A stretch of DNA of 64,000 bases from an uncultured virus (IMG/VR IMGVR_UViG_3300010885_044417) (Duplodnaviria > Heunggongvirae > Uroviricota > Caudoviricetes), in IMG/VR virus record IMGVR_UViG_3300010885_044417; one strand, given 5' to 3'. The notes below the pieces were generated by a model. It saw only the letters and a program-made list of their open reading frames with translations. It did not search any database and was not told the DNA's origin. Positions 1-64,000 of the stretch are shown here, piece after piece (positions within the stretch are counted from its first letter, which is position 1; every line of letters starts with the position of its first letter). A program made the position numbers and the translations under genes.

Positions 1-112
1 GGAGATTTCAGGCGTGAACATGCGCAAGCCGATGTGCGGCATAGCTGCTTGGAGAAGCTGGCCCTCGATCAGCATAGGAGAGTTTTCCAGCGCCTTTAGC
101 TTGCGGCGAGAA
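1..112. repeat. Terminal direct repeat, left copy (circular overlap)
   Basis: nt 1-112 (ggagatttcaggcgtg...gcggcgagaa) are identical to nt 63889-64000. Confidence 0.95.
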
Positions 113-696
113 TACGCTAGGCCATAGACACCGTCAATATGCTCGGCCAGAGTCTGCTCGTCTCGGCCGTCACGGTGGTAGTTGTAGTGCGCGATGACCG
201 GAGATAAACTTTGCGGCAGCCAGTGCTCGCAGAAGTTGTTCGTGTGGATATTCCATTCTGAGCCATAGGCCCAGTTGAAATACCCGTGGACCACGCGCTC
301 GTAAGCTTCGCTGGGTTCATACATCTCCTCGCGGGCAACAAAAGCGTCCTGGTGCGCCTGGATTGTCTCTTCTGGCGTGTCCAGAAGTGCGACTAGGTAG
401 ACAATTCCCAAGTCATTCATGGCCTGGTTGAGGAGAGCCGTCTGCGCCAAGAGCGTCGAGCCTCCGCGGTAGGCCATGCCATAAATCTGCTCCGACGGCC
501 AGTGGCGGTCAATGATGACGGGGCAATACCTCGACCAGCGCAGCGCTAGCCGAAGGCTCCCGACTTGGTAGGCAAACAGCCGGTCTCTGAGCGTTAGGTG
601 CAGGTAGCGGCCGCCGTGGCGCTTGCGGAATTCTTTGGCCCAAGTGGTCTTGCCGACTGCGTCAGGCCCTTCAACAACGATGATTGGGTAGTTCAT
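1..696 (-). CDS. Thymidylate-kinase-like dNMP kinase, 243 aa; spans the circular junction and ends at 63853
   Basis: Not in the ORF track. Translated by hand from ATG at 696: MNYPIIVVEGPDAVGKTT (P-loop)...VIIDRHWPSEQIYG. Open to nt 1, then continues 63888 to TAA at 63855-63853. Confidence 0.85.
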   Translation of the reverse strand, partial: MNYPIIVVEGPDAVGKTTWAKEFRKRHGGRYLHLTLRDRLFAYQVGSLRLALRWSRYCPVIIDRHWPSEQIYGMAYRGGSTLLAQTALLNQAMNDLGIVYLVALLDTPEETIQAHQDAFVAREEMYEPSEAYERVVHGYFNWAYGSEWNIHTNNFCEHWLPQSLSPVIAHYNYHRDGRDEQTLAEHIDGVYGLAYSRRKLKALENSPMLIEGQLLQAAMPHIGLRMFTPEIS

Positions 697-698
697 GG

Positions 699-1244
699 CT
701 AGAAAATTTCGTCGACAAGCTGGGTGGCAACGCGGCGAAGCACTGGAAAAAGCTTTGGCGAGAAGTTGATCGGAAGGTCCGGCAGCTTGCCGTCGACTAC
801 CTGATGCTGAGCGCGGCGGAACTCGTCGATCGAAAAGAAGCTTCGGAGGTCAGCCAGGACGATCGCGTCGTGCTTGTCTGGCTCCATATTCTTGACGCGC
901 TCGGCCAAGCCATAGACAGGCAGCGACCAGACGCCAATGACCCAGTCAAAGCCGTCGCCATTGATACTGCGGTAGACAGTGTGGAAGCTGCAGTTTTCAG
1001 GAAGCTCAGCCACGCCAAGCTCCTCATAGAGCTCGCGAACAATTCCAGACTCAAAGCTTTCGCCGTGCTCAAGGAGGCCGCTAGGGGCAGACATGCAGTT
1101 CTTGGCAGAGCGCACGCCTTCTCCACGCCACAAGAGCGCGGCTTTCTTGGTCTCAGGGTCATACGGCAGGACCATGACCACGAAGTGGGGAAGTGGTTCG
1201 GCCAGGTGCTTTTTTTCAACTAGGGCAGGATCATTGTCGGGCAT
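699..1244 (-). CDS. Nudix hydrolase
   Basis: Canonical Nudix box GLLEHGESFESGIVRELYEELGV. Start placed at ATG 1244 (MPDNDP), just after the polA stop. Confidence 0.9.
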   Translation of the reverse strand: MPDNDPALVEKKHLAEPLPHFVVMVLPYDPETKKAALLWRGEGVRSAKNCMSAPSGLLEHGESFESGIVRELYEELGVAELPENCSFHTVYRSINGDGFDWVIGVWSLPVYGLAERVKNMEPDKHDAIVLADLRSFFSIDEFRRAQHQVVDGKLPDLPINFSPKLFPVLRRVATQLVDEIF

Positions 1245-1263
1245 GTTGGTGTTGGGTTTGGGG

Positions 1264-3087
1264 TTACTTGAGGTAGCAGGGTGTGATCTTGGCTTCAGAG
1301 TCGAGAGCGATGCCGGGCATCCACTCACACTCCTCGCGCATGATTTCTTGCACGCACTCGAAAGCGTCTTTCGCCTGGTCAGCCGGCACTTCATCTGTGA
1401 TGACTTCATCGTGGACGGCAAAGAGAGTTGGGATTCCGGCATCTTCGATCTTGAGCAGTTTCTCGTAGAAGCAGTCCCGAGCCGTGGCCTGGATAATGTT
1501 CTCAACGCCGAGGCTGCCCCACATCCGGTTGACTCGGCCAGTGGCTAGCGTCGCCGTGAGCTGCCCTTTGACCTTCCTGACGTCTCGGTAAATCATGCTG
1601 TTCCAGCTAGGGAGCTCGACTTCCAGGTCGCCGCCAATCGACGACTCGAGCTGCGCGTGGATCTTGTTCCAGAAGTTGACGATCAGCCTTTCCTTGCGGC
1701 GGAAGTCTGCCACCTGCGTCTTGGCTTCCTTCGGCGTCATGTGGTAGCTGTATTGATTCCAGCAGTAGTCCACGAAGCGCTCGGCACCGCAGCCGTAGGA
1801 AAGCCCGAGCACGCGCATCTTGCACAGAGCGTAGGTGTGCGGGTCTGAAGTCTTCAAGTTAGGCCCATTGTAGGCCATCGTCTGGATTGCGTGGACCTGG
1901 TAGACTGAGATGCCCTTGTTAATCATCTTGATCTTCTCATGGTCATTGACCATCCATGCCAAAGTGCGCGGCTCGATTTGGGCCAAGTCAGCCACGATCA
2001 GCTGGCCGCCGTTCATCGCGGCTACCGCTTTGCGCATGTCCACCAAGTCTTCGGCAGGGAGGCTCTTGGCTTTTTGGCCTGGAGCCAGGTCGACGCAAGG
2101 AAACGGATCTCGCTGGAAGCCTTGCACGTTGAAGCCTTGGTCGCCGCTGGCTCTCTTTGTGTGGGCGCCGCAGTATTTCTGGCTAAAGTCAATTCTGCCA
2201 TCAGAGCGGATACGGTTGCGCATCGCCTGAAGCTTAGTCATGAGAAGATTAGCCTTGCGGTAGCGGCGCATAGACCTGACCCACGGAATGTCAGGATGCT
2301 CAGCTTCCCAGCGCTGGCAATCCGTGTTGTCTTCAGCCAGAGAGCGGGGAGGCGTGATCCCGATCTTGCGGCATTCTTCGGCCACCGCGATCTGCGAAAG
2401 CACGGCCGCTTCTTCGGAAGTGCCATTTGCCCAAGGAATCAGCTTCTTGGCTTCCCAGCATGCGCGCTCAAGCCTGGCAATTGACTGATCCAAATACTCG
2501 CTATCGGCAGGCAAGCCTCGAAGGACTTGCCGGGTCGTCATCTCGCTAATCCGCTGTTCGACGGCCGGCCACTTGTCCGAAAGATCTTCCCACAGTCTCC
2601 AGCACCAGTACGCGTCGCGCTCGGCGTACTCCAAAATTGCAGGCCAATCCTTGCTGTTGAGCAGCTCTCGATAGGTCTTATTCTCCATGACTTTCCGAGC
2701 GTCCTTGCTAACGTCGGCGCCAAAAGCTTTTTCGCAGGCTCCCTTTAAGTCTCTAGGAAGGCCGAGGTACGAAGTCAGATTTGCCGTGCAGTGCCAATTC
2801 TTTGGAGTATGCTGGGAAAGCTCTGGATGAATCTCGCATAGGCGCCTCCAAACTCGGCGGTCAAATCCTGCATTGTGGCTTGCCCAATCGAGGCCGCTAA
2901 TTTGGCCCCAGTCAAAATCATCGGGATGGCCGACAAATGAACCGCTGCGCGTGTGCACTGAGCATAGATAGACTTCAACTTCTGGATGGTGGAGGTACTG
3001 GTCGACTCCCATAGTCTTGAGGCCGATCTTCCTCTTAGGGAAGAAAGACGTTTCGAAGTCGATTGCGGCGTGTTCTTTTGGTTTCAT
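1264..3087 (-). CDS. polA: Family A DNA polymerase with 3'-5' exonuclease domain
   Basis: ExoI IDFET, ExoII HNAGFD, ExoIII YAERD; motif A DLAQIEPR, motif B KMRVLGLSYG, motif C VHDE. Confidence 0.95.
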   Translation of the reverse strand: MKPKEHAAIDFETSFFPKRKIGLKTMGVDQYLHHPEVEVYLCSVHTRSGSFVGHPDDFDWGQISGLDWASHNAGFDRRVWRRLCEIHPELSQHTPKNWHCTANLTSYLGLPRDLKGACEKAFGADVSKDARKVMENKTYRELLNSKDWPAILEYAERDAYWCWRLWEDLSDKWPAVEQRISEMTTRQVLRGLPADSEYLDQSIARLERACWEAKKLIPWANGTSEEAAVLSQIAVAEECRKIGITPPRSLAEDNTDCQRWEAEHPDIPWVRSMRRYRKANLLMTKLQAMRNRIRSDGRIDFSQKYCGAHTKRASGDQGFNVQGFQRDPFPCVDLAPGQKAKSLPAEDLVDMRKAVAAMNGGQLIVADLAQIEPRTLAWMVNDHEKIKMINKGISVYQVHAIQTMAYNGPNLKTSDPHTYALCKMRVLGLSYGCGAERFVDYCWNQYSYHMTPKEAKTQVADFRRKERLIVNFWNKIHAQLESSIGGDLEVELPSWNSMIYRDVRKVKGQLTATLATGRVNRMWGSLGVENIIQATARDCFYEKLLKIEDAGIPTLFAVHDEVITDEVPADQAKDAFECVQEIMREECEWMPGIALDSEAKITPCYLK

Positions 3088-3752
3088 TCGCGTGGGAGCA
3101 GGGAGTCTAGTATTCGGTAGTTGCCGACAAGCGCCCGGTCATACCGGTCTTGCGCCCATTTCGGAAGCTTTGGGTTTTCTGGCCAAAGAAACTTTTCGAG
3201 AGTTACGCCTTCAGTAATTTCCTGGCTTTCGAGGCATTCTTCGTCAAAGCGCAGAGAAACGACTGTGCGGACCATGTCCGCAGAGCTTTGCGCGTAGACG
3301 CGGGCAAGGAAGTCGTCTTGCAAAGTCCTGACCTCAATGGCCCTAAGGCGGCCAAACTCAGTAGCCCGGTCAATGACTTCTTGGTGGGCGCCGATCGTGC
3401 GCAGCCACTTTGCGCTTTTAGCAATCTTGGCGACCATTTCGTCCCAGACATCTTGGGCTTCTTCGAGAATGGTCTTGGTGCCAGCGTCCGATATGGACTC
3501 AAGTTCGACGATCAAGTCTTGCCTGGCCGCGTTCATTCGCCACACCCTTGGGCCGTGGGGCATGCTGTAAAAAGGACCGAGGTAGACCACAGTCCAGGGA
3601 AGGACCGGAATCGTGGCCACGTCGGTGACATTGGCTACAAAGCTGTAGGCCGTGCCGACGACAGGCTCAGAAAAGCCTGGCACTCCAGCCACGTAAAAAC
3701 GCTTGACTGAAGTCATCGGGAACTCGGGTACTTTAGCTTGGGGAAAAGACAT
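3084..3752 (-). CDS. Hypothetical protein, translationally coupled to polA
   Basis: 222-aa ORF; ATGA overlap with the polA start. Confidence 0.75.
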   Translation of the reverse strand: MSFPQAKVPEFPMTSVKRFYVAGVPGFSEPVVGTAYSFVANVTDVATIPVLPWTVVYLGPFYSMPHGPRVWRMNAARQDLIVELESISDAGTKTILEEAQDVWDEMVAKIAKSAKWLRTIGAHQEVIDRATEFGRLRAIEVRTLQDDFLARVYAQSSADMVRTVVSLRFDEECLESQEITEGVTLEKFLWPENPKLPKWAQDRYDRALVGNYRILDSLLPRE

Positions 3753-3777
3753 GCGGGCTTTGGGAATAGGAGAAAGC

Positions 3778-3812
3778 GGCAGACTATTTAACCCGCGGTC
3801 TGCCAGCGCGGG
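3778..3812 (-). promoter_or_regulatory. H-type RNA pseudoknot in a 5' leader
   Basis: Sense strand CCCGCG-ct-GGCAGAC-CGCGGG-ttaaata-GTCTGCC: a 6-bp and a 7-bp perfect stem, 25 nt upstream of ATG 3752. Confidence 0.6.
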
Positions 3813-3859
3813 GTCATGAGCAACAAGGCGCCATCACCGCCGCCTTGCCACGCAAATTC

Positions 3860-4249
3860 TTAGCTGAGATTTTTCAGCTTATAGAGAGCAGAGTCGAGCG
3901 CGCCCGCAAGCTCGTCAATCAGGTTCTGAACCTCAGAAGCCTGGCTGATGTCTGCCCGGTGCCCTTGTACGTAAGCCGCGAGCTCAGTGACATACGTAAC
4001 TTCATCATCGAGTTTTAAGTCGTAAGGCTTTGGGTACTCGAGGACTAGGCGGTTACGCCCTTGCCAGGCTTCGATGATGCCGTCGGCCAGCTCAGGCAAC
4101 GCTTTGTAAAGCTCATCGAGAGCCATGTGCTTTGCAAAGCTGGTGGTCTTAAGGTGGAGCTGGTGGGCAATCACTCCAGCCTGGAGAATTGTGCTGAAAA
4201 ACTCAGCGGCTGCTTGGTGCCTTTCAGCAGATGTTAGCTTGTTGTCCAT
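3860..4249 (-). CDS. Ferritin/Dps-like four-helix protein (DUF5856-like)
   Basis: AHQLHLKTTSFAKHMALDELY...DGIIEAWQG...NLIDE...LYKL pattern. Confidence 0.75.
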   Translation of the reverse strand: MDNKLTSAERHQAAAEFFSTILQAGVIAHQLHLKTTSFAKHMALDELYKALPELADGIIEAWQGRNRLVLEYPKPYDLKLDDEVTYVTELAAYVQGHRADISQASEVQNLIDELAGALDSALYKLKNLS

Positions 4250-4278
4250 GTTTGGGGTTAGTTTAGGGTTTTAGAAAT

Positions 4279-4440
4279 TGGTGGCCGTCTTTCCGGCCTG
4301 TCACCTTATGCGAGCGCTACTGGCAACTGGTCTGCCGCGTTAACGAAAACGCTCTTTCGGGCCGTGCCTTCTGACACTGTTGCGGCCATCCCTCGATTCC
4401 AGTGGCACGACGCAAAGCGCGTGCGGTGAAACGTGTCATG
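4279..4440 (-). ncRNA. c4/CI-like antisense RNA candidate (5' end uncertain)
   Basis: Intergenic; its 3' end reads GTGACA-GGCCG-GAAAGA-CGGCC-ACCA, resembling the c4-family terminal hairpin with an RNase-P-type CCA end. Confidence 0.6.
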
Positions 4441-4452
4441 GGAATAATTCTC

Positions 4453-5469
4453 TTAGCCGAGGCTCAGGACCCAGCGAGCAAACGCCATGTCCTTGTGAGC
4501 TCCGAGGTTCTTGAACTGCGCCACCGTGACGATGTTGCCGCTCTTCTGCTTGTCGCGAGCGCAGCTCATCCCGAGCATGTAGCCACGGGTGTCAGGGCGG
4601 AGGCTCGTGCGGCTCTGGGCCATCAACCACTTGCCAGACGTGCTGGTGCGGTAGTTGACGCCAGTGAAGCGCATCTCGGCAAGCGTGAACTTGCGCTCGC
4701 CGAACTCCAGGTTGAAGATCGGGTGCGGCTCGATGAAGTCCGGCTGCTCGAGAAGGAACAGCGTGAACAAGGCCGGGTCCACAGTCGGAGGCGTGTTGTC
4801 CTCCCACTGAGTGGTAAAGCCTGCGGCTTCCGCGTCGTTTGAACTGTCAAAGATCATCGGGATAACGCCGGACTTGTACTCGTCGTCGGTCAACTTCTGG
4901 ATAAACTTCTTCCGCCCGGTCATCAAGATAAGGTTAAGCGGAGGGCAGCCTTTGTCCCAGACCAGGATTTCGCCATTGAGGGCAATCTGGCCAACAACAA
5001 ATCCCTTCTCTTCCAAGTCCGAGCTGTTTGCCTGGACCATGTTGATGCGAGGACGCATGAGGTCGCGCTCATCAATCTCGCCGTCGATCTGGCCAAGGGC
5101 CATCGGCTGGTAAGAAGTGACTGCTCGCTCACTACCGGGCTCCTCAGCGTCGCCGTCTTCAGCCACGATCTCGGTCTTGCGGACAGCGAGCTTCTTGGCG
5201 GCGGGCTTAGGAGCTTCCTCAGCTTCCTCAGCTTCCTCAGCTTCAACGGTCTCGACTTCAGCCTCGACGGTCTCAGGCGCAGGAGCTTCCTCTCCAAGAC
5301 GCTTCTTGAGAAGCACTTTCTTGGGAGCTGCAGGTTCTTCCTCAACGGCCTGCTGCGACGCAGCTTTGGGCGCAAGGGTTTTCTTGACGGGAGCCTCAGC
5401 CTCGGTCTCGGGCTGGGCGGTGTCGGCAGCGTCTTTGCGACGCAGCGACAGTTTTGTCTGTAGTGCCAT
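4453..5469 (-). CDS. Putative ssDNA-binding/replication protein with an acidic low-complexity N-terminus
   Basis: E/A/K-rich N-terminal third, then a globular domain (DLMRPRINMVQANS). Lies between the exonuclease and polA; function inferred from context. Confidence 0.45.
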   Translation of the reverse strand: MALQTKLSLRRKDAADTAQPETEAEAPVKKTLAPKAASQQAVEEEPAAPKKVLLKKRLGEEAPAPETVEAEVETVEAEEAEEAEEAPKPAAKKLAVRKTEIVAEDGDAEEPGSERAVTSYQPMALGQIDGEIDERDLMRPRINMVQANSSDLEEKGFVVGQIALNGEILVWDKGCPPLNLILMTGRKKFIQKLTDDEYKSGVIPMIFDSSNDAEAAGFTTQWEDNTPPTVDPALFTLFLLEQPDFIEPHPIFNLEFGERKFTLAEMRFTGVNYRTSTSGKWLMAQSRTSLRPDTRGYMLGMSCARDKQKSGNIVTVAQFKNLGAHKDMAFARWVLSLG

Positions 5470-5498
5470 GGTGTTGGTGTTTGGTTGCGAGGATGCGG

Positions 5499-5777
5499 TT
5501 AGGCATTCTCAGTGTTGAGGATCTCATGGATCCGGTTCGCCAGCTCGCCGAGAGTCAGGTCAGCTGAATAGCCGAGCTGCTTCTCGTCGAGAAGACTGGA
5601 GATTCTTTCCTCGAACTCAGAGACAAGCTCAACCATGTCGAGGCTGTCAAGTCCAAGGTCTTCCTGAAGGCGGGTCTCAGCGGTGAGCTCGCTTTTAGGC
5701 GCTGCGTCGAGGGTTTCAAGACAATCCTTAAGAATCTCAAGGATGTCTTCCTGGTTGGGTTTGGGCGTAGTGCTCAT
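5499..5777 (-). CDS. acpP: Acyl carrier protein
   Basis: Small, very acidic protein with LQEDLGLDSLDMVEL (phosphopantetheine-attachment Ser) and C-terminal TLGELAN. Confidence 0.85.
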   Translation of the reverse strand: MSTTPKPNQEDILEILKDCLETLDAAPKSELTAETRLQEDLGLDSLDMVELVSEFEERISSLLDEKQLGYSADLTLGELANRIHEILNTENA

Positions 5778-6940
5778 GATTTTTTGCCACGTGCAAGCTG
5801 GACATATCGGATTTGCGGGCCGTATTGGATGATGCCTTCCTTAGCAAGGAACTCGATCGCTTCATCCTGGACTTTGCCTTTTTGACCTCGCTCGGCTTTA
5901 GCCCCGACCAGCTCACGAATCTTAGTGATTGAGACGTCGCATGAAGCTAGGAACTCGTCATTTGAAATTCCAAAGCGCTCTTGCACCATGTCGCGAACAA
6001 ACAGCGGATCTACAACGGTGGCATCGCCGTTCTTCTCGATGAGGTTAAGACCGGCATCAATCTTGCCTGTGTCATAGACAGCCAACGCAAAGCGCTTAAG
6101 TTTCTTGAGATAGTCTTCCATGGGCTTAATCCAACGGAATACGCGGACAACTTCCTCAGGGTCTGCAGAGTCGATGTCTTCAAGCGAAGTGATCGGCATG
6201 ACAGGGCACTCAAGAATGTTAGCCTCGTTGGCAAGCTTGACTTGGTACTGCTGCCAGATTGCGCAAGTTGCCTGGACAGCGCAGAAAGTGCAGTTAGTCT
6301 CATTGCTTTGCAACATCGAAGCGTCGCGGGTTTCGAGGTACTTATGGCGACGCTTGACCACAGCTCCAACTTGAGAAGCGATCATGTCGTAGTCTTTGGC
6401 GCGAGTAAAGGTATGGCTTTCATCGACAGTCAACGCCGGCTGAATAATGCGAACCGTAATCTTCTCGATGCTCGGGAAGCTAAGGAACAAGCCAAGCGCG
6501 TAGGCGCGGAACTGAATGTTTTCCTTAACATGGTCTACCGCCCACTGGCCAAACTTAAAGTCGATCATCTCAACATGGACAGGATCGTGGTCTTCAGTAG
6601 CCTCGAGAACAATGACGCGATCCGCATGGCCTTTCTCAAAGTCTTTGAGATTAAGCGCGGTAAAGTCCAGCTCGATTTCGCAGAGCGGATCATACTGTGA
6701 CCGGCCGTCAGCTTGGCGCAGGACTTCAAGAACCTGCTGGGCTACCGCACGGTCTTCTTCGCTCATGGTATCGGGAATGATCCCGCTATCCATAACTTCG
6801 TGGAGGGCAGTTCCGCGCTTAGACGCTTCGCTGTCGCCTTGGATGGACTCGTAACCTGGGCAGGTTTGGAGTGACTTAAGCCCTGAAGGGCTGATGCGGG
6901 AGTGCCCGCGACTATTATGGTTTGGTGTTTTCTTGCTCAT
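5774..6940 (-). CDS. PD-(D/E)XK/Cas4-like exonuclease (DUF2800-like)
   Basis: HSRISPS..CPG, GTALHE, GHAD, IDFKFG, QFRAYALG, CTFC...C. Confidence 0.85.
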   Translation of the reverse strand: MSKKTPNHNSRGHSRISPSGLKSLQTCPGYESIQGDSEASKRGTALHEVMDSGIIPDTMSEEDRAVAQQVLEVLRQADGRSQYDPLCEIELDFTALNLKDFEKGHADRVIVLEATEDHDPVHVEMIDFKFGQWAVDHVKENIQFRAYALGLFLSFPSIEKITVRIIQPALTVDESHTFTRAKDYDMIASQVGAVVKRRHKYLETRDASMLQSNETNCTFCAVQATCAIWQQYQVKLANEANILECPVMPITSLEDIDSADPEEVVRVFRWIKPMEDYLKKLKRFALAVYDTGKIDAGLNLIEKNGDATVVDPLFVRDMVQERFGISNDEFLASCDVSITKIRELVGAKAERGQKGKVQDEAIEFLAKEGIIQYGPQIRYVQLARGKKS

Positions 6941-6945
6941 GACGT

Positions 6946-7452
6946 TTAGGCTTGGATTTGCTGACTAAAAATAAACTCGGCAATGCGGGCGCGGATTGAC
7001 GATATTGGAACGCGCACAAGGCGAACATCGTTTTGGCTGAGGATCTCCATGCCAACCGTATCCCTTGGGTAAGGCTCGCCATAGACAACAGTGTGCACGC
7101 CGTGCGCAACTAAGTTTAATGCGCAAGGAGTGCAAGGGATCGTCGTACAAGCTACGATGTAAGCTTCGCCTCTGCGGAACAAGCTGCAAAGATTTGCCTC
7201 GGCGTGAATGACATGAGTCCGGCGGTTCTCGTCAACATTCCACCATTCTTGAGGCTGATACATCCCAGCCGCAAGTCCGTTGTACGCGGTAGCAATGACT
7301 CGGTTGTCTTTAGTTAAAGCCGCGGCGCCGACTTTACGCTTAGGGTCTTCAGAACGCATCGAGGCGATGAGCGCCAAGGCTAAGGCGTATTCTTCCTTGC
7401 TCAGGCGCAGAGCCGACGGTTCTGCTGGGTGTTTCTCGATGTTATTGCTCAT
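6946..7452 (-). CDS. dCMP deaminase
   Basis: RSEDP..KVGA, YNG, HAE and PCTPC Zn motifs. Start moved to ATG 7452, which lies 10 nt from a promoter -10. Confidence 0.92.
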   Translation of the reverse strand: MSNNIEKHPAEPSALRLSKEEYALALALIASMRSEDPKRKVGAAALTKDNRVIATAYNGLAAGMYQPQEWWNVDENRRTHVIHAEANLCSLFRRGEAYIVACTTIPCTPCALNLVAHGVHTVVYGEPYPRDTVGMEILSQNDVRLVRVPISSIRARIAEFIFSQQIQA

Positions 7453-7462
7453 GACGTGAGTG

Positions 7463-7490
7463 ACTTTATCGTGGCTAGCTGCTAAGTAAA
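7463..7490 (-). promoter_or_regulatory. Sigma70-like promoter with the shared spacer motif
   Basis: TTTACT-tagcagctagccacga-TAAAGT-10 nt-ATG. Confidence 0.55.
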
Positions 7491-7500
7491 ACAAAAAGAT

Positions 7501-8355
7501 CTACGTAGATTTTGGCCAGTCTCGATAGCTATTGATGCTAGCCCTGTCAATGGTCGTGGTTACTTCGCCAGCAACGTTCCAAAACAAATCGCCGGGCTCT
7601 GTGTATTCCCACACTTTTGCGTCGTAGTTTGACGCCGATGGAAACGGTGGCTTAACGAGGCTGTCTTGCGCGAAGTCTCTGTAGTGGCCGACAATGTTGC
7701 AGCGGCCGCGTTCGCCATGCTGAATGTTGCGAGCAACCGCGACGCCATTTGCTTGAGCCTCGGGCCAAGCAATCTGCAAAGCTCTATTAAGAACGCCAGT
7801 TGAGAATGCCGTCCAGAAAGAATCCGGAATGCAAAGATCAAACGCGGTCTTGACAATCATTGCCGTGACTAGCTTGTGCTTAAGTCCGAGCGGAACAAAG
7901 AAAGCGTTATTTTCTTCAGCCCACTTAGCCGCGATCAAGTTTAAGTTCGGCATTGCCGCTATGCGGTGGAAGTGGTACTCGCAGCCGTGCTCAATGCACC
8001 AAGCCTGATGCGTTGAGACTTCTTTTGAAGAAGGCATAAACAGAACCAGCTTTTTGCCGTAGAGTTTGCATAGCTTAGTGAGGCTTACGCCTGCAAATCC
8101 ACACCGAGGCTGCACATAGACAATTGTGTCACTCGGGCAAGTTGCAACTAAAAATTCACCGGCTCTGGCCTTAGTTCCAACATCGATTAAGTCTTCGCGG
8201 ACAACATATCGGCCTTCGTGCATTTGAATGACCGGGTCCGGGAAGCTGCTCTTAAAATCGCCAACCATTTCGAGATACTGATCTCGCGTGTAGATGGCGT
8301 CTTTGTTTACTTCCGAAGCTGTGACTGAAAATTTTGGTACTCTTGTTCCGTCCAT
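7501..8355 (-). CDS. PLP-dependent enzyme (fold type II-like), of the kind seen in phage DNA hypermodification loci
   Basis: VVREDLIDVGTKAR (PLP Lys), GFAGVSL, FVPLGL, AFSTGVL, YDAKVW, FWNVAG. Confidence 0.8.
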   Translation of the reverse strand: MDGTRVPKFSVTASEVNKDAIYTRDQYLEMVGDFKSSFPDPVIQMHEGRYVVREDLIDVGTKARAGEFLVATCPSDTIVYVQPRCGFAGVSLTKLCKLYGKKLVLFMPSSKEVSTHQAWCIEHGCEYHFHRIAAMPNLNLIAAKWAEENNAFFVPLGLKHKLVTAMIVKTAFDLCIPDSFWTAFSTGVLNRALQIAWPEAQANGVAVARNIQHGERGRCNIVGHYRDFAQDSLVKPPFPSASNYDAKVWEYTEPGDLFWNVAGEVTTTIDRASINSYRDWPKST

Positions 8356-9272
8356 ATTTTTCTAAGGATTGAGTTGTTCTTGTAAACTTTGCCGCCATTC
8401 TTAAGAATATGGTCTCGAGACTGGTAGTCTAGGAAGTATCTGACAGGATCGCAAAGCCGTGAATCCTCGATAGAATACGGCATGGAGTTGTACCGCTCGG
8501 CCAAAAAAGCAATTGCCTCGTCTGAGCGGCATCGACCAAAGATTGCTTTAATGCACTTTTGGGCGTTTGTCCCGGCATAAATCATGCTTGCAGGATTTAC
8601 AAGCTCAGCGTGATACTCGGCCACGTCTGCCGCAAAGGCGCTAAGTACAAAAGTCTGCCTCTTAAATCCAGACTCTTTTAGATATTCGTTGCCTTTGTCG
8701 ACAAAGTCAATAATCTCGTGCCGCGCATCGAGCACTTCGCTTTCTAAGAATTTGACTAAGCCGTAAGCGTGGTCTTGAATGAACGTCCTTAAGCCGATAG
8801 AAAACTGAGGAAGCAAGTAGCCTTTGTTGTCGCTAAACTGAGCAGGAGGAAGATCCTCGAGCCACTGCTCATATCGGTACCGGCCGTTGAGAATACTCTT
8901 AACGACCCAGAAATTCCCAAAGCCGTGACTGCCAGGCTTGTAGTTAATGCCCGATCCGCACAGCCTGAATAGGTAGTAGAGCATTAGCTTATCGATCCTT
9001 CGGCTAACGGCATGGTCTTTGAAACGCACGCCGTGGCCTTTAGGATCCAGCTCGCGCTTATGCAAAGCTTCTAAGAACGAGCAAAAGGCGGCATAGCGCC
9101 TGTCGAGCATGTCGTAAATCGGAACGTGGAACACGAGGTCGTCGTCGACCATGTCTCGCAATTCTTCTTCGGACACGCCAGCTTTATGACCATCGAAGTA
9201 GTACTCCTGCATGGTCAAGCTCTTAATGTGGTAGTCGTCAAGCGCGTCGAGGATTTCTGATTTGATTTGCAT
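8307..9272 (-). CDS. 5-HMUDK / aGPT-pyrophosphorylase clade 1-like DNA-base kinase (divergent)
   Basis: DDDLVFHVPIYDMLDRRY, FVLSAFAADV, YAGTNA and IEDSRLCDPVRY occur in the order of that family's conserved blocks as recalled. Start placed at ATG 9272 (MQIKSE). Confidence 0.55.
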   Translation of the reverse strand: MQIKSEILDALDDYHIKSLTMQEYYFDGHKAGVSEEELRDMVDDDLVFHVPIYDMLDRRYAAFCSFLEALHKRELDPKGHGVRFKDHAVSRRIDKLMLYYLFRLCGSGINYKPGSHGFGNFWVVKSILNGRYRYEQWLEDLPPAQFSDNKGYLLPQFSIGLRTFIQDHAYGLVKFLESEVLDARHEIIDFVDKGNEYLKESGFKRQTFVLSAFAADVAEYHAELVNPASMIYAGTNAQKCIKAIFGRCRSDEAIAFLAERYNSMPYSIEDSRLCDPVRYFLDYQSRDHILKNGGKVYKNNSILRKIWTEQEYQNFQSQLRK

Positions 9273-10125
9273 AGTGCTTAGGGCGGATGTGGACAGATTG
9301 TCTGGGTTCCATGACTTCGTTCTCGTATTGCTCGAGATTGTTGTACCATTCCTTAGGCCACTTGTGGACTTCAAGGCTGGAGTTGCAAAGGATTGCGTTA
9401 AACTCTTCCATGAGGTAAGTCCTATCAGCCTGGCTACCGTAGAACGGTTTGCCTTTGTAGAGGCCTGTGCCCGGCAGCTTGCGGCTTTCGCTTTCGACAG
9501 GCAACAGGCAAGAAACCTTTGCGCCGCAGTTTCGAGCAAAGTCAACATAACGGCTTGCCAACTGGCGCGTGGCAGTCAGGGGGTCAGCTTGGCGGCATAA
9601 GTGGAAGCGGATGTCGATGTTGCCCATGTAAAGGAAGTCGGCTTTCTTTGGGTCGTTCAAGAATCCCCACAAAGTCTGGCCGTCTCGGCGCTCAATCATG
9701 TGGTCGGCACCAGGCCAGACTGAGAGCGAGTGGCTGTCGCCAAGCATCAGCTTATTGCGCGGAGGAAAAACCACGCCAGGAATCTGACCTTCAAACTCAT
9801 ATTGGCCAGGCAGACGTTTCTCAAGAAAATCCTGCAGCTGGAAGCCGTCAAACTGGTCGACCATCGCCGTCTCGAAAGCCGCGGCCAATTTCTCAAGCCG
9901 TTTGTGAATTGCTTCGCCGATTCCGCCAATGACGTTGAAGACGCCGGGCTTAAAGTTGAGGCCGTGGTTAATGATGAGTCGGTCGTAGCCAGACCAGTCG
10001 TCGTTCTCAGTGAGAAAGTCTGCGTCTGGGTCGATAAGCTCGCGCACGATGTAGTTCCATCCTGCCGAGTGGCTATTGAGGCTGGTTGACGGGTTATTGA
10101 GGACCCCGATGAATCCTGTTTTCAT
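9238..10125 (-). CDS. SGNH/GDSL-hydrolase-like protein
   Basis: LMLGDSHS (block I), DGQTL (II), YMGNID (III), SVH (V) in the C-terminal half. Confidence 0.55.
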   Translation of the reverse strand: MKTGFIGVLNNPSTSLNSHSAGWNYIVRELIDPDADFLTENDDWSGYDRLIINHGLNFKPGVFNVIGGIGEAIHKRLEKLAAAFETAMVDQFDGFQLQDFLEKRLPGQYEFEGQIPGVVFPPRNKLMLGDSHSLSVWPGADHMIERRDGQTLWGFLNDPKKADFLYMGNIDIRFHLCRQADPLTATRQLASRYVDFARNCGAKVSCLLPVESESRKLPGTGLYKGKPFYGSQADRTYLMEEFNAILCNSSLEVHKWPKEWYNNLEQYENEVMEPRQSVHIRPKHYANQIRNPRRA

Positions 10126-11489
10126 ATCATTCCTCCTGCGTTTAGTTCTCCATCCGAAAGCATCGAGAGATTTTCTAATCTCTTTTCGACAACCTTCGCG
10201 ATCTTTTCCTCTATTCCTCCTGCCGCGTACACTATTCTTTGCACCGCAGGAGACTTTGCCCCAGAACGCACAACTCGGCCAAGCACTTGGATGAGCGTTA
10301 CCGATTTGTATGTCGGGAAAATTATCACGTGGCGTGGGTGGCCGCCAACTATATCATGCAAGTCGATCGATTCAGAACCAGCATCTACTTGGCAGATAAT
10401 TATTTTACGCTCGTTGGCTTGAAACTTTCTGACATGCTCGTCAGCCTCTTTGCGGCTACGTCCACCAGCCAGAATAGAATGACTTGCACCTAGCCGCGAA
10501 CTAATGACCTGAATGGTCCTGGTAAACTGGACAAACGCTGCGACAGACTCGCCCTCGTCTACGCGATCTTGTATCTCCTCGAGAAGAGCCGGGACCTTTG
10601 ATAGCTCAGCTCGCTGCCTGTCTCGCATAGCCAAAATTCCAGCATGCGGATCAAAGTTGTGTCGATCCATATCGGCGTCTTCATCTCGATCAATCTCATC
10701 CATGTATGGCTTTAGCCAAGAAGGCGCTGCGCTAATGTCCCACAGTTCCACAAAAGTTTCGGACTCGGGGAATTGACCGGCATCCATCAGCTCTTTTTTC
10801 CTAAGGCGAATACCCCAAGGATCTTTACCTGAAAACAGGGTCGCGTGGAGATTTCCTAGGACGCGCTCGCGGTCTTTGTTTCGGAAATACAATCCTCCAA
10901 ATGGGCTTTTGCCACAGCCATTTTTTCGGCACCAGTTCCAAAAGCTTTCGCCAAGTTCATGCAGCCCGCAGCAGAATCCGAGAGCCCGCATTTTCAAAGG
11001 AGAATCTGCGGGAGTCGCGGATAGCCCAAGGACCAAGGCATTTGGGCAGCGTCGGGCGGCAATGACTAGCTCAGCATTCTGGCTTTTAACAGCGCCGCCG
11101 GCATGGATCTCGTCAATGATGACAATTGTAGGCTCAGCCAGGCGTAAGCTAAAAGTAGAAACTTTGCCGCGGTTATTCTTGATCGGCATGAAGAAGCCAT
11201 TCTTTGGAGAGCGAGCTTTTTCCCAGCTCATTAGAAAGACAGGCTCAATCTTAAACATTGCCAAAGCTTCACGCCACTTAGTCTGTGCTCTAGCCCGGCA
11301 AATAACAGCTACAGGAGGCAGGGACTTAGAATCTCCACTCGGCACAAACTCAAGAGCCGTAGCGATAGCTGTAAAGGTCTTGCCAATGCCAGTATCAGAT
11401 CCATCAAGGGCAAACTGTTTTGTCGCAAGAATACTGGCGAGCTTAGCCGCGGCCTCGACTTGGTAAGGACGAAAAGTTATTGAGGCCAC
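10122..11489 (-). CDS. Superfamily 2 helicase
   Basis: FRPYQ, DTGIGKT, DEIH, SATP, SESIDL, QVLGRVVR. Confidence 0.93.
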   Translation of the reverse strand: MASITFRPYQVEAAAKLASILATKQFALDGSDTGIGKTFTAIATALEFVPSGDSKSLPPVAVICRARAQTKWREALAMFKIEPVFLMSWEKARSPKNGFFMPIKNNRGKVSTFSLRLAEPTIVIIDEIHAGGAVKSQNAELVIAARRCPNALVLGLSATPADSPLKMRALGFCCGLHELGESFWNWCRKNGCGKSPFGGLYFRNKDRERVLGNLHATLFSGKDPWGIRLRKKELMDAGQFPESETFVELWDISAAPSWLKPYMDEIDRDEDADMDRHNFDPHAGILAMRDRQRAELSKVPALLEEIQDRVDEGESVAAFVQFTRTIQVISSRLGASHSILAGGRSRKEADEHVRKFQANERKIIICQVDAGSESIDLHDIVGGHPRHVIIFPTYKSVTLIQVLGRVVRSGAKSPAVQRIVYAAGGIEEKIAKVVEKRLENLSMLSDGELNAGGMI

Positions 11490-11692
11490 GGCTTGTCGGA
11501 TTTATTGATTTCCCAGGTAGCGTTAGCCCAGACCCGGACTTGGTCGGTTCTAAAATGTCGGATGTCGCCGCCATCTCGAAGGATAACCGTTAAGATGTCG
11601 TTCTCTTTCCAGCCGCCAGGCTGGACATAGAACAGCCAGCCGTCGCCAAGAGGCGTCGTCACGGCAATGGGATCTCTGAACTCGTGGATCAT
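11477..11692 (-). CDS. Small hypothetical phage protein
   Basis: 71 aa, tiles with neighbours. Confidence 0.7.
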   Translation of the reverse strand: MIHEFRDPIAVTTPLGDGWLFYVQPGGWKENDILTVILRDGGDIRHFRTDQVRVWANATWEINKSDKPWPQ

Positions 11693-12042
11693 TTGGGCTT
11701 ATTTTTGCGGCGCATGCCCTGGCGCTGGACGCGCTCAATCTGCCTGCGGTTATGCTCTTCAAGCTTCTTAAAAGCCGACAGCTGGCCAGTTCTAAAATAG
11801 ACCTGCATCTTGGCCGTAAAGTAGTCAGGAGGCGGCGGCGCAATCAATTGCACCTCTTGAGCCTTAACGTCTTTGAACTGATCGCTGACGGAATTAAAGC
11901 CCATCACCCAGCAGCGCTCGGCCATGAGCTGCCGTATGAACAACTTCCACAAAGGAATCGCCAGCAAAGCTAAGCCAAGGATAATGCCTACGCCGGGAAG
12001 AGCTTGCTTCCACCAATGAATGTGCTCGGCTAGCTCACGCAT
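11689..12042 (-). CDS. Hypothetical membrane protein
   Basis: N-terminal hydrophobic segment; ATGA overlap. Confidence 0.65.
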   Translation of the reverse strand: MRELAEHIHWWKQALPGVGIILGLALLAIPLWKLFIRQLMAERCWVMGFNSVSDQFKDVKAQEVQLIAPPPPDYFTAKMQVYFRTGQLSAFKKLEEHNRRQIERVQRQGMRRKNKPK

Positions 12043-12337
12043 AAGTCACCTCCTCAACCATGCGTTTAAAGTTTGCTTTGGCTGGATTAAAGCCAAGAGC
12101 TTGCAAGATTTCCGCCTCGCTAGTAATTTTGCCGGCAGCATAAAAGACGACAAAGTCTTCGGGCTGCATTTTACGAGCCGCGTCTTGCTCAGCCTCGAGA
12201 GCCTGCATAGAAGCCGCTGCCTCTTCGGTAAGCAAAGACAAACCGCGATACTTGCGAAGTTCAAGGCCTGCGCGGCTGATCTGGGTGGCTCGGCGCTGAA
12301 AGGCGCCAAGAGGAGTTAACTTGACAATGGTTTTCAT
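12035..12337 (-). CDS. Hypothetical protein
   Basis: Tiles in the early operon. Confidence 0.65.
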   Translation of the reverse strand: MKTIVKLTPLGAFQRRATQISRAGLELRKYRGLSLLTEEAAASMQALEAEQDAARKMQPEDFVVFYAAGKITSEAEILQALGFNPAKANFKRMVEEVTYA

Positions 12338-12345
12338 GGGTGGTT

Positions 12346-12669
12346 TTAGTTTTCGGGTTCTAGGTTTACTGCGTGCTCCTTTGCAAGCTCAATCACCAGC
12401 TCAGAAAATCTGGCAAGGACTTGCTTGTCGTCAGGAGAAGGGATGACTCGGATGCAAGTTTCAAGAATAGTCACGGCATGGATTAGGCCGAAGTAGAATG
12501 CTTCTTCAGCGGCCTCAATTTCCGGGCTTGACATGTTGTCAATCCTGGATCTAAGGTAGTCGCGAAACGCCTCTTTTGGGTCAAGCTTGAGGCTGACCAG
12601 CTCATTTCGGCCATTCTTGATGATGACCTCGTTGACGTCGTGGCCTGGCGGAATAAAGCTTTCGCTCAT
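12346..12669 (-). CDS. Hypothetical protein
   Basis: Tiles in the early operon. Confidence 0.7.
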   Translation of the reverse strand: MSESFIPPGHDVNEVIIKNGRNELVSLKLDPKEAFRDYLRSRIDNMSSPEIEAAEEAFYFGLIHAVTILETCIRVIPSPDDKQVLARFSELVIELAKEHAVNLEPEN

Positions 12670-12929
12670 GGCGCTTGAACCTTTTTAAGAACCGCCGCGG
12701 ATACGTCGATCAAGCCGATGCAGATTTGCGCTACGCAGGCTGGGATCTCGACTACTTCTACACTGGCTTTGCCGCAGTCGCGAGCAGTCTTGTTGCGCAA
12801 AGCGACTTCCAAAGCGATCTTGGCCAGGCCAAACTGGACAATCATGCTTTCTAGGGCTTTGCCTTCTTCCTTGAGGCCGGCGGCTTTTTCAATGCCGCTA
12901 GCCATGTCATCAATCACGTTCTCACTCAT
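12666..12929 (-). CDS. Hypothetical protein
   Basis: Start placed at MSENVIDD (12929), after a C/A-rich leader. Confidence 0.65.
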   Translation of the reverse strand: MSENVIDDMASGIEKAAGLKEEGKALESMIVQFGLAKIALEVALRNKTARDCGKASVEVVEIPACVAQICIGLIDVSAAVLKKVQAP

Positions 12930-12948
12930 GTTTTGGTGTTGGTTGGGG

Positions 12949-13251
12949 TTACTCGGCAGTCGTGTCAGGCGTTTTTGCCCGAAGCATCTGGCGAAATTTT
13001 TTCTCAGCACTTTCAAGATCGATGTAAGTAAAGCCGTGGATTCCCCACTCGGCAGTTCTTGGCATGAATTCGCTGGGCTCGACAACTCGGCCCATGATCT
13101 CATATCCCTGGTGCGTTTGCACTCGGACGACTTCATAGCTAGGAGTCGCGCAGTCTTTGCGAGTCTTCTCGACGATGGCAATCATCTTTTCACGGCAGAT
13201 AACTTTATGGTCAAAGCCGTCTTTTTTGAATTGTGTGGCTAGTGGTCTCAT
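12949..13251 (-). CDS. Hypothetical phage protein
   Basis: 100 aa; ATGA coupling. Confidence 0.7.
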   Translation of the reverse strand: MRPLATQFKKDGFDHKVICREKMIAIVEKTRKDCATPSYEVVRVQTHQGYEIMGRVVEPSEFMPRTAEWGIHGFTYIDLESAEKKFRQMLRAKTPDTTAE

Positions 13252-13607
13252 CGGTTAAATGCGGTGTTGGTTTGGCTGTGTCGGTTTTCGGGAAGGCAGA
13301 GGCAGTAGATGGAATTGTAGGCAATTGGTTCTTGGCCGCCAACTCCGCGCTTAGGCAGAGTGCGGAAGCGCCAGTCACAAGGACCGTACTCTTCAAGCAA
13401 AGCTGCGTTGAGATGGTTTGCCATAAGCCAGCCTTTGCCGTGAGCTCCTTCATAGGTCTTGTCCACGGTTTTCCAGCCTGCGCGCTGCATGTAGACCACA
13501 AGTTGGAATAAAGATTTGGCTTTTGGGATCTTGGTTTCGATGTAGCTCAAAGGCTCCTTGGCCGGGACGGCAATTGGGCGGTTCTTGTGCATGGTGTATG
13601 TTCTCAT
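13248..13607 (-). CDS. Hypothetical protein
   Basis: ATGA coupling at both ends. Confidence 0.65.
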   Translation of the reverse strand: MRTYTMHKNRPIAVPAKEPLSYIETKIPKAKSLFQLVVYMQRAGWKTVDKTYEGAHGKGWLMANHLNAALLEEYGPCDWRFRTLPKRGVGGQEPIAYNSIYCLCLPENRHSQTNTAFNR

Positions 13608-13876
13608 GATCCTTTTCCAACGACTTGTTCGATTGGCAAAATAACTAGCAGCTCGGCAATTAGGTCATCCGTCAAATTGTAGTGGTCCCGAAGAAGCCGG
13701 CCAAGTTCATAGGCCAGGTCTTCATCCTCATGCATGTTGTAGTCTCGACCATCCGCGGTCGTGGTATCCCACTGTCTGGCCATGTCTAAAACCGCGCAGG
13801 ATGCGTCGGGACTTACGCCCATAGGAAGTTGCAGCCCGTCAATAAACGCGCGACTGGGTGAATCCTGGTAGCTCAT
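13604..13876 (-). CDS. Hypothetical protein
   Basis: ATGA coupling at both ends. Confidence 0.65.
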   Translation of the reverse strand: MSYQDSPSRAFIDGLQLPMGVSPDASCAVLDMARQWDTTTADGRDYNMHEDEDLAYELGRLLRDHYNLTDDLIAELLVILPIEQVVGKGS

Positions 13877-14115
13877 GTGGTGCGGCTGGGATAGAGTTTC
13901 TCGGTACGGGTAGCCGAGTCTTTCTGCCGATGGGCAAGCTTCTCGGCATCAAACTGGTCGATGTGTGCTTTGCACTCCTTTAAAGTAGGAAAGAGTGTCC
14001 AATCAGTAACCCAGGTGCAGCGGCAGCCGCCGTGACGATTTGCCCCGACGTTGCGCCAGATGGCCACGCCTTTGTAAAGAGAATAGAGGACGGTATTCAT
14101 GGAATTAACGGCCAA
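13873..14115 (-). CDS. Hypothetical protein (start may be a few codons downstream)
   Basis: Tiles in the operon. Confidence 0.55.
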   Translation of the reverse strand: MAVNSMNTVLYSLYKGVAIWRNVGANRHGGCRCTWVTDWTLFPTLKECKAHIDQFDAEKLAHRQKDSATRTEKLYPSRTT

Positions 14116-14317
14116 AGATTAGATTAATTCGGGCTTGGATGACGTCGTTGTTGCAAGAATTGCAGCAGCGGCCGTGGTCTGAAAGCGGAGCCGGGTTGTT
14201 ACCGTACTCGCCGTAGCTTTGACCGCAAAGCACGCAAAGATTGGACGCGTTTGCACGGTCACGCTGCAGCTTGCGATTCACGGCATCCATTTGGCGCTTG
14301 GTGGGAAAGTTGCTCAT
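14105..14317 (-). CDS. Small Zn-finger-like protein
   Basis: CVLCG..YGNNPAPL...RCCNSCN. Confidence 0.7.
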   Translation of the reverse strand: MSNFPTKRQMDAVNRKLQRDRANASNLCVLCGQSYGEYGNNPAPLSDHGRCCNSCNNDVIQARINLIFGR

Positions 14318-14322
14318 GGCAG

Positions 14323-14574
14323 TTAGGACATCGCGACTTCGCCCATCTCGGCCAAGTCTTCAGAGCGGACGTAGTCGAGAGTGTCTTTGAAGTAGCCCAT
14401 CAGCTTGCGGCTGGAATCTTCACTGTAGTCTGGCGTGAAGAACTTGCCGATGTTGGCATCGATGATCGCGATCTCAATGGGCGAGAACTTTTTCGCAAGC
14501 ATCTTGAAACAAGGCCTCGTGATGCTCTTGAGCTGGAACTCGTTGGTGATGGGTGTTAGGGCAGTGGTACTCAT
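14323..14574 (-). CDS. Hypothetical early protein, first gene after a promoter
   Basis: 83 aa; ATG 10 nt from a -10 box. Confidence 0.7.
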   Translation of the reverse strand: MSTTALTPITNEFQLKSITRPCFKMLAKKFSPIEIAIIDANIGKFFTPDYSEDSSRKLMGYFKDTLDYVRSEDLAEMGEVAMS

Positions 14575-14584
14575 GACAGTCCTG

Positions 14585-14614
14585 ATACTACCAGGCAGCT
14601 AGCTATTTTGACAC
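14585..14614 (-). promoter_or_regulatory. Early promoter with the shared spacer motif
   Basis: aaaTAGCTAGCTGCCTGG-TAGTAT-caggactgtc-ATG, nearly identical in layout to 59757-59795. Confidence 0.65.
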
Positions 14615-14671
14615 CGTTATTTTGAACAAATTTTAGCGGTCTCCGGGCTATGCAACCAGCATAGCTTACAG

Positions 14672-14740
14672 CCAGGTCGAGAGAGGCAGCCACAGTTTTT
14701 TGGGGGGGGGTGGTACCGTGAACTGCCTCTCTGACTCTGG
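14672..14740 (-). other. Long imperfect RNA hairpin
   Basis: CCAG.GTC.AGAGAGGCAG..CACGG / CTGTG.GCTGCCTCTCT.GAC.CTGG with a C9/A6-containing loop. Confidence 0.6.
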
Positions 14741-14749
14741 GCAAAGCAA

Positions 14750-15085
14750 TTACTTGCTCTTCTTAGCGGCGGCTTTCTTAGCAGGAGCTTTAGCAGCTGC
14801 TTTCTTAGCCGGAGCTTTGGCTGCGGGCTTCGCAACCTTCTTTGTCTTGGCAGTGGCCATGGCGTTCTCCTTGGTTTGGGGTTTCTTTTTCCCGAGACCC
14901 CATCGGGCCTGGGCAGCACGAATGCCGCCTAGCCTTCTGCCTGGATGCTCGGCGCCTGCCAAGCCGCCAATACGCCCGCGAATTGACGCAAGCTCCTTGA
15001 CGGTATAGCGATTGCCGCTGTCCAGTTGGTCTCGAAGTTTTTTGATCTCAGCTGTGCGCTGTGAAGGAGTGAACTTGGCTTTCAT
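14750..15085 (-). CDS. Basic protein with a histone-H1-like C-terminal tail; internal start at 14860
   Basis: ...MATAKTKKVAKPAAKAPAKKAAAKAPAKKAAAKKSK; AAGGAG precedes both ATG 15085 and ATG 14860. Confidence 0.7.
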   Translation of the reverse strand: MKAKFTPSQRTAEIKKLRDQLDSGNRYTVKELASIRGRIGGLAGAEHPGRRLGGIRAAQARWGLGKKKPQTKENAMATAKTKKVAKPAAKAPAKKAAAKAPAKKAAAKKSK

Positions 15086-15420
15086 CAGCTCTCCTTGACG
15101 CCAGAGTCGAACCAGCTCTCGAGGAGCGCGTCCCACTGGCTGTTGTCGATCATGCCGGCCGCGTAGTCGCGGATCTCAGCAAAGGTTGTGAGGTCGCGGA
15201 GCGCAGCTCGCGCTGCCTTCTTAGCGGCCGCGTCATCGATTGCGTCGACCAGGGTGCGGGCAAGGCTGCGAGTCCGGTAGTTGTAGTCTGGCTTGATGAC
15301 GCTGCGCTTTGCGGCAACGACGTCGTGGGTCTTCTTGGCCACGGCCTGGGCTTGGGCTTCGGCTTTGGTGGGCTTTTTAGGGGTGGCGACTTTTGCCGCC
15401 GCAGGGGTATTTTGGCTCAT
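15085..15420 (-). CDS. Hypothetical basic protein
   Basis: 111 aa, A/K-rich N-terminus. Confidence 0.7.
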   Translation of the reverse strand: MSQNTPAAAKVATPKKPTKAEAQAQAVAKKTHDVVAAKRSVIKPDYNYRTRSLARTLVDAIDDAAAKKAARAALRDLTTFAEIRDYAAGMIDNSQWDALLESWFDSGVKES

Positions 15421-15815
15421 ACAATCTTGGCTTTGGGTTTCCGCCCGGTGGTTGAAGCACGCCCAGACTGCCGGGCAGCAGCCGAGTCGTGTTTGAGTTC
15501 TGGCGAACTAAAGTCGTAGTCAACAATCTTGATGGCAAGAAGCGTGCCGTTTGGGCAGCGAACCTTCATTGCGGTCGTTGGAAAGTTTGTCCCAAGAGCG
15601 TGGAACCGGTAAAGATTTGGATGTTCCCAGTTTTTATGCAGCCCGCGGCCTGACACAAACGCATACTCGTTGTTCGATGGGCGAGTGCAAACTAGCATAA
15701 ACCAGTCGGCATGCACAAACTCAAGCGGCAACGCATTTCCATGGTCCTTAAAGACCTGCTCGTGCGAAGCTGGAAGTGGGAGTAGCTCAAAGCCCATGTT
15801 TGAGGATGTTTGCAA
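15417..15815 (-). CDS. Hypothetical protein (start uncertain)
   Basis: Tiles in the operon. Confidence 0.55.
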   Translation of the reverse strand: MQTSSNMGFELLPLPASHEQVFKDHGNALPLEFVHADWFMLVCTRPSNNEYAFVSGRGLHKNWEHPNLYRFHALGTNFPTTAMKVRCPNGTLLAIKIVDYDFSSPELKHDSAAARQSGRASTTGRKPKAKIV

Positions 15816-16185
15816 GGACCCAGGTAAGAGCTAGCGCAACTGTCGCCACGCAAAAAGCGCTAACGCTAAAATTCAGCAGCGAGACTTGCTCTTCTTTGGC
15901 TGCCAGCTGCTTGCGCAGGCGCTCGACATCATCTTCTAAGATTTTAATCTTGGCCGTGTCGTAGAAGAGGTTGTCTTCCTCTTCCATAATTGGCCGGTCA
16001 AGCTTGACGCAAGCCGCCTTTTCGAGCTTTTCGAGCTTTTCGAGCTTTTCCAAGACTTCGACGGCATCTTCGTGGAATGCAGGCTCGCTCCAGTGGACAT
16101 CGAAATACTTGCGCTTCTTGCGAGTTTCTACGGCTTGCTGTGCGTGGTATTCGCGCAGCTCTTTGATGGTGACTGGGTTACTCAT
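15787..16185 (-). CDS. Coiled-coil protein with a C-terminal membrane anchor
   Basis: LEK x3 from a 9-bp tandem repeat; hydrophobic C-terminus. Confidence 0.65.
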   Translation of the reverse strand: MSNPVTIKELREYHAQQAVETRKKRKYFDVHWSEPAFHEDAVEVLEKLEKLEKLEKAACVKLDRPIMEEEDNLFYDTAKIKILEDDVERLRKQLAAKEEQVSLLNFSVSAFCVATVALALTWVLANILKHGL

Positions 16186-16538
16186 GACAGTTGGGGTTTT
16201 TGCGGGGTTCGGGCATGGGTTTCTGGGTTTATGCCAGCACCCGGTCTAGGTGCTGGAAATACTTCGGCTCGCGCACGGTCGCTTTGCGCAGCTTCTTGGC
16301 TTCACCCAGTTTGGCCAGGATCGCTCGGGCTCTGGGTTTTGTGATACGTACCTCGGGAAGGCCATGGCGTTCAGCCAGGCGGAGCTCAAACTGGATCAGG
16401 GCCTCAAGGTCTTGAAGGATTGGGTGGGTCATTTGAGATTGTCGAAAAATTTGACAGTGAGGTAGAGCAAGCCAAAGAAGCACACCCAACCAGCAATTAT
16501 CACGCCTGCCGTAAACATGACACGTTGAAGGAATGGTT

Positions 16539-17000
16539 TCATTTGGCTAGTTGGTTGAGTTCTGCCTGAATGGCCACGGCCTCGGTTGGATAGTGGTCAT
16601 CGGCTAATACCAAAGCCCTCTCCAGCAGCTCGCGGAGCTTCTGGTTCTCGGCGTCGGCGTCTTTCAAGCAGTCCTGCAAGTAGTCGATGGCCATGTTTTC
16701 AGGCCACCGCTCTTTTAGTTCAGATAGTTCTTTCTCCGCCTTCTGACGGGCTTTGCGCTCGCGGCAAAGTTCCGCCTCAATCGTTTGCCTCAACGCACGC
16801 TCGCGGCATAGCTCGGATTGGAATCCTAAATTTGCGTAGGAGCGGCAGTTGTAAATGCCTTGCGCTAGCTCTATAGCCCCGCAAAACTGGCATCTATTAG
16901 CGGGCGGATCATCATGCCAGCACGTCTTGGCTTGGCATCTTGGCTCGGCGTGATTGCCGTCGCACTTGACGGCGTTGGTGGCGGGTGCGCTTGAGTTCAT
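16539..17000 (-). CDS. Cys-rich/coiled-coil hypothetical protein
   Basis: CQFCG...C...SELCRER followed by a coiled coil. Confidence 0.65.
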   Translation of the reverse strand: MNSSAPATNAVKCDGNHAEPRCQAKTCWHDDPPANRCQFCGAIELAQGIYNCRSYANLGFQSELCRERALRQTIEAELCRERKARQKAEKELSELKERWPENMAIDYLQDCLKDADAENQKLRELLERALVLADDHYPTEAVAIQAELNQLAK

Positions 17001-17568
17001 CGCGAGTTAGCATTGGCAAGCTCCTTCTGCAGGTGCCTGAATTCTGAGAACATGTGCTGGCCTTTGAACAAGCTGGCCTCGGCTACAGCCAGAGCCTGCG
17101 TCGCAAGGCGTTTGTAAAGGGTCATGCGCTTGTCACTTGCCGCCACTTGCGCAACCAGGTCAGCATTCTCTTTGCGGTAAGCCCCGATCGTGTTCTTGAG
17201 GTCCGTCTGCGTCCGGGTTCTTGGGCGCTTAGGAGCTGGCTTGCCAACTGCCGTGCCAGCAACCACAGGATCCACAGCATGGCGGCCGCACCAAAGGCTA
17301 TTCGGGCCTTTGCCCGAGCGATGGCCACATTGCCACCATATTTCCGGATTGATAGGGTCGAAAATGATCCTCGCGCACTGATGAGGCATGTAGGCGTGGC
17401 CGAAGATGTCAAACCGGTTTGTGCTATAGCGGAATTTGGCAAGCGCGGCTTTTGACTTGGGCTGCTTAGGCGGGAAAGCCGGTTCGGGCCCAAGCTTCGG
17501 CATCTTGATAGCGTAGGCCTGGCCTTCATCGTGGCGGAGAGTGCCTTTGTAGTTCTTAAGGTCGCTCA
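16997..17568 (-). CDS. Hypothetical protein
   Basis: Start placed at MSDLKNY; QC..QC..WCGRH motif and C-terminal coiled coil. Confidence 0.6.
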
Positions 17569-18084
17569 TTTGCTGGTCAGGTAAGAATAGTCTTGGATGA
17601 GGCGCTCGCAACGCTTGCCAAGAAACGGCACCCATTCAAGCTTTTCAAGCAGCTGGGCCATGCGGCAAAGAAGGCGCTCAAAGTCCTGGATTGTGTTGAC
17701 GAGCTTTAGGTTGTAGTCGATCGTGTCATTGAGGACGCGCTCCTTGGAAACCCATCGGCGGAGCAAAGCCTCGGCTTCGTCTATAGGATAGTTCTCCTCG
17801 ACCAAGTAGATGCAACGGTTCGCGAGATGGCGGTAAGAAACGCACTCGCGGTATTCGTCAAACACTCTGACAGGGACTGAGTTCTCGTTCGGGTAGCGGA
17901 ACTCGTGGAGGTGGTAAGTCTCGGCCTTCATTACGGCGTGCTCAGGCCGGACAGAGCTGTCCATTCGATAGTAACCGGCGTCGCGCGAGCTGGCCGAGAA
18001 GCGCATCATGCGAGGCATGGCCTTCGGGTCATGGTCAATCTCGCGGAGGTGCTGGGCTCCGCCAATGCAAAGGATGCGGCTCAT
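17566..18084 (-). CDS. Hypothetical protein
   Basis: 172 aa; LCIGGAQH N-terminus; coupled to neighbours. Confidence 0.65.
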   Translation of the reverse strand: MSRILCIGGAQHLREIDHDPKAMPRMMRFSASSRDAGYYRMDSSVRPEHAVMKAETYHLHEFRYPNENSVPVRVFDEYRECVSYRHLANRCIYLVEENYPIDEAEALLRRWVSKERVLNDTIDYNLKLVNTIQDFERLLCRMAQLLEKLEWVPFLGKRCERLIQDYSYLTSK

Positions 18085-18782
18085 TCTTCGTCCTCCTCAA
18101 AGGTTTCGGTGACCATGACTTTGACTTTGGGCTTGCCTGACATGCCAAGGTCTTTCTCAAGCTGGTCAAGCTGCGGGCAGGCAACGTCGCCTTCATTCTC
18201 ATGCTCGATAACCCGCTTGAACCCGTGGATGATTGCCATGGCCATGGTCAGGTGCTTGGCCGCTTTGACGTTGAGCTCTTGAAGCCTCTCGACTTCAGCC
18301 TCGGCTTTCTGCCGATCTTCGCGCTCCTGATCTAGCAAGTGGGTGAGTCCGTCAAGTCCTACTTGAAGCTTCCGGCGGGCCTCGCGCTCATGGCAAAGCT
18401 TAGTGCGCCCGTCGACCATGGACAGGTCGAAATGGCATGAGTGCTTGCCCACGCTGTTGGCAAATGAAGCCCCGCAGTGAGGGCAGAAGTCTGCCATGGC
18501 GTTTGCCGAGTCGGCCATGAACTTGGCTTTGGCTTCGGCCACTGCTGTTCTGTCCTGGCATTCTTGGGCAAAGCCACCAACCTCGCGGTAGAGCCTGGCC
18601 TTGAATTGCTGCGGGTTAAACCTGGGAGCTGAGCAGAACCGGACTGTGATGTCATTGGCTTTGGACTCGATCGCGGCTTTAACCAGGTTCTCGATGTAAA
18701 CCTGGAGCTTGACGCCTAAGGATTCCGGGATTTTTTCGCTGCCCTCAAAGAAAAGAGGGAATGTTTCAGTCTCTTGCTTCAT
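18081..18782 (-). CDS. Cys-rich/coiled-coil hypothetical protein
   Basis: CPHCG...C...TKLCHERE followed by a coiled coil. Confidence 0.65.
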   Translation of the reverse strand: MKQETETFPLFFEGSEKIPESLGVKLQVYIENLVKAAIESKANDITVRFCSAPRFNPQQFKARLYREVGGFAQECQDRTAVAEAKAKFMADSANAMADFCPHCGASFANSVGKHSCHFDLSMVDGRTKLCHEREARRKLQVGLDGLTHLLDQEREDRQKAEAEVERLQELNVKAAKHLTMAMAIIHGFKRVIEHENEGDVACPQLDQLEKDLGMSGKPKVKVMVTETFEEDEE

Positions 18783-19402
18783 AGTTTCTCAGAGGTTGAG
18801 TCTGTGCTCGTGGCGCAAGGCGCGCAGTAAGGAACGCCAGGCATAGACGGGTACGAAGGGACAGGATACGGCACAGGATAAGGCTGCGCAAGCTCGAGTT
18901 TGGTTACCCGGTGCTGGAGGTTCTGGATGCACAGGGCAATCTCAGGGTAGCCATTCAGAGGTACGGAAAGGATGTACCTAATCTCGTTGGCGAGTGCCTG
19001 TGTAGGGTTGGACTTAGAGTGTTCTTGGCTTTCGGCAAGCTGCTTGACCCGGCGCTTTAGCAAGCCTTCAAGCTCTTCGGCTTTGGCTAGCTTGGCTTCA
19101 AGCTCGCGGACACGATCTTCGGCTTGAGTTAGCTTAGCCGCGAGCTTGCAAACACGCTCTTCTGCTTCATCGGCGTCGCGGCAAGCATTAACCCAGCCTT
19201 CGAGAAGGTTAGGCACGCATTTGACCAGCCGTTCGCCAAGGCCAGCGCCAAGCTTGCTAGCGTGGGGACGGAGGCACTCGAGTTTGTCGGTATAGTACTT
19301 GATTTCAGACTTGTAGACCGCGTAGTCTCGTCGAAGCTTCTCATTAGCCTCGGCCAGGCAAGTAGGGCACTTGCAGCTGTGTGAATGGTAGTTGTCTTTC
19401 AT
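18779..19402 (-). CDS. Coiled-coil hypothetical protein
   Basis: 207 aa; N-terminal HSHSCKCPTC. Confidence 0.65.
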   Translation of the reverse strand: MKDNYHSHSCKCPTCLAEANEKLRRDYAVYKSEIKYYTDKLECLRPHASKLGAGLGERLVKCVPNLLEGWVNACRDADEAEERVCKLAAKLTQAEDRVRELEAKLAKAEELEGLLKRRVKQLAESQEHSKSNPTQALANEIRYILSVPLNGYPEIALCIQNLQHRVTKLELAQPYPVPYPVPSYPSMPGVPYCAPCATSTDSTSEKL

Positions 19403-19437
19403 TGGTGGGATGGGGTTTGTTGTCTCATGACGCAGCT

Positions 19438-19466
19438 ACGGTATGGCTGGCTGCCTCTTTTGTAAA
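19438..19466 (-). promoter_or_regulatory. Sigma70-like promoter
   Basis: TTTACA-17 nt (aaagaggcagccagcca)-TACCGT-9 nt-ATG of a 9-codon uORF. Confidence 0.55.
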
Positions 19467-19514
19467 CAAGAAATTGCAGGCGGCTAGGTTAAAGTTTTGG
19501 AATACTTTTAGGCC

Positions 19515-20249
19515 TTACAGCACTCTTGTCACACGGACGATGCCTGGCTCTAGCTCCATGGAAAATCTCTTCTTGGCCAGGTCAAAAGCCCAGTTAGACA
19601 ACAAAGATTGGATCTTGGCCTGGAGTTGCGAGGCCGAGTAACCCCGAGGCTTTGCCGCAAGGCCAACGCTATCGCCTAAGCTCATCGCTTGGACTTGCCG
19701 GAGATAGAATCCTCGGATGGTGCCGGTTTTTACGTTGAGCCAAGGAACAGCTTTAATCTCGCCGCGGATGGCGAGTTCGACTTCTTTGTAGAATTGCTCG
19801 AGGCCAGGCCAAGACTTCACTTCACGGAATACGAGGTCTTGCAAATGCGCCGGCGTGTTTTCGAGAACGCCGTTGAACTGGCTCCAAGTTTCAAGGCCGG
19901 CCGCCAGGAGGAAGTAGCTCAGCGCCAATTGCCCAGCCAAGTCATTGCCGTCTTTCGGCCGGGGCTGAGCGCAGAGGATCTCGGTTTTAGGGTCTTGTTT
20001 CCAGGCTCGGCCGAACATCTTGACGACTGTGGCCATCCAGCTATGGGGATGCTGGACTTTAAAGTCGAACGCCCAGTCATGGACTGAACGCTGCGTGATC
20101 GGCCAGTCTTTCTTGGCCGAAAGCAAGAGAAGCGTGGCGTAGGCTAAAGGCCGGCTTGGAGCGGCAGAACCCCAGGCATAGCTTTTGAGGTTCTTCAGCC
20201 AGTAGTTGAACGGATAGGTGATGGTGAAGTGATCACTGGGCTTTTTCAT
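19515..20249 (-). CDS. Hypothetical protein, possible C-terminal DNA-binding domain
   Basis: 244 aa; first gene left of the divergent junction; C-terminal MSLGDSV...KRFS...GIVRVTRV. Confidence 0.65.
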   Translation of the reverse strand: MKKPSDHFTITYPFNYWLKNLKSYAWGSAAPSRPLAYATLLLLSAKKDWPITQRSVHDWAFDFKVQHPHSWMATVVKMFGRAWKQDPKTEILCAQPRPKDGNDLAGQLALSYFLLAAGLETWSQFNGVLENTPAHLQDLVFREVKSWPGLEQFYKEVELAIRGEIKAVPWLNVKTGTIRGFYLRQVQAMSLGDSVGLAAKPRGYSASQLQAKIQSLLSNWAFDLAKKRFSMELEPGIVRVTRVL

Positions 20250-20337
20250 AGGCCGAGCAACTTCTACTAAGCAAAGCGCCGCGTAAACCTCATTCTGCTC
20301 CGAGTGGCACTTTTTTACTAGTGTGCAGATTTTCTAC

Positions 20338-20561
20338 CTGCACTAGACTAAGTGTTGACACCCCCTAGACTTAAGTGCGTTAGTGCAGGATTTCTAGACG
20401 TTTTCGGAAAAGCTCCCCAACGGCCATATCGCATATTTTTGGATTCCTTTGCTGGCATTGGGAAAAATTAAAAAGCCCACGTGGGAGCTTTTCCTTTTTT
20501 TCTTGATATGCTGCACTAAATAGCTTAAAATGTTAGAAATAAAGAACTTAATCTAGTGCAG
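20338..20561. repeat. Symmetric inverted-repeat array (candidate origin or packaging site)
   Basis: CTGCACTA-N35-TAGTGCAG occurs twice (20338-20388, 20511-20561), flanking a 12-bp IR GGAAAAGCTCCC / GGGAGCTTTTCC (20406-20417, 20483-20494). Confidence 0.75.
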
Positions 20562-20665
20562 GATGGGAATTTACACAGTAGTCGATGAAACGCGGCTTTT
20601 GGCCTGTTTTGCTTGGAGCAGAATAGGATTCCTTGGCTGCCGAAACTGGTTGAGGATCTTCGGCC

Positions 20666-21127
20666 ATGATCATCGGAATCGACCCAGGAAAGAGCGGCGG
20701 CCTTGTGCTGCTGCAGCCCACCGTTGCCGGCTTGGAGCCGGTTGAAATCAAGAAGATGCCTGAAGGCGAAGACGCTTTGACCGGCCTGCTCCGAGAATGG
20801 TGTGGCGTTGCCACGCATGCCTACATCGAAGCAATCCCTAAGTTTGCAGGCGAAAACCGGTCCGCCGCGTTCATGGCCGTTCTCTACGGCAACTACAAGT
20901 TCGTATGCGGCGCAATCCGCATGCACGGGAAGCCTGAACTTGAAGAAATGCCCCTCTTGAAGTGGATGAACCACACCATCCCAATGCGTACTCGGAGCCG
21001 GGACCGTACTGAGAGAAAGAAGCAATTGCTCCAAGCCGCCCAGAATGCCTGGCCGAAACATACGTGGAACTTGGCAACCTGTGACGCAGCCCTCATCGCA
21101 AAAGCAGGGCACGAGCTACGCAGTTGA
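20666..21127 (+). CDS. RuvC-like Holliday junction resolvase
   Basis: IIGIDPGKSGG, AYIE, CDAALIA. Confidence 0.85.
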   Translation: MIIGIDPGKSGGLVLLQPTVAGLEPVEIKKMPEGEDALTGLLREWCGVATHAYIEAIPKFAGENRSAAFMAVLYGNYKFVCGAIRMHGKPELEEMPLLKWMNHTIPMRTRSRDRTERKKQLLQAAQNAWPKHTWNLATCDAALIAKAGHELRS

Positions 21128-21133
21128 TGCTTG

Positions 21134-21162
21134 TTTACGGCTCTTGGAGTTTGCGCTACGTT
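21134..21162 (+). promoter_or_regulatory. Leaderless sigma70-like promoter for the packaging operon
   Basis: TTTACG-17 nt-TACGTT-7 nt-ATG(21170). Confidence 0.55.
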
Positions 21163-21169
21163 CGCCGGC

Positions 21170-21667
21170 ATGGCTACTCGCGCCGCACTACAACTCATGC
21201 CGCAAGAGAGGCAGTTTCTGGAATTACATATCATTGACGGGCTGCCGATCTACCGCGCTCACCAGAAAGCGTTCAAGCGTTTCTATGCTCAACGCCGAGG
21301 CAAGCAGCCGGTTCCTACTACTTCAGCCAGGCTGGGCCGTGCCATCCTCGACCGCGAGGAGAGCCAAGCCTACATTGAAGAGCTAAAGGCCAAACTTGCT
21401 GAAAGGGCGGAGCAGCAGAAGTTCCTGTCTTTTGATGAGAAACGAGCCTTTCTCGCCAAGATCGTGCGAACTCCAATTGCCGAGGTTGACGCGGACCATC
21501 CGATTGCGCAAGAGCTGACCGTCAGGGCTGATGGATCCCAGACAGTGAAGATTCCGTCGAAGCTGCAGGCTCTCGAGCTAGACGCTCGAATCATGGGCGA
21601 GTTCAAGGACAGCATGCGCCTCGAGGTCAGCGAAAAGGTTCTTGAGTTTGCCAAAAATCTGGTCTGA
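21170..21667 (+). CDS. terS: Terminase small subunit
   Basis: Helical N-terminus, then EKRAFLAKIVR...VKIPSKLQALELDARIMGE; immediately upstream of TerL. Confidence 0.7.
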   Translation: MATRAALQLMPQERQFLELHIIDGLPIYRAHQKAFKRFYAQRRGKQPVPTTSARLGRAILDREESQAYIEELKAKLAERAEQQKFLSFDEKRAFLAKIVRTPIAEVDADHPIAQELTVRADGSQTVKIPSKLQALELDARIMGEFKDSMRLEVSEKVLEFAKNLV

Positions 21668-23595
21668 TGATTCGCAAAGGCACGAGGCTAGAATACAATA
21701 GGACTGGCGTGCGAAAGCGGCCAGCGGATGCTGAAGCCCAAGTGATGCTAAGCGAAACCGAGTATCTCGACCACGCGTACGCAATCCGAGAAGCGCATGC
21801 CAATACCGGCGATCTTTTTGCCTCAGCCGAGTATCTCCTAAAGAACTGTGTCAAAAACCCGCCAACCGGCCAAATTACGCTGACAACAACTGACTGCGAG
21901 TTCTTAGTGTGGAAGTACATTCAGCGCTTACTCGATCTCGACCAGTACAAAGCTGCAGCGATCATGTGTTGGGGACCGGATCTCTTCACTCCTGAGCCTC
22001 ATTGCACCCGCCTCGTTTGGGATGGCCTAAAAGCCGAATCCAAAAACCTAATCATGGGCGGTGGATCGTTGTCAAAGTCGTACTCGGGCGCAGTCTATTT
22101 TGGTCTTGACTTTCTTCGTGATCCCGAGTGGACCTGCATCAAAGTCCTATCCGTCACTAGGCAGCATGCCGTGACAAACGTCTTCGCGCACTTAAAGAAC
22201 TTGCTTGCAAACGTCATCGTTCCGGTCCCTGGCTTAATCATCAAGAGCGACTCCGTGCGAGTTAATAACGATGACAAGCAAGGGATTCACCTAGCCTCGA
22301 TTCCCCAAGGTGATGACGGTAAAGGCCGCTTGCGTGGATTCCATCCAGTTCCACGGCCTTCGCCACATCCTCGATTCGGCAGGCTAAGCCGCGTTGCGCT
22401 GCTGCTCGACGAAGCTGAAGAAATCCCTGGCGGCGTGTGGGAAGATGTCAACAACGTCCTTCTCACCGAAGAGGCTGACGATAGCCACGTCAAAGTGTTT
22501 GCTGCCACAAACCCAAAAGACAGGACCAGCAAATTCGGCGCCCTCGCAGAACCAACAACTGGTTGGGCAAGCGTGGACATTGACCTGCATGAAACCTGGA
22601 AAAGCGTACTCGGATGGAATGTCATCCGTCTCGACGGCGCTAAATGCGAGAACGTCAAAGAGAAGAAGGTCATCTTTCCTGGTCTCCAAACGTGGGAAGG
22701 TTTTGAGCGCCTGCTCAAGATGGGAACAGACAACCCTGAGTACTACACAATGGCTCGAGGCTGGTTCCCTGAGTCATCCGCGCAAGTCGTCATTGTCAAC
22801 GAGGCGATGTTCAACCAGTCAAAAGGTCTTTACACGTTCTCAGGCCCAACGGTCACGGCAGGAGGCGTCGACCTCGCTTTTGAAGGCAACGACTTGGTCT
22901 TCTACACCGTGCTGCGTTTCGGCTTGTCGATCGGATGGACTGATATTCACGGCACGTTCCACCGATTCGAGAACGAGAAGCGCGTCATCCAGGTTGAGCA
23001 GCAAATCCCGCTCGAAAAGAAAGACACGCTAGCTCAAGCCCAAGCAATCGTCCGTCTCAGCCAGGACATGGGCATTCGTCCTCGTTGGTTGACGGTTGAC
23101 CGGACGGGTTCTGGAACCGGCGTCCACGACGCGCTCAAGTCCGTATTCGGCCCCGACGTGTTTGGCGTCATGTTTAGCTGGGCTGCTAGCGACACAAGGA
23201 TCCTCGAAGATGACACCGAGTCTTGCAGCGAACGCTACTACGACGTCATCACCGAGATGGCGTTCTCGATTCGCAAGTTCGTCGAAACCGACCTACTCAA
23301 GCTGAATCCCGGCATCAATTGGAATGCCCTTGAGAAAGAAACGGTCACACGCCGATACGCGCAGCAAGGCCGTGGAATCCTCCGCTTAGAGAGCAAGCGT
23401 GACTTCAAAAAGCGACACTCGAGCGTTAGTCCAGATCGGTTTGACTCCCTAATGGTTGCGGTACATGGCGTCCGCATGAACGAGGGAATCTCTGGCCGAA
23501 TGGTCGATAAGCCTGTCCAGAACGACTACGCGGGTGGAAGAATGTCTCACGGTATTGTCGACACCTTGGAGTTCATCGACATGTCCAACGACTAA
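21667..23595 (+). CDS. terL: Terminase large subunit
   Basis: GGGSLSKS (Walker A-like), LLLDEAEE, ATNP; nuclease domain GVDLA, VDRTGSGTGV, SPDRFDS. Confidence 0.9.
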   Translation: MIRKGTRLEYNRTGVRKRPADAEAQVMLSETEYLDHAYAIREAHANTGDLFASAEYLLKNCVKNPPTGQITLTTTDCEFLVWKYIQRLLDLDQYKAAAIMCWGPDLFTPEPHCTRLVWDGLKAESKNLIMGGGSLSKSYSGAVYFGLDFLRDPEWTCIKVLSVTRQHAVTNVFAHLKNLLANVIVPVPGLIIKSDSVRVNNDDKQGIHLASIPQGDDGKGRLRGFHPVPRPSPHPRFGRLSRVALLLDEAEEIPGGVWEDVNNVLLTEEADDSHVKVFAATNPKDRTSKFGALAEPTTGWASVDIDLHETWKSVLGWNVIRLDGAKCENVKEKKVIFPGLQTWEGFERLLKMGTDNPEYYTMARGWFPESSAQVVIVNEAMFNQSKGLYTFSGPTVTAGGVDLAFEGNDLVFYTVLRFGLSIGWTDIHGTFHRFENEKRVIQVEQQIPLEKKDTLAQAQAIVRLSQDMGIRPRWLTVDRTGSGTGVHDALKSVFGPDVFGVMFSWAASDTRILEDDTESCSERYYDVITEMAFSIRKFVETDLLKLNPGINWNALEKETVTRRYAQQGRGILRLESKRDFKKRHSSVSPDRFDSLMVAVHGVRMNEGISGRMVDKPVQNDYAGGRMSHGIVDTLEFIDMSND

Positions 23596-23624
23596 AACCC
23601 GTGAAACTGTAAGCCTCGACGCCA

Positions 23625-24230
23625 ATGGAAAGAGAAGTTATCCAATCACTCGTAATGCCAGGAGGCTGGCATAAGCCAGAAAAAGACCGACTCGGACGTG
23701 ACATGCCCGAGCCGATTCGCGCTGACACGTACAAAGAGCTGATTGAGGCCGTGATTAAGTTCCGCGCTGACAACACAATCCCCATTGGCGATGTTCGCGC
23801 CGAAGTCAATGAGTACATCTGCACAAGCTGGCCGCACATGTGCCATGGAGTTCCTGGCGCTGAAGTGACGGTCACCGTCAGTCACGGTTCTTCTGTGCAA
23901 TCTCTCACGGATCGCATGATCCAATGGCTAGATCGCCAAGTCGAAAACCATTCTCCTGAAACCCTAGAGCTTAACGAGGAAGCCCAACGGCGGGCTGACA
24001 TTTGCCGGATGTGCGCTTACAACGTGCATTGGAATAGTGGCTGCGGGTCGTGCTCTGACGCGGTAAATCGAATGTCGACAATTCTCCGAGTAGGCAAAGC
24101 TTTGCCCCATTCCGAAAGACTCCGAGCTTGCCAAATCCTTGGCCAAGAGAATCGGGCTGCAGTTTGGCTACGCCGAGAGAAACTCGGAAACAGCCCTGAA
24201 CTTCCGGATCACTGCTGGGTCAAGCGATGA
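23625..24230 (+). CDS. Cys-rich hypothetical protein
   Basis: CRMC, GCGSC, AC, HCW. Confidence 0.75.
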   Translation: MEREVIQSLVMPGGWHKPEKDRLGRDMPEPIRADTYKELIEAVIKFRADNTIPIGDVRAEVNEYICTSWPHMCHGVPGAEVTVTVSHGSSVQSLTDRMIQWLDRQVENHSPETLELNEEAQRRADICRMCAYNVHWNSGCGSCSDAVNRMSTILRVGKALPHSERLRACQILGQENRAAVWLRREKLGNSPELPDHCWVKR

Positions 24231-24460
24231 AGTTCACCTACCACAGTCCAATTACGTTTCTCAAAGCCATGCGCCGATACGCAGAGCACTTACTCGGAGG
24301 AGGAAACGGCATCGTTGATACTGCCACGAAGCAGAAAAGAATGTCCCTTTGCGAGGGCTGCGAGTATCGACAGGGTGTGCAATGCTCCCAATGCGACTAC
24401 TGCTTGATCCGCGCCAAGACGCTATTGCCATCTGAATTTTGCCCAAAAGGCAAATGGTAA
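24227..24460 (+). CDS. Small Cys-rich protein (DUF6171-like)
   Basis: R..LCEGC...CSQCDYC..AKT...CPKGKW. Confidence 0.7.
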   Translation: MKFTYHSPITFLKAMRRYAEHLLGGGNGIVDTATKQKRMSLCEGCEYRQGVQCSQCDYCLIRAKTLLPSEFCPKGKW

Positions 24461-24475
24461 ACTTTTCTCAATCCT

Positions 24476-26791
24476 ATGAATGACGCTTCCACAAATGACA
24501 TCGTCGACCCGCAGTCTGGCGAAGTCATTCCAGCAGTCTTAAGTTTTGAGCAAGCTTTTCAGACCTACAAAAACTTTGTCAAGGACAACCGCGATCGAAC
24601 GCAAAAGAATGCCGCGATTGCAAGGAAGCTCAACAACGAGCAGCCTTGGAATCCCCAAAAGCTGAAAGCTGCTGGGCAATCTTGGAGAAGCAATCGCCCG
24701 ACTGGCTTCATGTCGAGTCTCATCAAACGGCTCACTCCTCCTTACAAGCAGATGGTCGACCAGCTTCCGCTGCTTTCCTATTCTCGTTTTCCGAATGAAG
24801 CAATCGGCTCTGACGTCGAGCGCGATGTCTTCCGGGCTTCTATTACGGATTGCATTCGGCAATGGCCAGGATGGGCAGACTTTGTCACTCAGCTGATTGA
24901 TGAAGACATTGGCTATGGCTATGCGGCCGTCGGTAGAGAAGACGAGTTTAGCTGGAAGCCTAAGATGTACCGCTCTGACGAGGCTATGTTCTACGTTGGA
25001 TGCCCGCAGCAGGCTAGCAAAGTCAAAATCTGGGGACTGAAAGAAGACTTCTTTGTCGACGACATCGTTTCATTGCTAAAGAACCCTGAAGCCAGTCAAG
25101 ATGCCGGCTGGCGTATCGAAAATCTGATCAAGAAGCTAAACACTTCTGGCAAGCAATTCGATGATCGCTCAGCCGAAAACAATACTCGAGTCTACGAGGA
25201 TCTAATCCGCGAAAACAATCTTGCGGCAAGCTTTAGCTCGGCTATTCGCGTAATTAAAGCTGGCCACGTATTCGCTTTGAATCCTGCAGGCGGAATTGAC
25301 CACTACATCTTTGATCGCGATGATGGTACCGCACTCTTCTTCCGCGCTGGCCGCTACGCTAAGATGGAGCATTGCCTTACGCTGTTCTCGGCTGAAGTCG
25401 GCGATCGCACTCTCCATGGAAGCCGTGGCGCAGGCCGAGCCCTTTACAATACGCACGTCTCGGTTGAACAAGCCCGCAATCTTGTGCAAGACGCGCTGCA
25501 TCTTTCTGGCCTGCTTCTCCTAAAGCGGACGCATAAGACGGGTTCAGGTTCGCTAGAAACTCCAGGTCTAACGGTCAGTCACCCATTTGCAATTGTCGGC
25601 GAAGGATTTGAAGTGCTAGACCGCGTTAAGTTTGAAGTCAACTCCGAAGCTTTCTTTGCTCTTGATCGCCACGCAACCAGCCAGGCTGAAATCCAGATTG
25701 GCGCTTTCATGCCTGGCCAAATCATCAACGAGAAAGGTGAACGCCGCACGGCTAGCGAAGTCAACTACGTCGCTTCAATCGATGCGCAGATTCGCGCAGG
25801 CGTTCTAGCTCGTTTTGCTGACCAAATGTTTTCACTGATTGACCAGCTTCAGCGCCGAATCTGTAGCCCTGAAATCGTGGCTTTTGCTGAACAAACAGCC
25901 ATCGAGTCTCGAGTTTCTGGATCTTTGCCGATTTACGAAGACGATGTCTGGGAAGCCCTAGTCAATGCCAGCCAAGAAACCGGATTCATGCGAGTCCAAG
26001 TGCCTAAGTATCTCGAAGTCGATGCCGTTCAGTGCGTAGTCGAGATGATGCTCAAAGGCGTTACGGCTCAGCAAATCTTGGTTCTTGCTAATACCAACAG
26101 CCGAGCCAACGTCGACGACGCAATCGCTTCTCAGTCTGGCGTGCTCGACATGATCGTTGCTCGATACGGACAAGACCCGATCGTAGACACCACGGAGCTT
26201 AAGCGCCGCGACATTGCCGCAAAGCTTGGCGGCCAAGCAGCGGAGCGTTTGCTCAACGTGGATCTCAATCCGCTTTCGCAGCTTAAGCAGCAGCGCCAGC
26301 AGATTATTGAACTTTCGACTATGCTCGCCTCTAATGATGTGCCCGTGGATCCGACAGATGACGACCGCGTCCACTTGTCAGTTATCATTGACCGCATCCG
26401 CCCGATGCTTTCCGACCCAACGATCAGTCCGCTGACCTCAAGTCAACAGTTCCTAGTCCGCGTGCTCAACCATGCCGGATCTCACTTGCAAGCGGCTCTC
26501 AATAAAGGCATATCGCCAGCGGAACTTAGCGAAGCTAAGAAAATCCTTGGAATCCTGCAAAAGTTTGTGCAGATTCCACCTATCGATCAGCAAGCTAGCC
26601 AAGCTCTGCAGCCAGTAACTCAGGGCGGAGCACTTCCCGCTACAGAAGTTGGCAAAGATGCTCTGCAAACTCCGCAAACTCCGTTAACAGACCCGCAAAA
26701 CATTGTGGCAAACGTCGCGAACCCAGCGCGGCCCACGCCACCTAAAGGAACAAATCAACCAGGACCTGGGTCACAAATCCCAGCGTCATGA
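24476..26791 (+). CDS. Portal protein
   Basis: 771 aa after TerL; RTASEV motif typical of podovirus-type portals; Pro/Gln-rich tail. Confidence 0.8.
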   Translation: MNDASTNDIVDPQSGEVIPAVLSFEQAFQTYKNFVKDNRDRTQKNAAIARKLNNEQPWNPQKLKAAGQSWRSNRPTGFMSSLIKRLTPPYKQMVDQLPLLSYSRFPNEAIGSDVERDVFRASITDCIRQWPGWADFVTQLIDEDIGYGYAAVGREDEFSWKPKMYRSDEAMFYVGCPQQASKVKIWGLKEDFFVDDIVSLLKNPEASQDAGWRIENLIKKLNTSGKQFDDRSAENNTRVYEDLIRENNLAASFSSAIRVIKAGHVFALNPAGGIDHYIFDRDDGTALFFRAGRYAKMEHCLTLFSAEVGDRTLHGSRGAGRALYNTHVSVEQARNLVQDALHLSGLLLLKRTHKTGSGSLETPGLTVSHPFAIVGEGFEVLDRVKFEVNSEAFFALDRHATSQAEIQIGAFMPGQIINEKGERRTASEVNYVASIDAQIRAGVLARFADQMFSLIDQLQRRICSPEIVAFAEQTAIESRVSGSLPIYEDDVWEALVNASQETGFMRVQVPKYLEVDAVQCVVEMMLKGVTAQQILVLANTNSRANVDDAIASQSGVLDMIVARYGQDPIVDTTELKRRDIAAKLGGQAAERLLNVDLNPLSQLKQQRQQIIELSTMLASNDVPVDPTDDDRVHLSVIIDRIRPMLSDPTISPLTSSQQFLVRVLNHAGSHLQAALNKGISPAELSEAKKILGILQKFVQIPPIDQQASQALQPVTQGGALPATEVGKDALQTPQTPLTDPQNIVANVANPARPTPPKGTNQPGPGSQIPAS

Positions 26792-27051
26792 GCCAAAATT
26801 GGACTATTGAAGACGGCGTGGCTCTTCGCGACTTCTTAGCTCGCGTGCCCGCAGTAAAGCTTAAGTCAGTGCTAAGTCCTCTGTGCCCGGCAGTTTTGGA
26901 CGCTGAGACGCTGCTTGCGCATGACGCCCAAGCAGTCTCTCGAGTTGCCGCCATGAAAGCCGGCTGGGACGCTTGCGTCGACGCCTTTATCGAGCTCGGT
27001 GCGCAAAAGCGCCCGGCTTCTCCCGATGCAAATTACCGCGATATGCAGTAA
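26788..27051 (+). CDS. Small head-assembly protein (putative)
   Basis: Located between portal and scaffold. Confidence 0.6.
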   Translation: MSQNWTIEDGVALRDFLARVPAVKLKSVLSPLCPAVLDAETLLAHDAQAVSRVAAMKAGWDACVDAFIELGAQKRPASPDANYRDMQ

Positions 27052-27072
27052 GCCCAACAACCCCACCCAATT

Positions 27073-28386
27073 ATGTCAACCGAAAAATCCGTAACCTCAG
27101 AAGGAGTCCCACCGCAGCTCGACCTCGGCAACGTCGATCAGCCTTCAGAAACCCAAGTCGCCGACCTTGATGCTGCGCTAGACGCCGCCGGTCTTGGTGA
27201 TGAAATTGTCGAGCCTACAAAAATTGTCGAACCTGCTGAACCTGCTGAACCCGCGGAATCCGCAACGGTTGAAGAACCTTCTGAGCCTGAGCCGGAATCC
27301 ACGCCTGAAGCTGGCGGTGAGGAAGCTAAGCCTGCGGATAAGGCCGTAGATGAAGCCGCTAAAAAAGCTGCTGAACTTGAGGCGCTTGACCTCGATAAGG
27401 TTAAAGCTCCTGAAGATGTCAGCCCACGAAATCTTGTCAACTTTAACAAGCTGCGCGATGTAGCTAAGCACTACAAAGCCCAAGTCCAAGCAACTGAGAC
27501 CCGGCTGCGCGAGCTTGAAGCAAAAGCTCAGGAACTTGAAACCCGCCCGGCGCAGCCTCCTGCAGAAATCATTAAAGAACTTGCTGAGCATCGCCAATTC
27601 CGCAAACTGTTTGACGCGGAGAATGACCCCGAGTTCAAGCGCCAGTTTAACGAGAAACTGCAGGCCCTGGACACGGATGTCCTGAGCATACTCCGCAAGA
27701 ATGGCTTGCCCGAAGATGCTGAGAAGCAGCTTAAAGCTTTGGGAATTGATAAAGTTTCTGCAGGCTGGTGGGAATCTGAAATCCTGCCCAAACTCCCGTT
27801 TGTCGATCGCGAACGGATCCAGAAGCGCCTAGCTGAGCGAGCCGACGTGCTGGATCAGCGTTCTAAAGAGCTTGAAAAATTTAGCTCGCAGCGCGATCAG
27901 TGGCTTGAGCATGAAAAATCCCAAGTCGCAGAGCGTTTTCAGCAAGAGCAAACGCAAATTGATCAGCATCTCGAGCTACTCACGCAGAACGTTCCTTGGG
28001 CTAGATACCAAGAAGTTCCGGCTACAGCTAGCCGAGATGAACGCGCCAAGATCGAAGCGCACAACCAGTCCGTGGCCGACCTTGAGCAGAACTTCCGCAA
28101 CTTCCTATTCCCCAAAAATCCGACTGAAAGAGCTGAAGTTGCAGCCGCGGCTGTCGCCAGCACCAAGCTAGCCGGAGCCGTGGATGATTTGGCAAGCCGA
28201 CTGCGCGAGTCAAACTCAAGAGCTGAAAAGCTTGAGAAAGAGCTTGAAGCAATTCGCAGTGCGGGCCGTTCTCCCTCAGCTCGTCCAGCCAACCGCCGCG
28301 CAGCGTCTGAGGCCCCGGATCCTTCAAAGCTATCCGATGAGGAAGCAATTGAAGCTGGTCTAATGGCCGCCGAAGGCTTGATCTAG
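27073..28386 (+). CDS. Capsid scaffolding protein (putative)
   Basis: Acidic Pro-rich N-terminus, long coiled coils, position in the head module. Confidence 0.65.
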   Translation: MSTEKSVTSEGVPPQLDLGNVDQPSETQVADLDAALDAAGLGDEIVEPTKIVEPAEPAEPAESATVEEPSEPEPESTPEAGGEEAKPADKAVDEAAKKAAELEALDLDKVKAPEDVSPRNLVNFNKLRDVAKHYKAQVQATETRLRELEAKAQELETRPAQPPAEIIKELAEHRQFRKLFDAENDPEFKRQFNEKLQALDTDVLSILRKNGLPEDAEKQLKALGIDKVSAGWWESEILPKLPFVDRERIQKRLAERADVLDQRSKELEKFSSQRDQWLEHEKSQVAERFQQEQTQIDQHLELLTQNVPWARYQEVPATASRDERAKIEAHNQSVADLEQNFRNFLFPKNPTERAEVAAAAVASTKLAGAVDDLASRLRESNSRAEKLEKELEAIRSAGRSPSARPANRRAASEAPDPSKLSDEEAIEAGLMAAEGLI

Positions 28387-28408
28387 TCCGCTCATCTTGG
28401 CCCAAAGC

Positions 28409-29284
28409 ATGAAGACGAAGATCAAACTAAATCTGTCAAAAAAGACGGCTGAAGAATCGGCTAGCGAGTTTGACGGGCAAATTGAAGGGATCAATGACGT
28501 AGAGCTCGACGAGCTTGCTGAAGAAATTCCTTCTGAGCCTATCCTTCCAGCAGCAAAGTCAGAATGGGTTGGAACTGATGTTTTCATCGGTTTCCCCTGC
28601 TACAAGACCACAAATCCAGTTACAGCCTGGTGCTTAGTCGCGATGGCAAAAGACTTTGGCGATCGCGTACGCATGGACATGGAAATCGGCGATGCCATGA
28701 TTTACCATGCTCGCAATCGTCTAGCTCAGCGATTCTTAGAGTCTTCGGCAAATTGGCTTCTTTTTATTGACGACGACATGATTGTCCCGATTGGAAGACC
28801 AGACTTCTTCCGCGACATGGCGCGGCTTCCTTCTGACTACCCAGAAGCACCGGCAGCGCTGAACACCGTGACCCGGTTGCTTAGCCATAATCAGATGCTA
28901 GTCGGCGCCACGTATTTTGCCCGGCATCCAAAAGGCCGAGTGATCAATAGCTTATTCGGCGACGCAGAGTATCGTGCAGCGGCTTCAAGTTTTACGGATA
29001 GAATCTATCCTTGCGAATGGCTAGGAACAGGCTGCATGATGATTCACCGCAGCGTGTTTACCACCATGATGGAAAAGTTCCCAGAGCTTGAGCCTGGCGA
29101 TGATGAAATGCCGTGGAACTTCTTTCAGCCTGGCGTTGATGGGCGTGGTGAGGATATTGCTTTTTGCGCTCGCGCCCTTGAGTGCGGAATTCAACCTCAT
29201 GTAGACGCGCAGCTGCATGCCGTCCACGTTGGCTATGGAACTTACGGGGTGCACACTTCAACCTTTAACGAGATTCTTGTGTGA
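28409..29284 (+). CDS. GT-A fold glycosyltransferase (GT2-like)
   Basis: IYHARNRL, WLLFIDDDM (DxD), GTGCMMIHRSVF, GEDIAFC. Confidence 0.85.
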   Translation: MKTKIKLNLSKKTAEESASEFDGQIEGINDVELDELAEEIPSEPILPAAKSEWVGTDVFIGFPCYKTTNPVTAWCLVAMAKDFGDRVRMDMEIGDAMIYHARNRLAQRFLESSANWLLFIDDDMIVPIGRPDFFRDMARLPSDYPEAPAALNTVTRLLSHNQMLVGATYFARHPKGRVINSLFGDAEYRAAASSFTDRIYPCEWLGTGCMMIHRSVFTTMMEKFPELEPGDDEMPWNFFQPGVDGRGEDIAFCARALECGIQPHVDAQLHAVHVGYGTYGVHTSTFNEILV

Positions 29285-29976
29285 AAGCCGATGTTTTAAT
29301 CGTTACTTGTGCTCGCGACGAGTGGTGGTTTTGCCAGACGCTTCCGCTTATCCTAAGCCGTCTCTCTGGATTTCGCCGCATAGTAGCCGTCGCGCCCGAA
29401 CAAGATCGGCATATTTTCGAGCCGGTTAAAAACGTGCACTGGAACTTTATTCCTGACTGGTCAGGTAAAGGATACTTTTGGCAACAGTGGGTCAAGATTA
29501 ACGGCCCCGCGTATTGCCCTGACGCAGACTGGATTGTCCACATCGATAGCGACATCTTTATTAAGAAGCCCGTCAGTCTCCAAGATTTTGATCGCGCATG
29601 GCTAATGGCGCAGTACGCAACGCTTCCTCCTCTTCCTTGGAAAGGATCTACCGAGCAGCACTGCGGGTTCAGCGTGCAGTACGAGTACATGCGGGCTTTT
29701 CCGTTTATCATCAACACGCAAACACACCGGCTTACGCAAGAAATTCTTAACCGTTTTGGGAAACCATTTTCTGAATACATCGCTGAGCAAACCGTATTTA
29801 GCGAGTTCAATGTCATGGGAGCCATAGCCCATAAGCATCACCCGGAACTCTATAACTGGATTGACTTGTCTTACCAAATCCAAGAACCGGCCCCTTTTTC
29901 CAGAGTTCACCACGCCTGGATTAAACCACCACCCGATGAAGCGCAAGCTTACGTCGACCAACTCGTAAAACCATGA
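29281..29976 (+). CDS. GT-A-like nucleotide-sugar transferase
   Basis: WQQWVK, IVHIDSD (DxD), FSEFNVMG. Confidence 0.6.
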   Translation: MKADVLIVTCARDEWWFCQTLPLILSRLSGFRRIVAVAPEQDRHIFEPVKNVHWNFIPDWSGKGYFWQQWVKINGPAYCPDADWIVHIDSDIFIKKPVSLQDFDRAWLMAQYATLPPLPWKGSTEQHCGFSVQYEYMRAFPFIINTQTHRLTQEILNRFGKPFSEYIAEQTVFSEFNVMGAIAHKHHPELYNWIDLSYQIQEPAPFSRVHHAWIKPPPDEAQAYVDQLVKP

Positions 29977-30692
29977 ATAAGCTCCTCATCTGCATACAAG
30001 CTTGGGAAGGCGATATCGTCCAAGCTGAAAATCTTGCGCACGTTCTTTGTGACTTATCTCCTAAACGGTCTCCGTATCTCCATGCCGATATTGCGCTGAT
30101 TACTAGGTTTGACTGCCGTCCCTTTAACAAAAAAGTCTTAAGCCGCCTTGAAGAAGCTTTTGAGCACGTGTATCAGCACGTAGGCGAGCGCCGCGAGACA
30201 GGTTGGCCTGCAGGATGCAACGCTCTATGGTTTAGCACAATTTCTTGGTCCGCTGGAATGGTGCGCAACCGAAAGTTTTCCTATCCGGTTCTTCTTACAA
30301 CAGAAGCCGACGCTTGCCCGCTAGTTGCTGATTGGGATCAGCAGCTTTTTGCTGAATGGAATAAAGCAAAGAAATCCGTAGTCGGCGATTGGCTAGACTC
30401 GGGTTCTGACGAGTGCGGGCACATCAATGGCAATATGATGGTCGATTCAAGCATTTTTGACATGGACTACAAATTGGTCGGCTGCGACGGCAATCAGGCT
30501 TGGGACACGGTGCTCGCGCCTACTTTCAAAAGGCTTGGCTGGTATGACACGCCGCTAATCCATTCAATGTGGAAAACAGAGACTCTTCCAAATTCCGAGA
30601 TTGAGAAATTGACGAAAGACGGAGTCGTCTGGCTTCACGGCGTCAAGGACTCTTCAGTTCAAGACTACGTAGCAAAGAAGTTTGCTTCGTAG
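29973..30692 (+). CDS. Putative glycosyltransferase-like protein
   Basis: GWPAGCN, LTTEADACP (ExD), HINGN, WD, HGVK. Confidence 0.45.
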   Translation: MNKLLICIQAWEGDIVQAENLAHVLCDLSPKRSPYLHADIALITRFDCRPFNKKVLSRLEEAFEHVYQHVGERRETGWPAGCNALWFSTISWSAGMVRNRKFSYPVLLTTEADACPLVADWDQQLFAEWNKAKKSVVGDWLDSGSDECGHINGNMMVDSSIFDMDYKLVGCDGNQAWDTVLAPTFKRLGWYDTPLIHSMWKTETLPNSEIEKLTKDGVVWLHGVKDSSVQDYVAKKFAS

Positions 30693-30744
30693 CACATTTG
30701 CTTTTACTGTAGGGGCAAAAAGTCATACTTCCAGGCTTACGAAT

Positions 30745-30855
30745 GGCCGCCGAAAGCGGCTAGCTCGCAAGTGGCTTCCAACAGTTGCAGACAGGCCGCA
30801 TACTGTCCTAGCGTGCCGAGGACGAACCATGCTTGTCACCACAATGGTGGCAGGT
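30745..30855 (+). promoter_or_regulatory. Structured 5' leader of the major capsid gene
   Basis: Consecutive hairpins GCCGC/GCGGC, GACAG/CTGTC and TGTCACCA/TGGTGGCA. Confidence 0.45.
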
Positions 30856-30885
30856 TAACTCAACCTCATTAAAAGCACAAACATC

Positions 30886-32094
30886 ATGGCTTCTACAAGC
30901 ACTATCGATGTCGGAGCGGTACAAAGTTTTGCCGCAAAAGACACCAATCGCATTGTGGGACAGATCGGCAAGGTTCTTGCCAGGAAGTCCCCTTACATCA
31001 ACATCCTCAAGGGTGGAACCATCGCTAACGTTTCTGATGTCGTTCGTTCGATCATTCAGGAGCGTGCAGTAGTGGGCGCTAGCCTTGCCAACCCCGTGTT
31101 CCAGGAAGATGCCACCATGTGTGGTACTGGAGCCACCCAAGACCAGGTCGGTTCGACTGAATACCAGTTCAAGCTCGAGTCGCTCCGTGGTATTGGACCT
31201 AGGGTTTGCGTCAAGACCAGCCGCACCGCCTTCAAGGGCGCCTATCTCCAGGCACAAATGGCCTTGGAGAAAGGTATTCTTCAGATCATGAACTCCGACG
31301 TCCGCGCGACTCTCCTGAATCGCTCGGGTATCAAGTTCATCGCCAAGAAGAATACGGCCTTTGAAAACCTCATTGTTGGCGACGCCCAGGCGATCGACCA
31401 GAAGTTTGCTGGTCTCCCCGACTCGCAGATGAACTTCCGTTCTCTGTACCGTCTCGGAACCCTTCTCCGCGAGGAGCTTCTGGTTGAGCCTTTCGGTACC
31501 GAGAAGGGAGACTACTTCATGGTCATCGCATCGATCGACCAGATTGAAGCCTTCCGCACTCAGGCTGACGTCAAGGAAGACCTGAACTACCTCACGGCTG
31601 GATCCTTCAAGGTTGGATCCGATGCCATCAGTGGGTATCAGTTCCAGGGCTACCGCGGCTTTGGCTTTGGTATCGATAGCCAGCCTCTCCGCTTCAACCA
31701 GCTCAAGGCCGATGGTACGCCTGACCTGATTGAGCCTGAGATTGGTGTTGATGCTCGGTACGGTAGGGCTTCCCGCCGTAACCCTGTCTGGGTTTCTGCT
31801 AAGTACGAGATCGGATTCCTGGTTGGCGGCGAGTCTTTCGCCCGCCTGACCCCCGAGAAGTACAGCGGAGAAGGAAGCTTCAAGTTTGCCCCGCAGCTTG
31901 CGATGGGTGAGCTCGAGTGGGTTGCTCAGCGCGATAACAGCCAGAACCTGTTCCTCGACTACGGGCAGCACATCTACCAGATCAGCCGTGCTTACCAGCC
32001 GATCCGTCCTCATGCTGTGGTGCCTTTCGCTTATCAGCGTTGCACCTTCAACACGGGACTGAGCTCCTGCGTAACTAGCTCCACCGGTCTGTAA
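30886..32094 (+). CDS. Major capsid protein
   Basis: 402 aa, strongly C-ending codon bias, long leader, follows the portal/scaffold block; no named family recognised. Confidence 0.75.
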   Translation: MASTSTIDVGAVQSFAAKDTNRIVGQIGKVLARKSPYINILKGGTIANVSDVVRSIIQERAVVGASLANPVFQEDATMCGTGATQDQVGSTEYQFKLESLRGIGPRVCVKTSRTAFKGAYLQAQMALEKGILQIMNSDVRATLLNRSGIKFIAKKNTAFENLIVGDAQAIDQKFAGLPDSQMNFRSLYRLGTLLREELLVEPFGTEKGDYFMVIASIDQIEAFRTQADVKEDLNYLTAGSFKVGSDAISGYQFQGYRGFGFGIDSQPLRFNQLKADGTPDLIEPEIGVDARYGRASRRNPVWVSAKYEIGFLVGGESFARLTPEKYSGEGSFKFAPQLAMGELEWVAQRDNSQNLFLDYGQHIYQISRAYQPIRPHAVVPFAYQRCTFNTGLSSCVTSSTGL

Positions 32095-32106
32095 GACCTA
32101 ACATTT

Positions 32107-32178
32107 CTGGGCCTCCGTGGGGGTTCTCCAATTCTGCATTGCGCGGATGGCGAGGATCCTCACGGAACCCAGTTTTGC
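32107..32178 (+). terminator. Long hairpin followed by a T-run after the capsid gene (terminator or processing site)
   Basis: CTGGG..TCCGTGGGGGTTCTC ... GAGGATCCTCACGGA.CCCAG-ttttg. Confidence 0.55.
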
Positions 32179-32187
32179 TTAAACGCC

Positions 32188-32703
32188 ATGCCTCCCGAGG
32201 AGCTTTATCGCCGAGTGCTAGTAGGATTAGGCGTTGACGCGTCTACTATCCCGGCGACTTTAGACACAGCAACCTGGCGTAGGATGGTTCTTGTGGCTCT
32301 AGGCGCGGATCGCGCGCTTATTCCTCCAACTTTAGATACTTCTGATTGGCGTCAACGCGTTCTTACGCTTGTTGGCGTGACGCTAATTCCGCCAACTCTC
32401 GACACGGAAATTTGGCGCCGAGCAGCTCTTGTAGGTCTCGGCCTTGCTCTCGACAGTATTCCTCCCACGCTAGACGCGTTTACTTGGAATCGCCTAGTTC
32501 TTGCGGCTATTGCCACATATGAAACTGCGCATTCGGCATTTGCAATTTTCGACGCTATCCCGGGAACAACGTTCACCGGAATCACTGTTTCAGGAACAAC
32601 TCCCACCACTTTTTCAGTTTCGCTAGACTTATCCCAAGCTCCTGCGTCCCAAGTCTCTGCCGGTACTACAGAAACACCGGTTCCTGACTTAACACTACCC
32701 TAG
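32188..32703 (+). CDS. Tandem-repeat virion-associated protein
   Basis: Four IP(A/P)TLDxxxWxxxxL repeats. Confidence 0.7.
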   Translation: MPPEELYRRVLVGLGVDASTIPATLDTATWRRMVLVALGADRALIPPTLDTSDWRQRVLTLVGVTLIPPTLDTEIWRRAALVGLGLALDSIPPTLDAFTWNRLVLAAIATYETAHSAFAIFDAIPGTTFTGITVSGTTPTTFSVSLDLSQAPASQVSAGTTETPVPDLTLP

Positions 32704-32705
32704 CT

Positions 32706-34526
32706 ATGCCAACCTATTCAATTTACTTGACGCCCGCGGACAAGGTTAAAACTCTGAATGCCGGCACTACGTCATCTCCTATTGGCGGAACGCTAGATCT
32801 TTCTGTTTTTCCAAATCTTACCGAATTCACGTTTCTTGACCTGACTAACGTGACCTTCAAGACCGGCACGGCTTCTCGATTGCTTCTGACTAACGGCGCT
32901 GGAGCCGGGATTAACTTAATCACGGGAAGCACTGGGTCTTCAACGATTCCAGTTCCTATCGACGGAATTGGTGCCATTACAAAACGCGGATCCGGCTTGC
33001 TGATTTTGACCGGCGCAAATAGCTTTACTGGAAATCTTACCATTGCGCTAGGAACTTTACAAATCGGCGCGGCTAGCTTTTTGGGAAACGGCACGCATAC
33101 CGGAGCGATTGCGCTCGACGGCGTTCTAAATTATGGCAGTTCGGCCAACCAAACTTTTTCCGGCAACATTACTGGATCCGGAAATTTAATTATTAGCGGC
33201 ACCGGGACACTGGCGTTGCTTGGCGCAAATACGTACTCAGGTACAACTACAATCAATTCCGGCACGTTGCAAGTTGGAAATGGGGGAACTGCTGGAACGC
33301 TTGGGCTTGCCGCCGTATCAAATGGCGCAACTCTGGTGTTTAATAGATCCGGCAACCTTACTGCGGCAAACGCAATCTCGGGTGCTGGGGTTATTACTCA
33401 GCGCGGAACTGGAACGCTGACGCTAACAGACACTTCGGCTTTTTCCGGGCCTATCCAGATATTCTTCGGGAAGATAATAATTGCCGGCGCGGGTCTGCTA
33501 AACAGCGGAACGTATTCCAACGTAATTACTATTAGCACAATTTTGGAGTATTCAGGAACGGGTACACAGACGCTATCTGGAGTAATTTCTGGAACTGGAG
33601 CTTTAGTAAAAAGCGGAACCGGATCTCTGACGCTTAGCGGAGCGAATACATACTCCGGAGGAACTTCAGTCAGCGCCGGAATTTTGCAGGCCGTTTCAGC
33701 CACTGCTTTTGGGACGGGTGTAATTACTTTGCAAGGCGGTTCTTTTGGCTCTTCTTCCACAGCGGCAGCCGCGCTAAGCTTAGCAAACAATATCGCGGTA
33801 GCGCCGGGAACTACGACGACGCTCGCGCACGACAATACGACCTCGCTAACGCTTGCGGGCCTAATTACCGGCTCAGGCTCGCTATTGCAAAATCTTGGCG
33901 GGACTGCGGCTAGGATTCTAATTCTAACTGGAGACAATAGCGGATTTTCTGGTACGTTTACGCAGAATAATTCCGCTCCAAATCGTCTAGCCTTTAATAG
34001 CCTTGATTCGGGAAGCGCCGCTGCAGACTGGGTTTTTTCCCGAAGCATTGCCGGCGCCGTAGGAATTAACGCCGCCGGCGCTACAAGCCTCAAGTTTGGG
34101 TCCTTAGCCGGATCTGGCCAAATGCGCTCAAATACAAATGGAACCGTGACCATTGAAGTCGGCGGAAACCATAACTCTACGACATTTTCTGGAGTTATCA
34201 GCCAGGGAAACACGGCGGCAATTTTAGCTTTGACAAAAGTTGGTTCCGGAGCGTTGACTCTTACGGGAGCAAACACGTATCTTGGCGCAACTTCAATTTT
34301 AGCCGGCTCAATAGTTACGCCAGTCACGGTTTCTACGGTTACGGCTACAGCAACTTTTACAAATACAACACTGGCCGTTTCTTTTTCTGCGGCTCCTACA
34401 GCAGGCCAGACATTTAAGTTTTTTCCCGGGGCTACCACGCAAACGTACACGTCAGTAACTTTGACAAACAGTGGCGGTCGCACAGCTTCATACAACTCAG
34501 CCACGTCAACCTTAACCATTGCCTAA
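32706..34526 (+). CDS. Beta-helix fibre/decoration protein with autotransporter-associated beta-strand repeats
   Basis: Repeated KxGxGxLxLxGANTYSGxTxIxxGxL. Confidence 0.85.
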   Translation: MPTYSIYLTPADKVKTLNAGTTSSPIGGTLDLSVFPNLTEFTFLDLTNVTFKTGTASRLLLTNGAGAGINLITGSTGSSTIPVPIDGIGAITKRGSGLLILTGANSFTGNLTIALGTLQIGAASFLGNGTHTGAIALDGVLNYGSSANQTFSGNITGSGNLIISGTGTLALLGANTYSGTTTINSGTLQVGNGGTAGTLGLAAVSNGATLVFNRSGNLTAANAISGAGVITQRGTGTLTLTDTSAFSGPIQIFFGKIIIAGAGLLNSGTYSNVITISTILEYSGTGTQTLSGVISGTGALVKSGTGSLTLSGANTYSGGTSVSAGILQAVSATAFGTGVITLQGGSFGSSSTAAAALSLANNIAVAPGTTTTLAHDNTTSLTLAGLITGSGSLLQNLGGTAARILILTGDNSGFSGTFTQNNSAPNRLAFNSLDSGSAAADWVFSRSIAGAVGINAAGATSLKFGSLAGSGQMRSNTNGTVTIEVGGNHNSTTFSGVISQGNTAAILALTKVGSGALTLTGANTYLGATSILAGSIVTPVTVSTVTATATFTNTTLAVSFSAAPTAGQTFKFFPGATTQTYTSVTLTNSGGRTASYNSATSTLTIA

Positions 34527-34527
34527 C

Positions 34528-34743
34528 ATGCTTGTCACCCCAAACTTAGACGGCTGGTCTATTAGCGCGGATCCCGCGGCGGGCGAGTATCATTTAGTGT
34601 ACTCCGATGAAGGCGTTGCGTACTACGGACTAGCCGAAGGAAAAACTTCGACGCAGCTGACTTTATTTGTGGGCACCAGCGATGAGTGCGCGGCGCATGC
34701 AGAGAGCCTGGGTCTTACTCTGCCAACCCCAAACTTAGACTAA
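34528..34743 (+). CDS. Small hypothetical protein
   Basis: ATG 34528 follows the fibre stop codon; TPNLD at both ends. Confidence 0.6.
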   Translation: MLVTPNLDGWSISADPAAGEYHLVYSDEGVAYYGLAEGKTSTQLTLFVGTSDECAAHAESLGLTLPTPNLD

Positions 34744-34746
34744 AAT

Positions 34747-35001
34747 ATGAGCCTCGAGGAAAAAGAAGAAATTCTAAATAGAATTAGCGCCGCTATCGGC
34801 CTTATCAAGTGGCTTGGCGGAGGAGCTGCTTCAGCTTTCGTGGCCCTGATATTGCTGATTGTTGCCGACCACTACGAGCAAGCAACAATTAAAAAAGACA
34901 CGGACTGGATGAAACCTCGCGTTGAGCGTATGTGGTATCGCACACATCCCGAAGATCTTGCTGGCGATCCGAATGCTCAGTCAACCAAGCAAATTCCTTA
35001 A
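34747..35001 (+). CDS. Single-TM membrane protein (holin/antiholin candidate)
   Basis: One hydrophobic helix; first gene of the lysis cluster. Confidence 0.5.
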   Translation: MSLEEKEEILNRISAAIGLIKWLGGGAASAFVALILLIVADHYEQATIKKDTDWMKPRVERMWYRTHPEDLAGDPNAQSTKQIP

Positions 35002-35005
35002 ACGC

Positions 35006-35455
35006 ATGCGCTCGGCTGCCGCAATTTTGGCTTTAGTTTTGGCAGGCTGCGCTTCTTCAGGCCGTAAGCAGTCGATCGCGGCTTACTCGGCTCCCTCTAT
35101 CGTCAAAGTATCTGCTTCTCTCCAGGATACAAAATCTGCAATTCGCGTAGCAAAGCAAAAACTTTCAGAGCAAAACGTCCCGGCAGTGCAAGCTGCCTTA
35201 GCACTGGCTGAAACTAAAGCCGAAATAGCCGAAGCTAGCATGGTCGACTATGCCCAGAAAACCGAAGTCTTGGCCTCAAATCTCAATCAGACTGTCGACG
35301 AAAAAAACGCGGCTCTTGAAAAAGTCGAGTATTGGCATGGCAAACAAGTCAAGGCGCTAAAAGAAATTTGGTTTTGGCGCTTGCTGTTTGGGGCTGAAAT
35401 TCTGGCTGTCTTAGTCTGGGTGGGGATCCGGACTAGTTGGACTTTTCGACCATGA
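35006..35455 (+). CDS. Unimolecular-spanin-like lipoprotein
   Basis: Signal peptide with LAGC lipobox, helical linker and C-terminal TM (LLFGAEILAVLVWVGI). Confidence 0.6.
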   Translation: MRSAAAILALVLAGCASSGRKQSIAAYSAPSIVKVSASLQDTKSAIRVAKQKLSEQNVPAVQAALALAETKAEIAEASMVDYAQKTEVLASNLNQTVDEKNAALEKVEYWHGKQVKALKEIWFWRLLFGAEILAVLVWVGIRTSWTFRP

Positions 35456-35790
35456 GCAGCAAGCCGCCATTTCTTCAGCGGCCGACTATGCAAAGACTGG
35501 TTCTGTCAATCGTTGGGATTATTTTGATCCAGCTTTCATGGCGCTGGGCTGTGGCCCACCTCTACTCTTTGCCGACGATGGCGCTGGCGGGTTTTGTTAG
35601 CATTACGACAAGTGCGTTCTACGTGATCGGAGCAATTGTGATCTTCATGGTCACGGGTAAATTGATCTATGATTGGAAGATGGGCACAAACCAGATTCAA
35701 GAAGTAGCTTCGCGCGCGGAAGACATTAAGGAAGAAATCATTGAGCGCGTTGTCAAACCCAAGTACTTTGATGACGACTCGATTCCTTAA
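35452..35790 (+). CDS. Holin (putative, 2 TM)
   Basis: Two hydrophobic segments and a charged C-terminus; overlaps the endolysin start. Confidence 0.6.
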   Translation: MSSKPPFLQRPTMQRLVLSIVGIILIQLSWRWAVAHLYSLPTMALAGFVSITTSAFYVIGAIVIFMVTGKLIYDWKMGTNQIQEVASRAEDIKEEIIERVVKPKYFDDDSIP

Positions 35791-36205
35791 AGAAATCATT
35801 CCCTGGATTTTTAAGTGGGAAGGCAGTAAGTTTGAAAACGATCCCGACGATCCGGGCGGCGCGACTAAATTTGGCATCGACCAAAGAAGCCACCCAAAAG
35901 TCGACATCAAAAACTTGACCGCTGACCAAGCCACCAAGATTTATTGGATGGACTACTGGCTCAAGAATCATTGCGACCAGTATCCATCTCCCACAGACTG
36001 GATTTATTTTAACGCCTGCGTCAATTGCGGGCCTAAGAGAGCCGCAAAACTCATGCGGCTTTCCGGAGCAAACCCTAAAAAGTTTTTGTCCGAACAAGAA
36101 GCTTTTTACAAGCGTCTAGCGGCGGCTCGCCTGGCTTCAGCAAAGTATCTAAAAGGCTGGCTACGCAGAGTTGAGGACCTCCGAAAAGTTACCGGCTTGG
36201 CTTAA
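35771..36205 (+). CDS. Endolysin, glycoside hydrolase family 108
   Basis: WEG..NDPDDPGGATKFGI, A..IY..DYW, VNCG, YLKGWLRR. Confidence 0.92.
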   Translation: MTTRFLKEIIPWIFKWEGSKFENDPDDPGGATKFGIDQRSHPKVDIKNLTADQATKIYWMDYWLKNHCDQYPSPTDWIYFNACVNCGPKRAAKLMRLSGANPKKFLSEQEAFYKRLAAARLASAKYLKGWLRRVEDLRKVTGLA

Positions 36206-36263
36206 ACACTCGAAGCGATTTATTATGTCCAGACTACCCCTCCTCGCGTAGGGTTCAACAATT

Positions 36264-36665
36264 ATGAAGAAAACCATCGACCTTGGCAAGAAGTACGACG
36301 ACCTTGAACCGGCTGTCGCTGAGTCTGAAGACTCTAAAGAGCCAACCGTTCACTATCCCTCGCTGTATCTCTCTGATCGCCCGGAGCTTGCGGGGCTTCC
36401 TGATGATGGCACGGCGACGATCAAGTTTCACGTGGTTTCTCGCGCGACCAACGAAGTCGACGGAGAAAAAACCATTTCAGTGGAGCTTGAGATTCACTCT
36501 ATCACCGCGGATACTGAGGCTACCGCAGCTAGCGAAGATGAGTCTCTCGACGAGATTGAAAAAGGCCTCCGCGACGCTGAAGAATCTGAGACTCCCGAAG
36601 AGGAAGCCGCTGAGACTCCCGAAGAGGAAGCTAGCGAAGATGAAACCCCCAAAAAGAAAAAGTAA
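36264..36665 (+). CDS. Acidic hypothetical protein
   Basis: 133 aa; ETPEEEA repeat. Confidence 0.7.
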   Translation: MKKTIDLGKKYDDLEPAVAESEDSKEPTVHYPSLYLSDRPELAGLPDDGTATIKFHVVSRATNEVDGEKTISVELEIHSITADTEATAASEDESLDEIEKGLRDAEESETPEEEAAETPEEEASEDETPKKKK

Positions 36666-36667
36666 CC

Positions 36668-36919
36668 ATGGACGACCAACTTCCTCCTGACGCCGAAGCT
36701 GATGTGACGCTCACGCTGCCTCGCGCGACTTTTAATATGGTCAAAGAATTTATTCTTGCCATGGGACAAGCCGTTAAAGCGGCAGACGCGCACGTTTCGG
36801 CTCTTGAAAAAAGTGCTAAAGCCGGAGCCGCAATTCAACAAGCCGTAACTCCCCAAGATGACCTTGGTGGATTTGCGCAAGAGCTCACCGCAGCATCTAA
36901 TCGAGGCCTAGGAATGTAG
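36668..36919 (+). CDS. Hypothetical protein
   Basis: 83 aa, tiles with neighbours. Confidence 0.65.
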   Translation: MDDQLPPDAEADVTLTLPRATFNMVKEFILAMGQAVKAADAHVSALEKSAKAGAAIQQAVTPQDDLGGFAQELTAASNRGLGM

Positions 36920-36920
36920 T

Positions 36921-39900
36921 ATGTTTGTCTCCGAGATCATTGACGAAGTCATTGAGGTCTTGGGGAGATGCGATCGAACCAAGGCGCTTAAGCGCCTTAG
37001 TTCAGCGGTTCAGGCTCTCCAAGATGAAGGTGACTGGAAAGCTAATATCGGCGCGTTAGACATTAGGACTTTTCCTGATGGCGGAACGCTAACCCTCCCT
37101 CGCGACGTCGAAGTTCCGCTAGCCGTCACGACTAATGGCGTTCCTGTGTTTATGCGGGACGAGTTTTATCGCTACCACCTAAACGGCGAGGGGCTCAACG
37201 ACGAGGCTACTCTAGAATGGGCTTGGGATGATCAAGGCATGGTCCCGGCTTTCATGGATATCGTGACCCCCGGTCCTCTAGTTGCATATTGTGACTTGAA
37301 GTCTGACGCGGATAAGCGGGTTCGCGTACTGGGATTTGATTCTGCAGGCAGGCCCCTGCGCCAGCAGCTAGAGGATGGCAGCTGGGTCGAAGGCATCTTC
37401 GTCCCTGCGCAATACGCGTCAGGCTTACCGCAAGTAGCTCCAAATTCTACGTATTTTCGCCGGATTTTTACTACTACGCCGATGATTTATTTTAAGTCGT
37501 CTTTGGCGCACGGCCTAGTCACCGGAGCGGCTATGTCAGCCTCTTCAAACACTGGAGATTTCCCGCAGCCATTTAAGAATGGAACTTCTTACTATGTTCG
37601 AGTTGTAGATGAAAACACGGTGCAGTTCCACGAGACACGACTGTCTTCGCAAACGGCACAAGCTCCAGTTGCGGTTACTTCAATGAGCCAGGCCAGTAGC
37701 CTTCTCTTTACCGACAAAAGAACTGTATCTGCCAGAACACAATTTCAAACACCGCTATCGACAACCCTTACGGATAGCGACTACGTAGCATTCTTTGGCA
37801 CGACTGTCCCAGCAGCTCTAGTTGCTAATCAAGTCTATCCGATTCGCGTAAACGGCGTCGATAAGTTTGTGGCGTATCCTACTGAAGATGACGCCACAAA
37901 TTTAACAAACCCGATCGACGTTGCCGATTCTGGGCAAGGCTTAACAGTCCGGGCGCTCAAAAAATCTAACCCCGTCACGACGTTAAATTTCCCGAGCGCG
38001 CATAACATGCAGACCGGAGAAGCCGTGACAATCGAGAACGTCGGCGGAACTTTACCGACCCCGCTTCTTTCTGGAATTACGTACTATGTACGCAAGCTGA
38101 CTGACTTAAGTTTGACGCTGCACACGACCTCAGCTGATGCGAACGATGCAAACGGCACGCCAATCACGCTGACTTCGCCGGGTTCAGGAACAAATTCAAT
38201 CGTAAAAATTATTCCGGCCACGGCTTCTATCGGCGATTCGCAAAACGTTACTACAACCATTGCGCACAATTTGTCGCAGCCTAGCGGCAGCGGAGCTTCG
38301 GCATCCGCGCAGCTTTCTGGTGGCGGCGGAGCTACCGCCACGGCTTCTGTGGCCAGCGGCGGAGTCAGCGCCATCACGGTAAACGATGCCGGTAGCGGCT
38401 ATGTCACAGCGCCGCTTGTTCAAATTTCCGGTGGAGCCGGTGTTGGAGCTACTGCCCAGGCGGTGCTAAACGGCGGCGCTGTCACGGCTATCACAATTGT
38501 TACAGCCGGAACTGGGTACACGTCTGCGCCAAAAGTAACAATCATTGCTGTAGGTGGATCCGGAGCATTGACAAGTATCAATCTCCTTGACGGAGGAAAC
38601 GACTACGCAAGTCCCCCAATCATTAAAATTACCGGCGGCGGAGGCAGCGGCGCCACGGCTAAAGCTACCGTCTCAGGCGGTTCCGTCACAGCAATCGACA
38701 TTGTGACCGGCGGAACTGGGTATACCTCAGCACCCACGATCCAAATAATTCCATCTGGCGGAAGCCTAGTCCGGTTTACTAGCAGCGGAACGCTTCCCGC
38801 GCCGTTAAGCAACTTGACCGTGTATCGCGTTGAAAGCCCGATGACTGCAAACACGTTTTCAATTTACACGACCGAGCCAAAGCCCGTAGTTCTTACATCG
38901 ACCGGCTCTGGGTCGCTGTTTGTAGTTGTCAGTCGATCTTTTTCAATTGGATTTTTGCCGCAGTGGCGGCTTGAGGCTTCCGGGTTTAAGACTGGCGATG
39001 CTGTTAGGCTTTTTTCCGAAGCCGCGCTGCCGATTACGTCACCGCAAATTGACGCGACTAGCATTTATTACCTTAGGAAAATAGATAACAAAACCGTCGA
39101 GCTGTACCCGACAGTTGCGCTAGCCGCGAATAACTCGGTGACTACGGGCCGTATTTCTACGATCTCAACTACGATGGGCCAGAATTATTTTTCAACGCAG
39201 CAGAGCGTTGCCGTTATTCCTAGAGACTCGTATCTGGATGTTGACAGCACGGGATACTTAGCAAACTTGTGCGAAGTTAAGTTTTCAAGTACCGGGACTT
39301 TGCCGCAGCCCTTGATTGCTAATACCGCGTACAAAGTTACTCCCGTTGAAGGCAAGCTTGAAGTTTACAACACCAGCGGTTTCCGCGTAGCTATAACTGG
39401 TATTGGAGCTGGAACCCACTCCATGCTGATTTCTAGAATACTATCACCGCAGCCCGCGACCACGCTAGACGTGCCGGCTCAGTCATTTTCAGCTGGAGAC
39501 AAAGTCACGCTTGAGACTACGGGAACTCTGCCAAACTTTGCGTCTACTAGCGCTGAATACTTTGTCCGTCCTATCGGCATAGACACGATTGAGTTGTATG
39601 TCTCAGCCGCGCTAGCTCAAAATACAAGCTCAAACAGCGGACGAACAGCGTTTTATTCCGTGGGTAGCGGTACGCATCGCTTAACAGAACTTGTTGATCC
39701 CCCGATAGTCGCCGCGGTTACTAAAATTGAAAAACCCATGTCTGACGGCTACGTTAGGCTTTTTGCTTGGGATACAGCTAGAGATAACTCGATTACGCTA
39801 TTGGGCGACCTGCACCCTACTGAAACGCAGCCCGCATACCGCAGAATAAAAATTTCGGCTAAGTCGACCTGGGTTCGAATGAAGTATCGTCGCAAGCATA

Positions 39901-40133
39901 TTGAGTTGTCTAGCGAGCGCGACTTTATTAACTTAGACTCCAAGATGGCAATTCTTTCAATGGTCCAGTCGCAAGAACTACTCCTTCGAAAATTTGCCGA
40001 CGAATCTGAGCGCTATAGGATTTTTGCGATTGAGTACTTAAACAAGCGAAATCGAGCCCTTGACGGTCCTAGGACTATGCTCATGCAGATCAATGCAGAT
40101 GTGATGAGCAATCCTACTGACTGGATGGACTAG
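36921..40133 (+). CDS. Head-tail adaptor/tail tubular protein A-like with inserted repeat domains
   Basis: Helical N- and C-terminal blocks flank repeated LPxPLxxxxxYYVR beta modules and GGGGxGAxAxAxVxGGxVTAI..GxGYxSAP repeats. Confidence 0.6.
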   Translation: MFVSEIIDEVIEVLGRCDRTKALKRLSSAVQALQDEGDWKANIGALDIRTFPDGGTLTLPRDVEVPLAVTTNGVPVFMRDEFYRYHLNGEGLNDEATLEWAWDDQGMVPAFMDIVTPGPLVAYCDLKSDADKRVRVLGFDSAGRPLRQQLEDGSWVEGIFVPAQYASGLPQVAPNSTYFRRIFTTTPMIYFKSSLAHGLVTGAAMSASSNTGDFPQPFKNGTSYYVRVVDENTVQFHETRLSSQTAQAPVAVTSMSQASSLLFTDKRTVSARTQFQTPLSTTLTDSDYVAFFGTTVPAALVANQVYPIRVNGVDKFVAYPTEDDATNLTNPIDVADSGQGLTVRALKKSNPVTTLNFPSAHNMQTGEAVTIENVGGTLPTPLLSGITYYVRKLTDLSLTLHTTSADANDANGTPITLTSPGSGTNSIVKIIPATASIGDSQNVTTTIAHNLSQPSGSGASASAQLSGGGGATATASVASGGVSAITVNDAGSGYVTAPLVQISGGAGVGATAQAVLNGGAVTAITIVTAGTGYTSAPKVTIIAVGGSGALTSINLLDGGNDYASPPIIKITGGGGSGATAKATVSGGSVTAIDIVTGGTGYTSAPTIQIIPSGGSLVRFTSSGTLPAPLSNLTVYRVESPMTANTFSIYTTEPKPVVLTSTGSGSLFVVVSRSFSIGFLPQWRLEASGFKTGDAVRLFSEAALPITSPQIDATSIYYLRKIDNKTVELYPTVALAANNSVTTGRISTISTTMGQNYFSTQQSVAVIPRDSYLDVDSTGYLANLCEVKFSSTGTLPQPLIANTAYKVTPVEGKLEVYNTSGFRVAITGIGAGTHSMLISRILSPQPATTLDVPAQSFSAGDKVTLETTGTLPNFASTSAEYFVRPIGIDTIELYVSAALAQNTSSNSGRTAFYSVGSGTHRLTELVDPPIVAAVTKIEKPMSDGYVRLFAWDTARDNSITLLGDLHPTETQPAYRRIKISAKSTWVRMKYRRKHIELSSERDFINLDSKMAILSMVQSQELLLRKFADESERYRIFAIEYLNKRNRALDGPRTMLMQINADVMSNPTDWMD

Positions 40134-40140
40134 CACTGAC

Positions 40141-43100
40141 ATGCAGTCACCAAAAATCACAGCTGGCCGGATGGTGAATGTCGACGCCGGATGGACGTCG
40201 GGAATGAATACTCTTCGGCACCCGTGGCTTCTTCGCGCGGACCAGTATCGGCGCGCTGTGAATGTAAGTAACCGCGGCGGCGTGGCCCAAACGCGTCCTG
40301 GGTTTGCAATGCGTTTAATTTTGCCTGAAGGAAATCTTCAAGGATTCACGCATTTTAGGATGACCAAGAATGATTCTTGGGTCGAATACTTGGTAGCTGC
40401 AGTCGATGGCAAAGTCTACGCCGTGCCGGACCCATTTAATCAGCCTCGTAATTGGGAAGATTTTAGGATAAAGAACATTCAGTTTAGCTCGGATGCCCCG
40501 ATGGTTCACTTTTGCCAGGCTGAAAAAACCGTGGAGACGCTTAGCGACCAGACGCTTAAGATTGTTCCGACATACAACATCTTGGTTATGCAAGATGGAT
40601 CCAGCGCTGCAGCTTTTTGGGACGGGACGGAAAGCCGTCACTTAGACGAGTCTGCGCCTTCGCTAGAAACCCCGCGCGGTTCCTGGATGACTTTTTCTGG
40701 TGGTCGTCTATGGGTTGCTCGCGAAAAGATCGTTTTGGCTTCTGACTTGCTTGACCCGCTAAAATTTATTGAAAGAACTCAAGGCGAAAGTCGAGGAGAT
40801 TTTTCATTCCCAAAGCTTATCACGGGGCTAACTAGCTTTGTTGGGTCTAAGCGCACGGAAGTCGTGACAGTTTTTACTGAAGACCGCAGCGAAATTCTAG
40901 AATCCGGAGTCCGAGATCGCGCTAAGTGGGCAAGCACTGACTCGTTCCAGTCAGTTTTGTTTCCGAGTACCGGATGCGTAGCCGGAAGAAGCATTATCTT
41001 TCAATCCGGGCTCATGTGGTGGTACAGCGCCGGAGGCCTGGTCGCGTCGGATACCGCGGCTTCAACAAACCTCACTAGCCAGATGAATTTTAAGGATGCC
41101 GAAATGGCGTTCTCAAAACAATTTCTAGCGGCAGACCAGTCTGGAATTTGCGGCCTCAGCTTTGAAAACTTTATCCTGGTCTCGGCGCCTATTGGGCAAA
41201 ACCTAAACTCTGAGACATTTGTGCTGGACTACGCAACCATGAGCGAAGCCTCGGCGGATAAAATCCCAGCGTGGGCCGGAGTCTGGACAGGGATTCGCCC
41301 GGTTCAATGGGTTTCCGCGACTATCGGAAAACGTCGCAGAGCTTTTGCTGCTTCGATAGACTACACGACCCTTTCTGATGGAAGCCATAACCATATCTGG
41401 GAAGCTTTTATGCCAGAAAGAGAAGACTCATTCTTTGAGCTCTACAGCGACTACACGACCGTTGAATACCGTCGCCCTATCTATTGCGAGTTTGAAACCC
41501 GCTTAATCGGCGACGGGCACGACCTAAAACAGTTTGTCTATGCGGATCTAAATCTTATTGAAATAGGGGGTGACGTATCCGTTAAGTGCGACTATCGGGG
41601 AATGCGCGGCACCTACAAGAACATCCTCTGCAAGCAGCTAATAGCTCCGTCAGATATTGAAAACACCGGGGCAAAAATCAGCCCCGATGAACTTACGGAG
41701 CTTAGCGCGCTAAAAAAACAATCCCGTAGGCTAGCCACGCAAACGGCGCAAGTTCCAATTTCTGCGATAGCTTGCGAAAATGAACACGCCGAAAACATCG
41801 ATAAAGCTTTTAGTTTGCTGATTCGCTGGTGCGGCCAGCTGGCCGTAGAGTCAATTCGTATTTTCAGTGAGCCCTACGCCGAAAAATCTGAAGGACGCTG
41901 CGACTCCGATGAAACTAGTGTTTGCATGGTCGACGAATCTGGCGCTAACCACGTCTACGATCGCCAAGACGGCTACCTGTCTTCAGAAGAGCTCTATTTA
42001 GCGGCCAAGCAAGCTTTGTGGGCATCTACCCAGACGTATGCCGAAACTTTGCTTTGCTCGAGCGACTCAGTTACTGGGCCTATCACGGTGACGGCAATTT
42101 CTACGTATCGCTCGCAAATTTCCCAAGAAGACGCGGACGCTAAAGCTTTGCTAGCCGCGCAGCAGGCCGCGCAAAGTCAAGCTGCCGCGCTTCGCCCGCA
42201 GTATCCTTGCTACTGGGATAGCGTAAAGTTCATAACTAGAAATTGCTTCCGCACCGTTAACGGCCGGGTATTGGCTGTTGCTCGGGGTGCTCAAGATAGA
42301 TTATTTTTGGGCGGAGATTTTTGGCTGGATAACCAGACTGCTTACGGAAAAATTGAAGGCCGCACGACCAGCGGAATCTTGCTAAGCTCGTTTGCTGTGG
42401 CAAATGGCTTTGTAGCTAATGTTTCTGCTGAGCCTAGCTCTATCCAAGTCAATACGCTCGCCGTAAAACCAAGCAATGGCGCAGTCGTTGTGACTGGGGA
42501 GTTTACTCAGTACAACGGAACTACGGCCAACCGGATTGCCGTCTTAAATTCTACAGGCGACATCAACACGGTAATAAATTCAGCTTTTGGGTCAGGCACG
42601 AATATTGCGCCTAGCTGCGCGCTTTTACTTCCTGATGAAAGTATTATCCTAGGCTGGGCTTCAGCTGGAGCTACGTTCAACGGAACGGCTGTTTCAAACT
42701 TAGCAATCAAGCTATCGCCTTCCGGCGCAGTTGATTCGGCTTTCTCGCTTGCGTTTGCCGCCGCAGGGACCCTGTCAAAAATCTTTTCAATACAACCATC
42801 GAGAATAGACTCATCTTTCTTAGTCGCCGGAATTAACGCAACCGGCTATCCTAGAGTGTACAAAGTTACTAGTACTGGTGCGGTAGACACAGCGTTTAGT
42901 CCTTACCAGCCAACAGATGCGTCTGCGCTAAACGCCGCAAGCGTGTCTATGGCTGTTCTTTCTACGGGCCATGCGATTGTCTCGGCTACTGGAATTGACG
43001 GCTCGCGAAGCTTAGTCAAATTACTTCCTGCTGGAGGCCCGGATACTACGTTTAGAACTAACATTGGGTCTGGATTAAGTTCCCCGGCTAAAGCCATTGT

Positions 43101-43491
43101 AGTAAATGCGGCTGACCAAATTTTCTTAGCCGGCGGATTCATAACTATCAGTGGAGCTACGGCGCCTAGGATTGCAAAATTATCCTCGGCTGGCATTCGC
43201 GACACAAACTTTAATCCCGGCTCCGGATTTGATGGATTTGTCCAAACTATGGTAGTCGACGAATCCGGGACTACGCCCGGAATTTACGTTGGCGGAAACT
43301 TTTCCTCGTACGCAAGCAATCCTACCGCAGCCAAGTTCTGCAAAATTTCTTTTGATGGAACTTACTTGCCGGCTTTTTCTTCTACGTACGTTGGCGGATC
43401 ATCCCGTAGCATTATTAGCCAAGAAGCTGCGGACGCTGAAGCCACAGCTAATGCCCAAGCCCGGGCTGCTCAAATTCTACCCTGCACCTAA
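40141..43491 (+). CDS. Tail nozzle/tubular protein B-like with a C-terminal delta-60-repeat propeller
   Basis: Beta-rich N-terminal ~600 aa (GRLWVA..ASD); IAxLxxxGxxDTxF repeats; two SxISQExADAxA motifs. Confidence 0.65.
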   Translation: MQSPKITAGRMVNVDAGWTSGMNTLRHPWLLRADQYRRAVNVSNRGGVAQTRPGFAMRLILPEGNLQGFTHFRMTKNDSWVEYLVAAVDGKVYAVPDPFNQPRNWEDFRIKNIQFSSDAPMVHFCQAEKTVETLSDQTLKIVPTYNILVMQDGSSAAAFWDGTESRHLDESAPSLETPRGSWMTFSGGRLWVAREKIVLASDLLDPLKFIERTQGESRGDFSFPKLITGLTSFVGSKRTEVVTVFTEDRSEILESGVRDRAKWASTDSFQSVLFPSTGCVAGRSIIFQSGLMWWYSAGGLVASDTAASTNLTSQMNFKDAEMAFSKQFLAADQSGICGLSFENFILVSAPIGQNLNSETFVLDYATMSEASADKIPAWAGVWTGIRPVQWVSATIGKRRRAFAASIDYTTLSDGSHNHIWEAFMPEREDSFFELYSDYTTVEYRRPIYCEFETRLIGDGHDLKQFVYADLNLIEIGGDVSVKCDYRGMRGTYKNILCKQLIAPSDIENTGAKISPDELTELSALKKQSRRLATQTAQVPISAIACENEHAENIDKAFSLLIRWCGQLAVESIRIFSEPYAEKSEGRCDSDETSVCMVDESGANHVYDRQDGYLSSEELYLAAKQALWASTQTYAETLLCSSDSVTGPITVTAISTYRSQISQEDADAKALLAAQQAAQSQAAALRPQYPCYWDSVKFITRNCFRTVNGRVLAVARGAQDRLFLGGDFWLDNQTAYGKIEGRTTSGILLSSFAVANGFVANVSAEPSSIQVNTLAVKPSNGAVVVTGEFTQYNGTTANRIAVLNSTGDINTVINSAFGSGTNIAPSCALLLPDESIILGWASAGATFNGTAVSNLAIKLSPSGAVDSAFSLAFAAAGTLSKIFSIQPSRIDSSFLVAGINATGYPRVYKVTSTGAVDTAFSPYQPTDASALNAASVSMAVLSTGHAIVSATGIDGSRSLVKLLPAGGPDTTFRTNIGSGLSSPAKAIVVNAADQIFLAGGFITISGATAPRIAKLSSAGIRDTNFNPGSGFDGFVQTMVVDESGTTPGIYVGGNFSSYASNPTAAKFCKISFDGTYLPAFSSTYVGGSSRSIISQEAADAEATANAQARAAQILPCT

Positions 43492-43493
43492 CC

Positions 43494-44027
43494 ATGCCGC
43501 GCGCCGACTCTGTCGAAATTTTTACGGCATCTCCGCCAAATGCGTTTGTCAGTCCATTTACGGACCGGCCTCCAGTAGCTTTTTATTCTTCGATTGTAAT
43601 TCCAGGGACGGATAAAGGGGACTGCTTGCCTTGCGCAATCACGGCATTAAGCCGACTGCAACTTCAGTCTTTTGTTACTGAACTTGGCGGAGCCATGCAA
43701 AGGCTTCCGCTGCCTTCTTTAACGCTAAATGCAAATACGCCAGTAATTCCCGACCCTCCGTCCAACGCCGTAGATACTATTGAGGTGGACATGCTTATCG
43801 GCTTGGGTTCTCCGACGTTACTAAGACCCGCAACTTTTGCCCGCGTGGACGCTGAAGCCATTATCGGGACAGCGCTAAAACCTTTCTGGGTGCACAACGG
43901 CGGTGGAACAGTCGGTGGATTTACCGCGACCACGACAGACGGTTCTAACATTGCCATCTTCTGGGGAGATACAGCTGCGCCCACAACGGCTGCTTCAGGA
44001 GCCGCAAAATCTCATACTTACGCGTAA
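43494..44027 (+). CDS. Tail-associated hypothetical protein
   Basis: 177 aa within the tail module. Confidence 0.65.
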   Translation: MPRADSVEIFTASPPNAFVSPFTDRPPVAFYSSIVIPGTDKGDCLPCAITALSRLQLQSFVTELGGAMQRLPLPSLTLNANTPVIPDPPSNAVDTIEVDMLIGLGSPTLLRPATFARVDAEAIIGTALKPFWVHNGGGTVGGFTATTTDGSNIAIFWGDTAAPTTAASGAAKSHTYA

Positions 44028-44086
44028 GCTCCAAGCAAAAACACGTGTCCTATTTTATCCACCGCAATTAAGTTCAGCACCTAGTT

Positions 44087-45586
44087 ATGGCCGTCCTCAA
44101 TTTTGTTATCACCGATGCCGGAAAAGTAGCCGTGGCCCAAGCCGGGCAACTCGGCCCTGTAGTTTTGGAATCTATCGGACTCGGCACTGGCGCGTACGTG
44201 CCATCTTCTTTGCAACTAGCTTTGCAAAATGAAACTAAGCGACTAACGCCAGACGGCACGTCTAACCCGACGGCAGGAACGATCCATTTTACGCTATCCG
44301 ATGATTCTTCCGCTGCATACACGGTAAATGAAGTCGGCGTCTTTACGTCTACCGGTATTTTGTTTGCCGTGTATTCCCAGACGGATCCGATTGCCACCAA
44401 AAGTGCCGGATCCGTGTTACTGTTAGCCATTGACTTGGCTCTTACGGACATAGCTAATCCGACAAACGTCCAGGTCGGCGGAACTGGTTTTTCTTACGCG
44501 CAAGCTTCCGAATCCGTAAAGGGAGTCGGGTACATAGCTACGCAAACTGAAGTTGACGCAGGAATTTTAGACACTAAATTTGTTACCCCGAAGAAACTGT
44601 ACTCGCAGTCATTCATTAACAGATTCACGCTGCAGTCTAGAACTGACGCGCTAACTATCCCAACGGGAACTACCGCGCAGCGCCCGGCCGCTCCGACTGC
44701 CGGAATGATTCGGATGAATACTACTCTAGGAAATCCTGAGTGGTACGACATATCGCAAAGTTCTTGGACTCCCTTCAGCAAAACTTCGTACCCTATAGAC
44801 ATCTTCATCGTGGGCGGCGGAGGCGGCGGTGGAAATGCTATGGGCGGAGGCGGAGGCGCCGGCGGATTTTACTACGCGGCAAGCGCCGCGACGTTGTCTG
44901 CTCCTGGCACGTACACCGTGACTGTGGGCGCCGGTGGAGCCGGCGCTCCTAATAGGAACGTTCCCGGGACTAACGGTGGAAATAGCGGATTTTGGTCTTT
45001 TGACCGGGCAATTTACATGGAAATTGCTGGCGGTGGCGGCGGCGCCAGCTGGGGAGCCGCGGCTCAATCTGGAGGATCTGGCGGCGGAAGCGTCAATGCG
45101 CAGCCTATTGGATCCGGAACTGCTGGCCAAGGATACAATGGCGGCGGGCCTTCTCCATCAGGCATTGCAGGTTCTGGAGGCGGCGGAGCTGGAGCCGTTG
45201 GCACTATCGGGCCTTCTGGTCCTGGTGGCGTCGGATTATCTAATTCAATTAACGGAACCGCTACATTTTATGCTGGCGGCGGAGGCGGCGGCTGGAGCGC
45301 TGACTCAACTGTTTATGGTGCGCCTTCAAAAGGCGGCGCTGGCGGAACTGGCGGTGGTGGAAATGGCGGCCAAAGTGCTAATAACGGCACTGGCGGGGTT
45401 GCTAATACCGGCGGCGGAGGCGGCGGCGGTGGATACCGCGGAGCCGACTATGCAGGCGGTACAGGCGGTTCCGGCATTGTTATCCTCAGGTATCTCGGCG
45501 CTCGCCGCGGAACTGGCGGAACTATTACTTCGGTGGGCGGATACACTATCCACACATTCACAACTTCGGGATTCTACACCGCATAA
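44087..45586 (+). CDS. Tail fibre with tail-collar-type N-terminus and glycine-rich C-terminal domain
   Basis: VITDAG...LQNE...EVGVF; ASESVKG..ATQTEV..G..DTKFVTPKKL; GGGGGG runs; GGSGIVILRY...HTFTTSG. Confidence 0.8.
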   Translation: MAVLNFVITDAGKVAVAQAGQLGPVVLESIGLGTGAYVPSSLQLALQNETKRLTPDGTSNPTAGTIHFTLSDDSSAAYTVNEVGVFTSTGILFAVYSQTDPIATKSAGSVLLLAIDLALTDIANPTNVQVGGTGFSYAQASESVKGVGYIATQTEVDAGILDTKFVTPKKLYSQSFINRFTLQSRTDALTIPTGTTAQRPAAPTAGMIRMNTTLGNPEWYDISQSSWTPFSKTSYPIDIFIVGGGGGGGNAMGGGGGAGGFYYAASAATLSAPGTYTVTVGAGGAGAPNRNVPGTNGGNSGFWSFDRAIYMEIAGGGGGASWGAAAQSGGSGGGSVNAQPIGSGTAGQGYNGGGPSPSGIAGSGGGGAGAVGTIGPSGPGGVGLSNSINGTATFYAGGGGGGWSADSTVYGAPSKGGAGGTGGGGNGGQSANNGTGGVANTGGGGGGGGYRGADYAGGTGGSGIVILRYLGARRGTGGTITSVGGYTIHTFTTSGFYTA

Positions 45587-45589
45587 TCT

Positions 45590-45961
45590 ATGGCCCACTT
45601 TGCTAAAGTTCTTGACGGTAAAGTCACGCGAGTCATTCGCGCCGACGAGTCTTTCTTTGAAAAATTTGTAGACTTTTCACCGGGAAGCTGGGTCCAGACG
45701 TCCTACAATACGTACGGCGGAATTCATTACGGGCCTGACGGAAAACCGGATGGCGGGGTTGCGCTTAGAAAAAACTATGCCGGAATTGGATATTTGTACG
45801 ACGCAGCACGCGACGCCTTTATCCCTCCGCAGCCGTACACTTCTTGGACTTTAAACGAGGATACCTGCCTTTGGGATCCCCCGATTCCGTATCCTAGCGA
45901 CGGAAAACTTTACAACTGGGACGAGGAATCAAAGTCCTGGAAAGAAGCCGCCATTTCGTGA
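45590..45961 (+). CDS. Tail-fibre-associated small protein
   Basis: MAHFAK...QTSYN...RKNYAGIGY.YD..RDAFIPPQPY.SW, a family I recall beside Gly-rich fibres in aquatic phages. Confidence 0.75.
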   Translation: MAHFAKVLDGKVTRVIRADESFFEKFVDFSPGSWVQTSYNTYGGIHYGPDGKPDGGVALRKNYAGIGYLYDAARDAFIPPQPYTSWTLNEDTCLWDPPIPYPSDGKLYNWDEESKSWKEAAIS

Positions 45962-46344
45962 AAACCCAGTTCAAAGAAGTCGCGCAATTTACGCCGGAAT
46001 TTAAGTCTCTCCAGGATTTCGCTAGAACTTTTGACCACACTATCCACCCAATGCGGAATGGTAGAGTGTTTGCATTCCAGCGTGAAGGTAAAATTTTTGG
46101 CTACGCCGACGTGCTTTACATTCCCGTAGCATTCCCGGCTTTCCATCCTGAGCATACCGATGCCCGCAAAGTCGCCGAGGTTTTATCTGGTTGGAAAGCT
46201 AATTGTCAAATATCGAGCGGCGGAGACGGAATTATCGGCGTTCCTTTAGAGTCTGACAGGCAAACATTTCCTACGCAGATGATCGAGCACGCTGGTTTTA
46301 CCAGGCTGAAGAGAGAGATTTACGGCCTGACGCCGTTAGAGTAA
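45958..46344 (+). CDS. Hypothetical protein (possible degenerate GNAT-like fold)
   Basis: 128 aa preceding the ejection proteins; fold guess from position only. Confidence 0.5.
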   Translation: MKTQFKEVAQFTPEFKSLQDFARTFDHTIHPMRNGRVFAFQREGKIFGYADVLYIPVAFPAFHPEHTDARKVAEVLSGWKANCQISSGGDGIIGVPLESDRQTFPTQMIEHAGFTRLKREIYGLTPLE

Positions 46345-46357
46345 ACTGCCACGCATT

Positions 46358-47203
46358 ATGGGAGGATCCGCATCATCCACGCCTACTTACGCTGCGCCGC
46401 TAGGCGCGGATTACGCTACTGGAATGGGCTCGGCTCTTTCTTTAGGAAATGGCGTGGCCAATGCTGCAATTGCAATGCCTGCAGAGGTTCGTCAAGCTGA
46501 AGTTGACCGGCTTCAAACAATGGCTCCTAGAGAAGCTGTAATTAACGCATTGAAGTCCGCGGAAATGGAAAAACTATTGACTCCCGAAGTAGCCGGAGTC
46601 CGAGTAAACTTAGCTAAGCAAGCCGCGCAAGATTTTTCCGCAGGGCCTTCTAAAGAACTTTCTAACTTATGGCTCAAGCAAGGTCTAGCAGATGCTATTG
46701 CTACCGGCGCAAAGTCAGATTCCGGGTTTGCTAGGTCTGCCATAGCCGACAGCACGCGCGCATCGTATTTGCAAGATCGGCGAGAGCAGCAAGACCGAGC
46801 GGCTCGGTTCCTTAGTGCAAATCCCATGCCCGCTGCAGGGCTAGATCCTGGATCGATTGCTAGTGCCATGACGGGCGTCAACACAGCAAATGCCAATGCC
46901 CGCGACGCCTACAAAGCCCAAGTGCTAAATATCCTAGGGAACAACGCGGCAAATGTCACAAATGCTTTCCAACAGGCCATGCAAATGGAAGCGGCACGCA
47001 GATCCGGAGACGCGCAGGCTATGAATGCTATGGCTTCGGCAAACATGCAATCCGCATCTTCGCGGCAAGCCGCTATTTTAGGAGCTATCGGATCTGGAAT
47101 AGGGACCGCGGCAAACATCGCAGGAACTGCAATTATGTACGGAGGAACCGACGGAAAGCCAGGAGGCGCCGGAATGTTCCGAAACGGGTCTTGGACCGAA
47201 TAA
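46358..47203 (+). CDS. Internal virion/ejection protein, paralog 1
   Basis: MGG start, Ala/Gln-rich helix, C-terminal Gly/Ala hydrophobic segment. Confidence 0.65.
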   Translation: MGGSASSTPTYAAPLGADYATGMGSALSLGNGVANAAIAMPAEVRQAEVDRLQTMAPREAVINALKSAEMEKLLTPEVAGVRVNLAKQAAQDFSAGPSKELSNLWLKQGLADAIATGAKSDSGFARSAIADSTRASYLQDRREQQDRAARFLSANPMPAAGLDPGSIASAMTGVNTANANARDAYKAQVLNILGNNAANVTNAFQQAMQMEAARRSGDAQAMNAMASANMQSASSRQAAILGAIGSGIGTAANIAGTAIMYGGTDGKPGGAGMFRNGSWTE

Positions 47204-47207
47204 ACTT

Positions 47208-47990
47208 ATGGGAGGCGCACCTTCAGGCCAAGCTACGTACGCGGAACCCCTCGGCGCCCAGTATGCCGCAGGAATGGGAAACGCTTTAGCGCTAAGCAAC
47301 AAGGTTGTTGACTACGCTGTCGAAAATAGGCCCGAGCTTCGCGAAGCCGAAATTAACCGGCTTCAGACCATGGCTCCGAGAGAAGCGCTGATCAATGCGC
47401 TAAAATCTGCGGAGATGGAAAGAACTTTGACGCCAGACGTGGCAAAAGTCCGTCTAGGGCTTTCAAAACAAATGGCTGAAGATCTCGATGGCGGGCCTTC
47501 TAAAGAGCTTTCCAATATGTGGTTGAAGCAAGGTCTTTCAGATGCAATTGCTACCGGCGCCCGATCTGATTCTGGGTTTGCTCGCGCAGCATTAGCTGAT
47601 TCGACTAGGCGCGACTATCTTGCAAACCGTAGAACTCAGCAAGACCGCGCAGCTGCCTTTTTAGCGGCAAACCCAGTTCCGGTTGCCGGCCTAGATCCTG
47701 GCTCTTTAGCCAGTATCATGACGCAGACAAACGCAGAAAATGCCAACGCTCGTGACTCCTACAAAACGCAAGTTCTCGGGGCTTTAGGAAACCAAGCTGC
47801 CAATGTCACAAATGCTTTCCAACAGGCCATGCAAATGGAAGCGCAGCGCCGAGCCTACAACGCGCAAGCCGCCAACTCGATGACCGCAGCCAACATGCAA
47901 GCCAGCAGCTCTAATTCTGCATCTTGGATGGGACTCGGCGGAGCCGGAATTGGAGCCGCGGCTGGAATTGGAGCCGCGGTTATTATTTAA
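47208..47990 (+). CDS. Internal virion/ejection protein, paralog 2
   Basis: Colinear with paralog 1 (RLQTMAPREA, GPSKELSN.WLKQG, NVTNAFQQAMQMEA). Confidence 0.65.
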   Translation: MGGAPSGQATYAEPLGAQYAAGMGNALALSNKVVDYAVENRPELREAEINRLQTMAPREALINALKSAEMERTLTPDVAKVRLGLSKQMAEDLDGGPSKELSNMWLKQGLSDAIATGARSDSGFARAALADSTRRDYLANRRTQQDRAAAFLAANPVPVAGLDPGSLASIMTQTNAENANARDSYKTQVLGALGNQAANVTNAFQQAMQMEAQRRAYNAQAANSMTAANMQASSSNSASWMGLGGAGIGAAAGIGAAVII

Positions 47991-48883
47991 TGGACTCAAA
48001 GATCGATCTAGCGTTAGACCGGATTGAGCGTTGGCGTCAAGTTTGGCCCAACGCGGCGGTCCTTTGGAGTGGAGGAAAGGACAGCACGGCAATGCTGCAC
48101 CTGCTTAAATTTAAGGCTGGCCTAGATTTGCCAGTCGTGCAGTACCGCGAGCCTAAATTTCGAGAGCGCTACGTGTACTCTGATAAGTTAATCAAAGACT
48201 GGCAACTAGAGGTCTATGACTACCCTCCTTTTCGGGTGGCCATAGCCGATGGACCCGATACAAGCACGGGAAAAATTCGTTTTGACATGCTGAAGTATCA
48301 GCAGTGGGGAGAAACTTCCATCATTCTTTCTTTAGGAACTGAACCTCCTGAAGAAGGAAAGCCATACCTTTGCGGCGTATCAGATTTCCTGCAGCGCCCG
48401 ACTGGAACTTTTAATTGGCCTTGGACTAGCGTGTTTATTGGAACTAAGTACTGCGATACCGATCCAATCAAAGGCCACGTTCCTTTAGCTGTCGATGTTC
48501 GTCCGACTAACGGCGGTCCGGTTAGTTTGTACCCATTGCGGGATTGGTCGGATCTTGATGTCTTCGAGTATTTGGAGGACAATGGAATCGAGCCAGACCC
48601 TACTAGGTACATCCAGGAAAACGGAATCTGGATTTCAAACCCAGATAAATCTCAGAATGCAGACTACTACCCAGTCTGTTTCAACTGCGTAAACCGCCAT
48701 GCCGGAGAATACGTAGACTGTCCTAAGCTAAAAGCCACCGTGCCAAATATGTCGCACCTGGCTCCGTACGAAGACGTAGTCTTTAAGGACCTTGGATTTA
48801 GGCCAGTTTGGCCTCAAGATCTTGCAGTAGAAGATAGTGTTCAAGAGTCAACCGGCTCGCTATCTTCTCGGCAAGACAAGTAA
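47990..48883 (+). CDS. PAPS-reductase-family (PP-loop) protein
   Basis: VLWSGGKDS, YPLRDWSDLDVFEYL, CFNC..CP. Start placed at ATG 47990. Confidence 0.8.
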   Translation: MDSKIDLALDRIERWRQVWPNAAVLWSGGKDSTAMLHLLKFKAGLDLPVVQYREPKFRERYVYSDKLIKDWQLEVYDYPPFRVAIADGPDTSTGKIRFDMLKYQQWGETSIILSLGTEPPEEGKPYLCGVSDFLQRPTGTFNWPWTSVFIGTKYCDTDPIKGHVPLAVDVRPTNGGPVSLYPLRDWSDLDVFEYLEDNGIEPDPTRYIQENGIWISNPDKSQNADYYPVCFNCVNRHAGEYVDCPKLKATVPNMSHLAPYEDVVFKDLGFRPVWPQDLAVEDSVQESTGSLSSRQDK

Positions 48884-48934
48884 ACCACGAGAGCCATGAA
48901 TCTCTCTACAAACAACACTTAGGAGGACACCACT

Positions 48935-49369
48935 ATGGGAGGCGGAGGAGGACAAAAACAAGCGGCACCGCCGCAAGACAACAGCATGCAGATCTGGCAA
49001 CAGGAGATGCAGCGCCAACGCGAGGAGCAGCAGCGCCAATTCGAAGCCAGCCAGAGATCCATGGCAGAACAACGCGCCGCTGAGGCTAGCTCAAAAGCCA
49101 TGGACGATGCGCGTCGTGCATCTGCTGAGGCTGAGGCCCGCCAAAAGCAGCAGGATACCGAAGCCGCCTCTAAGTCGGCTGCGGATAACCAAGCCGCGGC
49201 TTCGCAAGCCGCAGGACCTGGACAAGCCCCGATTAACCCGGCAGCTGCCGCTAAGCTCGCTTCGGCGCAGCAGCAGGTTGCTCCTGGGCTTTCAGCTTTG
49301 GCGCAGTCCGTAATTAAATCCGCGAATGCTTCCTACGCGCCGCCAAACGTTCGCGTCGGTGGCGCTTAA
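48935..49369 (+). CDS. Internal virion protein (putative)
   Basis: MGGGGG start, Gln/Ala coiled coil, AGGAGG upstream. Confidence 0.65.
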   Translation: MGGGGGQKQAAPPQDNSMQIWQQEMQRQREEQQRQFEASQRSMAEQRAAEASSKAMDDARRASAEAEARQKQQDTEAASKSAADNQAAASQAAGPGQAPINPAAAAKLASAQQQVAPGLSALAQSVIKSANASYAPPNVRVGGA

Positions 49370-49372
49370 GCC

Positions 49373-51367
49373 GTGATTGAAACAAAGGGATTCTCATTCT
49401 CTCCAGGCACTGGGGCTCGTTTCGTTGAAGCGACCCCAGTGCCCCTTCGCTTTGTTGATGGAAAAACGCTAGTTCCAGATAGCGGCGTTGAAATCTTAGC
49501 AAAGGGCGCAGCTCAGGCTGCGGAGAATCTCTTAGCCGGCGTAAAGATCGGCGTATCTGGAATTGAGAGCGGGGTAAAAAGCGGGGTCGATGCGTACGTC
49601 GAGCGACTAAAAGCAAAAGAACATAATGACCTTTTGCGTGAAATGTACGGCGACCGCAACGAGCTTGCCCAGGCTAAGCTAGCCCTGCAAGAAAGGCAAC
49701 TGGCTGACCGAGAAGCCGGGATTATTGGCGGCCGAAGCGGAAGTGGAAAAACGCCTCTTGACTACAGCGAATACGGGCTTAATGACGGGGTCTCTTCTCC
49801 TATCGTAGCGTCTGGCGAAGAAACTTCAGCTGTCCCGGCTTTGAATAGCGTGCAAGTTGGAATTACTCCACCGCCCTCAAGTAAGGGCGACTCTTCGGCT
49901 GAAACTCCACCATTGGTAGACTCTGAAAATTCCGCCCGACCACCAAATGCTGAAGCTAGCGCTGCCCCTTTAGCGACGGCGTCTACGGCTCCGCTTTTTA
50001 ATTTTAGCGGAACAAATTTTTCTCCTCTCCAAGAAGCTGCTTCTCCGGGGCTAGACATGGCGCAGACTATGCAAATTGTCGGGCAGCCAATGCAAGTTCC
50101 AAAACTTGATTTTCCGGCAACTAAAGATTTGCAAGAAGCCCGGCTTCGCCTAATGGGAGCCGGCTATGACGAGCCACTTCCCGGCTTAGTTCAAGTTGCT
50201 GCTCCGTCTGAAATTCCAGCGGCTGCACAGCTTCCCGCGGCTCCTCCTTTGGCCGAAGTTCCTGCGACAGCTGACCAGCCTCCGCAAGCTGCGCCGCAGC
50301 CTACCCCGGCCGCAATGCCGCAAGCTCCTGTTCGCCAAGCGGTCAACTCGCCATTCATTAAAGTTCCGATTGCTGGTCCTGATGGTAAAGCCTCCGGCTA
50401 CGTTTTGTTTGATCGAGTTTCTCGCAAGCTTATTCCAGCCAGTCACATTCTTCCTACGGATGACCCTAGCTCCGTCAATCCTCCTGAAGGATGGCAGCCC
50501 AGGACGATGACAATTAACGGCGACGGCAAAGCTTCTCGCACCTTCCTCTCTCCTGAAGAAGTTCAGAAAGAGAAAGACCAGCACGCCGCGGCTGACGATC
50601 TTCACCAAGCAAACCTTGGAATCAAGAAAGAAAAGCTAGCGCAAGTGCAGCGAGATGGCTACACTAAAGACGTCTCGGTTAAAACGTATGTCGGGCCAAA
50701 TGGCGCGCAGCAGGCGCTTGCAGCATTTGTTCCTGCGTTTAACGAAGCCAACGATCCGCACAACACATCTAAGTCCAGCTCAGAAATGTCCATGCTCGAT
50801 CAGCTTGTCCGAGCAGAAACCGGCGGAAAGCCAACTGAGACTCAGATTCACACGATCCGGTCAAACATGCCTCTCAAGGAAAAAATTGCAACCTTGTTCG
50901 GCAAGAATTACGAAGGCGATTTCCTCGGCAAGAACATGTACGAGTCTTTGGCTCAGCAAATTGTAGGAAACGCCGCTAACAAGGCCAAGATTGCCAACGG
51001 CACAATCGAGGGAATTCGCCAATCGTACATCGAGCAAGGCCTTGAGCCGCCTAAGCAGCTTAAGCCTTTTGTGGTTCCGATGACCGTCAAAGATGTTAAT
51101 GACGAGCTAGTCAAGCTTAAAGGCGAGACTGTTCCTTTGGCTCAGCAGTATGACGAACTGCAAAGATCCGGCCGTGGCAGCACGGACGCGGCTAAACAAA
51201 TCCGGTCTCAGCTTGAAGAGCATCAAGCCCAGGCTGTCAAACTGGCTAACATGAAATCTAAGGCTAAGCATTTCATAGTTAACCTTGACGAGTTTCTCGA
51301 TACGTCTAACCAAGGCTGGAAAGGTGTGGCTATCGAAGCGCTGTCACCCCAAAGTCCTTCGCAGTAA
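49373..51367 (+). CDS. Internal virion/ejection protein (putative)
   Basis: 664 aa with a Pro/Ala-rich linker; precedes the giant protein. Confidence 0.65.
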   Translation: MIETKGFSFSPGTGARFVEATPVPLRFVDGKTLVPDSGVEILAKGAAQAAENLLAGVKIGVSGIESGVKSGVDAYVERLKAKEHNDLLREMYGDRNELAQAKLALQERQLADREAGIIGGRSGSGKTPLDYSEYGLNDGVSSPIVASGEETSAVPALNSVQVGITPPPSSKGDSSAETPPLVDSENSARPPNAEASAAPLATASTAPLFNFSGTNFSPLQEAASPGLDMAQTMQIVGQPMQVPKLDFPATKDLQEARLRLMGAGYDEPLPGLVQVAAPSEIPAAAQLPAAPPLAEVPATADQPPQAAPQPTPAAMPQAPVRQAVNSPFIKVPIAGPDGKASGYVLFDRVSRKLIPASHILPTDDPSSVNPPEGWQPRTMTINGDGKASRTFLSPEEVQKEKDQHAAADDLHQANLGIKKEKLAQVQRDGYTKDVSVKTYVGPNGAQQALAAFVPAFNEANDPHNTSKSSSEMSMLDQLVRAETGGKPTETQIHTIRSNMPLKEKIATLFGKNYEGDFLGKNMYESLAQQIVGNAANKAKIANGTIEGIRQSYIEQGLEPPKQLKPFVVPMTVKDVNDELVKLKGETVPLAQQYDELQRSGRGSTDAAKQIRSQLEEHQAQAVKLANMKSKAKHFIVNLDEFLDTSNQGWKGVAIEALSPQSPSQ

Positions 51368-51384
51368 TCTCTAAACTTTTTTCT

Positions 51385-54300
51385 ATGGCCACTGATTCTT
51401 CTTCACTGGCCAAAGATGTTGACGACGTCTTTGGCGCGCTTTTGGCAACCAAGCCAAAATACGAGCAGGAAGAAGAGAAGAAGCCTGAGGAAATTGCTCC
51501 TCTAGGCGAGGCCGCAAAGCATTTTGATACGGCCCTTAGCTCAGCCATTGACATGCCAGCCGGATACCAGGCTGAACAAACTCCCTATTCTCAGCTTGGG
51601 CCTGAGGCCAAAAAAGTTCAATTTCAATTTGACTCGCTTGAGGCAGGGACTGACCCAAAGAAACTTCGAAAACTTCAGGCTGATGGCGAGCCTCTAACTG
51701 AAGACCAAGAAAGGTCAATCTTTAAAGGCGAGCGTGACGCTCCTCTTAGTGAGCAAGCCAAAGACGTGGCATCTGGTTTTGGCCACGCTGTCAAAAGCCT
51801 GGTCTGGGATGATCTTCTTGTTGGAGGCGGGAAGACTATTAAAGCTGCAGCGGCTATTCCAATGGCGATGGCCAAACAGACTTACACTAACGACCCGAAT
51901 GCTTCTGACGAAGAAGCTCGGCAGCAGTATGCAGAGGCTGAGAAAAAGCATCAGGAAGGAGTCGACGCGGCAAAAGATGAAGCTTACAAAGCAGCTCGCT
52001 CATTTACTTCTGGCGTGGTTCAAGGAGTCGAAGGATTAACTGGCACCGCAGTTCGCGGCGCCATGTACGGCACTGGAATTACTGACCGAATCCGCGAACA
52101 GCCTGGCGGAAATATGATCATGGACGCCGTTCTTTCTGGAGGATCAGAAGACGCGGCATTGCTTTCGGCTCTCAATCTTGGCTCCGAGCAAAACCGCCCC
52201 TCGGGAATGCCTACCGGAAAATTTAAGGGCCGGGACGTTGCTGGAAATATCGATCTTGACAGCCGGCCTATCGTCCAGAACGAAGATGGTTCTGTTAGCA
52301 CGGTTCGGTCGATGTCGTTTAATGACGGCGAGCATGAAGTCTTAGTTCCTACAGTCAGTCCAGACGGCAAAATTCTTTCCAACGAGGACGCTATTAAGCT
52401 GTACCGTGAAACTGGCCAACACCTTGGGAAATTTAAGACTGTCGAAGATGCTGATGCTTACGCCGAAGCACTTCACAAAGCGCAAGAGGCCCGGTACGCA
52501 ACCCCTGCCGGGGTAGATCCTGGGCAAACAGAAGAACAATCTTTCCAGAACTGGCGGAACCGCGAGCAGATGCGGCGCATGGAAGCTGAAGAAAATCAGC
52601 AAAATCCAGACCGCGCGGCTGCCGTAATGGCGGAGCTTACAAGAATGGTCCCGGTTGGTGACCAGAAATTTCGTGAAGAGGTTGCGCAAAACATTCTTGA
52701 CAATCAAATCACGCCTGACCCAAATATCGCAGGCTTTGGTATGGCTGTGTCGCCAATTAACCCGGTCGTCTTTGGGGCTGGGCCGTTAAACAAACTGATT
52801 GGAGGAGTCGTAGATAAAGGTGCTGAAGGAGTACTTCGGGCAGCCCTTAAACCGACGGTGGCTGGAATGCACCCGATTGAGGCGCTTGGAGTTGGCCTCC
52901 AAAAAGTGGCTTCTGGAACGCAGACTGCCGGAAAGCGTCTGAGTGATTTTCTTACTGGAACCGAGGATTCGGCAGTGGCTAAGTTTTTTGATCCACTGGT
53001 CGTTGCGACTAAGCGGCCGGGAATGGTTCTTGAAGGAACTGGCCGAATTGCTAGGGATCTTGGCCGTCAGATTGACGAAGGCGGATTCATGGGCCGGACC
53101 GGGGTATTCCAGCGTGCCGGACAAGATGCCGAGTCTGGTAACTTTGTCAAAACAGTGTTTGGCCAGGGCGCGGAGAAAGAGCGCCCACGCGGCGCTGGTC
53201 GCGTCGCAGAAGATACCGAAGGTGCATCTAAGCCCCTTAGGATCGGACCTACCACGGCCAAAGCTGCAGATTGGGTTTCCAGTACCGCGTACAACCTAAA
53301 CAAGCATGGCCTCAGCGGCGGAATTATCGGGGTCGCTTTAGGAACTCCAGACATCGAAAATGCCGAGCAATTCGGAGCAGCTGCCGGTTCTGGCTATGCT
53401 TTAGGAGCTGCGCTGTCAACCAGGCCGGTCGGCAAAGTTGTCGATGTCCTGAATCCCAAGACTTCGTTCAAGCAGAAGGTTGACGCGGTCCTAGGTAAAG
53501 ACGCGGCTGAGCGGCGGGCTGACGAGGATGCCGACATTGCCAGATTCCGAGCTACGGCAAGCCCAGAAATTCTAGCTCAGACCGACAGCTTTGGGTCTCA
53601 AGAATCTCACGTCCAAGCTTGGGACAACCACATCTCCCAGCTTCAGCAAGCCAAGGACGAGCTCTCAAAATCTGGCGGTGACACTAAGAATGCTGATGCG
53701 CAAATTGCAGCCGCCCAAAAAATTCGAGAATCCTTAGCAAAAGCTTCTCCAGACCAATTCAACGAAGTTCAGCGTCGGATCAATTTAACGGTAGCCGATG
53801 CTCTCGACCTGGCCAAGACTACCGGGGAAGCTGTGGGTCTTAACGGCTTGAATGTGCATTTTCTGGATTCAAGCCAGATGCCGGAGTTCATCATGAACAA
53901 GTGGGGAAAAACCCTCACTGATGCCACCGCGGTTATTGACCAACTCGGCGGAAAGACCGACTTATCACAGTCTGAAAAAGAAAGCCTTTTGAGGGCCCGC
54001 GAAACAGTAGCCGAGGTCGAGAATCAACTTCAAATGTGGCCGAACCAGCGTGGTTTTGCCTTATCCCCCAATGAAATTGAAGAAGACACTCCTGCGCATC
54101 TTCGCATGGGCAATTTGCAAGGCCCTGAGATTGTAGTTAACGCGGACCTAATTCGTTCACAGCTTGGCACAAATCTGAGCCACGTTTTAGGCCATGAAGT
54201 TTTAGTCCACGGTCTTGGTCAGTTTAAGGAAGTTCGGGCGCTGATGCAGCCCATTCGCGAAAAGCTTTTTGGCATTCGCACCAAGAATATCGATGGGTCA

Positions 54301-57300
54301 GTCGATGAGATTTCCCCAGGCATTATTTCAAATGAGGCCCTTGACAAGATGGCCGAAGTCTACGGCTTAAAGATGGGCGGAGGAAATCCCGCGGCTGCCG
54401 CTGCCTGGAAGTCTGGCTTTAAAGACCAAGAGCAACTTCGCGACTACATGCGTGAAGAGTATCTAGCGGAACTTTCTGGCCTTTCGCATAACGGAACTGG
54501 CGACCTGCGCGCTACGCTGGATTCTCCTGGCCAAGCTATCTCTGACTGGTTAGCCGTGCAATCTGATAACTCTGTGGTCGGTAAACTTAGAGACATGCTC
54601 GGCTTAAAAGGTATTGTTCTTGACGATCAGGGCAAAGTCTCGGATATTCTCGGCACGACTCTCGATCCCCAGGCTTTGGCAATGGTGCGTCAGTACCAGC
54701 GCAAACTTTCGGACCTTAACCGCGGTTTGTCGTTTGACTCAAGTAAAGCTAGCGACGTCGACATTTCGCTCAGCGAGGCGATGACCAACCGAGCAGTGCA
54801 AGAAAAGACCAAAGACCAAGATCTTTGGGAAAAAGAGCAGGTCTATCAAGTCAAAGACCAAAATGGAAATGTCATCGCCGAGATTCCAATTTCTAGCGAG
54901 AATGAAGCCAATGGGCTGATTGGAGAATATCGCATCGAGAATGGATACCTAGTCGATGAAAAAGGCAACATGATGGAGCTTACGCCGGAACTGCGCAATG
55001 CTGCAATTCCTGGCGACGCCAAAATTTCTATTGAGAACCGAATTCTACGCAACCCAGATGGATCGCCTAAGATTCTAACTAATCGAGAAATCAGAGCTAG
55101 GGCCCGCGAGCGCAACCGATTAATCCGAGAAGCGCTTGATAATGCTCCGCAAGATGGATTTGAAGGCCGTCTCGAAGACATTGGCAACGGAGTCTACCGC
55201 GGCACAATGAGCCCGTCTCAAATTGCGGCTGTGATGGCTTTGCCAAATCGAATTGTGAGTCCCTCGTTAAAGCGCAAGATTGTGCAGTTCAATGAAGTCC
55301 TGCAGCGTAAAGACGGAAGCCGAGTCATTGTAGAGTATCAAGCTGCCTTGCGCGGAGGCGGATACAAGTCTCTGTCTCCCCGCATTCGGGACCTTGCGCC
55401 AATTGGATTCCACTTTAGCAAAGACGGGAACTTCCTAGCTGTCAACATGTCTGTCAGCAGAATGTTTGATAAGCTGAATGCCTGGGTTTCGCAGAAGCCG
55501 GAGAATCTCAATCTCTGGGGTCGCGACACCGGAAAGTTCTGGGAAGATGTCACTAAGGTCCTTGCCAACCACGCAGCAGGAAAACATGCTGAGGAAGGCC
55601 TTGACGTAGATCCTGAAATTGCTCTGCAAAAGAAGAATCGTGTCAACGACTTTTTTAACATTTTTGTCAAGGACACTAAGCACCTAAATCCTGATCGTAC
55701 GGTCCTAAAAACCCGCCGCGGTCAAGATTCTGCGGATCGAATCATTATGTCGACCCGCATGGATCGCATCAACGCTATGGAGCTTTCTAACGCCGAGAAG
55801 CTTCCAGTGAATTACGAAAAGATGAAGGTCAACTTCATGCCGCGAGGTAACTCTGCGGACAACGAGTTTTGGAACTCAGCTAGGCAGACGCTTTCAAACC
55901 GCGATGCTTTTGAAACTCGCGATGTGACTTTCAATGAGTCCGATGGGCCAAAGCCTCGCCGCGTTCTAAAGAGCGCTCCGCCCCAACCTGTTGGCGACAC
56001 TCCGGCTTTTGCCGAATGGCAGCTCTCCAACATGGAGTTTGGCGCGGACGCTGGCTACACGGTGGCTCAGCTTCAAGACTTTGCCGCGCAAAACAAATTT
56101 AAGTCTGGCGTAGGCAAAGAGTTTGCTAAAGATGCAAAAGAAAGAATTACGGCAAAAGAGTCTGATGCCATTCGAGATCAGCTAGCCAGAGATAACGGAT
56201 TTGAACCGCAAGGTGAGCACGAGCCAAATCCTGTATTTAGAGCTCGGCTTGAGGCTGCCAAAAAAGATCCAAACGGAGTCTTTAACCCAAAGTCGCCAAA
56301 CTACCGGATGTTTTTAGATTGGCATGGTCAGCCTTTTACGCTGCATGAGCAAGCCGTCGACTATTGGACGTCGTCTAACTCAACCTCGCAGCATATCAGC
56401 GCGCATGACTTAGTGAGCCAGCATGGCCTAGAGCAAGCCATGAAGATTGCTGCTGACCAGTCTTCAGTCGTTGGAAAAAATCTTTATGGCAACAGCTACG
56501 GGTTAACGCCAAAAACTTTTACCACTGAGCCTGTAGGCCACGCGGCTGGGACAATTTCAAAAACCTATTACGATCTTCGGTCAACCCCAGAAGCTATTCG
56601 CCATGTCGAGCTTAATGGCTTGATTGAAAAAGCCGCCGAAGAACTTCGCAACATTGACTACGGATACGAGAATAACGAAGTGCGCAAAGCTAAAGAGCGA
56701 GAAATCAGAGAGCTCAAGCTAGAACAAGCTGACTTGGCCACAAGGCTTTCAGCCATGGCCGCCGTAAAATACTTTTCGGAGCGAAATCCGAACACTGCGC
56801 TATTCTCTTCTGGCGACCACGCCCAAGAGATTTTTAGCCAGCTAGGGTCTGAAGCAGCGGATTCATTTAAGCAAGGAACCAAAGTTTACCGCGGTCTTCT
56901 CCTAGACGAAGAGTATCATGGCAGCTTTATTAAGCGCAAAGGCGACGAGACCCTGGCTTCTAGAATTGAGAAAGCGCTGGCTGAAGACGGGTACTTTGAT
57001 CTGCCTACTCGAGCATTGACCAGCTGGACGCAGACTGAAAAGTTAGCCTCGACGTTCTCTCGCCATGGTCAAGGCCAAAAAGACTACAACTCATCGGGAA
57101 CCGGAATTGTAATTACTCACGAGCCTGCCGCTTCCGAAGTTGTGATGCATCCTGGCATGCCGACGTACCAGTCAATCTTTGCCTACCGCAAGGCTAACGG
57201 TTACAAGTTCAATAGCGGCGGGATGGACCAAAAAGAAGTCATCCTACGGTCTGAGCCTGGCGTATTCCGCTTGACTCCGGAGAATACAAAGTTTGTGAAG

Positions 57301-58728
57301 TTTATGCCTAGCGAAGGAGGAAGCCGGTTTAGCGAAAGCCTGGCTGAACCTAGCGAGAGGCAGCTTAGCGAGACCGAGAGAAACGAGCTTGCCGACTACA
57401 TAATGACCAACATGGTTAGGCGTCCAGCCTTGCTATCGACTTTGGCGCAGCGTGAACTCTCGGAGCCCGCAACACTTTTCCGGCTTGGATTTGAGCTGCA
57501 TCCTAAAATGCGCGAAGGACTAGTCGTTGACATTTCTAATAAGGGAGAAAACTTTGCTTCATTCAGCAAGCGTGACTTAGTCAATGACCCTGACGCCCAA
57601 GAAGCTATTTGGTCCCCACTTGGCAATGAGAGTGTCGATGACTTGCCTGTCACGTACATTATTTCAAATGCTAGCCGAGGATTTGAAGTACCTTACCATG
57701 AGCTCGACGAGGATCCTTCATTTGCGAGTGTTGACCATCTTAGAAACCAAGAGGAGGTCTTAGTCACTGGAAAATACCGCGTCAACGGGATTAGCGTGGA
57801 GAATGGGCGCACGTTTGTTAATCTGGCTGAAGCGCACGACTCAATTACGCCAAATGCCCATGTGTGGTTTATGCCAGACTCCGGAATGGATGCTGACATG
57901 AATCTAGATCATGAAGCTTTCTTAGACCACCTCGAAGATAACTACCGAGATGGCGTGATTCCAGTTTCGCACTCGCTGCCTAGGAAGTTCTGGGAAGCCG
58001 CTCAACGGAAAGGTTACCTCGGAGATGCCGGAGATTTCGATGGCGTATTTGCAACTTTGGGAGACAAGAGCGACTTTTATTCTGGAAAAGACCGCGTCCA
58101 CGTGACCGCGCATTTGCCTGCTGACAAGTACCTTGAGCACCTGACTCCGGATATGCGCTATGATGACGTGCAGCATTTTGTAGAAGAGCATCCTTATGCT
58201 GATGGCGGGGACGTCTACGTGAATGCCCCGATCCCACTTGAGCATATTGTGAGCGTGGACGGAACAAAGTTTATGCCTTCGGGCTCTGAGTCGGCTAAAG
58301 AAGGCCTCAGCCTGGAGCAAGCCGAATTCACGGGCCTAGAACCTGCGGCTTTAGGTGGGGCGAGAGTGCCTAATCCTATGGAACCTTCCGACGCGCCCAG
58401 TGCCGCGCCATTAAGCTTGGCGGCCGCTCCTGGCGAAGTCTACAGGCAGAAGTGGGAGCAAGCCCGTGTGGTTGATGGTTCTGAGGCCAGGCCCCAAGAC
58501 CAGAAACTCTTTTTAGTCACGGTTGTAAAACCTAATGGGGAGCGGCTTGAAGACACATTCCCCATCCGGGCCCTGACCAGAGACAAAGCTTTTGAAGGAC
58601 TTAAAGACCTGCGCCGAAAAATCTTTACGCGGTACCAAGGAAAAGCCGACCTGATGGTTTCCGAGATAAGCCCAGAAATGGACAGCGGCCCGGTTGATTG
58701 GGCCGCTCTCCGAGATGCTGCTCGCTAG
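51385..58728 (+). CDS. Large polyvalent internal virion protein (zincin-like and ADP-ribosyltransferase-like domains)
   Basis: 2447 aa; GHEVLVHG; VYRG..TSWT..QKEV; LFR..ASFS..QEEV; four FMP linkers. Confidence 0.7.
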   Translation: MATDSSSLAKDVDDVFGALLATKPKYEQEEEKKPEEIAPLGEAAKHFDTALSSAIDMPAGYQAEQTPYSQLGPEAKKVQFQFDSLEAGTDPKKLRKLQADGEPLTEDQERSIFKGERDAPLSEQAKDVASGFGHAVKSLVWDDLLVGGGKTIKAAAAIPMAMAKQTYTNDPNASDEEARQQYAEAEKKHQEGVDAAKDEAYKAARSFTSGVVQGVEGLTGTAVRGAMYGTGITDRIREQPGGNMIMDAVLSGGSEDAALLSALNLGSEQNRPSGMPTGKFKGRDVAGNIDLDSRPIVQNEDGSVSTVRSMSFNDGEHEVLVPTVSPDGKILSNEDAIKLYRETGQHLGKFKTVEDADAYAEALHKAQEARYATPAGVDPGQTEEQSFQNWRNREQMRRMEAEENQQNPDRAAAVMAELTRMVPVGDQKFREEVAQNILDNQITPDPNIAGFGMAVSPINPVVFGAGPLNKLIGGVVDKGAEGVLRAALKPTVAGMHPIEALGVGLQKVASGTQTAGKRLSDFLTGTEDSAVAKFFDPLVVATKRPGMVLEGTGRIARDLGRQIDEGGFMGRTGVFQRAGQDAESGNFVKTVFGQGAEKERPRGAGRVAEDTEGASKPLRIGPTTAKAADWVSSTAYNLNKHGLSGGIIGVALGTPDIENAEQFGAAAGSGYALGAALSTRPVGKVVDVLNPKTSFKQKVDAVLGKDAAERRADEDADIARFRATASPEILAQTDSFGSQESHVQAWDNHISQLQQAKDELSKSGGDTKNADAQIAAAQKIRESLAKASPDQFNEVQRRINLTVADALDLAKTTGEAVGLNGLNVHFLDSSQMPEFIMNKWGKTLTDATAVIDQLGGKTDLSQSEKESLLRARETVAEVENQLQMWPNQRGFALSPNEIEEDTPAHLRMGNLQGPEIVVNADLIRSQLGTNLSHVLGHEVLVHGLGQFKEVRALMQPIREKLFGIRTKNIDGSVDEISPGIISNEALDKMAEVYGLKMGGGNPAAAAAWKSGFKDQEQLRDYMREEYLAELSGLSHNGTGDLRATLDSPGQAISDWLAVQSDNSVVGKLRDMLGLKGIVLDDQGKVSDILGTTLDPQALAMVRQYQRKLSDLNRGLSFDSSKASDVDISLSEAMTNRAVQEKTKDQDLWEKEQVYQVKDQNGNVIAEIPISSENEANGLIGEYRIENGYLVDEKGNMMELTPELRNAAIPGDAKISIENRILRNPDGSPKILTNREIRARARERNRLIREALDNAPQDGFEGRLEDIGNGVYRGTMSPSQIAAVMALPNRIVSPSLKRKIVQFNEVLQRKDGSRVIVEYQAALRGGGYKSLSPRIRDLAPIGFHFSKDGNFLAVNMSVSRMFDKLNAWVSQKPENLNLWGRDTGKFWEDVTKVLANHAAGKHAEEGLDVDPEIALQKKNRVNDFFNIFVKDTKHLNPDRTVLKTRRGQDSADRIIMSTRMDRINAMELSNAEKLPVNYEKMKVNFMPRGNSADNEFWNSARQTLSNRDAFETRDVTFNESDGPKPRRVLKSAPPQPVGDTPAFAEWQLSNMEFGADAGYTVAQLQDFAAQNKFKSGVGKEFAKDAKERITAKESDAIRDQLARDNGFEPQGEHEPNPVFRARLEAAKKDPNGVFNPKSPNYRMFLDWHGQPFTLHEQAVDYWTSSNSTSQHISAHDLVSQHGLEQAMKIAADQSSVVGKNLYGNSYGLTPKTFTTEPVGHAAGTISKTYYDLRSTPEAIRHVELNGLIEKAAEELRNIDYGYENNEVRKAKEREIRELKLEQADLATRLSAMAAVKYFSERNPNTALFSSGDHAQEIFSQLGSEAADSFKQGTKVYRGLLLDEEYHGSFIKRKGDETLASRIEKALAEDGYFDLPTRALTSWTQTEKLASTFSRHGQGQKDYNSSGTGIVITHEPAASEVVMHPGMPTYQSIFAYRKANGYKFNSGGMDQKEVILRSEPGVFRLTPENTKFVKFMPSEGGSRFSESLAEPSERQLSETERNELADYIMTNMVRRPALLSTLAQRELSEPATLFRLGFELHPKMREGLVVDISNKGENFASFSKRDLVNDPDAQEAIWSPLGNESVDDLPVTYIISNASRGFEVPYHELDEDPSFASVDHLRNQEEVLVTGKYRVNGISVENGRTFVNLAEAHDSITPNAHVWFMPDSGMDADMNLDHEAFLDHLEDNYRDGVIPVSHSLPRKFWEAAQRKGYLGDAGDFDGVFATLGDKSDFYSGKDRVHVTAHLPADKYLEHLTPDMRYDDVQHFVEEHPYADGGDVYVNAPIPLEHIVSVDGTKFMPSGSESAKEGLSLEQAEFTGLEPAALGGARVPNPMEPSDAPSAAPLSLAAAPGEVYRQKWEQARVVDGSEARPQDQKLFLVTVVKPNGERLEDTFPIRALTRDKAFEGLKDLRRKIFTRYQGKADLMVSEISPEMDSGPVDWAALRDAAR

Positions 58729-58843
58729 GATCGTCGCTGGATTTCCCAAGCTACTAGCAGCAGCCCGAGTGGGACTGCCGCTTTAAAGGCGCCTTCAAAA
58801 AACCAGAGAATTGACTGTCCGATAAGAATTGGGTCGTCCATGG

Positions 58844-59557
58844 TTACTTAAGCTTGGTGGTGAAGTCAATGCTGGATCCGACTTGGCGTCCATGCTGGAA
58901 GGCAGCTTTGTCCATGCCGGCTCGGCTGCGGCTGCGAGCCGAGGTCGTCTTAAGGTTCTCGTCAACCCACTGCTCAATGCGGTCTTTCTTGGCGGCAAGA
59001 ACCAGAGCAAACCGATCCTGCTCGTCCTTCTTGAACTTGCGCATCTCAGCCTGCTTGCCGTGAGTGGACTCTTCAATGAATCCCTTGGCTACTCCGCGGA
59101 AGAACGAGTTGGCTGTGTGCGTGTTCCACTTGGTGTCCGTCATCTTGAGATGGCGATTAAGGCCGGTCTTCATGGCCTCGTAGATGAGAGGCAAAGCCAT
59201 CTTAGCAGCCTCAACATCGACAGGCTCGCCCACAAAAAGGTAGGCATGGCGGTAGGTGTGCTTGGCAGAATCCCAAGCTTGCGTGAACAGGACTTTGACC
59301 TCAAAGACCTGGTGAATCACGGCAGGGATCCAGCGGTCCTCGTCACGACGGCGACGGCCGGTGTTAATTGTCTCCTGCTGAAACGCCTCGGCAGGCTTGT
59401 CCTCGATCTGCATCTGCTCGATGCCGTGGCGGATCATCAGCTCCTTGGCTTTGCGCATCGCAATCTCGGTCTCATTCTGGCTGGCGCCATTGGCGGGATC
59501 GGCCATCTTGAAGAGGTTGCGGATCTTGTTGATGATGGATTCGTTTTCTGGGTTCAT
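58844..59557 (-). CDS. DUF2786-like protein
   Basis: IINKIRNLFKMA...SQNETEIAMRKAKELMIRHGIE; NSFFRG; AFQHG. Start placed at ATG 59557. Confidence 0.8.
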   Translation of the reverse strand: MNPENESIINKIRNLFKMADPANGASQNETEIAMRKAKELMIRHGIEQMQIEDKPAEAFQQETINTGRRRRDEDRWIPAVIHQVFEVKVLFTQAWDSAKHTYRHAYLFVGEPVDVEAAKMALPLIYEAMKTGLNRHLKMTDTKWNTHTANSFFRGVAKGFIEESTHGKQAEMRKFKKDEQDRFALVLAAKKDRIEQWVDENLKTTSARSRSRAGMDKAAFQHGRQVGSSIDFTTKLK

Positions 59558-59576
59558 GGTGGCGAAGTCGGAGATA

Positions 59577-59756
59577 TTAGAGAGCGATGAGTTCGCCGTT
59601 GCAGCCTTCATCGTAGAATCCCCAAGTGAGCTTGAAGGTCGGGAGGATAGAGGCTTCGATCTTGCGGGCTTGCTCGCGGGTCCCGTTAAAGGAACGGCCG
59701 TCAAAGTAGAGTCCGGTGATCTTGTTGCGGGCGATGTAGTGGGTGGTGTTATTCAT
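59577..59756 (-). CDS. Small early protein, 59 aa (absent from the ORF track)
   Basis: Hand translation MNNTTHYIARNKITGLYFDG...GELIAL*; ATG 10 nt from a -10 box. Confidence 0.65.
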   Translation of the reverse strand: MNNTTHYIARNKITGLYFDGRSFNGTREQARKIEASILPTFKLTWGFYDEGCNGELIAL

Positions 59757-59766
59757 GACAGTGCTG

Positions 59767-59795
59767 AATGTACCTGGCTGCTAGCTAAGAGTAAA
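59767..59795 (-). promoter_or_regulatory. Early promoter with the shared spacer motif
   Basis: TTTACT-ctTAGCTAGCAGCCAGG (17 nt)-TACATT-cagcactgtc-ATG. Confidence 0.7.
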
Positions 59796-59814
59796 TGACT
59801 ATTTTGAGGGTTTC

Positions 59815-59857
59815 GTGAAAAAGTTTAGGGGCCCCAAGGGATAGAACCTTGGAGCCC
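59815..59857 (-). terminator. Intrinsic terminator after the DUF932-like gene
   Basis: GGGCTCCAAGG-ttctatc-CCTTGGGGCCC followed by ctaaacttttt. Confidence 0.6.
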
Positions 59858-59879
59858 TTTGCGGAGAAGCCGAAGGGAC

Positions 59880-60734
59880 TTACTCAGCCAGGCTCTTACG
59901 AAGAGCCTGGATTCCGCGAGTGCCGCCGGCAAAGAGAGCCTCAGCGCCAGCCCAGAGACGGCGGTTGACGTCAACGTCCAGGTGGAAGGAAGTGACGCCG
60001 CGGCTCTTGCGGCCTGCGCGTGTTGCCACTCCGCCGCGAACCACGTTTTCCTGCACGCGGTTGAACACGGTCCAGAGGTCGTCGGCTTCGTCAGCCTTGC
60101 GGCGGACAGTCAGCAGCTCCTTGGCTTCGACAGGCACGGACTTGTAGCCGCGGTAGCGAACCTCGATCGCGTAGTTGGCCAACGTCGCGGCCTCGATCTT
60201 GGTGACCATGCGGGTCTTGAACGCCTCGACCTGCTGCGCCGCGCTGTCGAGCATCTTGCTCATGTCGCCGGCCAGCTTCTTGATCCCTTCGGCGTCGAGG
60301 TGGAGGTGCAAGGCCTTGAACCCGGCGTGAGGGCCAGAAGAAACCACCATGCCGTTGCTGCAGACAAGGCGGTAAAACCCAGCCATGAGGTTGAGGCGGC
60401 AAGTGCGGTCGTGGCTGTTCTCGAGGATGATCCTCGGCGACTCGCCGCGAAGGCCTTTGGACAAGTTGGACAAGTCGTCCTCGTGGAACAGCTCGATGCG
60501 ATGGCGCCCGTAGAGGCCGCCGCTCTGGCGGGTTCTTGCCGAGGTAGGCACAAAGCCGTTGTCGCGAAGCACTGGCAGGATCTCAGCAGTGCTGAAAAAG
60601 CTGTAGCGCTTGGAGACGTCTGGCGCGGCGTGCTTGGCAAAGATCGCCGGCACGGCCTTGCGCAACTGGGTTTCGTTAAGTTCCACCAGAGCCTTGGCGG
60701 CCTGGTCTATTATGGTGTTAGTAGGTGTGCTCAT
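59880..60734 (-). CDS. DUF932/DUF945 family protein
   Basis: SKRYSFFST..L..GF, ILENSHD, GFYRLVCSNGMV, DLWTVFNRVQEN. Confidence 0.88.
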   Translation of the reverse strand: MSTPTNTIIDQAAKALVELNETQLRKAVPAIFAKHAAPDVSKRYSFFSTAEILPVLRDNGFVPTSARTRQSGGLYGRHRIELFHEDDLSNLSKGLRGESPRIILENSHDRTCRLNLMAGFYRLVCSNGMVVSSGPHAGFKALHLHLDAEGIKKLAGDMSKMLDSAAQQVEAFKTRMVTKIEAATLANYAIEVRYRGYKSVPVEAKELLTVRRKADEADDLWTVFNRVQENVVRGGVATRAGRKSRGVTSFHLDVDVNRRLWAGAEALFAGGTRGIQALRKSLAE

Positions 60735-60746
60735 AACATTTCTGAC

Positions 60747-60773
60747 AGTATACCTGGCAGGCAGCTATGTACA
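60747..60773 (-). promoter_or_regulatory. Early promoter with the shared spacer motif
   Basis: TAGCTGCCTGCCAGG-TATACT-12 nt-ATG. Confidence 0.6.
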
Positions 60774-60803
60774 CAGCTATTTTTAGGGCTTCAAAAAATA
60801 CTT

Positions 60804-62915
60804 TTAGGGCTCAGACGGGGCCTGGATTGTGTAAATCTTCTTGCCGTTGTGGCGCACCGAGGTGACATTGCGGCCCTGCGCTTCCAGTTTGCCAAGCTGT
60901 ACGCCAAACCACTTTGCGCTGTTGCGACCCACGATTCCACGCAAAACGTCGTCAAGAAAGATGTCTTGCATCAACGCTGTCGCAGTGCCTTGCCAAGGAA
61001 CCGGCTCCCGATTCTTTATCCTCTCTCGCATGAAGCTGGTCAAAATCTCATCGAGGACGGCAGCGTCAGTGCTTTCGCCAGCAGCCGAGCGCAATTCAGG
61101 ATGGTGGTAACTCTTGATGCCATAGCGAGCTTGGCCGCTCAAGCATTCTTGAGGGATGTCAAACTCGACAAGCCACGCGGCCAGATAAGGAAGCTCCTTC
61201 AAAATCACGGCATTCAGCTCATGGCGGTCAGGGAACTTCTTGTCGTAGGTCGCAGCCTTGAAGAGGTGGATCTTGTCCAAGATCGAGGTGTCCAAGTCAG
61301 GCAGGATCCTCAAGCTTTCGGCATCGAGGTTGCCCGTGATGACCACGCGGCCAGTCCATTCGACCATAGTCCCGTCGGAGTACATAGCTCGATATTCGAA
61401 AGTCGTGTTGGCCGTAACCTTCTTAAGAAGGCTCGAAAACTTTTTATGGTCAGAAGCATTATCTCCAGGCGTGGCATCATCAATTGCCCAAAGTCCATGG
61501 TGGAACAGTTCCTTATTAAACTCTGAACCGCCCAGCAAAAACTTTGCCGCGTCTTGATGCCCGCCCATAAGTCCCGAAATAATCTTATTCGAGAGTAGCG
61601 TCTTGCCTTGGCCGGCTTCTCCGGCAATAAACACGGCCTGGCCTTGGAGAGGCTTACCCTCCAGAGCCGAAACATAGAACCTTTTAAGCCAGCTCAAGAA
61701 ATACAAAAGTTGCTCGTCGGTGTCAAAGAACTTTTCTAGGAACGTGCTAGTCCACGGGAAGCGGTCGCCCCAGTCGTCGACGCCAGGAGCCGGCGAAAGC
61801 GGCTTGACCCTAGCCGTGTTGAGGACTCGCTTGCCTTGGAACTCGATCATGCCCGGCGGCAAATAGACAAACGGCGCCGCGCCCACCACGCGCCGGTGTT
61901 GGTCAACCATAAAAAGCGCATGCTCCACCTCGCTAAAAGTCGCGTTCTTTTCCTTGTCACCTGAAAGACCCTGCTCCACCTTCAGCCATCGAGCAAACTC
62001 CCTCTCGGCCCGCGGCTCCCATTTCTCGTCAGCAGACTGGTACCAGTAAGCTCGGCCATCATACCAGATTCCATCGATTACGTCACCTAGGCGTTGGGTC
62101 GTGTACTGCTCGACAAACCGGCTGCCGAAGATCTTTGACCAGGGCACGAAACCCGCCGAGCCCGTAAAGCACTGCATGCCCGTGGGCCTGACGATTGCCG
62201 CCGATGGGTTATCAGCCATTGGATCCCAGAACCGGACTCCTCTAGATCCTTCGACAAAAGGCCCTGTCCAGCGGCCAGGAAAAGCCTCGTGCATTTTTGC
62301 CTCGATGACATCGAGAGGAATCTCCTCGCCCTGCCATTTTGCGCCTTCGCTTGACTTCAAGATCCAGCCTTCGACTAGGGAAGCCGGAAGCACTTTTGAG
62401 CCCGAGACTTCCATCCAGTCCCGGCCCACGTCATAGTAGATCGTCGGGTTGAGGAACGCGTCTTGGAAGTCGAAGCCCGGCAAGAGGCCCTTGAGGTCGA
62501 GAGCCTTTGCGGCCATCTTCAGGGTCTTCATCAAGATCGTCGGCGCCGCGATCAGGACAGGCCTCTCCAGAAGCCAGACAAGCCGAGCGCCGCCAGAAGG
62601 AGTGACGTGCACCCAGTTTGGGGCGTGGTCTTCCGCTCGCTCGAGCATGGTCTCAAGGTCCCCGTCTTTAATGCCTGCGTCGTAGTCTGCCACGAGCGCG
62701 TGCATTGAGTGGATTGGGTTTGAGTCCTTGTGGATTCTGAGGTTGGGCACGACGCCCATGAATCCGCAGTAGAGCAGGTGGTCTGTGGAATCCTGGGCAA
62801 GCCACTCCTTATAGAGTCGCTTCGTCTTGAATTGTGGAACTTTGGGCTGGAAATCCCATGGTATTACCATGTCGGCTTCCTGCCCCGCGAGGTTGGTGAT
62901 GCAGGGAAATTTCAT
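60804..62915 (-). CDS. Primase-helicase (AEP/prim-pol-like N-terminus, SF3/D5-like ATPase)
   Basis: VADYD and TPSGGARLVW (primase-like); GEAGQGKT, WAIDD, VITGN (SF3 motifs A/B/C). Confidence 0.85.
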   Translation of the reverse strand: MKFPCITNLAGQEADMVIPWDFQPKVPQFKTKRLYKEWLAQDSTDHLLYCGFMGVVPNLRIHKDSNPIHSMHALVADYDAGIKDGDLETMLERAEDHAPNWVHVTPSGGARLVWLLERPVLIAAPTILMKTLKMAAKALDLKGLLPGFDFQDAFLNPTIYYDVGRDWMEVSGSKVLPASLVEGWILKSSEGAKWQGEEIPLDVIEAKMHEAFPGRWTGPFVEGSRGVRFWDPMADNPSAAIVRPTGMQCFTGSAGFVPWSKIFGSRFVEQYTTQRLGDVIDGIWYDGRAYWYQSADEKWEPRAEREFARWLKVEQGLSGDKEKNATFSEVEHALFMVDQHRRVVGAAPFVYLPPGMIEFQGKRVLNTARVKPLSPAPGVDDWGDRFPWTSTFLEKFFDTDEQLLYFLSWLKRFYVSALEGKPLQGQAVFIAGEAGQGKTLLSNKIISGLMGGHQDAAKFLLGGSEFNKELFHHGLWAIDDATPGDNASDHKKFSSLLKKVTANTTFEYRAMYSDGTMVEWTGRVVITGNLDAESLRILPDLDTSILDKIHLFKAATYDKKFPDRHELNAVILKELPYLAAWLVEFDIPQECLSGQARYGIKSYHHPELRSAAGESTDAAVLDEILTSFMRERIKNREPVPWQGTATALMQDIFLDDVLRGIVGRNSAKWFGVQLGKLEAQGRNVTSVRHNGKKIYTIQAPSEP

Positions 62916-62998
62916 TCAGCTTGGGCCTTAGCTTAGGGCTTGGGGGTGGAAATAGTAGCCACCGCTTGCCTGAGTTAAAATCATCGGCTTCTCCAAGG

Positions 62999-63835
62999 TT
63001 AAGCTAACAGCTTCGAGCTGAATTCTTGAAAGAACCCTTGAAGCCCAGACTTGTCATTTAAGTCAGGCTCGCCAAGAACCATTGCCAGCTGACCGCGGAC
63101 ATCTCCGATTGCCTCAAGGCTGTGGCCTGCCTCCAGCTCAAACGGGAGCTGCTGGTTCCAGTTTGAGATGGGCCAATCCTGGCACTTGGCAATGTCGCGC
63201 TCATAGACGTGGTGCGACCCGGCATTAAGAGTCAAAGTGCCAAGCTCAACCTCACGGCCATGCTGCCGAAGCATCTGCAACACGGACCATGACAGCATCG
63301 TGAAGTTGAAGACGTCGTAAGGGAAGCCCAGCCAGACGTCATTCGACCTCATCGTGTCAATGCAGTGCAGTTTGCCATCTCTGACCAGCCACTGGACTGA
63401 AAGCGTGCAAGGAACGTCTTTAGTCTCAGGCGGGTTCTCCCTCCAGATGTTGCACACGGCTTGCCGAGTGTCTGGGTCGACTAAAAGCCTGCGAGTAGCT
63501 TCTCCGATTTGGCTGCCGATCTTCGGTCCGTAGGCTCCAAAGAAATCTTTGCCGTTGTCGCTAAAGTTGGCAATATTCTTGCAATACTTGCTGATTGAGG
63601 CGACGTCATTCTTGCCAGAGATAATCCACCAGGCTTCAGCGGCCATGAACTTGTAGCTCAGCTTGCGTGCGGCATTGAGGACGATCGGATAGCGCATGTC
63701 GACATGGACTTGGCTTCCGGTGATTTCTCGGACTGACATGCCTCTCGGCGAGGATTTTTGGCCGTTGTGGATAACGCCTGCAAGGAGCATTCCCCAAGCT
63801 TCTGTTGCGGTGTGGGCGACTGGATTAGTGTGCAT
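62999..63835 (-). CDS. Thymidylate-synthase superfamily enzyme, Asp-type (candidate dCMP hydroxymethylase or methylase)
   Basis: GAYG, DTRQA, catalytic PCT, RSNDVWLGFPYD, SHHVYE. Confidence 0.85.
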   Translation of the reverse strand: MHTNPVAHTATEAWGMLLAGVIHNGQKSSPRGMSVREITGSQVHVDMRYPIVLNAARKLSYKFMAAEAWWIISGKNDVASISKYCKNIANFSDNGKDFFGAYGPKIGSQIGEATRRLLVDPDTRQAVCNIWRENPPETKDVPCTLSVQWLVRDGKLHCIDTMRSNDVWLGFPYDVFNFTMLSWSVLQMLRQHGREVELGTLTLNAGSHHVYERDIAKCQDWPISNWNQQLPFELEAGHSLEAIGDVRGQLAMVLGEPDLNDKSGLQGFFQEFSSKLLA

Positions 63836-63852
63836 GGGATGCGGGTTTGGGG

Positions 63853-64000
63853 TTAAGGTTGGACTTCAGGAAGAGGAATGCCTGGATTGGAGATTTCAGG
63901 CGTGAACATGCGCAAGCCGATGTGCGGCATAGCTGCTTGGAGAAGCTGGCCCTCGATCAGCATAGGAGAGTTTTCCAGCGCCTTTAGCTTGCGGCGAGAA
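63853..64000 (-). CDS. 3' end of the junction-spanning dNMP kinase
   Basis: Same frame ...RMFTPEISNPGIPLPEVQP*, ending just upstream of the TS-like gene. Confidence 0.8.
   Translation of the reverse strand, partial: SRRKLKALENSPMLIEGQLLQAAMPHIGLRMFTPEISNPGIPLPEVQP
63889..64000. repeat. Terminal direct repeat, right copy (probably cut by the window edge)
   Basis: Identical to nt 1-112. Confidence 0.95.

Follow-up and report, generated by a model that had tools for sequence, protein, structure and literature searches.

What is the function of three overlapping minus-strand genes that a first-pass annotation had taken for a DNA base-hypermodification cassette acting on 5-hydroxymethyluracil (5hmU)? 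In the stretch of uncultured Caudoviricetes DNA analysed here (64,000 nucleotides, hereafter the window), these genes encode P1 (9238-10125; 295 aa), a two-domain protein whose C-terminal half has an SGNH hydrolase fold, P2 (8307-9272; 321 aa), an all-α, HhH-GPD-like protein, and P3 (7501-8355; 284 aa), a fold-type-II PLP enzyme. P1 and P2 overlap by 35 nt and P2 and P3 by 49 nt, and the start of P2 is backed by the lengths of its homologues (317-321 aa). The gene for a dCMP deaminase lies beside them on the same strand (6946-7452, or to 7494 from a TTG start). The annotation had described this four-gene arrangement correctly, and the SGNH and PLP folds that it had guessed also stood; its kinase-like assignment of P2 and the logic of its pathway did not. 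A Pfam scan of 64 ORFs of the window agreed with it in finding no canonical amino acid:DNA transferase (AADT) and no radical-SAM gene, nor were there matches to HMUDK_hel or aGPT-Pplase. The M6 proteins gp51, gp53 and gp54 gave no tblastn match in the window at E<0.05 (best E for the 5-HMUDK gp54, 0.066), and neither the Pfam scan nor these searches revealed a P-loop DNA kinase.

To collect related loci we used a P2 profile, which yielded 219 confirmed stretches in IMG/VR, and analysed the best 80 of them. Among these 80, P1 lay upstream of P2 in all 72 testable loci and P3 downstream of P2 in all 70, and an Asp-type ThyA-like gene was present in 45 of the 46 loci having more than 5 kb of downstream sequence. 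The order and strand of the four genes were the same in all these loci. The suspicion that the triplet is a strongly conserved, uncharacterised DNA-modification cassette was thus borne out by its co-occurrence in every testable locus. Additionally, P1 and P2 were fused in 8 of 113 P2-profile representatives (560-790 aa). The N-terminal halves of the fusions matched the P1 HMM with E values of 1e-51 to 3e-79, and the three checked by hhalign gave 1e-56, 4e-45 and 3e-46. The two proteins form a single polypeptide in other phages; P1 and P2 would act as one unit, in which P1 would substitute for 5-HMUDK. Homologues of DUF6378, dUTPase and MazG, which flank the cassette elsewhere (dUTPase in 39 and MazG in 30 of the 80 neighbourhoods), were absent from the window.

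Sequence searches tied P2 to no AADT: Pfam matched neither P2 nor any of 32 family members and 30 distant relatives, PHROG gave no match for P2, and a profile search of the PDB returned nothing relevant. Its structural model is all-helical across the 321 aa, with no kinase domain, and came closest to AADT/Pplase2 (PaMx11 gp46) and to HhH glycosylases. The top viral structural relatives were AADT-domain proteins (E 6e-10), far ahead of others, and the model has the HhH-containing helical fold of AADTs, which are metal-dependent (PMC13458397). In BFVD it was similar, too, to the helical domain found in 5-hmdU DNA kinases (PhiW-14, E 0.099; SP10 and Lucky3, both E 0.14), a likeness that speaks for the earlier assignment of P2 as a 5-HMUDK-like kinase. 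P2 carries the motif E269-D270-x-x-x-C274-D275, with D270-S271-R-L-C274 inside it. Among 72 representatives, Cys274 is retained in 67 and E269 in 63; position 270 is acidic in 64 (D in 60, E in 4), and position 271 varies beyond the closely related members (Ser/Thr in 20, Val in 26). AADT catalysis relies on E-T-x-x-C, a metal-binding Glu-Thr and, four residues on, a strictly conserved catalytic Cys, with Glu243, Thr244 and Cys247 in PaMx11 (PMC11472151, in excerpt) and E222, T223 and C226 in phage 15599 (PMC13458397), and the equivalent motif of M6 gp51 is 'ETVLC'. The P2 motif may correspond to PUGT Glu243/Cys247, with Cys274 on Cys247, as judged from the ends of the alignment ranges only (model 8/9..285 against chain 7/8..258), and the P2 family gave no significant hhalign match to M6 gp51 (E 0.46).

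Because aGPT-Pplase and AADT are one enzyme family (PMC8989533, in excerpt), P2 is a candidate transferase and not a kinase. We propose, from the model, that it is a distant AADT-like relative and a candidate base-flipping group transferase. If so, an amino acid:DNA transferase of a kind, which the first-pass annotation had not seen, is present after all. P2 shares 5-12 percent sequence identity with HhH-GPD DNA glycosylases (AGOG, AlkA, EndoIII) and DUF2419/Qng1, but differs from them in having the invariant Cys and acidic cluster typical of AADTs, and in a gene context of modification, not repair.

The window P3 scored 16.1 bits against PALP (E 0.0073), under the 35-bit cut-off, and 18 of 24 P3 family members matched this model (best 3.7e-11). 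The Schiff-base residue Lys62 is invariant, as is S185-T186-G187, in agreement with the predicted fold-II PLP enzyme, and P3 also matched phrog_7093 (2e-32). An hhalign comparison of the P3 family with M6 gp52, a decarboxylase of one type with ViI gp226, gave a probability of 94.5 and an E value of 7.7e-8 over 222 columns, aligning Lys62 onto K36, the aldimine Lys of gp52, which decarboxylates Cα-glycinyl-T within DNA (PMC8989533, in excerpt). Because of this homology P3 is, as far as sequence can tell, more likely to tailor by decarboxylation than to transfer the group, the role for which it had been put forward. Fold-II PLP enzymes also catalyse elimination and replacement, including β-replacement.

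P1 consists of a small flavodoxin-like α/β domain (residues 1-120), which has invariant residues of its own, and a domain with the SGNH α/β fold (residues 121-295). The catalytic set Ser131/Gly154/Asn169/His279 is intact, read as GDS131H, G154, GN169 and H279, and is invariant in 34 homologues, 8 fusions and two Aeromonas homologues; the homologue of Tenacibaculum PTm1 retains Ser, Asn and His and has Ser at the Gly154 position. P1 nevertheless differs from SGNH/GDSL esterases and O-acyltransferases (carbohydrate esterases, PatB/OatA) in several respects. It matched no Pfam family at E<=0.1, GDSL/SGNH models included; its block V reads Q/K/S276-S-V-H279 (Q-S-V-H in place of D-x-x-H), with the Asp of the triad missing; it has the extra N-terminal domain; and its setting is phage replication in the cytoplasm, where it is fused to a fold that flips DNA bases. 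Among GenBank phages, homologues were found in 43 records only (38 Aeromonas T4-likes, 2 Stenotrophomonas and 3 Tenacibaculum). A P1-like protein without a recognisable P2 adjoins UDP-galactopyranose mutase in 25-like Aeromonas phages and lies between RNR genes in Tenacibaculum PTm1, so that the job of P1 may be independent of P2. We propose that in the cassette P1 is an activating or acyl-transfer partner of P2; we found no precedent for acyl-activation by an SGNH enzyme on DNA.

The base concerned is indicated by the ThyA-like enzyme (62999-63835, minus strand). It matched Thymidylat_synt (1.5e-22), and its top PDB match was MilA CMP 5-hydroxymethylase (1.1e-20, versus 4e-14 for thymidylate synthase). 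Against the NCBIfam thymidylate synthase equivalog it reached 59.8 bits, where the cut-off is 327, and it does not class as a thymidylate synthase proper. A dCMP hydroxymethylase is recognised by the catalytic Cys together with Asn177 to Asp, for cytosine, and Leu143 to Asp/Glu, for the hydroxymethyl group, and retention of Asp169 sets it apart from 5-hydroxy-dCMP synthase (PMC13326640). At the positions equivalent to E. coli 143/146/169/177 the window enzyme has Asp, Cys, Asp and Asp. The same signature was present in 60 of 60 cassette-linked ThyA-like homologues, whereas canonical ThyA had L, C, D and N in 9/9. By this signature, therefore, the base would be cytosine and not uracil, contrary to the 5hmU pathway first suggested, and we propose that the enzyme is the source of 5hm-dCMP.

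Other genes for the nucleotide pool accompany it. The dCMP deaminase was correctly named by the annotation, its zinc-binding CDA-fold domain scoring above the Pfam cut-off (PF00383, dCMP_cyt_deam_1, 4.7e-13 and 49.3 bits, cut-off 25; phrog_174, 4e-33). A deaminase lay near the cassette in 39 of the 80 loci according to tblastn, and in 44 according to clustering; it is an accessory enzyme of the nucleotide pool that does not always belong to the cassette. The window's sole P-loop kinase-like ORF (1-696, minus strand, extending beyond the window start) matched AAA_33 (2.9e-4), Thymidylate_kin (0.013) and phrog_761 'thymidylate kinase' (5.9e-14), and had no tblastn similarity to M6 gp54. We regard it as a candidate for phosphorylating the modified dCMP and not as a DNA kinase. 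Next to it, a NUDIX hydrolase (699-1505, minus strand; NUDIX 1.4e-9 over residues 107-235; phrog_1198) may be a dCTP/dNTP pyrophosphatase. Its ORF as listed shares nucleotides with the end of the polymerase gene, so that translation probably begins downstream of 1264.

These results suggest a model, which we consider reasonably probable, whereby the cassette is a cytosine counterpart of the thymidine-hypermodification pathways known from phages and works with no DNA kinase. The missing component is the kinase, and the SGNH protein P1 occupies its place. The predicted product is most likely an undescribed, amino-acid-type hypermodification derived from 5-hydroxymethylcytosine (5hmC). According to family signatures, the ThyA-like enzyme would turn dCMP into 5-hydroxymethyl-dCMP, which the thymidylate-kinase-like P-loop protein, together with host kinases, would raise to the triphosphate, and the family-A polymerase would incorporate 5hmC into DNA, with the dCMP deaminase and NUDIX protein controlling pools much as cd and gp56 do in T4. 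P2 would then flip 5hmC out, Cys274 would attack C6, and P2 with neighbouring acidic residues would expel the group on the 5-methylene carbon before adding a nucleophile, probably an amino acid via its side chain. Finally, P3 would decarboxylate or otherwise trim the amino acid so attached, and the resulting cytosine adduct, which would bear an amine, would block host nucleases. We infer the product, the donor and the level of the substrate (DNA or nucleotide) alike.

How the base might be activated is a more tentative matter. The likeliest role for the Ser-His site of P1 would be to acylate the 5hmC hydroxyl, so that an ester and not phosphate becomes the leaving group; we infer this step, which is less probable than not and the weakest in the model. 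A single P1-P2 unit might, at a similarly speculative level, perform ATP-free activation and substitution on 5hmC in DNA, with P3 decarboxylating the amino acid. In such a unit either the SGNH site would esterify the hydroxymethyl group, or cytosine chemistry would make phosphorylation unnecessary and P1 would supply the donor. The AADT-like Cys site would then exchange the group for an amino acid. If true, the product would be the first cytosine hypermodification derived from an amino acid.

The cassette has much in common with the thymidine pathways of M6, ViI, PaMx11, PhiW-14 and SH-Ab 15599: a ThyA homologue yielding a 5-hydroxymethyl pyrimidine, an HhH-type helical protein with an acidic...Cys motif, a gp52-like fold-II PLP enzyme, and a location adjoining genes for polymerase, dCMP deaminase and dNMP kinase. 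It differs from them in its cytosine-specific signature, where theirs is an Asn-type ThyA homologue, and in lacking both their P-loop 5-HMUDK and any radical-SAM, FAD or acetyltransferase tailoring gene. Moreover, its SGNH protein is obligatorily linked, and sometimes fused, to the transferase-like P2, which the Pfam AADT, Pplase and HMUDK_hel models miss. Known AADTs act on 5-phosphomethyl-dU from a co-encoded 5-HMUDK, for which the window offers no counterpart. To our knowledge, they require this phosphorylated substrate and bind metal to thymine O4. With 5-HMUDK itself, in which a P-loop kinase is joined to HMUDK_hel, the P1-P2 fusions share an analogous design and the same N-to-C order, an activating module followed by an HhH-like helical one. 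However, an ATP-binding P-loop, absent from P1 and P2, stands there in place of the SGNH Ser-His fold, and the helical module of P2 differs by its transferase-like Cys motif. With the T4-type 5hmC pathway (the dCMP hydroxymethylase gp42, the dCTPase gp56, the dNMP kinase gp1, the deaminase cd and glucosyltransferases) the window shares a dCMP-hydroxymethylase-type ThyA, a dNMP-kinase-like protein, dCMP deaminase and pyrophosphatase-type neighbours. The cassette has AADT-like, SGNH and PLP proteins where T4 has glycosyltransferases, which suggests that an amino-acid-type group and not a sugar is attached.

Could the product be a thymine derivative after all? The adjoining dCMP deaminase could in principle convert 5hm-dCMP to 5hm-dUMP, giving 5hmU in DNA on which P2 and P3 would act as in ViI or M6, while the part of the kinase would fall to P1 or to some unseen activity of the host. 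All characterised AADTs use 5hmU derivatives (PMC8989533, PMC13458397), the substrates of gp52, the homologue of P3, are thymine adducts (PMC8989533, in excerpt), and a deaminase does adjoin the cassette here, as it does in about half of the 80 loci. Nevertheless, many loci with the full cassette and the ThyA-like gene (for example L012-L014, L018-L028 and L063-L066) have no deaminase within the locus sequence. Nine loci also carry a canonical Asn-type ThyA, which suggests that dTMP is still needed there, and the neighbourhood families, dUTPase and MazG among them, include no HD-family dTTPase/dTMPase. Known 5hmU phages, furthermore, use an Asn-type dUMP hydroxymethylase; indeed, M6 gp58 has Asn near the Asn177 position. 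We therefore regard a thymine product as improbable.

A role of P1, P2 and P3 in the nucleotide pool is likewise unlikely; their substrate would then be free 5hm-dCMP or some related nucleotide, prior to replication or during salvage or turnover, instead of DNA. Known pathways also place pool genes beside DNA-level genes, and the P3 homologue gp52 acts on DNA (both from the excerpt of PMC8989533). The nearest viral structural relatives of P2 are AADT-domain proteins, and P3-like domains are fused to, or adjoin, DNA methyltransferases in Erythrobacter and Microcystis phages. Still less likely is a scheme without amino-acid transfer, in which the base would already carry a sugar or other group, P1 would serve as the esterase or O-acetyltransferase acting on that group, and P2 would be a DNA glycosylase-like targeting or repair module. 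No glycosyltransferase or sugar-nucleotide enzyme was found by Pfam in the 64 ORFs or among conserved neighbours, and the invariant linkage to a gp52-like PLP enzyme leads one to expect an amino-acid substrate. Finally, the annotation's own scheme, a 5hmU pathway with P2 as kinase and the SGNH or PLP protein transferring the group, can draw on the kinase-like helical fold of P2 and on β-replacement by fold-II enzymes, but is very hard to reconcile with an all-helical P2 that lacks a P-loop and keeps the AADT-like Cys motif, with the homology of P3 to a decarboxylase and with a cytosine-specific ThyA signature.

Cultured phages also favour a kinase-less cytosine pathway, for a P1 homologue occurs in Aeromonas T4-like phages with gene 42, which make hmC. 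Phages 44RR, 31 and 25 carry genes 42 and 56 and no glucosyltransferase, according to the excerpt of PMC2993671, and the gene-42-type ThyA of phage 31 contains 'RSND...GYRND'. If the more speculative scheme of a single P1-P2 unit is true, the P1(-P2) module would provide the hmC-modifying activity that has long been missing from these three phages. As a separate observation, ORF233c of Aeromonas phage 31 gave a weak match to HMUDK_hel (E 0.0036), under the cut-off.

The three genes of the cassette encode P1, with an N-terminal alpha/beta domain and a C-terminal SGNH-hydrolase fold, P2, an all-helical protein resembling amino acid:DNA transferases (AADTs), and P3, a fold-II PLP enzyme. They lie within a replication-module operon on the minus strand of the window, which is a 64,011-bp phage contig minus 11 bases. 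The operon runs, all on that strand, from a helicase (10122-11489) through P1 (9238-10125), P2 (8307-9272), P3 (7501-8355) and a dCMP deaminase (6946-7452) to a PD-(D/E)XK exonuclease, an ACP-like gene, a family-A polymerase, a NUDIX protein and a P-loop protein (1-696) that is open at the window start; it continues across the contig ends with a ThyA-like gene (62999-63835) and a primase-helicase. Consecutive genes overlap by 4 nt (helicase/P1), 35 nt (P1/P2) and 49 nt (P2/P3), and the last of these overlaps recurs in relatives.

Searches at E<=0.001, counting one representative per 90%-identity cluster, returned 381 proteins for P2 and 357 for P1. A scan of IMG/VR with the P2 profile confirmed 219 stretches, the best 80 of which were studied as loci, and linkage was counted only in loci with enough flanking DNA. 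Among these best 80 of 219, P1 was directly upstream of P2 in 72/72 testable loci and P3 was downstream in 70/70, bearing out the co-occurrence of the triplet in other phages raised by the first-pass annotation. A ThyA-like gene was present in 45 of the 46 loci testable for it (>5 kb of downstream sequence); the single locus without one nearby (L006) is closely related to the window, and in that group the ThyA-like gene is ~9 kb off. Gene order and strand were constant on contigs of 4 to 185 kb, with identity to the window proteins falling as low as ~31% for P1, ~42% for P3 and ~45% for P2. Moreover, 8 of the 113 representatives found by an exhaustive P2 profile search are long forms (560-790 aa) with a P2-like C-terminal half. 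The N-terminal halves of all eight match the P1 HMM (E 1e-51 to 3e-79), and hhalign agrees for those tested. Since the two occur fused in single proteins, P1 and P2 therefore constitute one functional unit, with a domain order like that of the 5-hmdU DNA kinases (5-HMUDKs): catalytic module first, helical module second.

The flanking genes are more variable. The most constant neighbour is a DUF6378 protein of ~101 aa, encoded directly after P3 or before P1 in 68/80 loci (12650-12955 in the local coordinates of locus L037, and 67 others). Genes for dUTPase (39/80) and MazG (30/80) also occur elsewhere. The window has none of these three, carrying a NUDIX gene instead, and DUF6378 is also missing from its closest relatives. 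In 18 loci P2 and P3 are separated by a gene of 227 aa that matches neither Pfam nor PHROG (e.g. L037, 11039-11722).

P2 proved the most difficult protein to classify. Neither P2 itself, nor 32 family members, nor 30 distant relatives matched any Pfam, PHROG or NCBIfam entry, and sequence and profile searches of the PDB gave only a chance RpiR match (E 0.13). Its predicted structure (pLDDT 90.3, all-helical) had no PDB match by Foldseek at E<=0.001, and resemblance of fold came only from VIA-align and from the predicted viral structures in BFVD. The best named BFVD match was an 'Amino acid:DNA transferase domain-containing protein' (E 6.4e-10, TM 0.73, 20% identity), with weaker matches to Pplase1 and to the helical domains of 5-hmdU-DNA-kinases. 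In AADT catalysis a metal-binding Glu-Thr pair is followed by an essential Cys: these residues are Glu243, Thr244 and Cys247 in the PaMx11 gp46 enzyme PUGT (PMC11472151) and E222, T223 and C226 in the phage 15599 Pplase2 (PMC13458397), and the AADT of phage M6, gp51, has the motif ETVLC. The P2 sequence has E269-D270-S271-R-L-C274-D275. Of 72 full-length representatives from the wider family, 67 retain Cys274 and five have a gap there; 60 have D and four have E at position 270, and Glu269 is conserved in 63. A second cysteine, C240, is retained by only 26. Judged from the ends of the aligned ranges (model 8/9..285, chain 7/8..258) rather than from a residue-level superposition, Cys274 would fall on PUGT Cys247 and Asp270 on Glu243. 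Sequence models for AADT membership do not recognise P2, and hhalign of its profile against M6 gp51, Aeromonas phage 31 ORF233c and AS-gz gp086 gave no match. Given the structural match and the acidic/Cys motif, the most fitting reading of P2 is a highly divergent transferase of the AADT type. This modifies the earlier view that the genome has neither an AADT nor a radical-SAM gene: tblastn with M6-type 5-HMUDK, AADT and radical-SAM proteins indeed found nothing in the window, but P2 is itself AADT-like.

P3 is more readily connected to a known enzyme. The window copy scores 16.1 bits against PALP, under the cut-off, 18/24 family members match it (best 3.7e-11), and the family invariably has Lys62 and an S-T-G loop. 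P3 had no NCBIfam match, and sequence and profile searches of the PDB yielded only weak cysteine synthase matches (E 0.076-0.9). The P3 profile aligned with the M6 PLP decarboxylase gp52 by hhalign (probability 94.5, E 7.7e-8, 222 columns), placing Lys62 on gp52 K36, and the two have a C-terminal PF..YD.K.W...FWN motif in common. Both gp52 and ViI gp226 are PLP decarboxylases of amino acids already on thymine in DNA, and gp226 was modelled with a fold-II template (PMC8989533). A search for longer P3 proteins with a fused partner gave none, though this is weak evidence. Erythrobacter phage vB_EliS_R6L gp1 (L083, 4891-7311) joins a P3-like PALP domain to an N6/N4 DNA methyltransferase, and in Microcystis phage Mae-JY30 a P3-like domain comes directly after a methyltransferase, in a ParB-annotated gene pair (L084, 4135-5726). 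This fusion and adjacency place the P3 clade in DNA modification, and these methyltransferase and P3-like pairs may represent another uncharacterised PLP-using DNA-modification system.

P1 has no family match in Pfam or NCBIfam, and matches two PHROGs, both of unknown function. Its alignment-based model (pLDDT 91.5) has two parts, of which residues 1-120 are predicted to form a small alpha/beta domain with only generic flavodoxin-like look-alikes (TM 0.4-0.5). Ser131 (in GDSH), Gly154, Asn169 and His279 do not vary across 34 homologues, the 8 natural fusions and 2 Aeromonas homologues; in the homologue from Tenacibaculum PTm1 the Ser, Asn and His are conserved, with Ser in place of Gly154. Block V is without the usual SGNH Asp. 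Given this invariant set, P1 appears capable of catalysis, either as an esterase or as an acyltransferase of the Ser-His kind.

The ThyA-like enzyme bears on the identity of the modified base. The window protein matches the MilA CMP 5-hydroxymethylase best (1.1e-20), with thymidylate synthases scoring less well (4e-14), and is far under the NCBIfam TS cut-offs. According to PMC13326640, Asn177->Asp denotes a dCMP substrate, Leu143->Asp/Glu a hydroxymethyl rather than methyl product, and Asp169->Asn is the mark of 5-hydroxy-dCMP synthases. An Asp, Cys, Asp, Asp signature is present in the window protein and in 60/60 cassette-linked homologues; nine canonical ThyA genes from cassette loci all have Leu, Cys, Asp, Asn. 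The signature thus argues that the pathway would start from 5hm-dCMP rather than 5hm-dUMP, and against 5-hmU, the base originally put forward. The P-loop ORF (1-696) is thymidylate-kinase-like (phrog_761, 5.9e-14), which suits a dNMP-kinase role. Since a dCMP deaminase is near the cassette in only 39-44/80 loci, it is accessory, as is the T4 cd deaminase.

We would fit the following pathway to what was observed here: the genes present, their folds and motifs, and their linkage and fusion. 5hmC would be incorporated into DNA, flipped by P2 and subjected to AADT-like covalent catalysis using Cys274. P3 would then decarboxylate a side-chain-linked amino acid, since a PLP enzyme needs a free alpha-amine and no radical-SAM isomerase is present. 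We favour a role for the P1 SGNH site in O-acylating the hydroxymethyl group, generating a leaving group that would replace phosphate, although this is the weakest step of the model. C5-methyltransferases can substitute the 5hmC hydroxyl directly after Cys addition at C6. Thus, cytosine may alternatively need no activation, and P1 may have another role.

Whichever role P1 has, it can be followed into cultured phages. Megablast of the cassette region and tblastn of P2 matched no GenBank phage; for P1, only 43 GenBank phage records had a homologue, 38 of them from Aeromonas T4-likes, 3 from Tenacibaculum phages and 2 from Stenotrophomonas phages. The N-terminal half of Aeromonas phage 31 ORF233c (795 aa) is P1-like, and its C-terminal half has only a sub-threshold HMUDK_hel match (E 0.0036). 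P2 family and superfamily HMMs (HMMER) did not match the C-terminal halves of the Aeromonas and PTm1 P1-type proteins, so the Aeromonas 'fusion' is tied to P2 only by that sub-threshold match and short motifs. In phage 31, a gene-42-type ThyA with the Asp signature adjoins the polymerase. Phages 31 and 44RR2.8t both combine gene 42 with the P1-type fusion and lack a PLP gene. A sodium:solute symporter gene (SSF, 7e-53; sglT in AS4) is immediately 5' of the P1-type fusion in phage 31 (L001, 4408-5931) and AS4 (L091, 2377-3936), and may import a donor compound. Adjoining motA in the 25-like phage AS-gz is a row made up of a UDP-galactopyranose mutase, a gene of 318 aa (phrog_14998) and a P1-like gene that stands alone (L090, 1783-5047). 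This arrangement suggests that the hmC modification of 25-like phages is a variant linked to sugars. In PTm1 the P1-like gene is between RNR genes, and a divergent ThyA-like protein (L089, 1444-2121) reads RSNN, with Asn at the Asp169 position. These contexts show that P1 tracks hydroxylated-cytosine metabolism, and that it may work without P2 in some phages.

To our knowledge, thymine is the base that carries every amino-acid or polyamine hypermodification in phage DNA, an ATP-dependent DNA kinase acts first in these pathways, and the cytosine hypermodifications we know of are sugars. Literature searches (SGNH/hmC phage, aGPT-Pplase + dCMP hydroxymethylase, PLP cytosine hypermodification, aminomethylcytosine; bioRxiv supplements outside their scope) found no published description of the cassette. 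If correct, the model would extend AADT-type chemistry to cytosine, with an esterase-fold enzyme instead of a kinase, and would delineate three protein families that neither Pfam nor NCBIfam names. New base chemistries are relevant to phage escape from restriction and CRISPR and to enzymatic DNA labelling tools. The model also touches a question of Petrov et al (2010, PMC2993671), namely what modifies hmC in gene-42-positive T4 relatives without glucosyltransferases: that paper states that phages 44RR, 31 and 25 carry genes 42 and 56 but no glucosyltransferase, their hmC modification being unknown. Since phages 31 and 44RR2.8t are cultured and have a P1 homologue, this question is directly testable.

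Several further features of the window were noted. The ACP-like gene (5499-5777, minus strand; 92 aa, PP-binding 1.8e-7), between the exonuclease and a 338-aa gene of no named function, was considered as an acyl donor for P1 and rejected as a conserved part of the cassette because it is present in 0/80 related loci. The structural arm contains a PAPS-reductase-like gene (47924-48883, plus strand; 1.8e-6), and Erythrobacter phage R6L has one too, near its methylase-PALP gene. Two ORFs of ~400 aa, at 30808-32013 (minus) and 30886-32094 (plus), are mutually antisense over 1.2 kb and both without a Pfam match; at most one is real. A 2447-aa ORF at the end of the structural module (51385-58728, plus strand) had no Pfam match at E<=0.01. 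Finally, ~0.8 of sampled words from 5000-14000 were present in two 2017 freshwater-metagenome runs, which may be the source sample, with three runs, each available as contigs, containing the stretch in all.

Follow-up and report, generated by a model that had tools for sequence, protein, structure and literature searches.

A predicted deoxycytidylate hydroxymethylase and a linked three-gene cassette that may decorate hydroxymethylcytosine in an uncultured tailed virus

The question raised by this locus is whether a phage encoding a thymidylate synthase (TS) homologue with Asp at the pyrimidine specificity position modifies its cytosine rather than its thymine, and what the neighboring genes would do to the modified base. 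The locus was analyzed within the window, the whole stretch of 64,000 nucleotides from an uncultured virus of the Caudoviricetes (IMG/VR IMGVR_UViG_3300010885_044417), which closes through a 112-base terminal overlap into a circle of 63,888 bases. The best overall explanation, given a probability of about 0.6, is that the TS homologue makes 5-hydroxymethyl-dCMP and a three-gene cassette decorates the resulting hydroxymethylcytosine (hmC), with acylation replacing phosphorylation as the activation step. The interest lies in this proposed downstream chemistry, for which the candidate genes are at 7501-10125, and not in the Asp itself.

The TS homologue and its genomic setting

The open reading frame encoding the TS homologue matched Pfam Thymidylat_synt (PF00303) with E 1.5e-22. 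An earlier note on this DNA had reported Asp in place of E. coli Asn177 and the catalytic motif PCT in place of PCH, and both readings were confirmed. The specificity codon is GAC and encodes the Asp of RSNDVWLGFPYD (residues 163-174); in a gapless alignment of this motif the solved ThyA chains 4dq1, 3qj7 and 4fog have Asn177 and the MilA chains 5jnh and 5b6d have Asp. PCT occupies residues 142-144, with Cys143 invariant. In the E. coli numbering taken from PMC13326640, Asp174 corresponds to N177D, Asp140 to L143D and Thr144 to H147, and Asp166 retains D169. Three of these positions are described there as diagnostic: Asp177 for dCMP, an acidic residue 143 for transfer of hydroxymethyl and not methyl, a rule that is a correlation in that source, and Asn169 for 5-hydroxy-dCMP synthase (PMC13326640). 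Positions 177 and 147 were the top two separating modified from unmodified contigs, and Asp177 alone is ordinary, marking a dCMP-type enzyme of a well-known class (PMC8670742). The pairing of an Asp177 TS with a deaminase is likewise already published (Yang 2021, 2024; bioRxiv 2024.12.05.627091).

Asp is present at position 177 in 30 of 30 related viral loci, indicating that the Asp in the window is not a sequencing accident; 28 of these loci have D143/D169/D177 and two have E143/N169/D177. The second diagnostic residue, Asp140, was not in the earlier note; it aligns with an Asp of both MilA and T4 gp42 at the position of E. coli Leu143 and points to hydroxymethyl over methyl. The D169N mark of the RB69-type 5-hydroxy-dCMP synthase is absent from the TS homologue, as is the combination of a non-acidic residue 143 and a nearby DHFR gene that marks the Xp12 type, a mark based on one reference only. 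Controls behaved as the residue rule predicts, with Asp177 in T4 gp42 and 44RR gp42 and Asn177 in the dUMP hydroxymethylases of SPO1, SP10 and M6 and in the 44RR td product, in agreement with the proposal of the earlier note that the specificity is for cytosine and not thymine. The TS homologue is predicted to be a dCMP hydroxymethylase, a known enzyme class, because Asp177, Asp143 and Asp169 are as in T4 gp42, 44RR gp42 and MilA. The solved relatives were, best first, MilA (5jnh/5b6d, E 1e-20), ThyA enzymes (4e-14) and T4 gp42 (5e-8). Ser164 and Arg124, residues of the deoxyribose type, stand where MilA has its ribose determinants Ala176 and Lys133 (PMC5175136), and a deoxynucleotide substrate is therefore predicted. 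TS-like genes with Asn169 and Asp177, the 5-hydroxy-dCMP synthase signature, were observed in L029, L030 and Tenacibaculum phage PTm1 (L125); the last also has a distant homologue of the SGNH protein described below, adjoined by neither a helical nor a PLP gene.

The earlier note had proposed a phylogeny including gp42, dUMP hydroxymethylases and ThyA. In a midpoint-rooted TS tree of 81 rows, from which duplicate motifs had been removed, gp42 fell in another clade, and the dUMP hydroxymethylases shared the side of the window TS without starred support.

On the minus strand the genes run in the order helicase, SGNH protein, helical protein, PLP enzyme, deaminase, exonuclease, acyl-carrier-like protein, further genes, PolA, Nudix hydrolase, kinase, TS and primase (Table 1). 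The kinase stop lies approximately 17 bases upstream of the TS start. This kinase was considered as a 5-hydroxymethyluridine DNA kinase (5-HMUDK) and rejected, being dNMP-kinase-like and without similarity to M6 gp54. The Nudix gene, which in close relatives likewise separates the PolA and kinase genes, encodes a candidate cleaner of the dCTP pool. No ThyX, DHFR or second TS was matched in the window.

Table 1. Coordinates of the main features in the window.
Feature	Position	Strand	Remarks
TS-family enzyme, predicted dCMP 5-hydroxymethylase	62999..63835	-	278 aa, P0001
GAC codon, Asp174, pyrimidine specificity position	63314..63316	-	
P-loop dNMP-kinase-like gene	1..696, across circular join to stop ~63853-63855	-	243 aa; phrog_761 thymidylate kinase E 5.9e-14
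Nudix hydrolase	699..1247	-	Pfam NUDIX E 1.4e-09
Family A DNA polymerase	1264..3087	-	Pfam/PHROG
dCMP-deaminase-family enzyme	6946..7452	-	PF00383 E 5.7e-13; candidate substrates dCMP or modified dC
Fold-type II PLP enzyme	7501..8355	-	phrog_7093 E 2e-32; PALP E 0.0073
All-helical HhH-superfamily protein, aGPT-Pplase/amino-acid:DNA transferase-like	8307..9272	-	321 aa, P0123
Two-domain protein, C-terminal SGNH fold	9238..10125	-	295 aa

Several other genes were observed in the window. A DUF5856 gene at 3860-4249 (-) carries the PHROG label starvation-inducible regulator. Three adjacent genes at 28397-30692 (+), immediately preceding the gene of the probable major capsid protein, appeared glycosyltransferase-like by eye on the basis of DXD-like motifs; only the first matches a PHROG, a family of unknown function, and their products may act on the virion and not on DNA. 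A gene of the PAPS-reductase family (47924-48883, +) lies among structural genes, and the 2447-aa protein encoded at 51385-58728 (+) has no Pfam match. The tetranucleotide TATA is rare in the window (14 on one strand, z -6.2, observed/expected 0.26) and TCGA is commoner than expected (z 6.1). The TATA depletion was set aside as a sign of unmodified thymine because it is not clearly repeated in relatives (z: L009, -2.2; L016, 0.8; L025, -0.3) and does not extend to other A/T-only palindromes.

The SGNH, helical and PLP proteins

The deduced sequence of the SGNH protein contains the Ser, Gly, Asn and His blocks of the SGNH hydrolase/acyltransferase fold, with Ser131, Asn169 and His279 invariant in 121 sequences. 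The predicted fold (pLDDT 95) places the SGNH domain at residues 121-289 with Z up to 11.5; a sequence search with the SGNH profile gave no match to a solved protein. The matches of the whole-protein fold searches were to the SGNH domain. Of the N-terminal approximately 120 residues, the first 92 are weakly similar in sequence to the N-terminus of T4 beta-glucosyltransferase (hhalign P 5.5e-4, probability 30%).

The model of the helical protein is all-helical (pLDDT 90.9). The protein matched no Pfam or PHROG family and gave no tblastn match among cultured phages and no Foldseek match with E below 0.001; its Atlas features (0.97) fell in clusters with HMUDK_hel as 13-36% and ADDT as 12% of members. 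Alignment of the model with PaMx11 gp46 (8z2m) by VIA-align gave Z 8.8 and rmsd 3.9 over 199 aligned residues, tied with queuine salvage hydrolase (Z 9.1 and 8.9) and AGOG (8.0), and for an all-helical model this likeness to gp46 is not decisive. Of 65 distant relatives, 64 retain Glu269 and 63 retain Cys274; these two residues align with a Glu...Cys pair in both M6 gp55 and SP10 gp186. M6 gp51 and ViI gp247 require a pair of this kind (PMC8989533), and its Glu binds metal (PMC13458397). Pfam ADDT (PF18724) gave no match to the helical protein and one match, at E 0.001, among 60 distant relatives; hhalign comparisons with M6 gp51, M6 gp55 and the 44RR C-terminal domain were not significant (best P 0.005).

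The PLP enzyme shares its PHROG annotation with M6 gp52, direct BLASTP to which was weak (E 0.001), and its aldimine Lys62 is invariant in 37 of 37 homologues. A PLP domain 31% identical to it was observed in cultured phages within a gene annotated as a DNA modification methylase (L038:8001-8762, Erythrobacter phage vB_EliS_R6L gp1; ZS04; Mae-JY30).

The earlier note had suggested an HMUDK/PLP-type pathway acting on hmC. The amino-modified hmC of that suggestion is favored by the present results; the kinase is not. With PF18748 and M6 gp54 as queries, no 5-HMUDK was found in the window, by PF18748 among the ORFs scanned (44 + 21) or by tblastn with M6 gp54; PF18748 gave no match in nine related records either, M6 serving as positive control. 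The SGNH-fold protein stands where thymine pathways have 5-HMUDK. Literature searches found no paper describing an SGNH/helical/PLP cassette.

Distribution of the cassette among related viruses

Scanning viral contigs with the single SGNH protein gave no match; a scan with an SGNH alignment located 279 loci, the best 80 of which were analyzed. Among these 80, the helical gene was present in 71 (67 of the window type and four of the 44RR type), the PLP gene in 69 and both in 61, and the order SGNH, helical, PLP was kept in all 61 tested. Fusion of the SGNH and helical proteins accounts for eight of the ten helical-family representatives longer than 480 aa. A TS motif was readable in 65 of the same 80 loci and was D143/D169/D177 in every one, the remaining 15 having no readable TS within the flank. 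The 65 cassette-side TS genes span separate clades of the TS tree but, the loci being related, do not represent 65 independent events. No Asn-type TS was found adjoining the cassette, tblastn with M6 gp54 gave no match in the best 80 of 279 loci, and in every readable case the cassette accompanied an Asp143/Asp177 enzyme. G003, a complete record in which SGNH and PLP genes are present, gave no PF00303 match. Three near-complete cassette records each have one TS, of the Asp type; two of them (L016 and L025) also carry ThyX, indicating that the single TS in those two is not needed for dTMP.

An acyl-carrier-protein-like gene (5499-5777, -; PF00550, E 1.8e-07) was observed within the replication run of the window. 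By tblastn a similar gene was present in one of 35 TS loci (L021, without the cassette) and in none of the best 80 of 279 SGNH loci; on these counts the gene shows no association with the cassette among relatives, and it was rejected as the source of the acyl donor.

The TS relatives were also compared for what accompanies the enzyme, in 34 loci comprising the window, L001-L030, AXL3, HTVC200P and one spring phage. The cassette was present in seven, a SAM methyltransferase near the TS in 18, both in none and neither in nine, L010 being counted under neither with a cut end of the cassette present. No SAM methyltransferase was found in the best 80 of 279 SGNH loci. In whole-record checks no SGNH gene was found in four near-complete records that are free of the cassette, L016 serving as the positive control, and no methyltransferase in five records, four with the cassette, a check that did not include a positive control. 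The cassette and methyltransferase states both occur within the sub-clade of the window and again within the AXL3 sub-clade. A quick PLP tree of 37 chosen rows placed the gene of the window within an 11-row set from phages with a CNDQ-type TS (SH-aLRT 99), and the window TS belongs to another clade, the two TS types being only approximately 25-30% identical. On these sequence comparisons the cassette has moved between lineages of predicted hmC phages, because the PLP and TS trees disagree.

Four of the related loci (L016:9020-9997, L013, L022 and L025) were observed to encode a dNMP kinase with a C-terminal extension of approximately 130 aa that resembles a uracil-DNA-glycosylase-type domain by eye, and in L001 and L021 a stand-alone gene like this extension comes after the methyltransferase gene.

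Proposed pathway, alternatives and comparison with known systems

In the proposed pathway the TS homologue would convert dCMP and methylene-THF to 5-hydroxymethyl-dCMP, which the adjacent kinase would phosphorylate; Nudix probably lowers dCTP, and PolA would incorporate hmC. That TS, kinase and Nudix place hmC in the DNA is considered very probable. Thymine would stay ordinary, with the deaminase most simply feeding dUMP to the host thymidylate synthase. Gene linkage suggests that the SGNH, helical and PLP proteins jointly act on the hydroxymethyl group of hmC, and the two steps taken together, hmC in DNA and its decoration by the cassette, are judged probable. An amine-type group on hmC is the likely product of the three enzymes. 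The third step is modeled on ViI and M6: the SGNH protein would acylate the hydroxyl to give a leaving group, a role taken by a kinase in the thymine pathways; the Cys of the helical enzyme would add at C6 and expel the acyl group, with an amino acid, Ser or Gly, adding to the C5 methylene; and the PLP enzyme would then decarboxylate the adduct to aminoalkyl-cytosine. This exact chemistry of acylation, amino acid displacement and decarboxylation is tentative. Against it, most solved SGNH proteins are hydrolases and the acyl donor is only hypothetical.

The preferred reading has to be weighed against a decoration of hmC by other chemistry, in which the acyl group itself stays as the end product, a small-molecule donor is first made by the PLP enzyme, or the helical protein is glycosylase-like. 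Fold-type II PLP enzymes often perform beta-replacement, the model of the helical protein is as close to HhH glycosylases and queuine hydrolase as to gp46, and some SGNH loci are without the PLP or helical gene, observations that give this alternative some weight. It is nevertheless regarded as rather doubtful, the conserved Glu...Cys paralleling the catalytic pair of M6 gp51 and ViI gp247 and the succession of transferase and PLP genes being that of M6. A different substrate would result if the TS made hm-dCMP, the deaminase converted part of it to hydroxymethyl-dU nucleotides and the cassette decorated hydroxymethyluracil (hmU) as in M6 and ViI. The deaminase gene lies directly after the PLP gene in the window, all characterized transferases of the clan act on hmU (PMC8989533), and seven of 90 deaminases from contigs with an Asp177 TS made 5hmdU in vivo with T4 gp42 (bioRxiv 2024.12.05.627091). 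The deaminase is found, however, in only 28 of the best 80 of 279 SGNH loci, a count limited by the flanks, and equally in relatives without the cassette; ThyX accompanies the cassette in L016 and L025, 44RR has an ordinary td besides gene 42, and the TS genes adjoining the cassette argue against this route, none being of the Asn type. Decoration of hmU is accordingly rated unlikely.

Farther from the preferred reading are two other identities for the TS itself. The TS could be a dCMP methylase as in Xp12, with the deaminase making thymine nucleotides from 5-methyl-dC; the PYD motif at position 177 is shared with Xp12, the pathway is published (bioRxiv 2024.12.05.627091), and the window is without ThyX or a second TS. 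The earlier note had considered formation of dTMP or hm-dUMP by deamination of modified dCMP to differ from the described dUMP-hydroxymethylase pathways; this branch is not new, having been described for Xp12-type phages and methyl-selective deaminases, whose preference for 5mC/5hmC over C is polyphyletic (bioRxiv 2024.12.05.627091). Residue 143 is Asp in 28 of 30 relatives and Glu in the other two versus Asn in Xp12, no DHFR was matched in the window, the Xp12 TS falls outside the window clade (on a long branch of unsure placement), and a methyl group would give the cassette nothing to act on, making a methylase improbable. Least credible of all is an ordinary thymidylate synthase or dUMP hydroxymethylase. 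The GenBank labels on the nearest records, 'thymidylate synthase' and 'deoxyuridylate hydroxymethyltransferase', favor it, as does the side of the tree shared with the dUMP hydroxymethylases; against it are the Asn177 of all three of these enzymes and of ThyA-type genes and the separate ThyX of relatives.

In the literature surveyed, amino acid and polyamine modifications of DNA are all on thymine and proceed via a phosphorylated intermediate, and the decorations of cytosine are sugars or a carbamoyl group. If true, the preferred reading of an amine-decorated cytosine formed via acyl activation would mean a further DNA base and a further enzyme activity, that of an SGNH protein on DNA, and could yield a new tool for labeling hmC. 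A broader formulation is possible and is offered as a conjecture: that a mobile three-gene cassette gives hmC phages a cationic, amino-acid-derived cytosine, a counterpart of 5-NeOmdU and 5-NedU, via a DNA-acting SGNH acyltransferase instead of a kinase, with a domain like the acceptor domain of T4 glucosyltransferase, and interchangeable with a SAM methyltransferase as decorator.

MilA, a CMP hydroxymethylase (PDB 5JNH, 5B6D), is the best solved relative of the TS homologue and has Asp at 143 and 177. The T4 pathway (gp42, gp1, gp56 and the alpha- and beta-glucosyltransferases) is similar in Asp177, Asp143, Cys-Thr and Asp169 and in the dNMP kinase, which in the window lies beside the TS. Unlike T4, the window represents a PolA phage of 63.9 kb with a TS only 26% identical to gp42 and in another clade, and it has the SGNH/helical/PLP cassette and no glucosyltransferase family match among the ORFs scanned. 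The Xp12/mSCD 5-methylcytosine system (bioRxiv 2024.12.05.627091) shares the combination of an Asp177 TS and a PF00383 deaminase. It differs in Asn143 versus Asp143 and in DHFR, which is two genes away in the same run as the Xp12 dCMP methylase; the window has extra decorating genes. In Stenotrophomonas phage AXL3 the module consists of methyltransferase, NTP pyrophosphohydrolase, kinase, TS and deaminase; the TS is of the same clade as that of the window, with 47% identity, and the kinase is directly upstream. AXL3 differs in its SAM methyltransferase and in having no cassette within the 24.6 kb examined, and its DNA resisted all but two of 37 enzymes, the sites of these two consisting of A and T only (PMC7504290).

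Aeromonas phage 44RR encodes an SGNH-helical fusion, ORF233c, with a helical part of a different subfamily, and has gene 42 but no glucosyltransferase (PMC2993671). If true, the preferred reading of a cassette acting on hmC could explain the fate of hmC in Aeromonas phages that have gene 42 and are without glucosyltransferases (PMC2993671). For the cultured phages 44RR2.8t and 31, which have the SGNH-helical fusion, the PLP enzyme gave no close homologue, and their adduct is expected to differ. The SGNH part was observed to match 38 Aeromonas phage records, and in 44RR2.8t (ORF234c-233c, L036:6408-10388) a sodium:solute symporter adjoins the fusion and might import an amine substrate.

Thymidine hypermodification in M6, ViI, PaMx11 and PhiW-14 proceeds with a dUMP hydroxymethylase, 5-HMUDK, ADDT/aGPT-Pplase2 and a PLP decarboxylase (PMC8989533). 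Unlike this type, the window has a cytosine-type TS, no 5-HMUDK that could be found, an SGNH gene in the cassette and a helical protein outside Pfam ADDT. It resembles the M6 and ViI type in the helical transferase-like gene followed by a fold-type II PLP gene, in the Glu...Cys motif and, by a match tied with those to other enzymes, in the likeness of fold to gp46.
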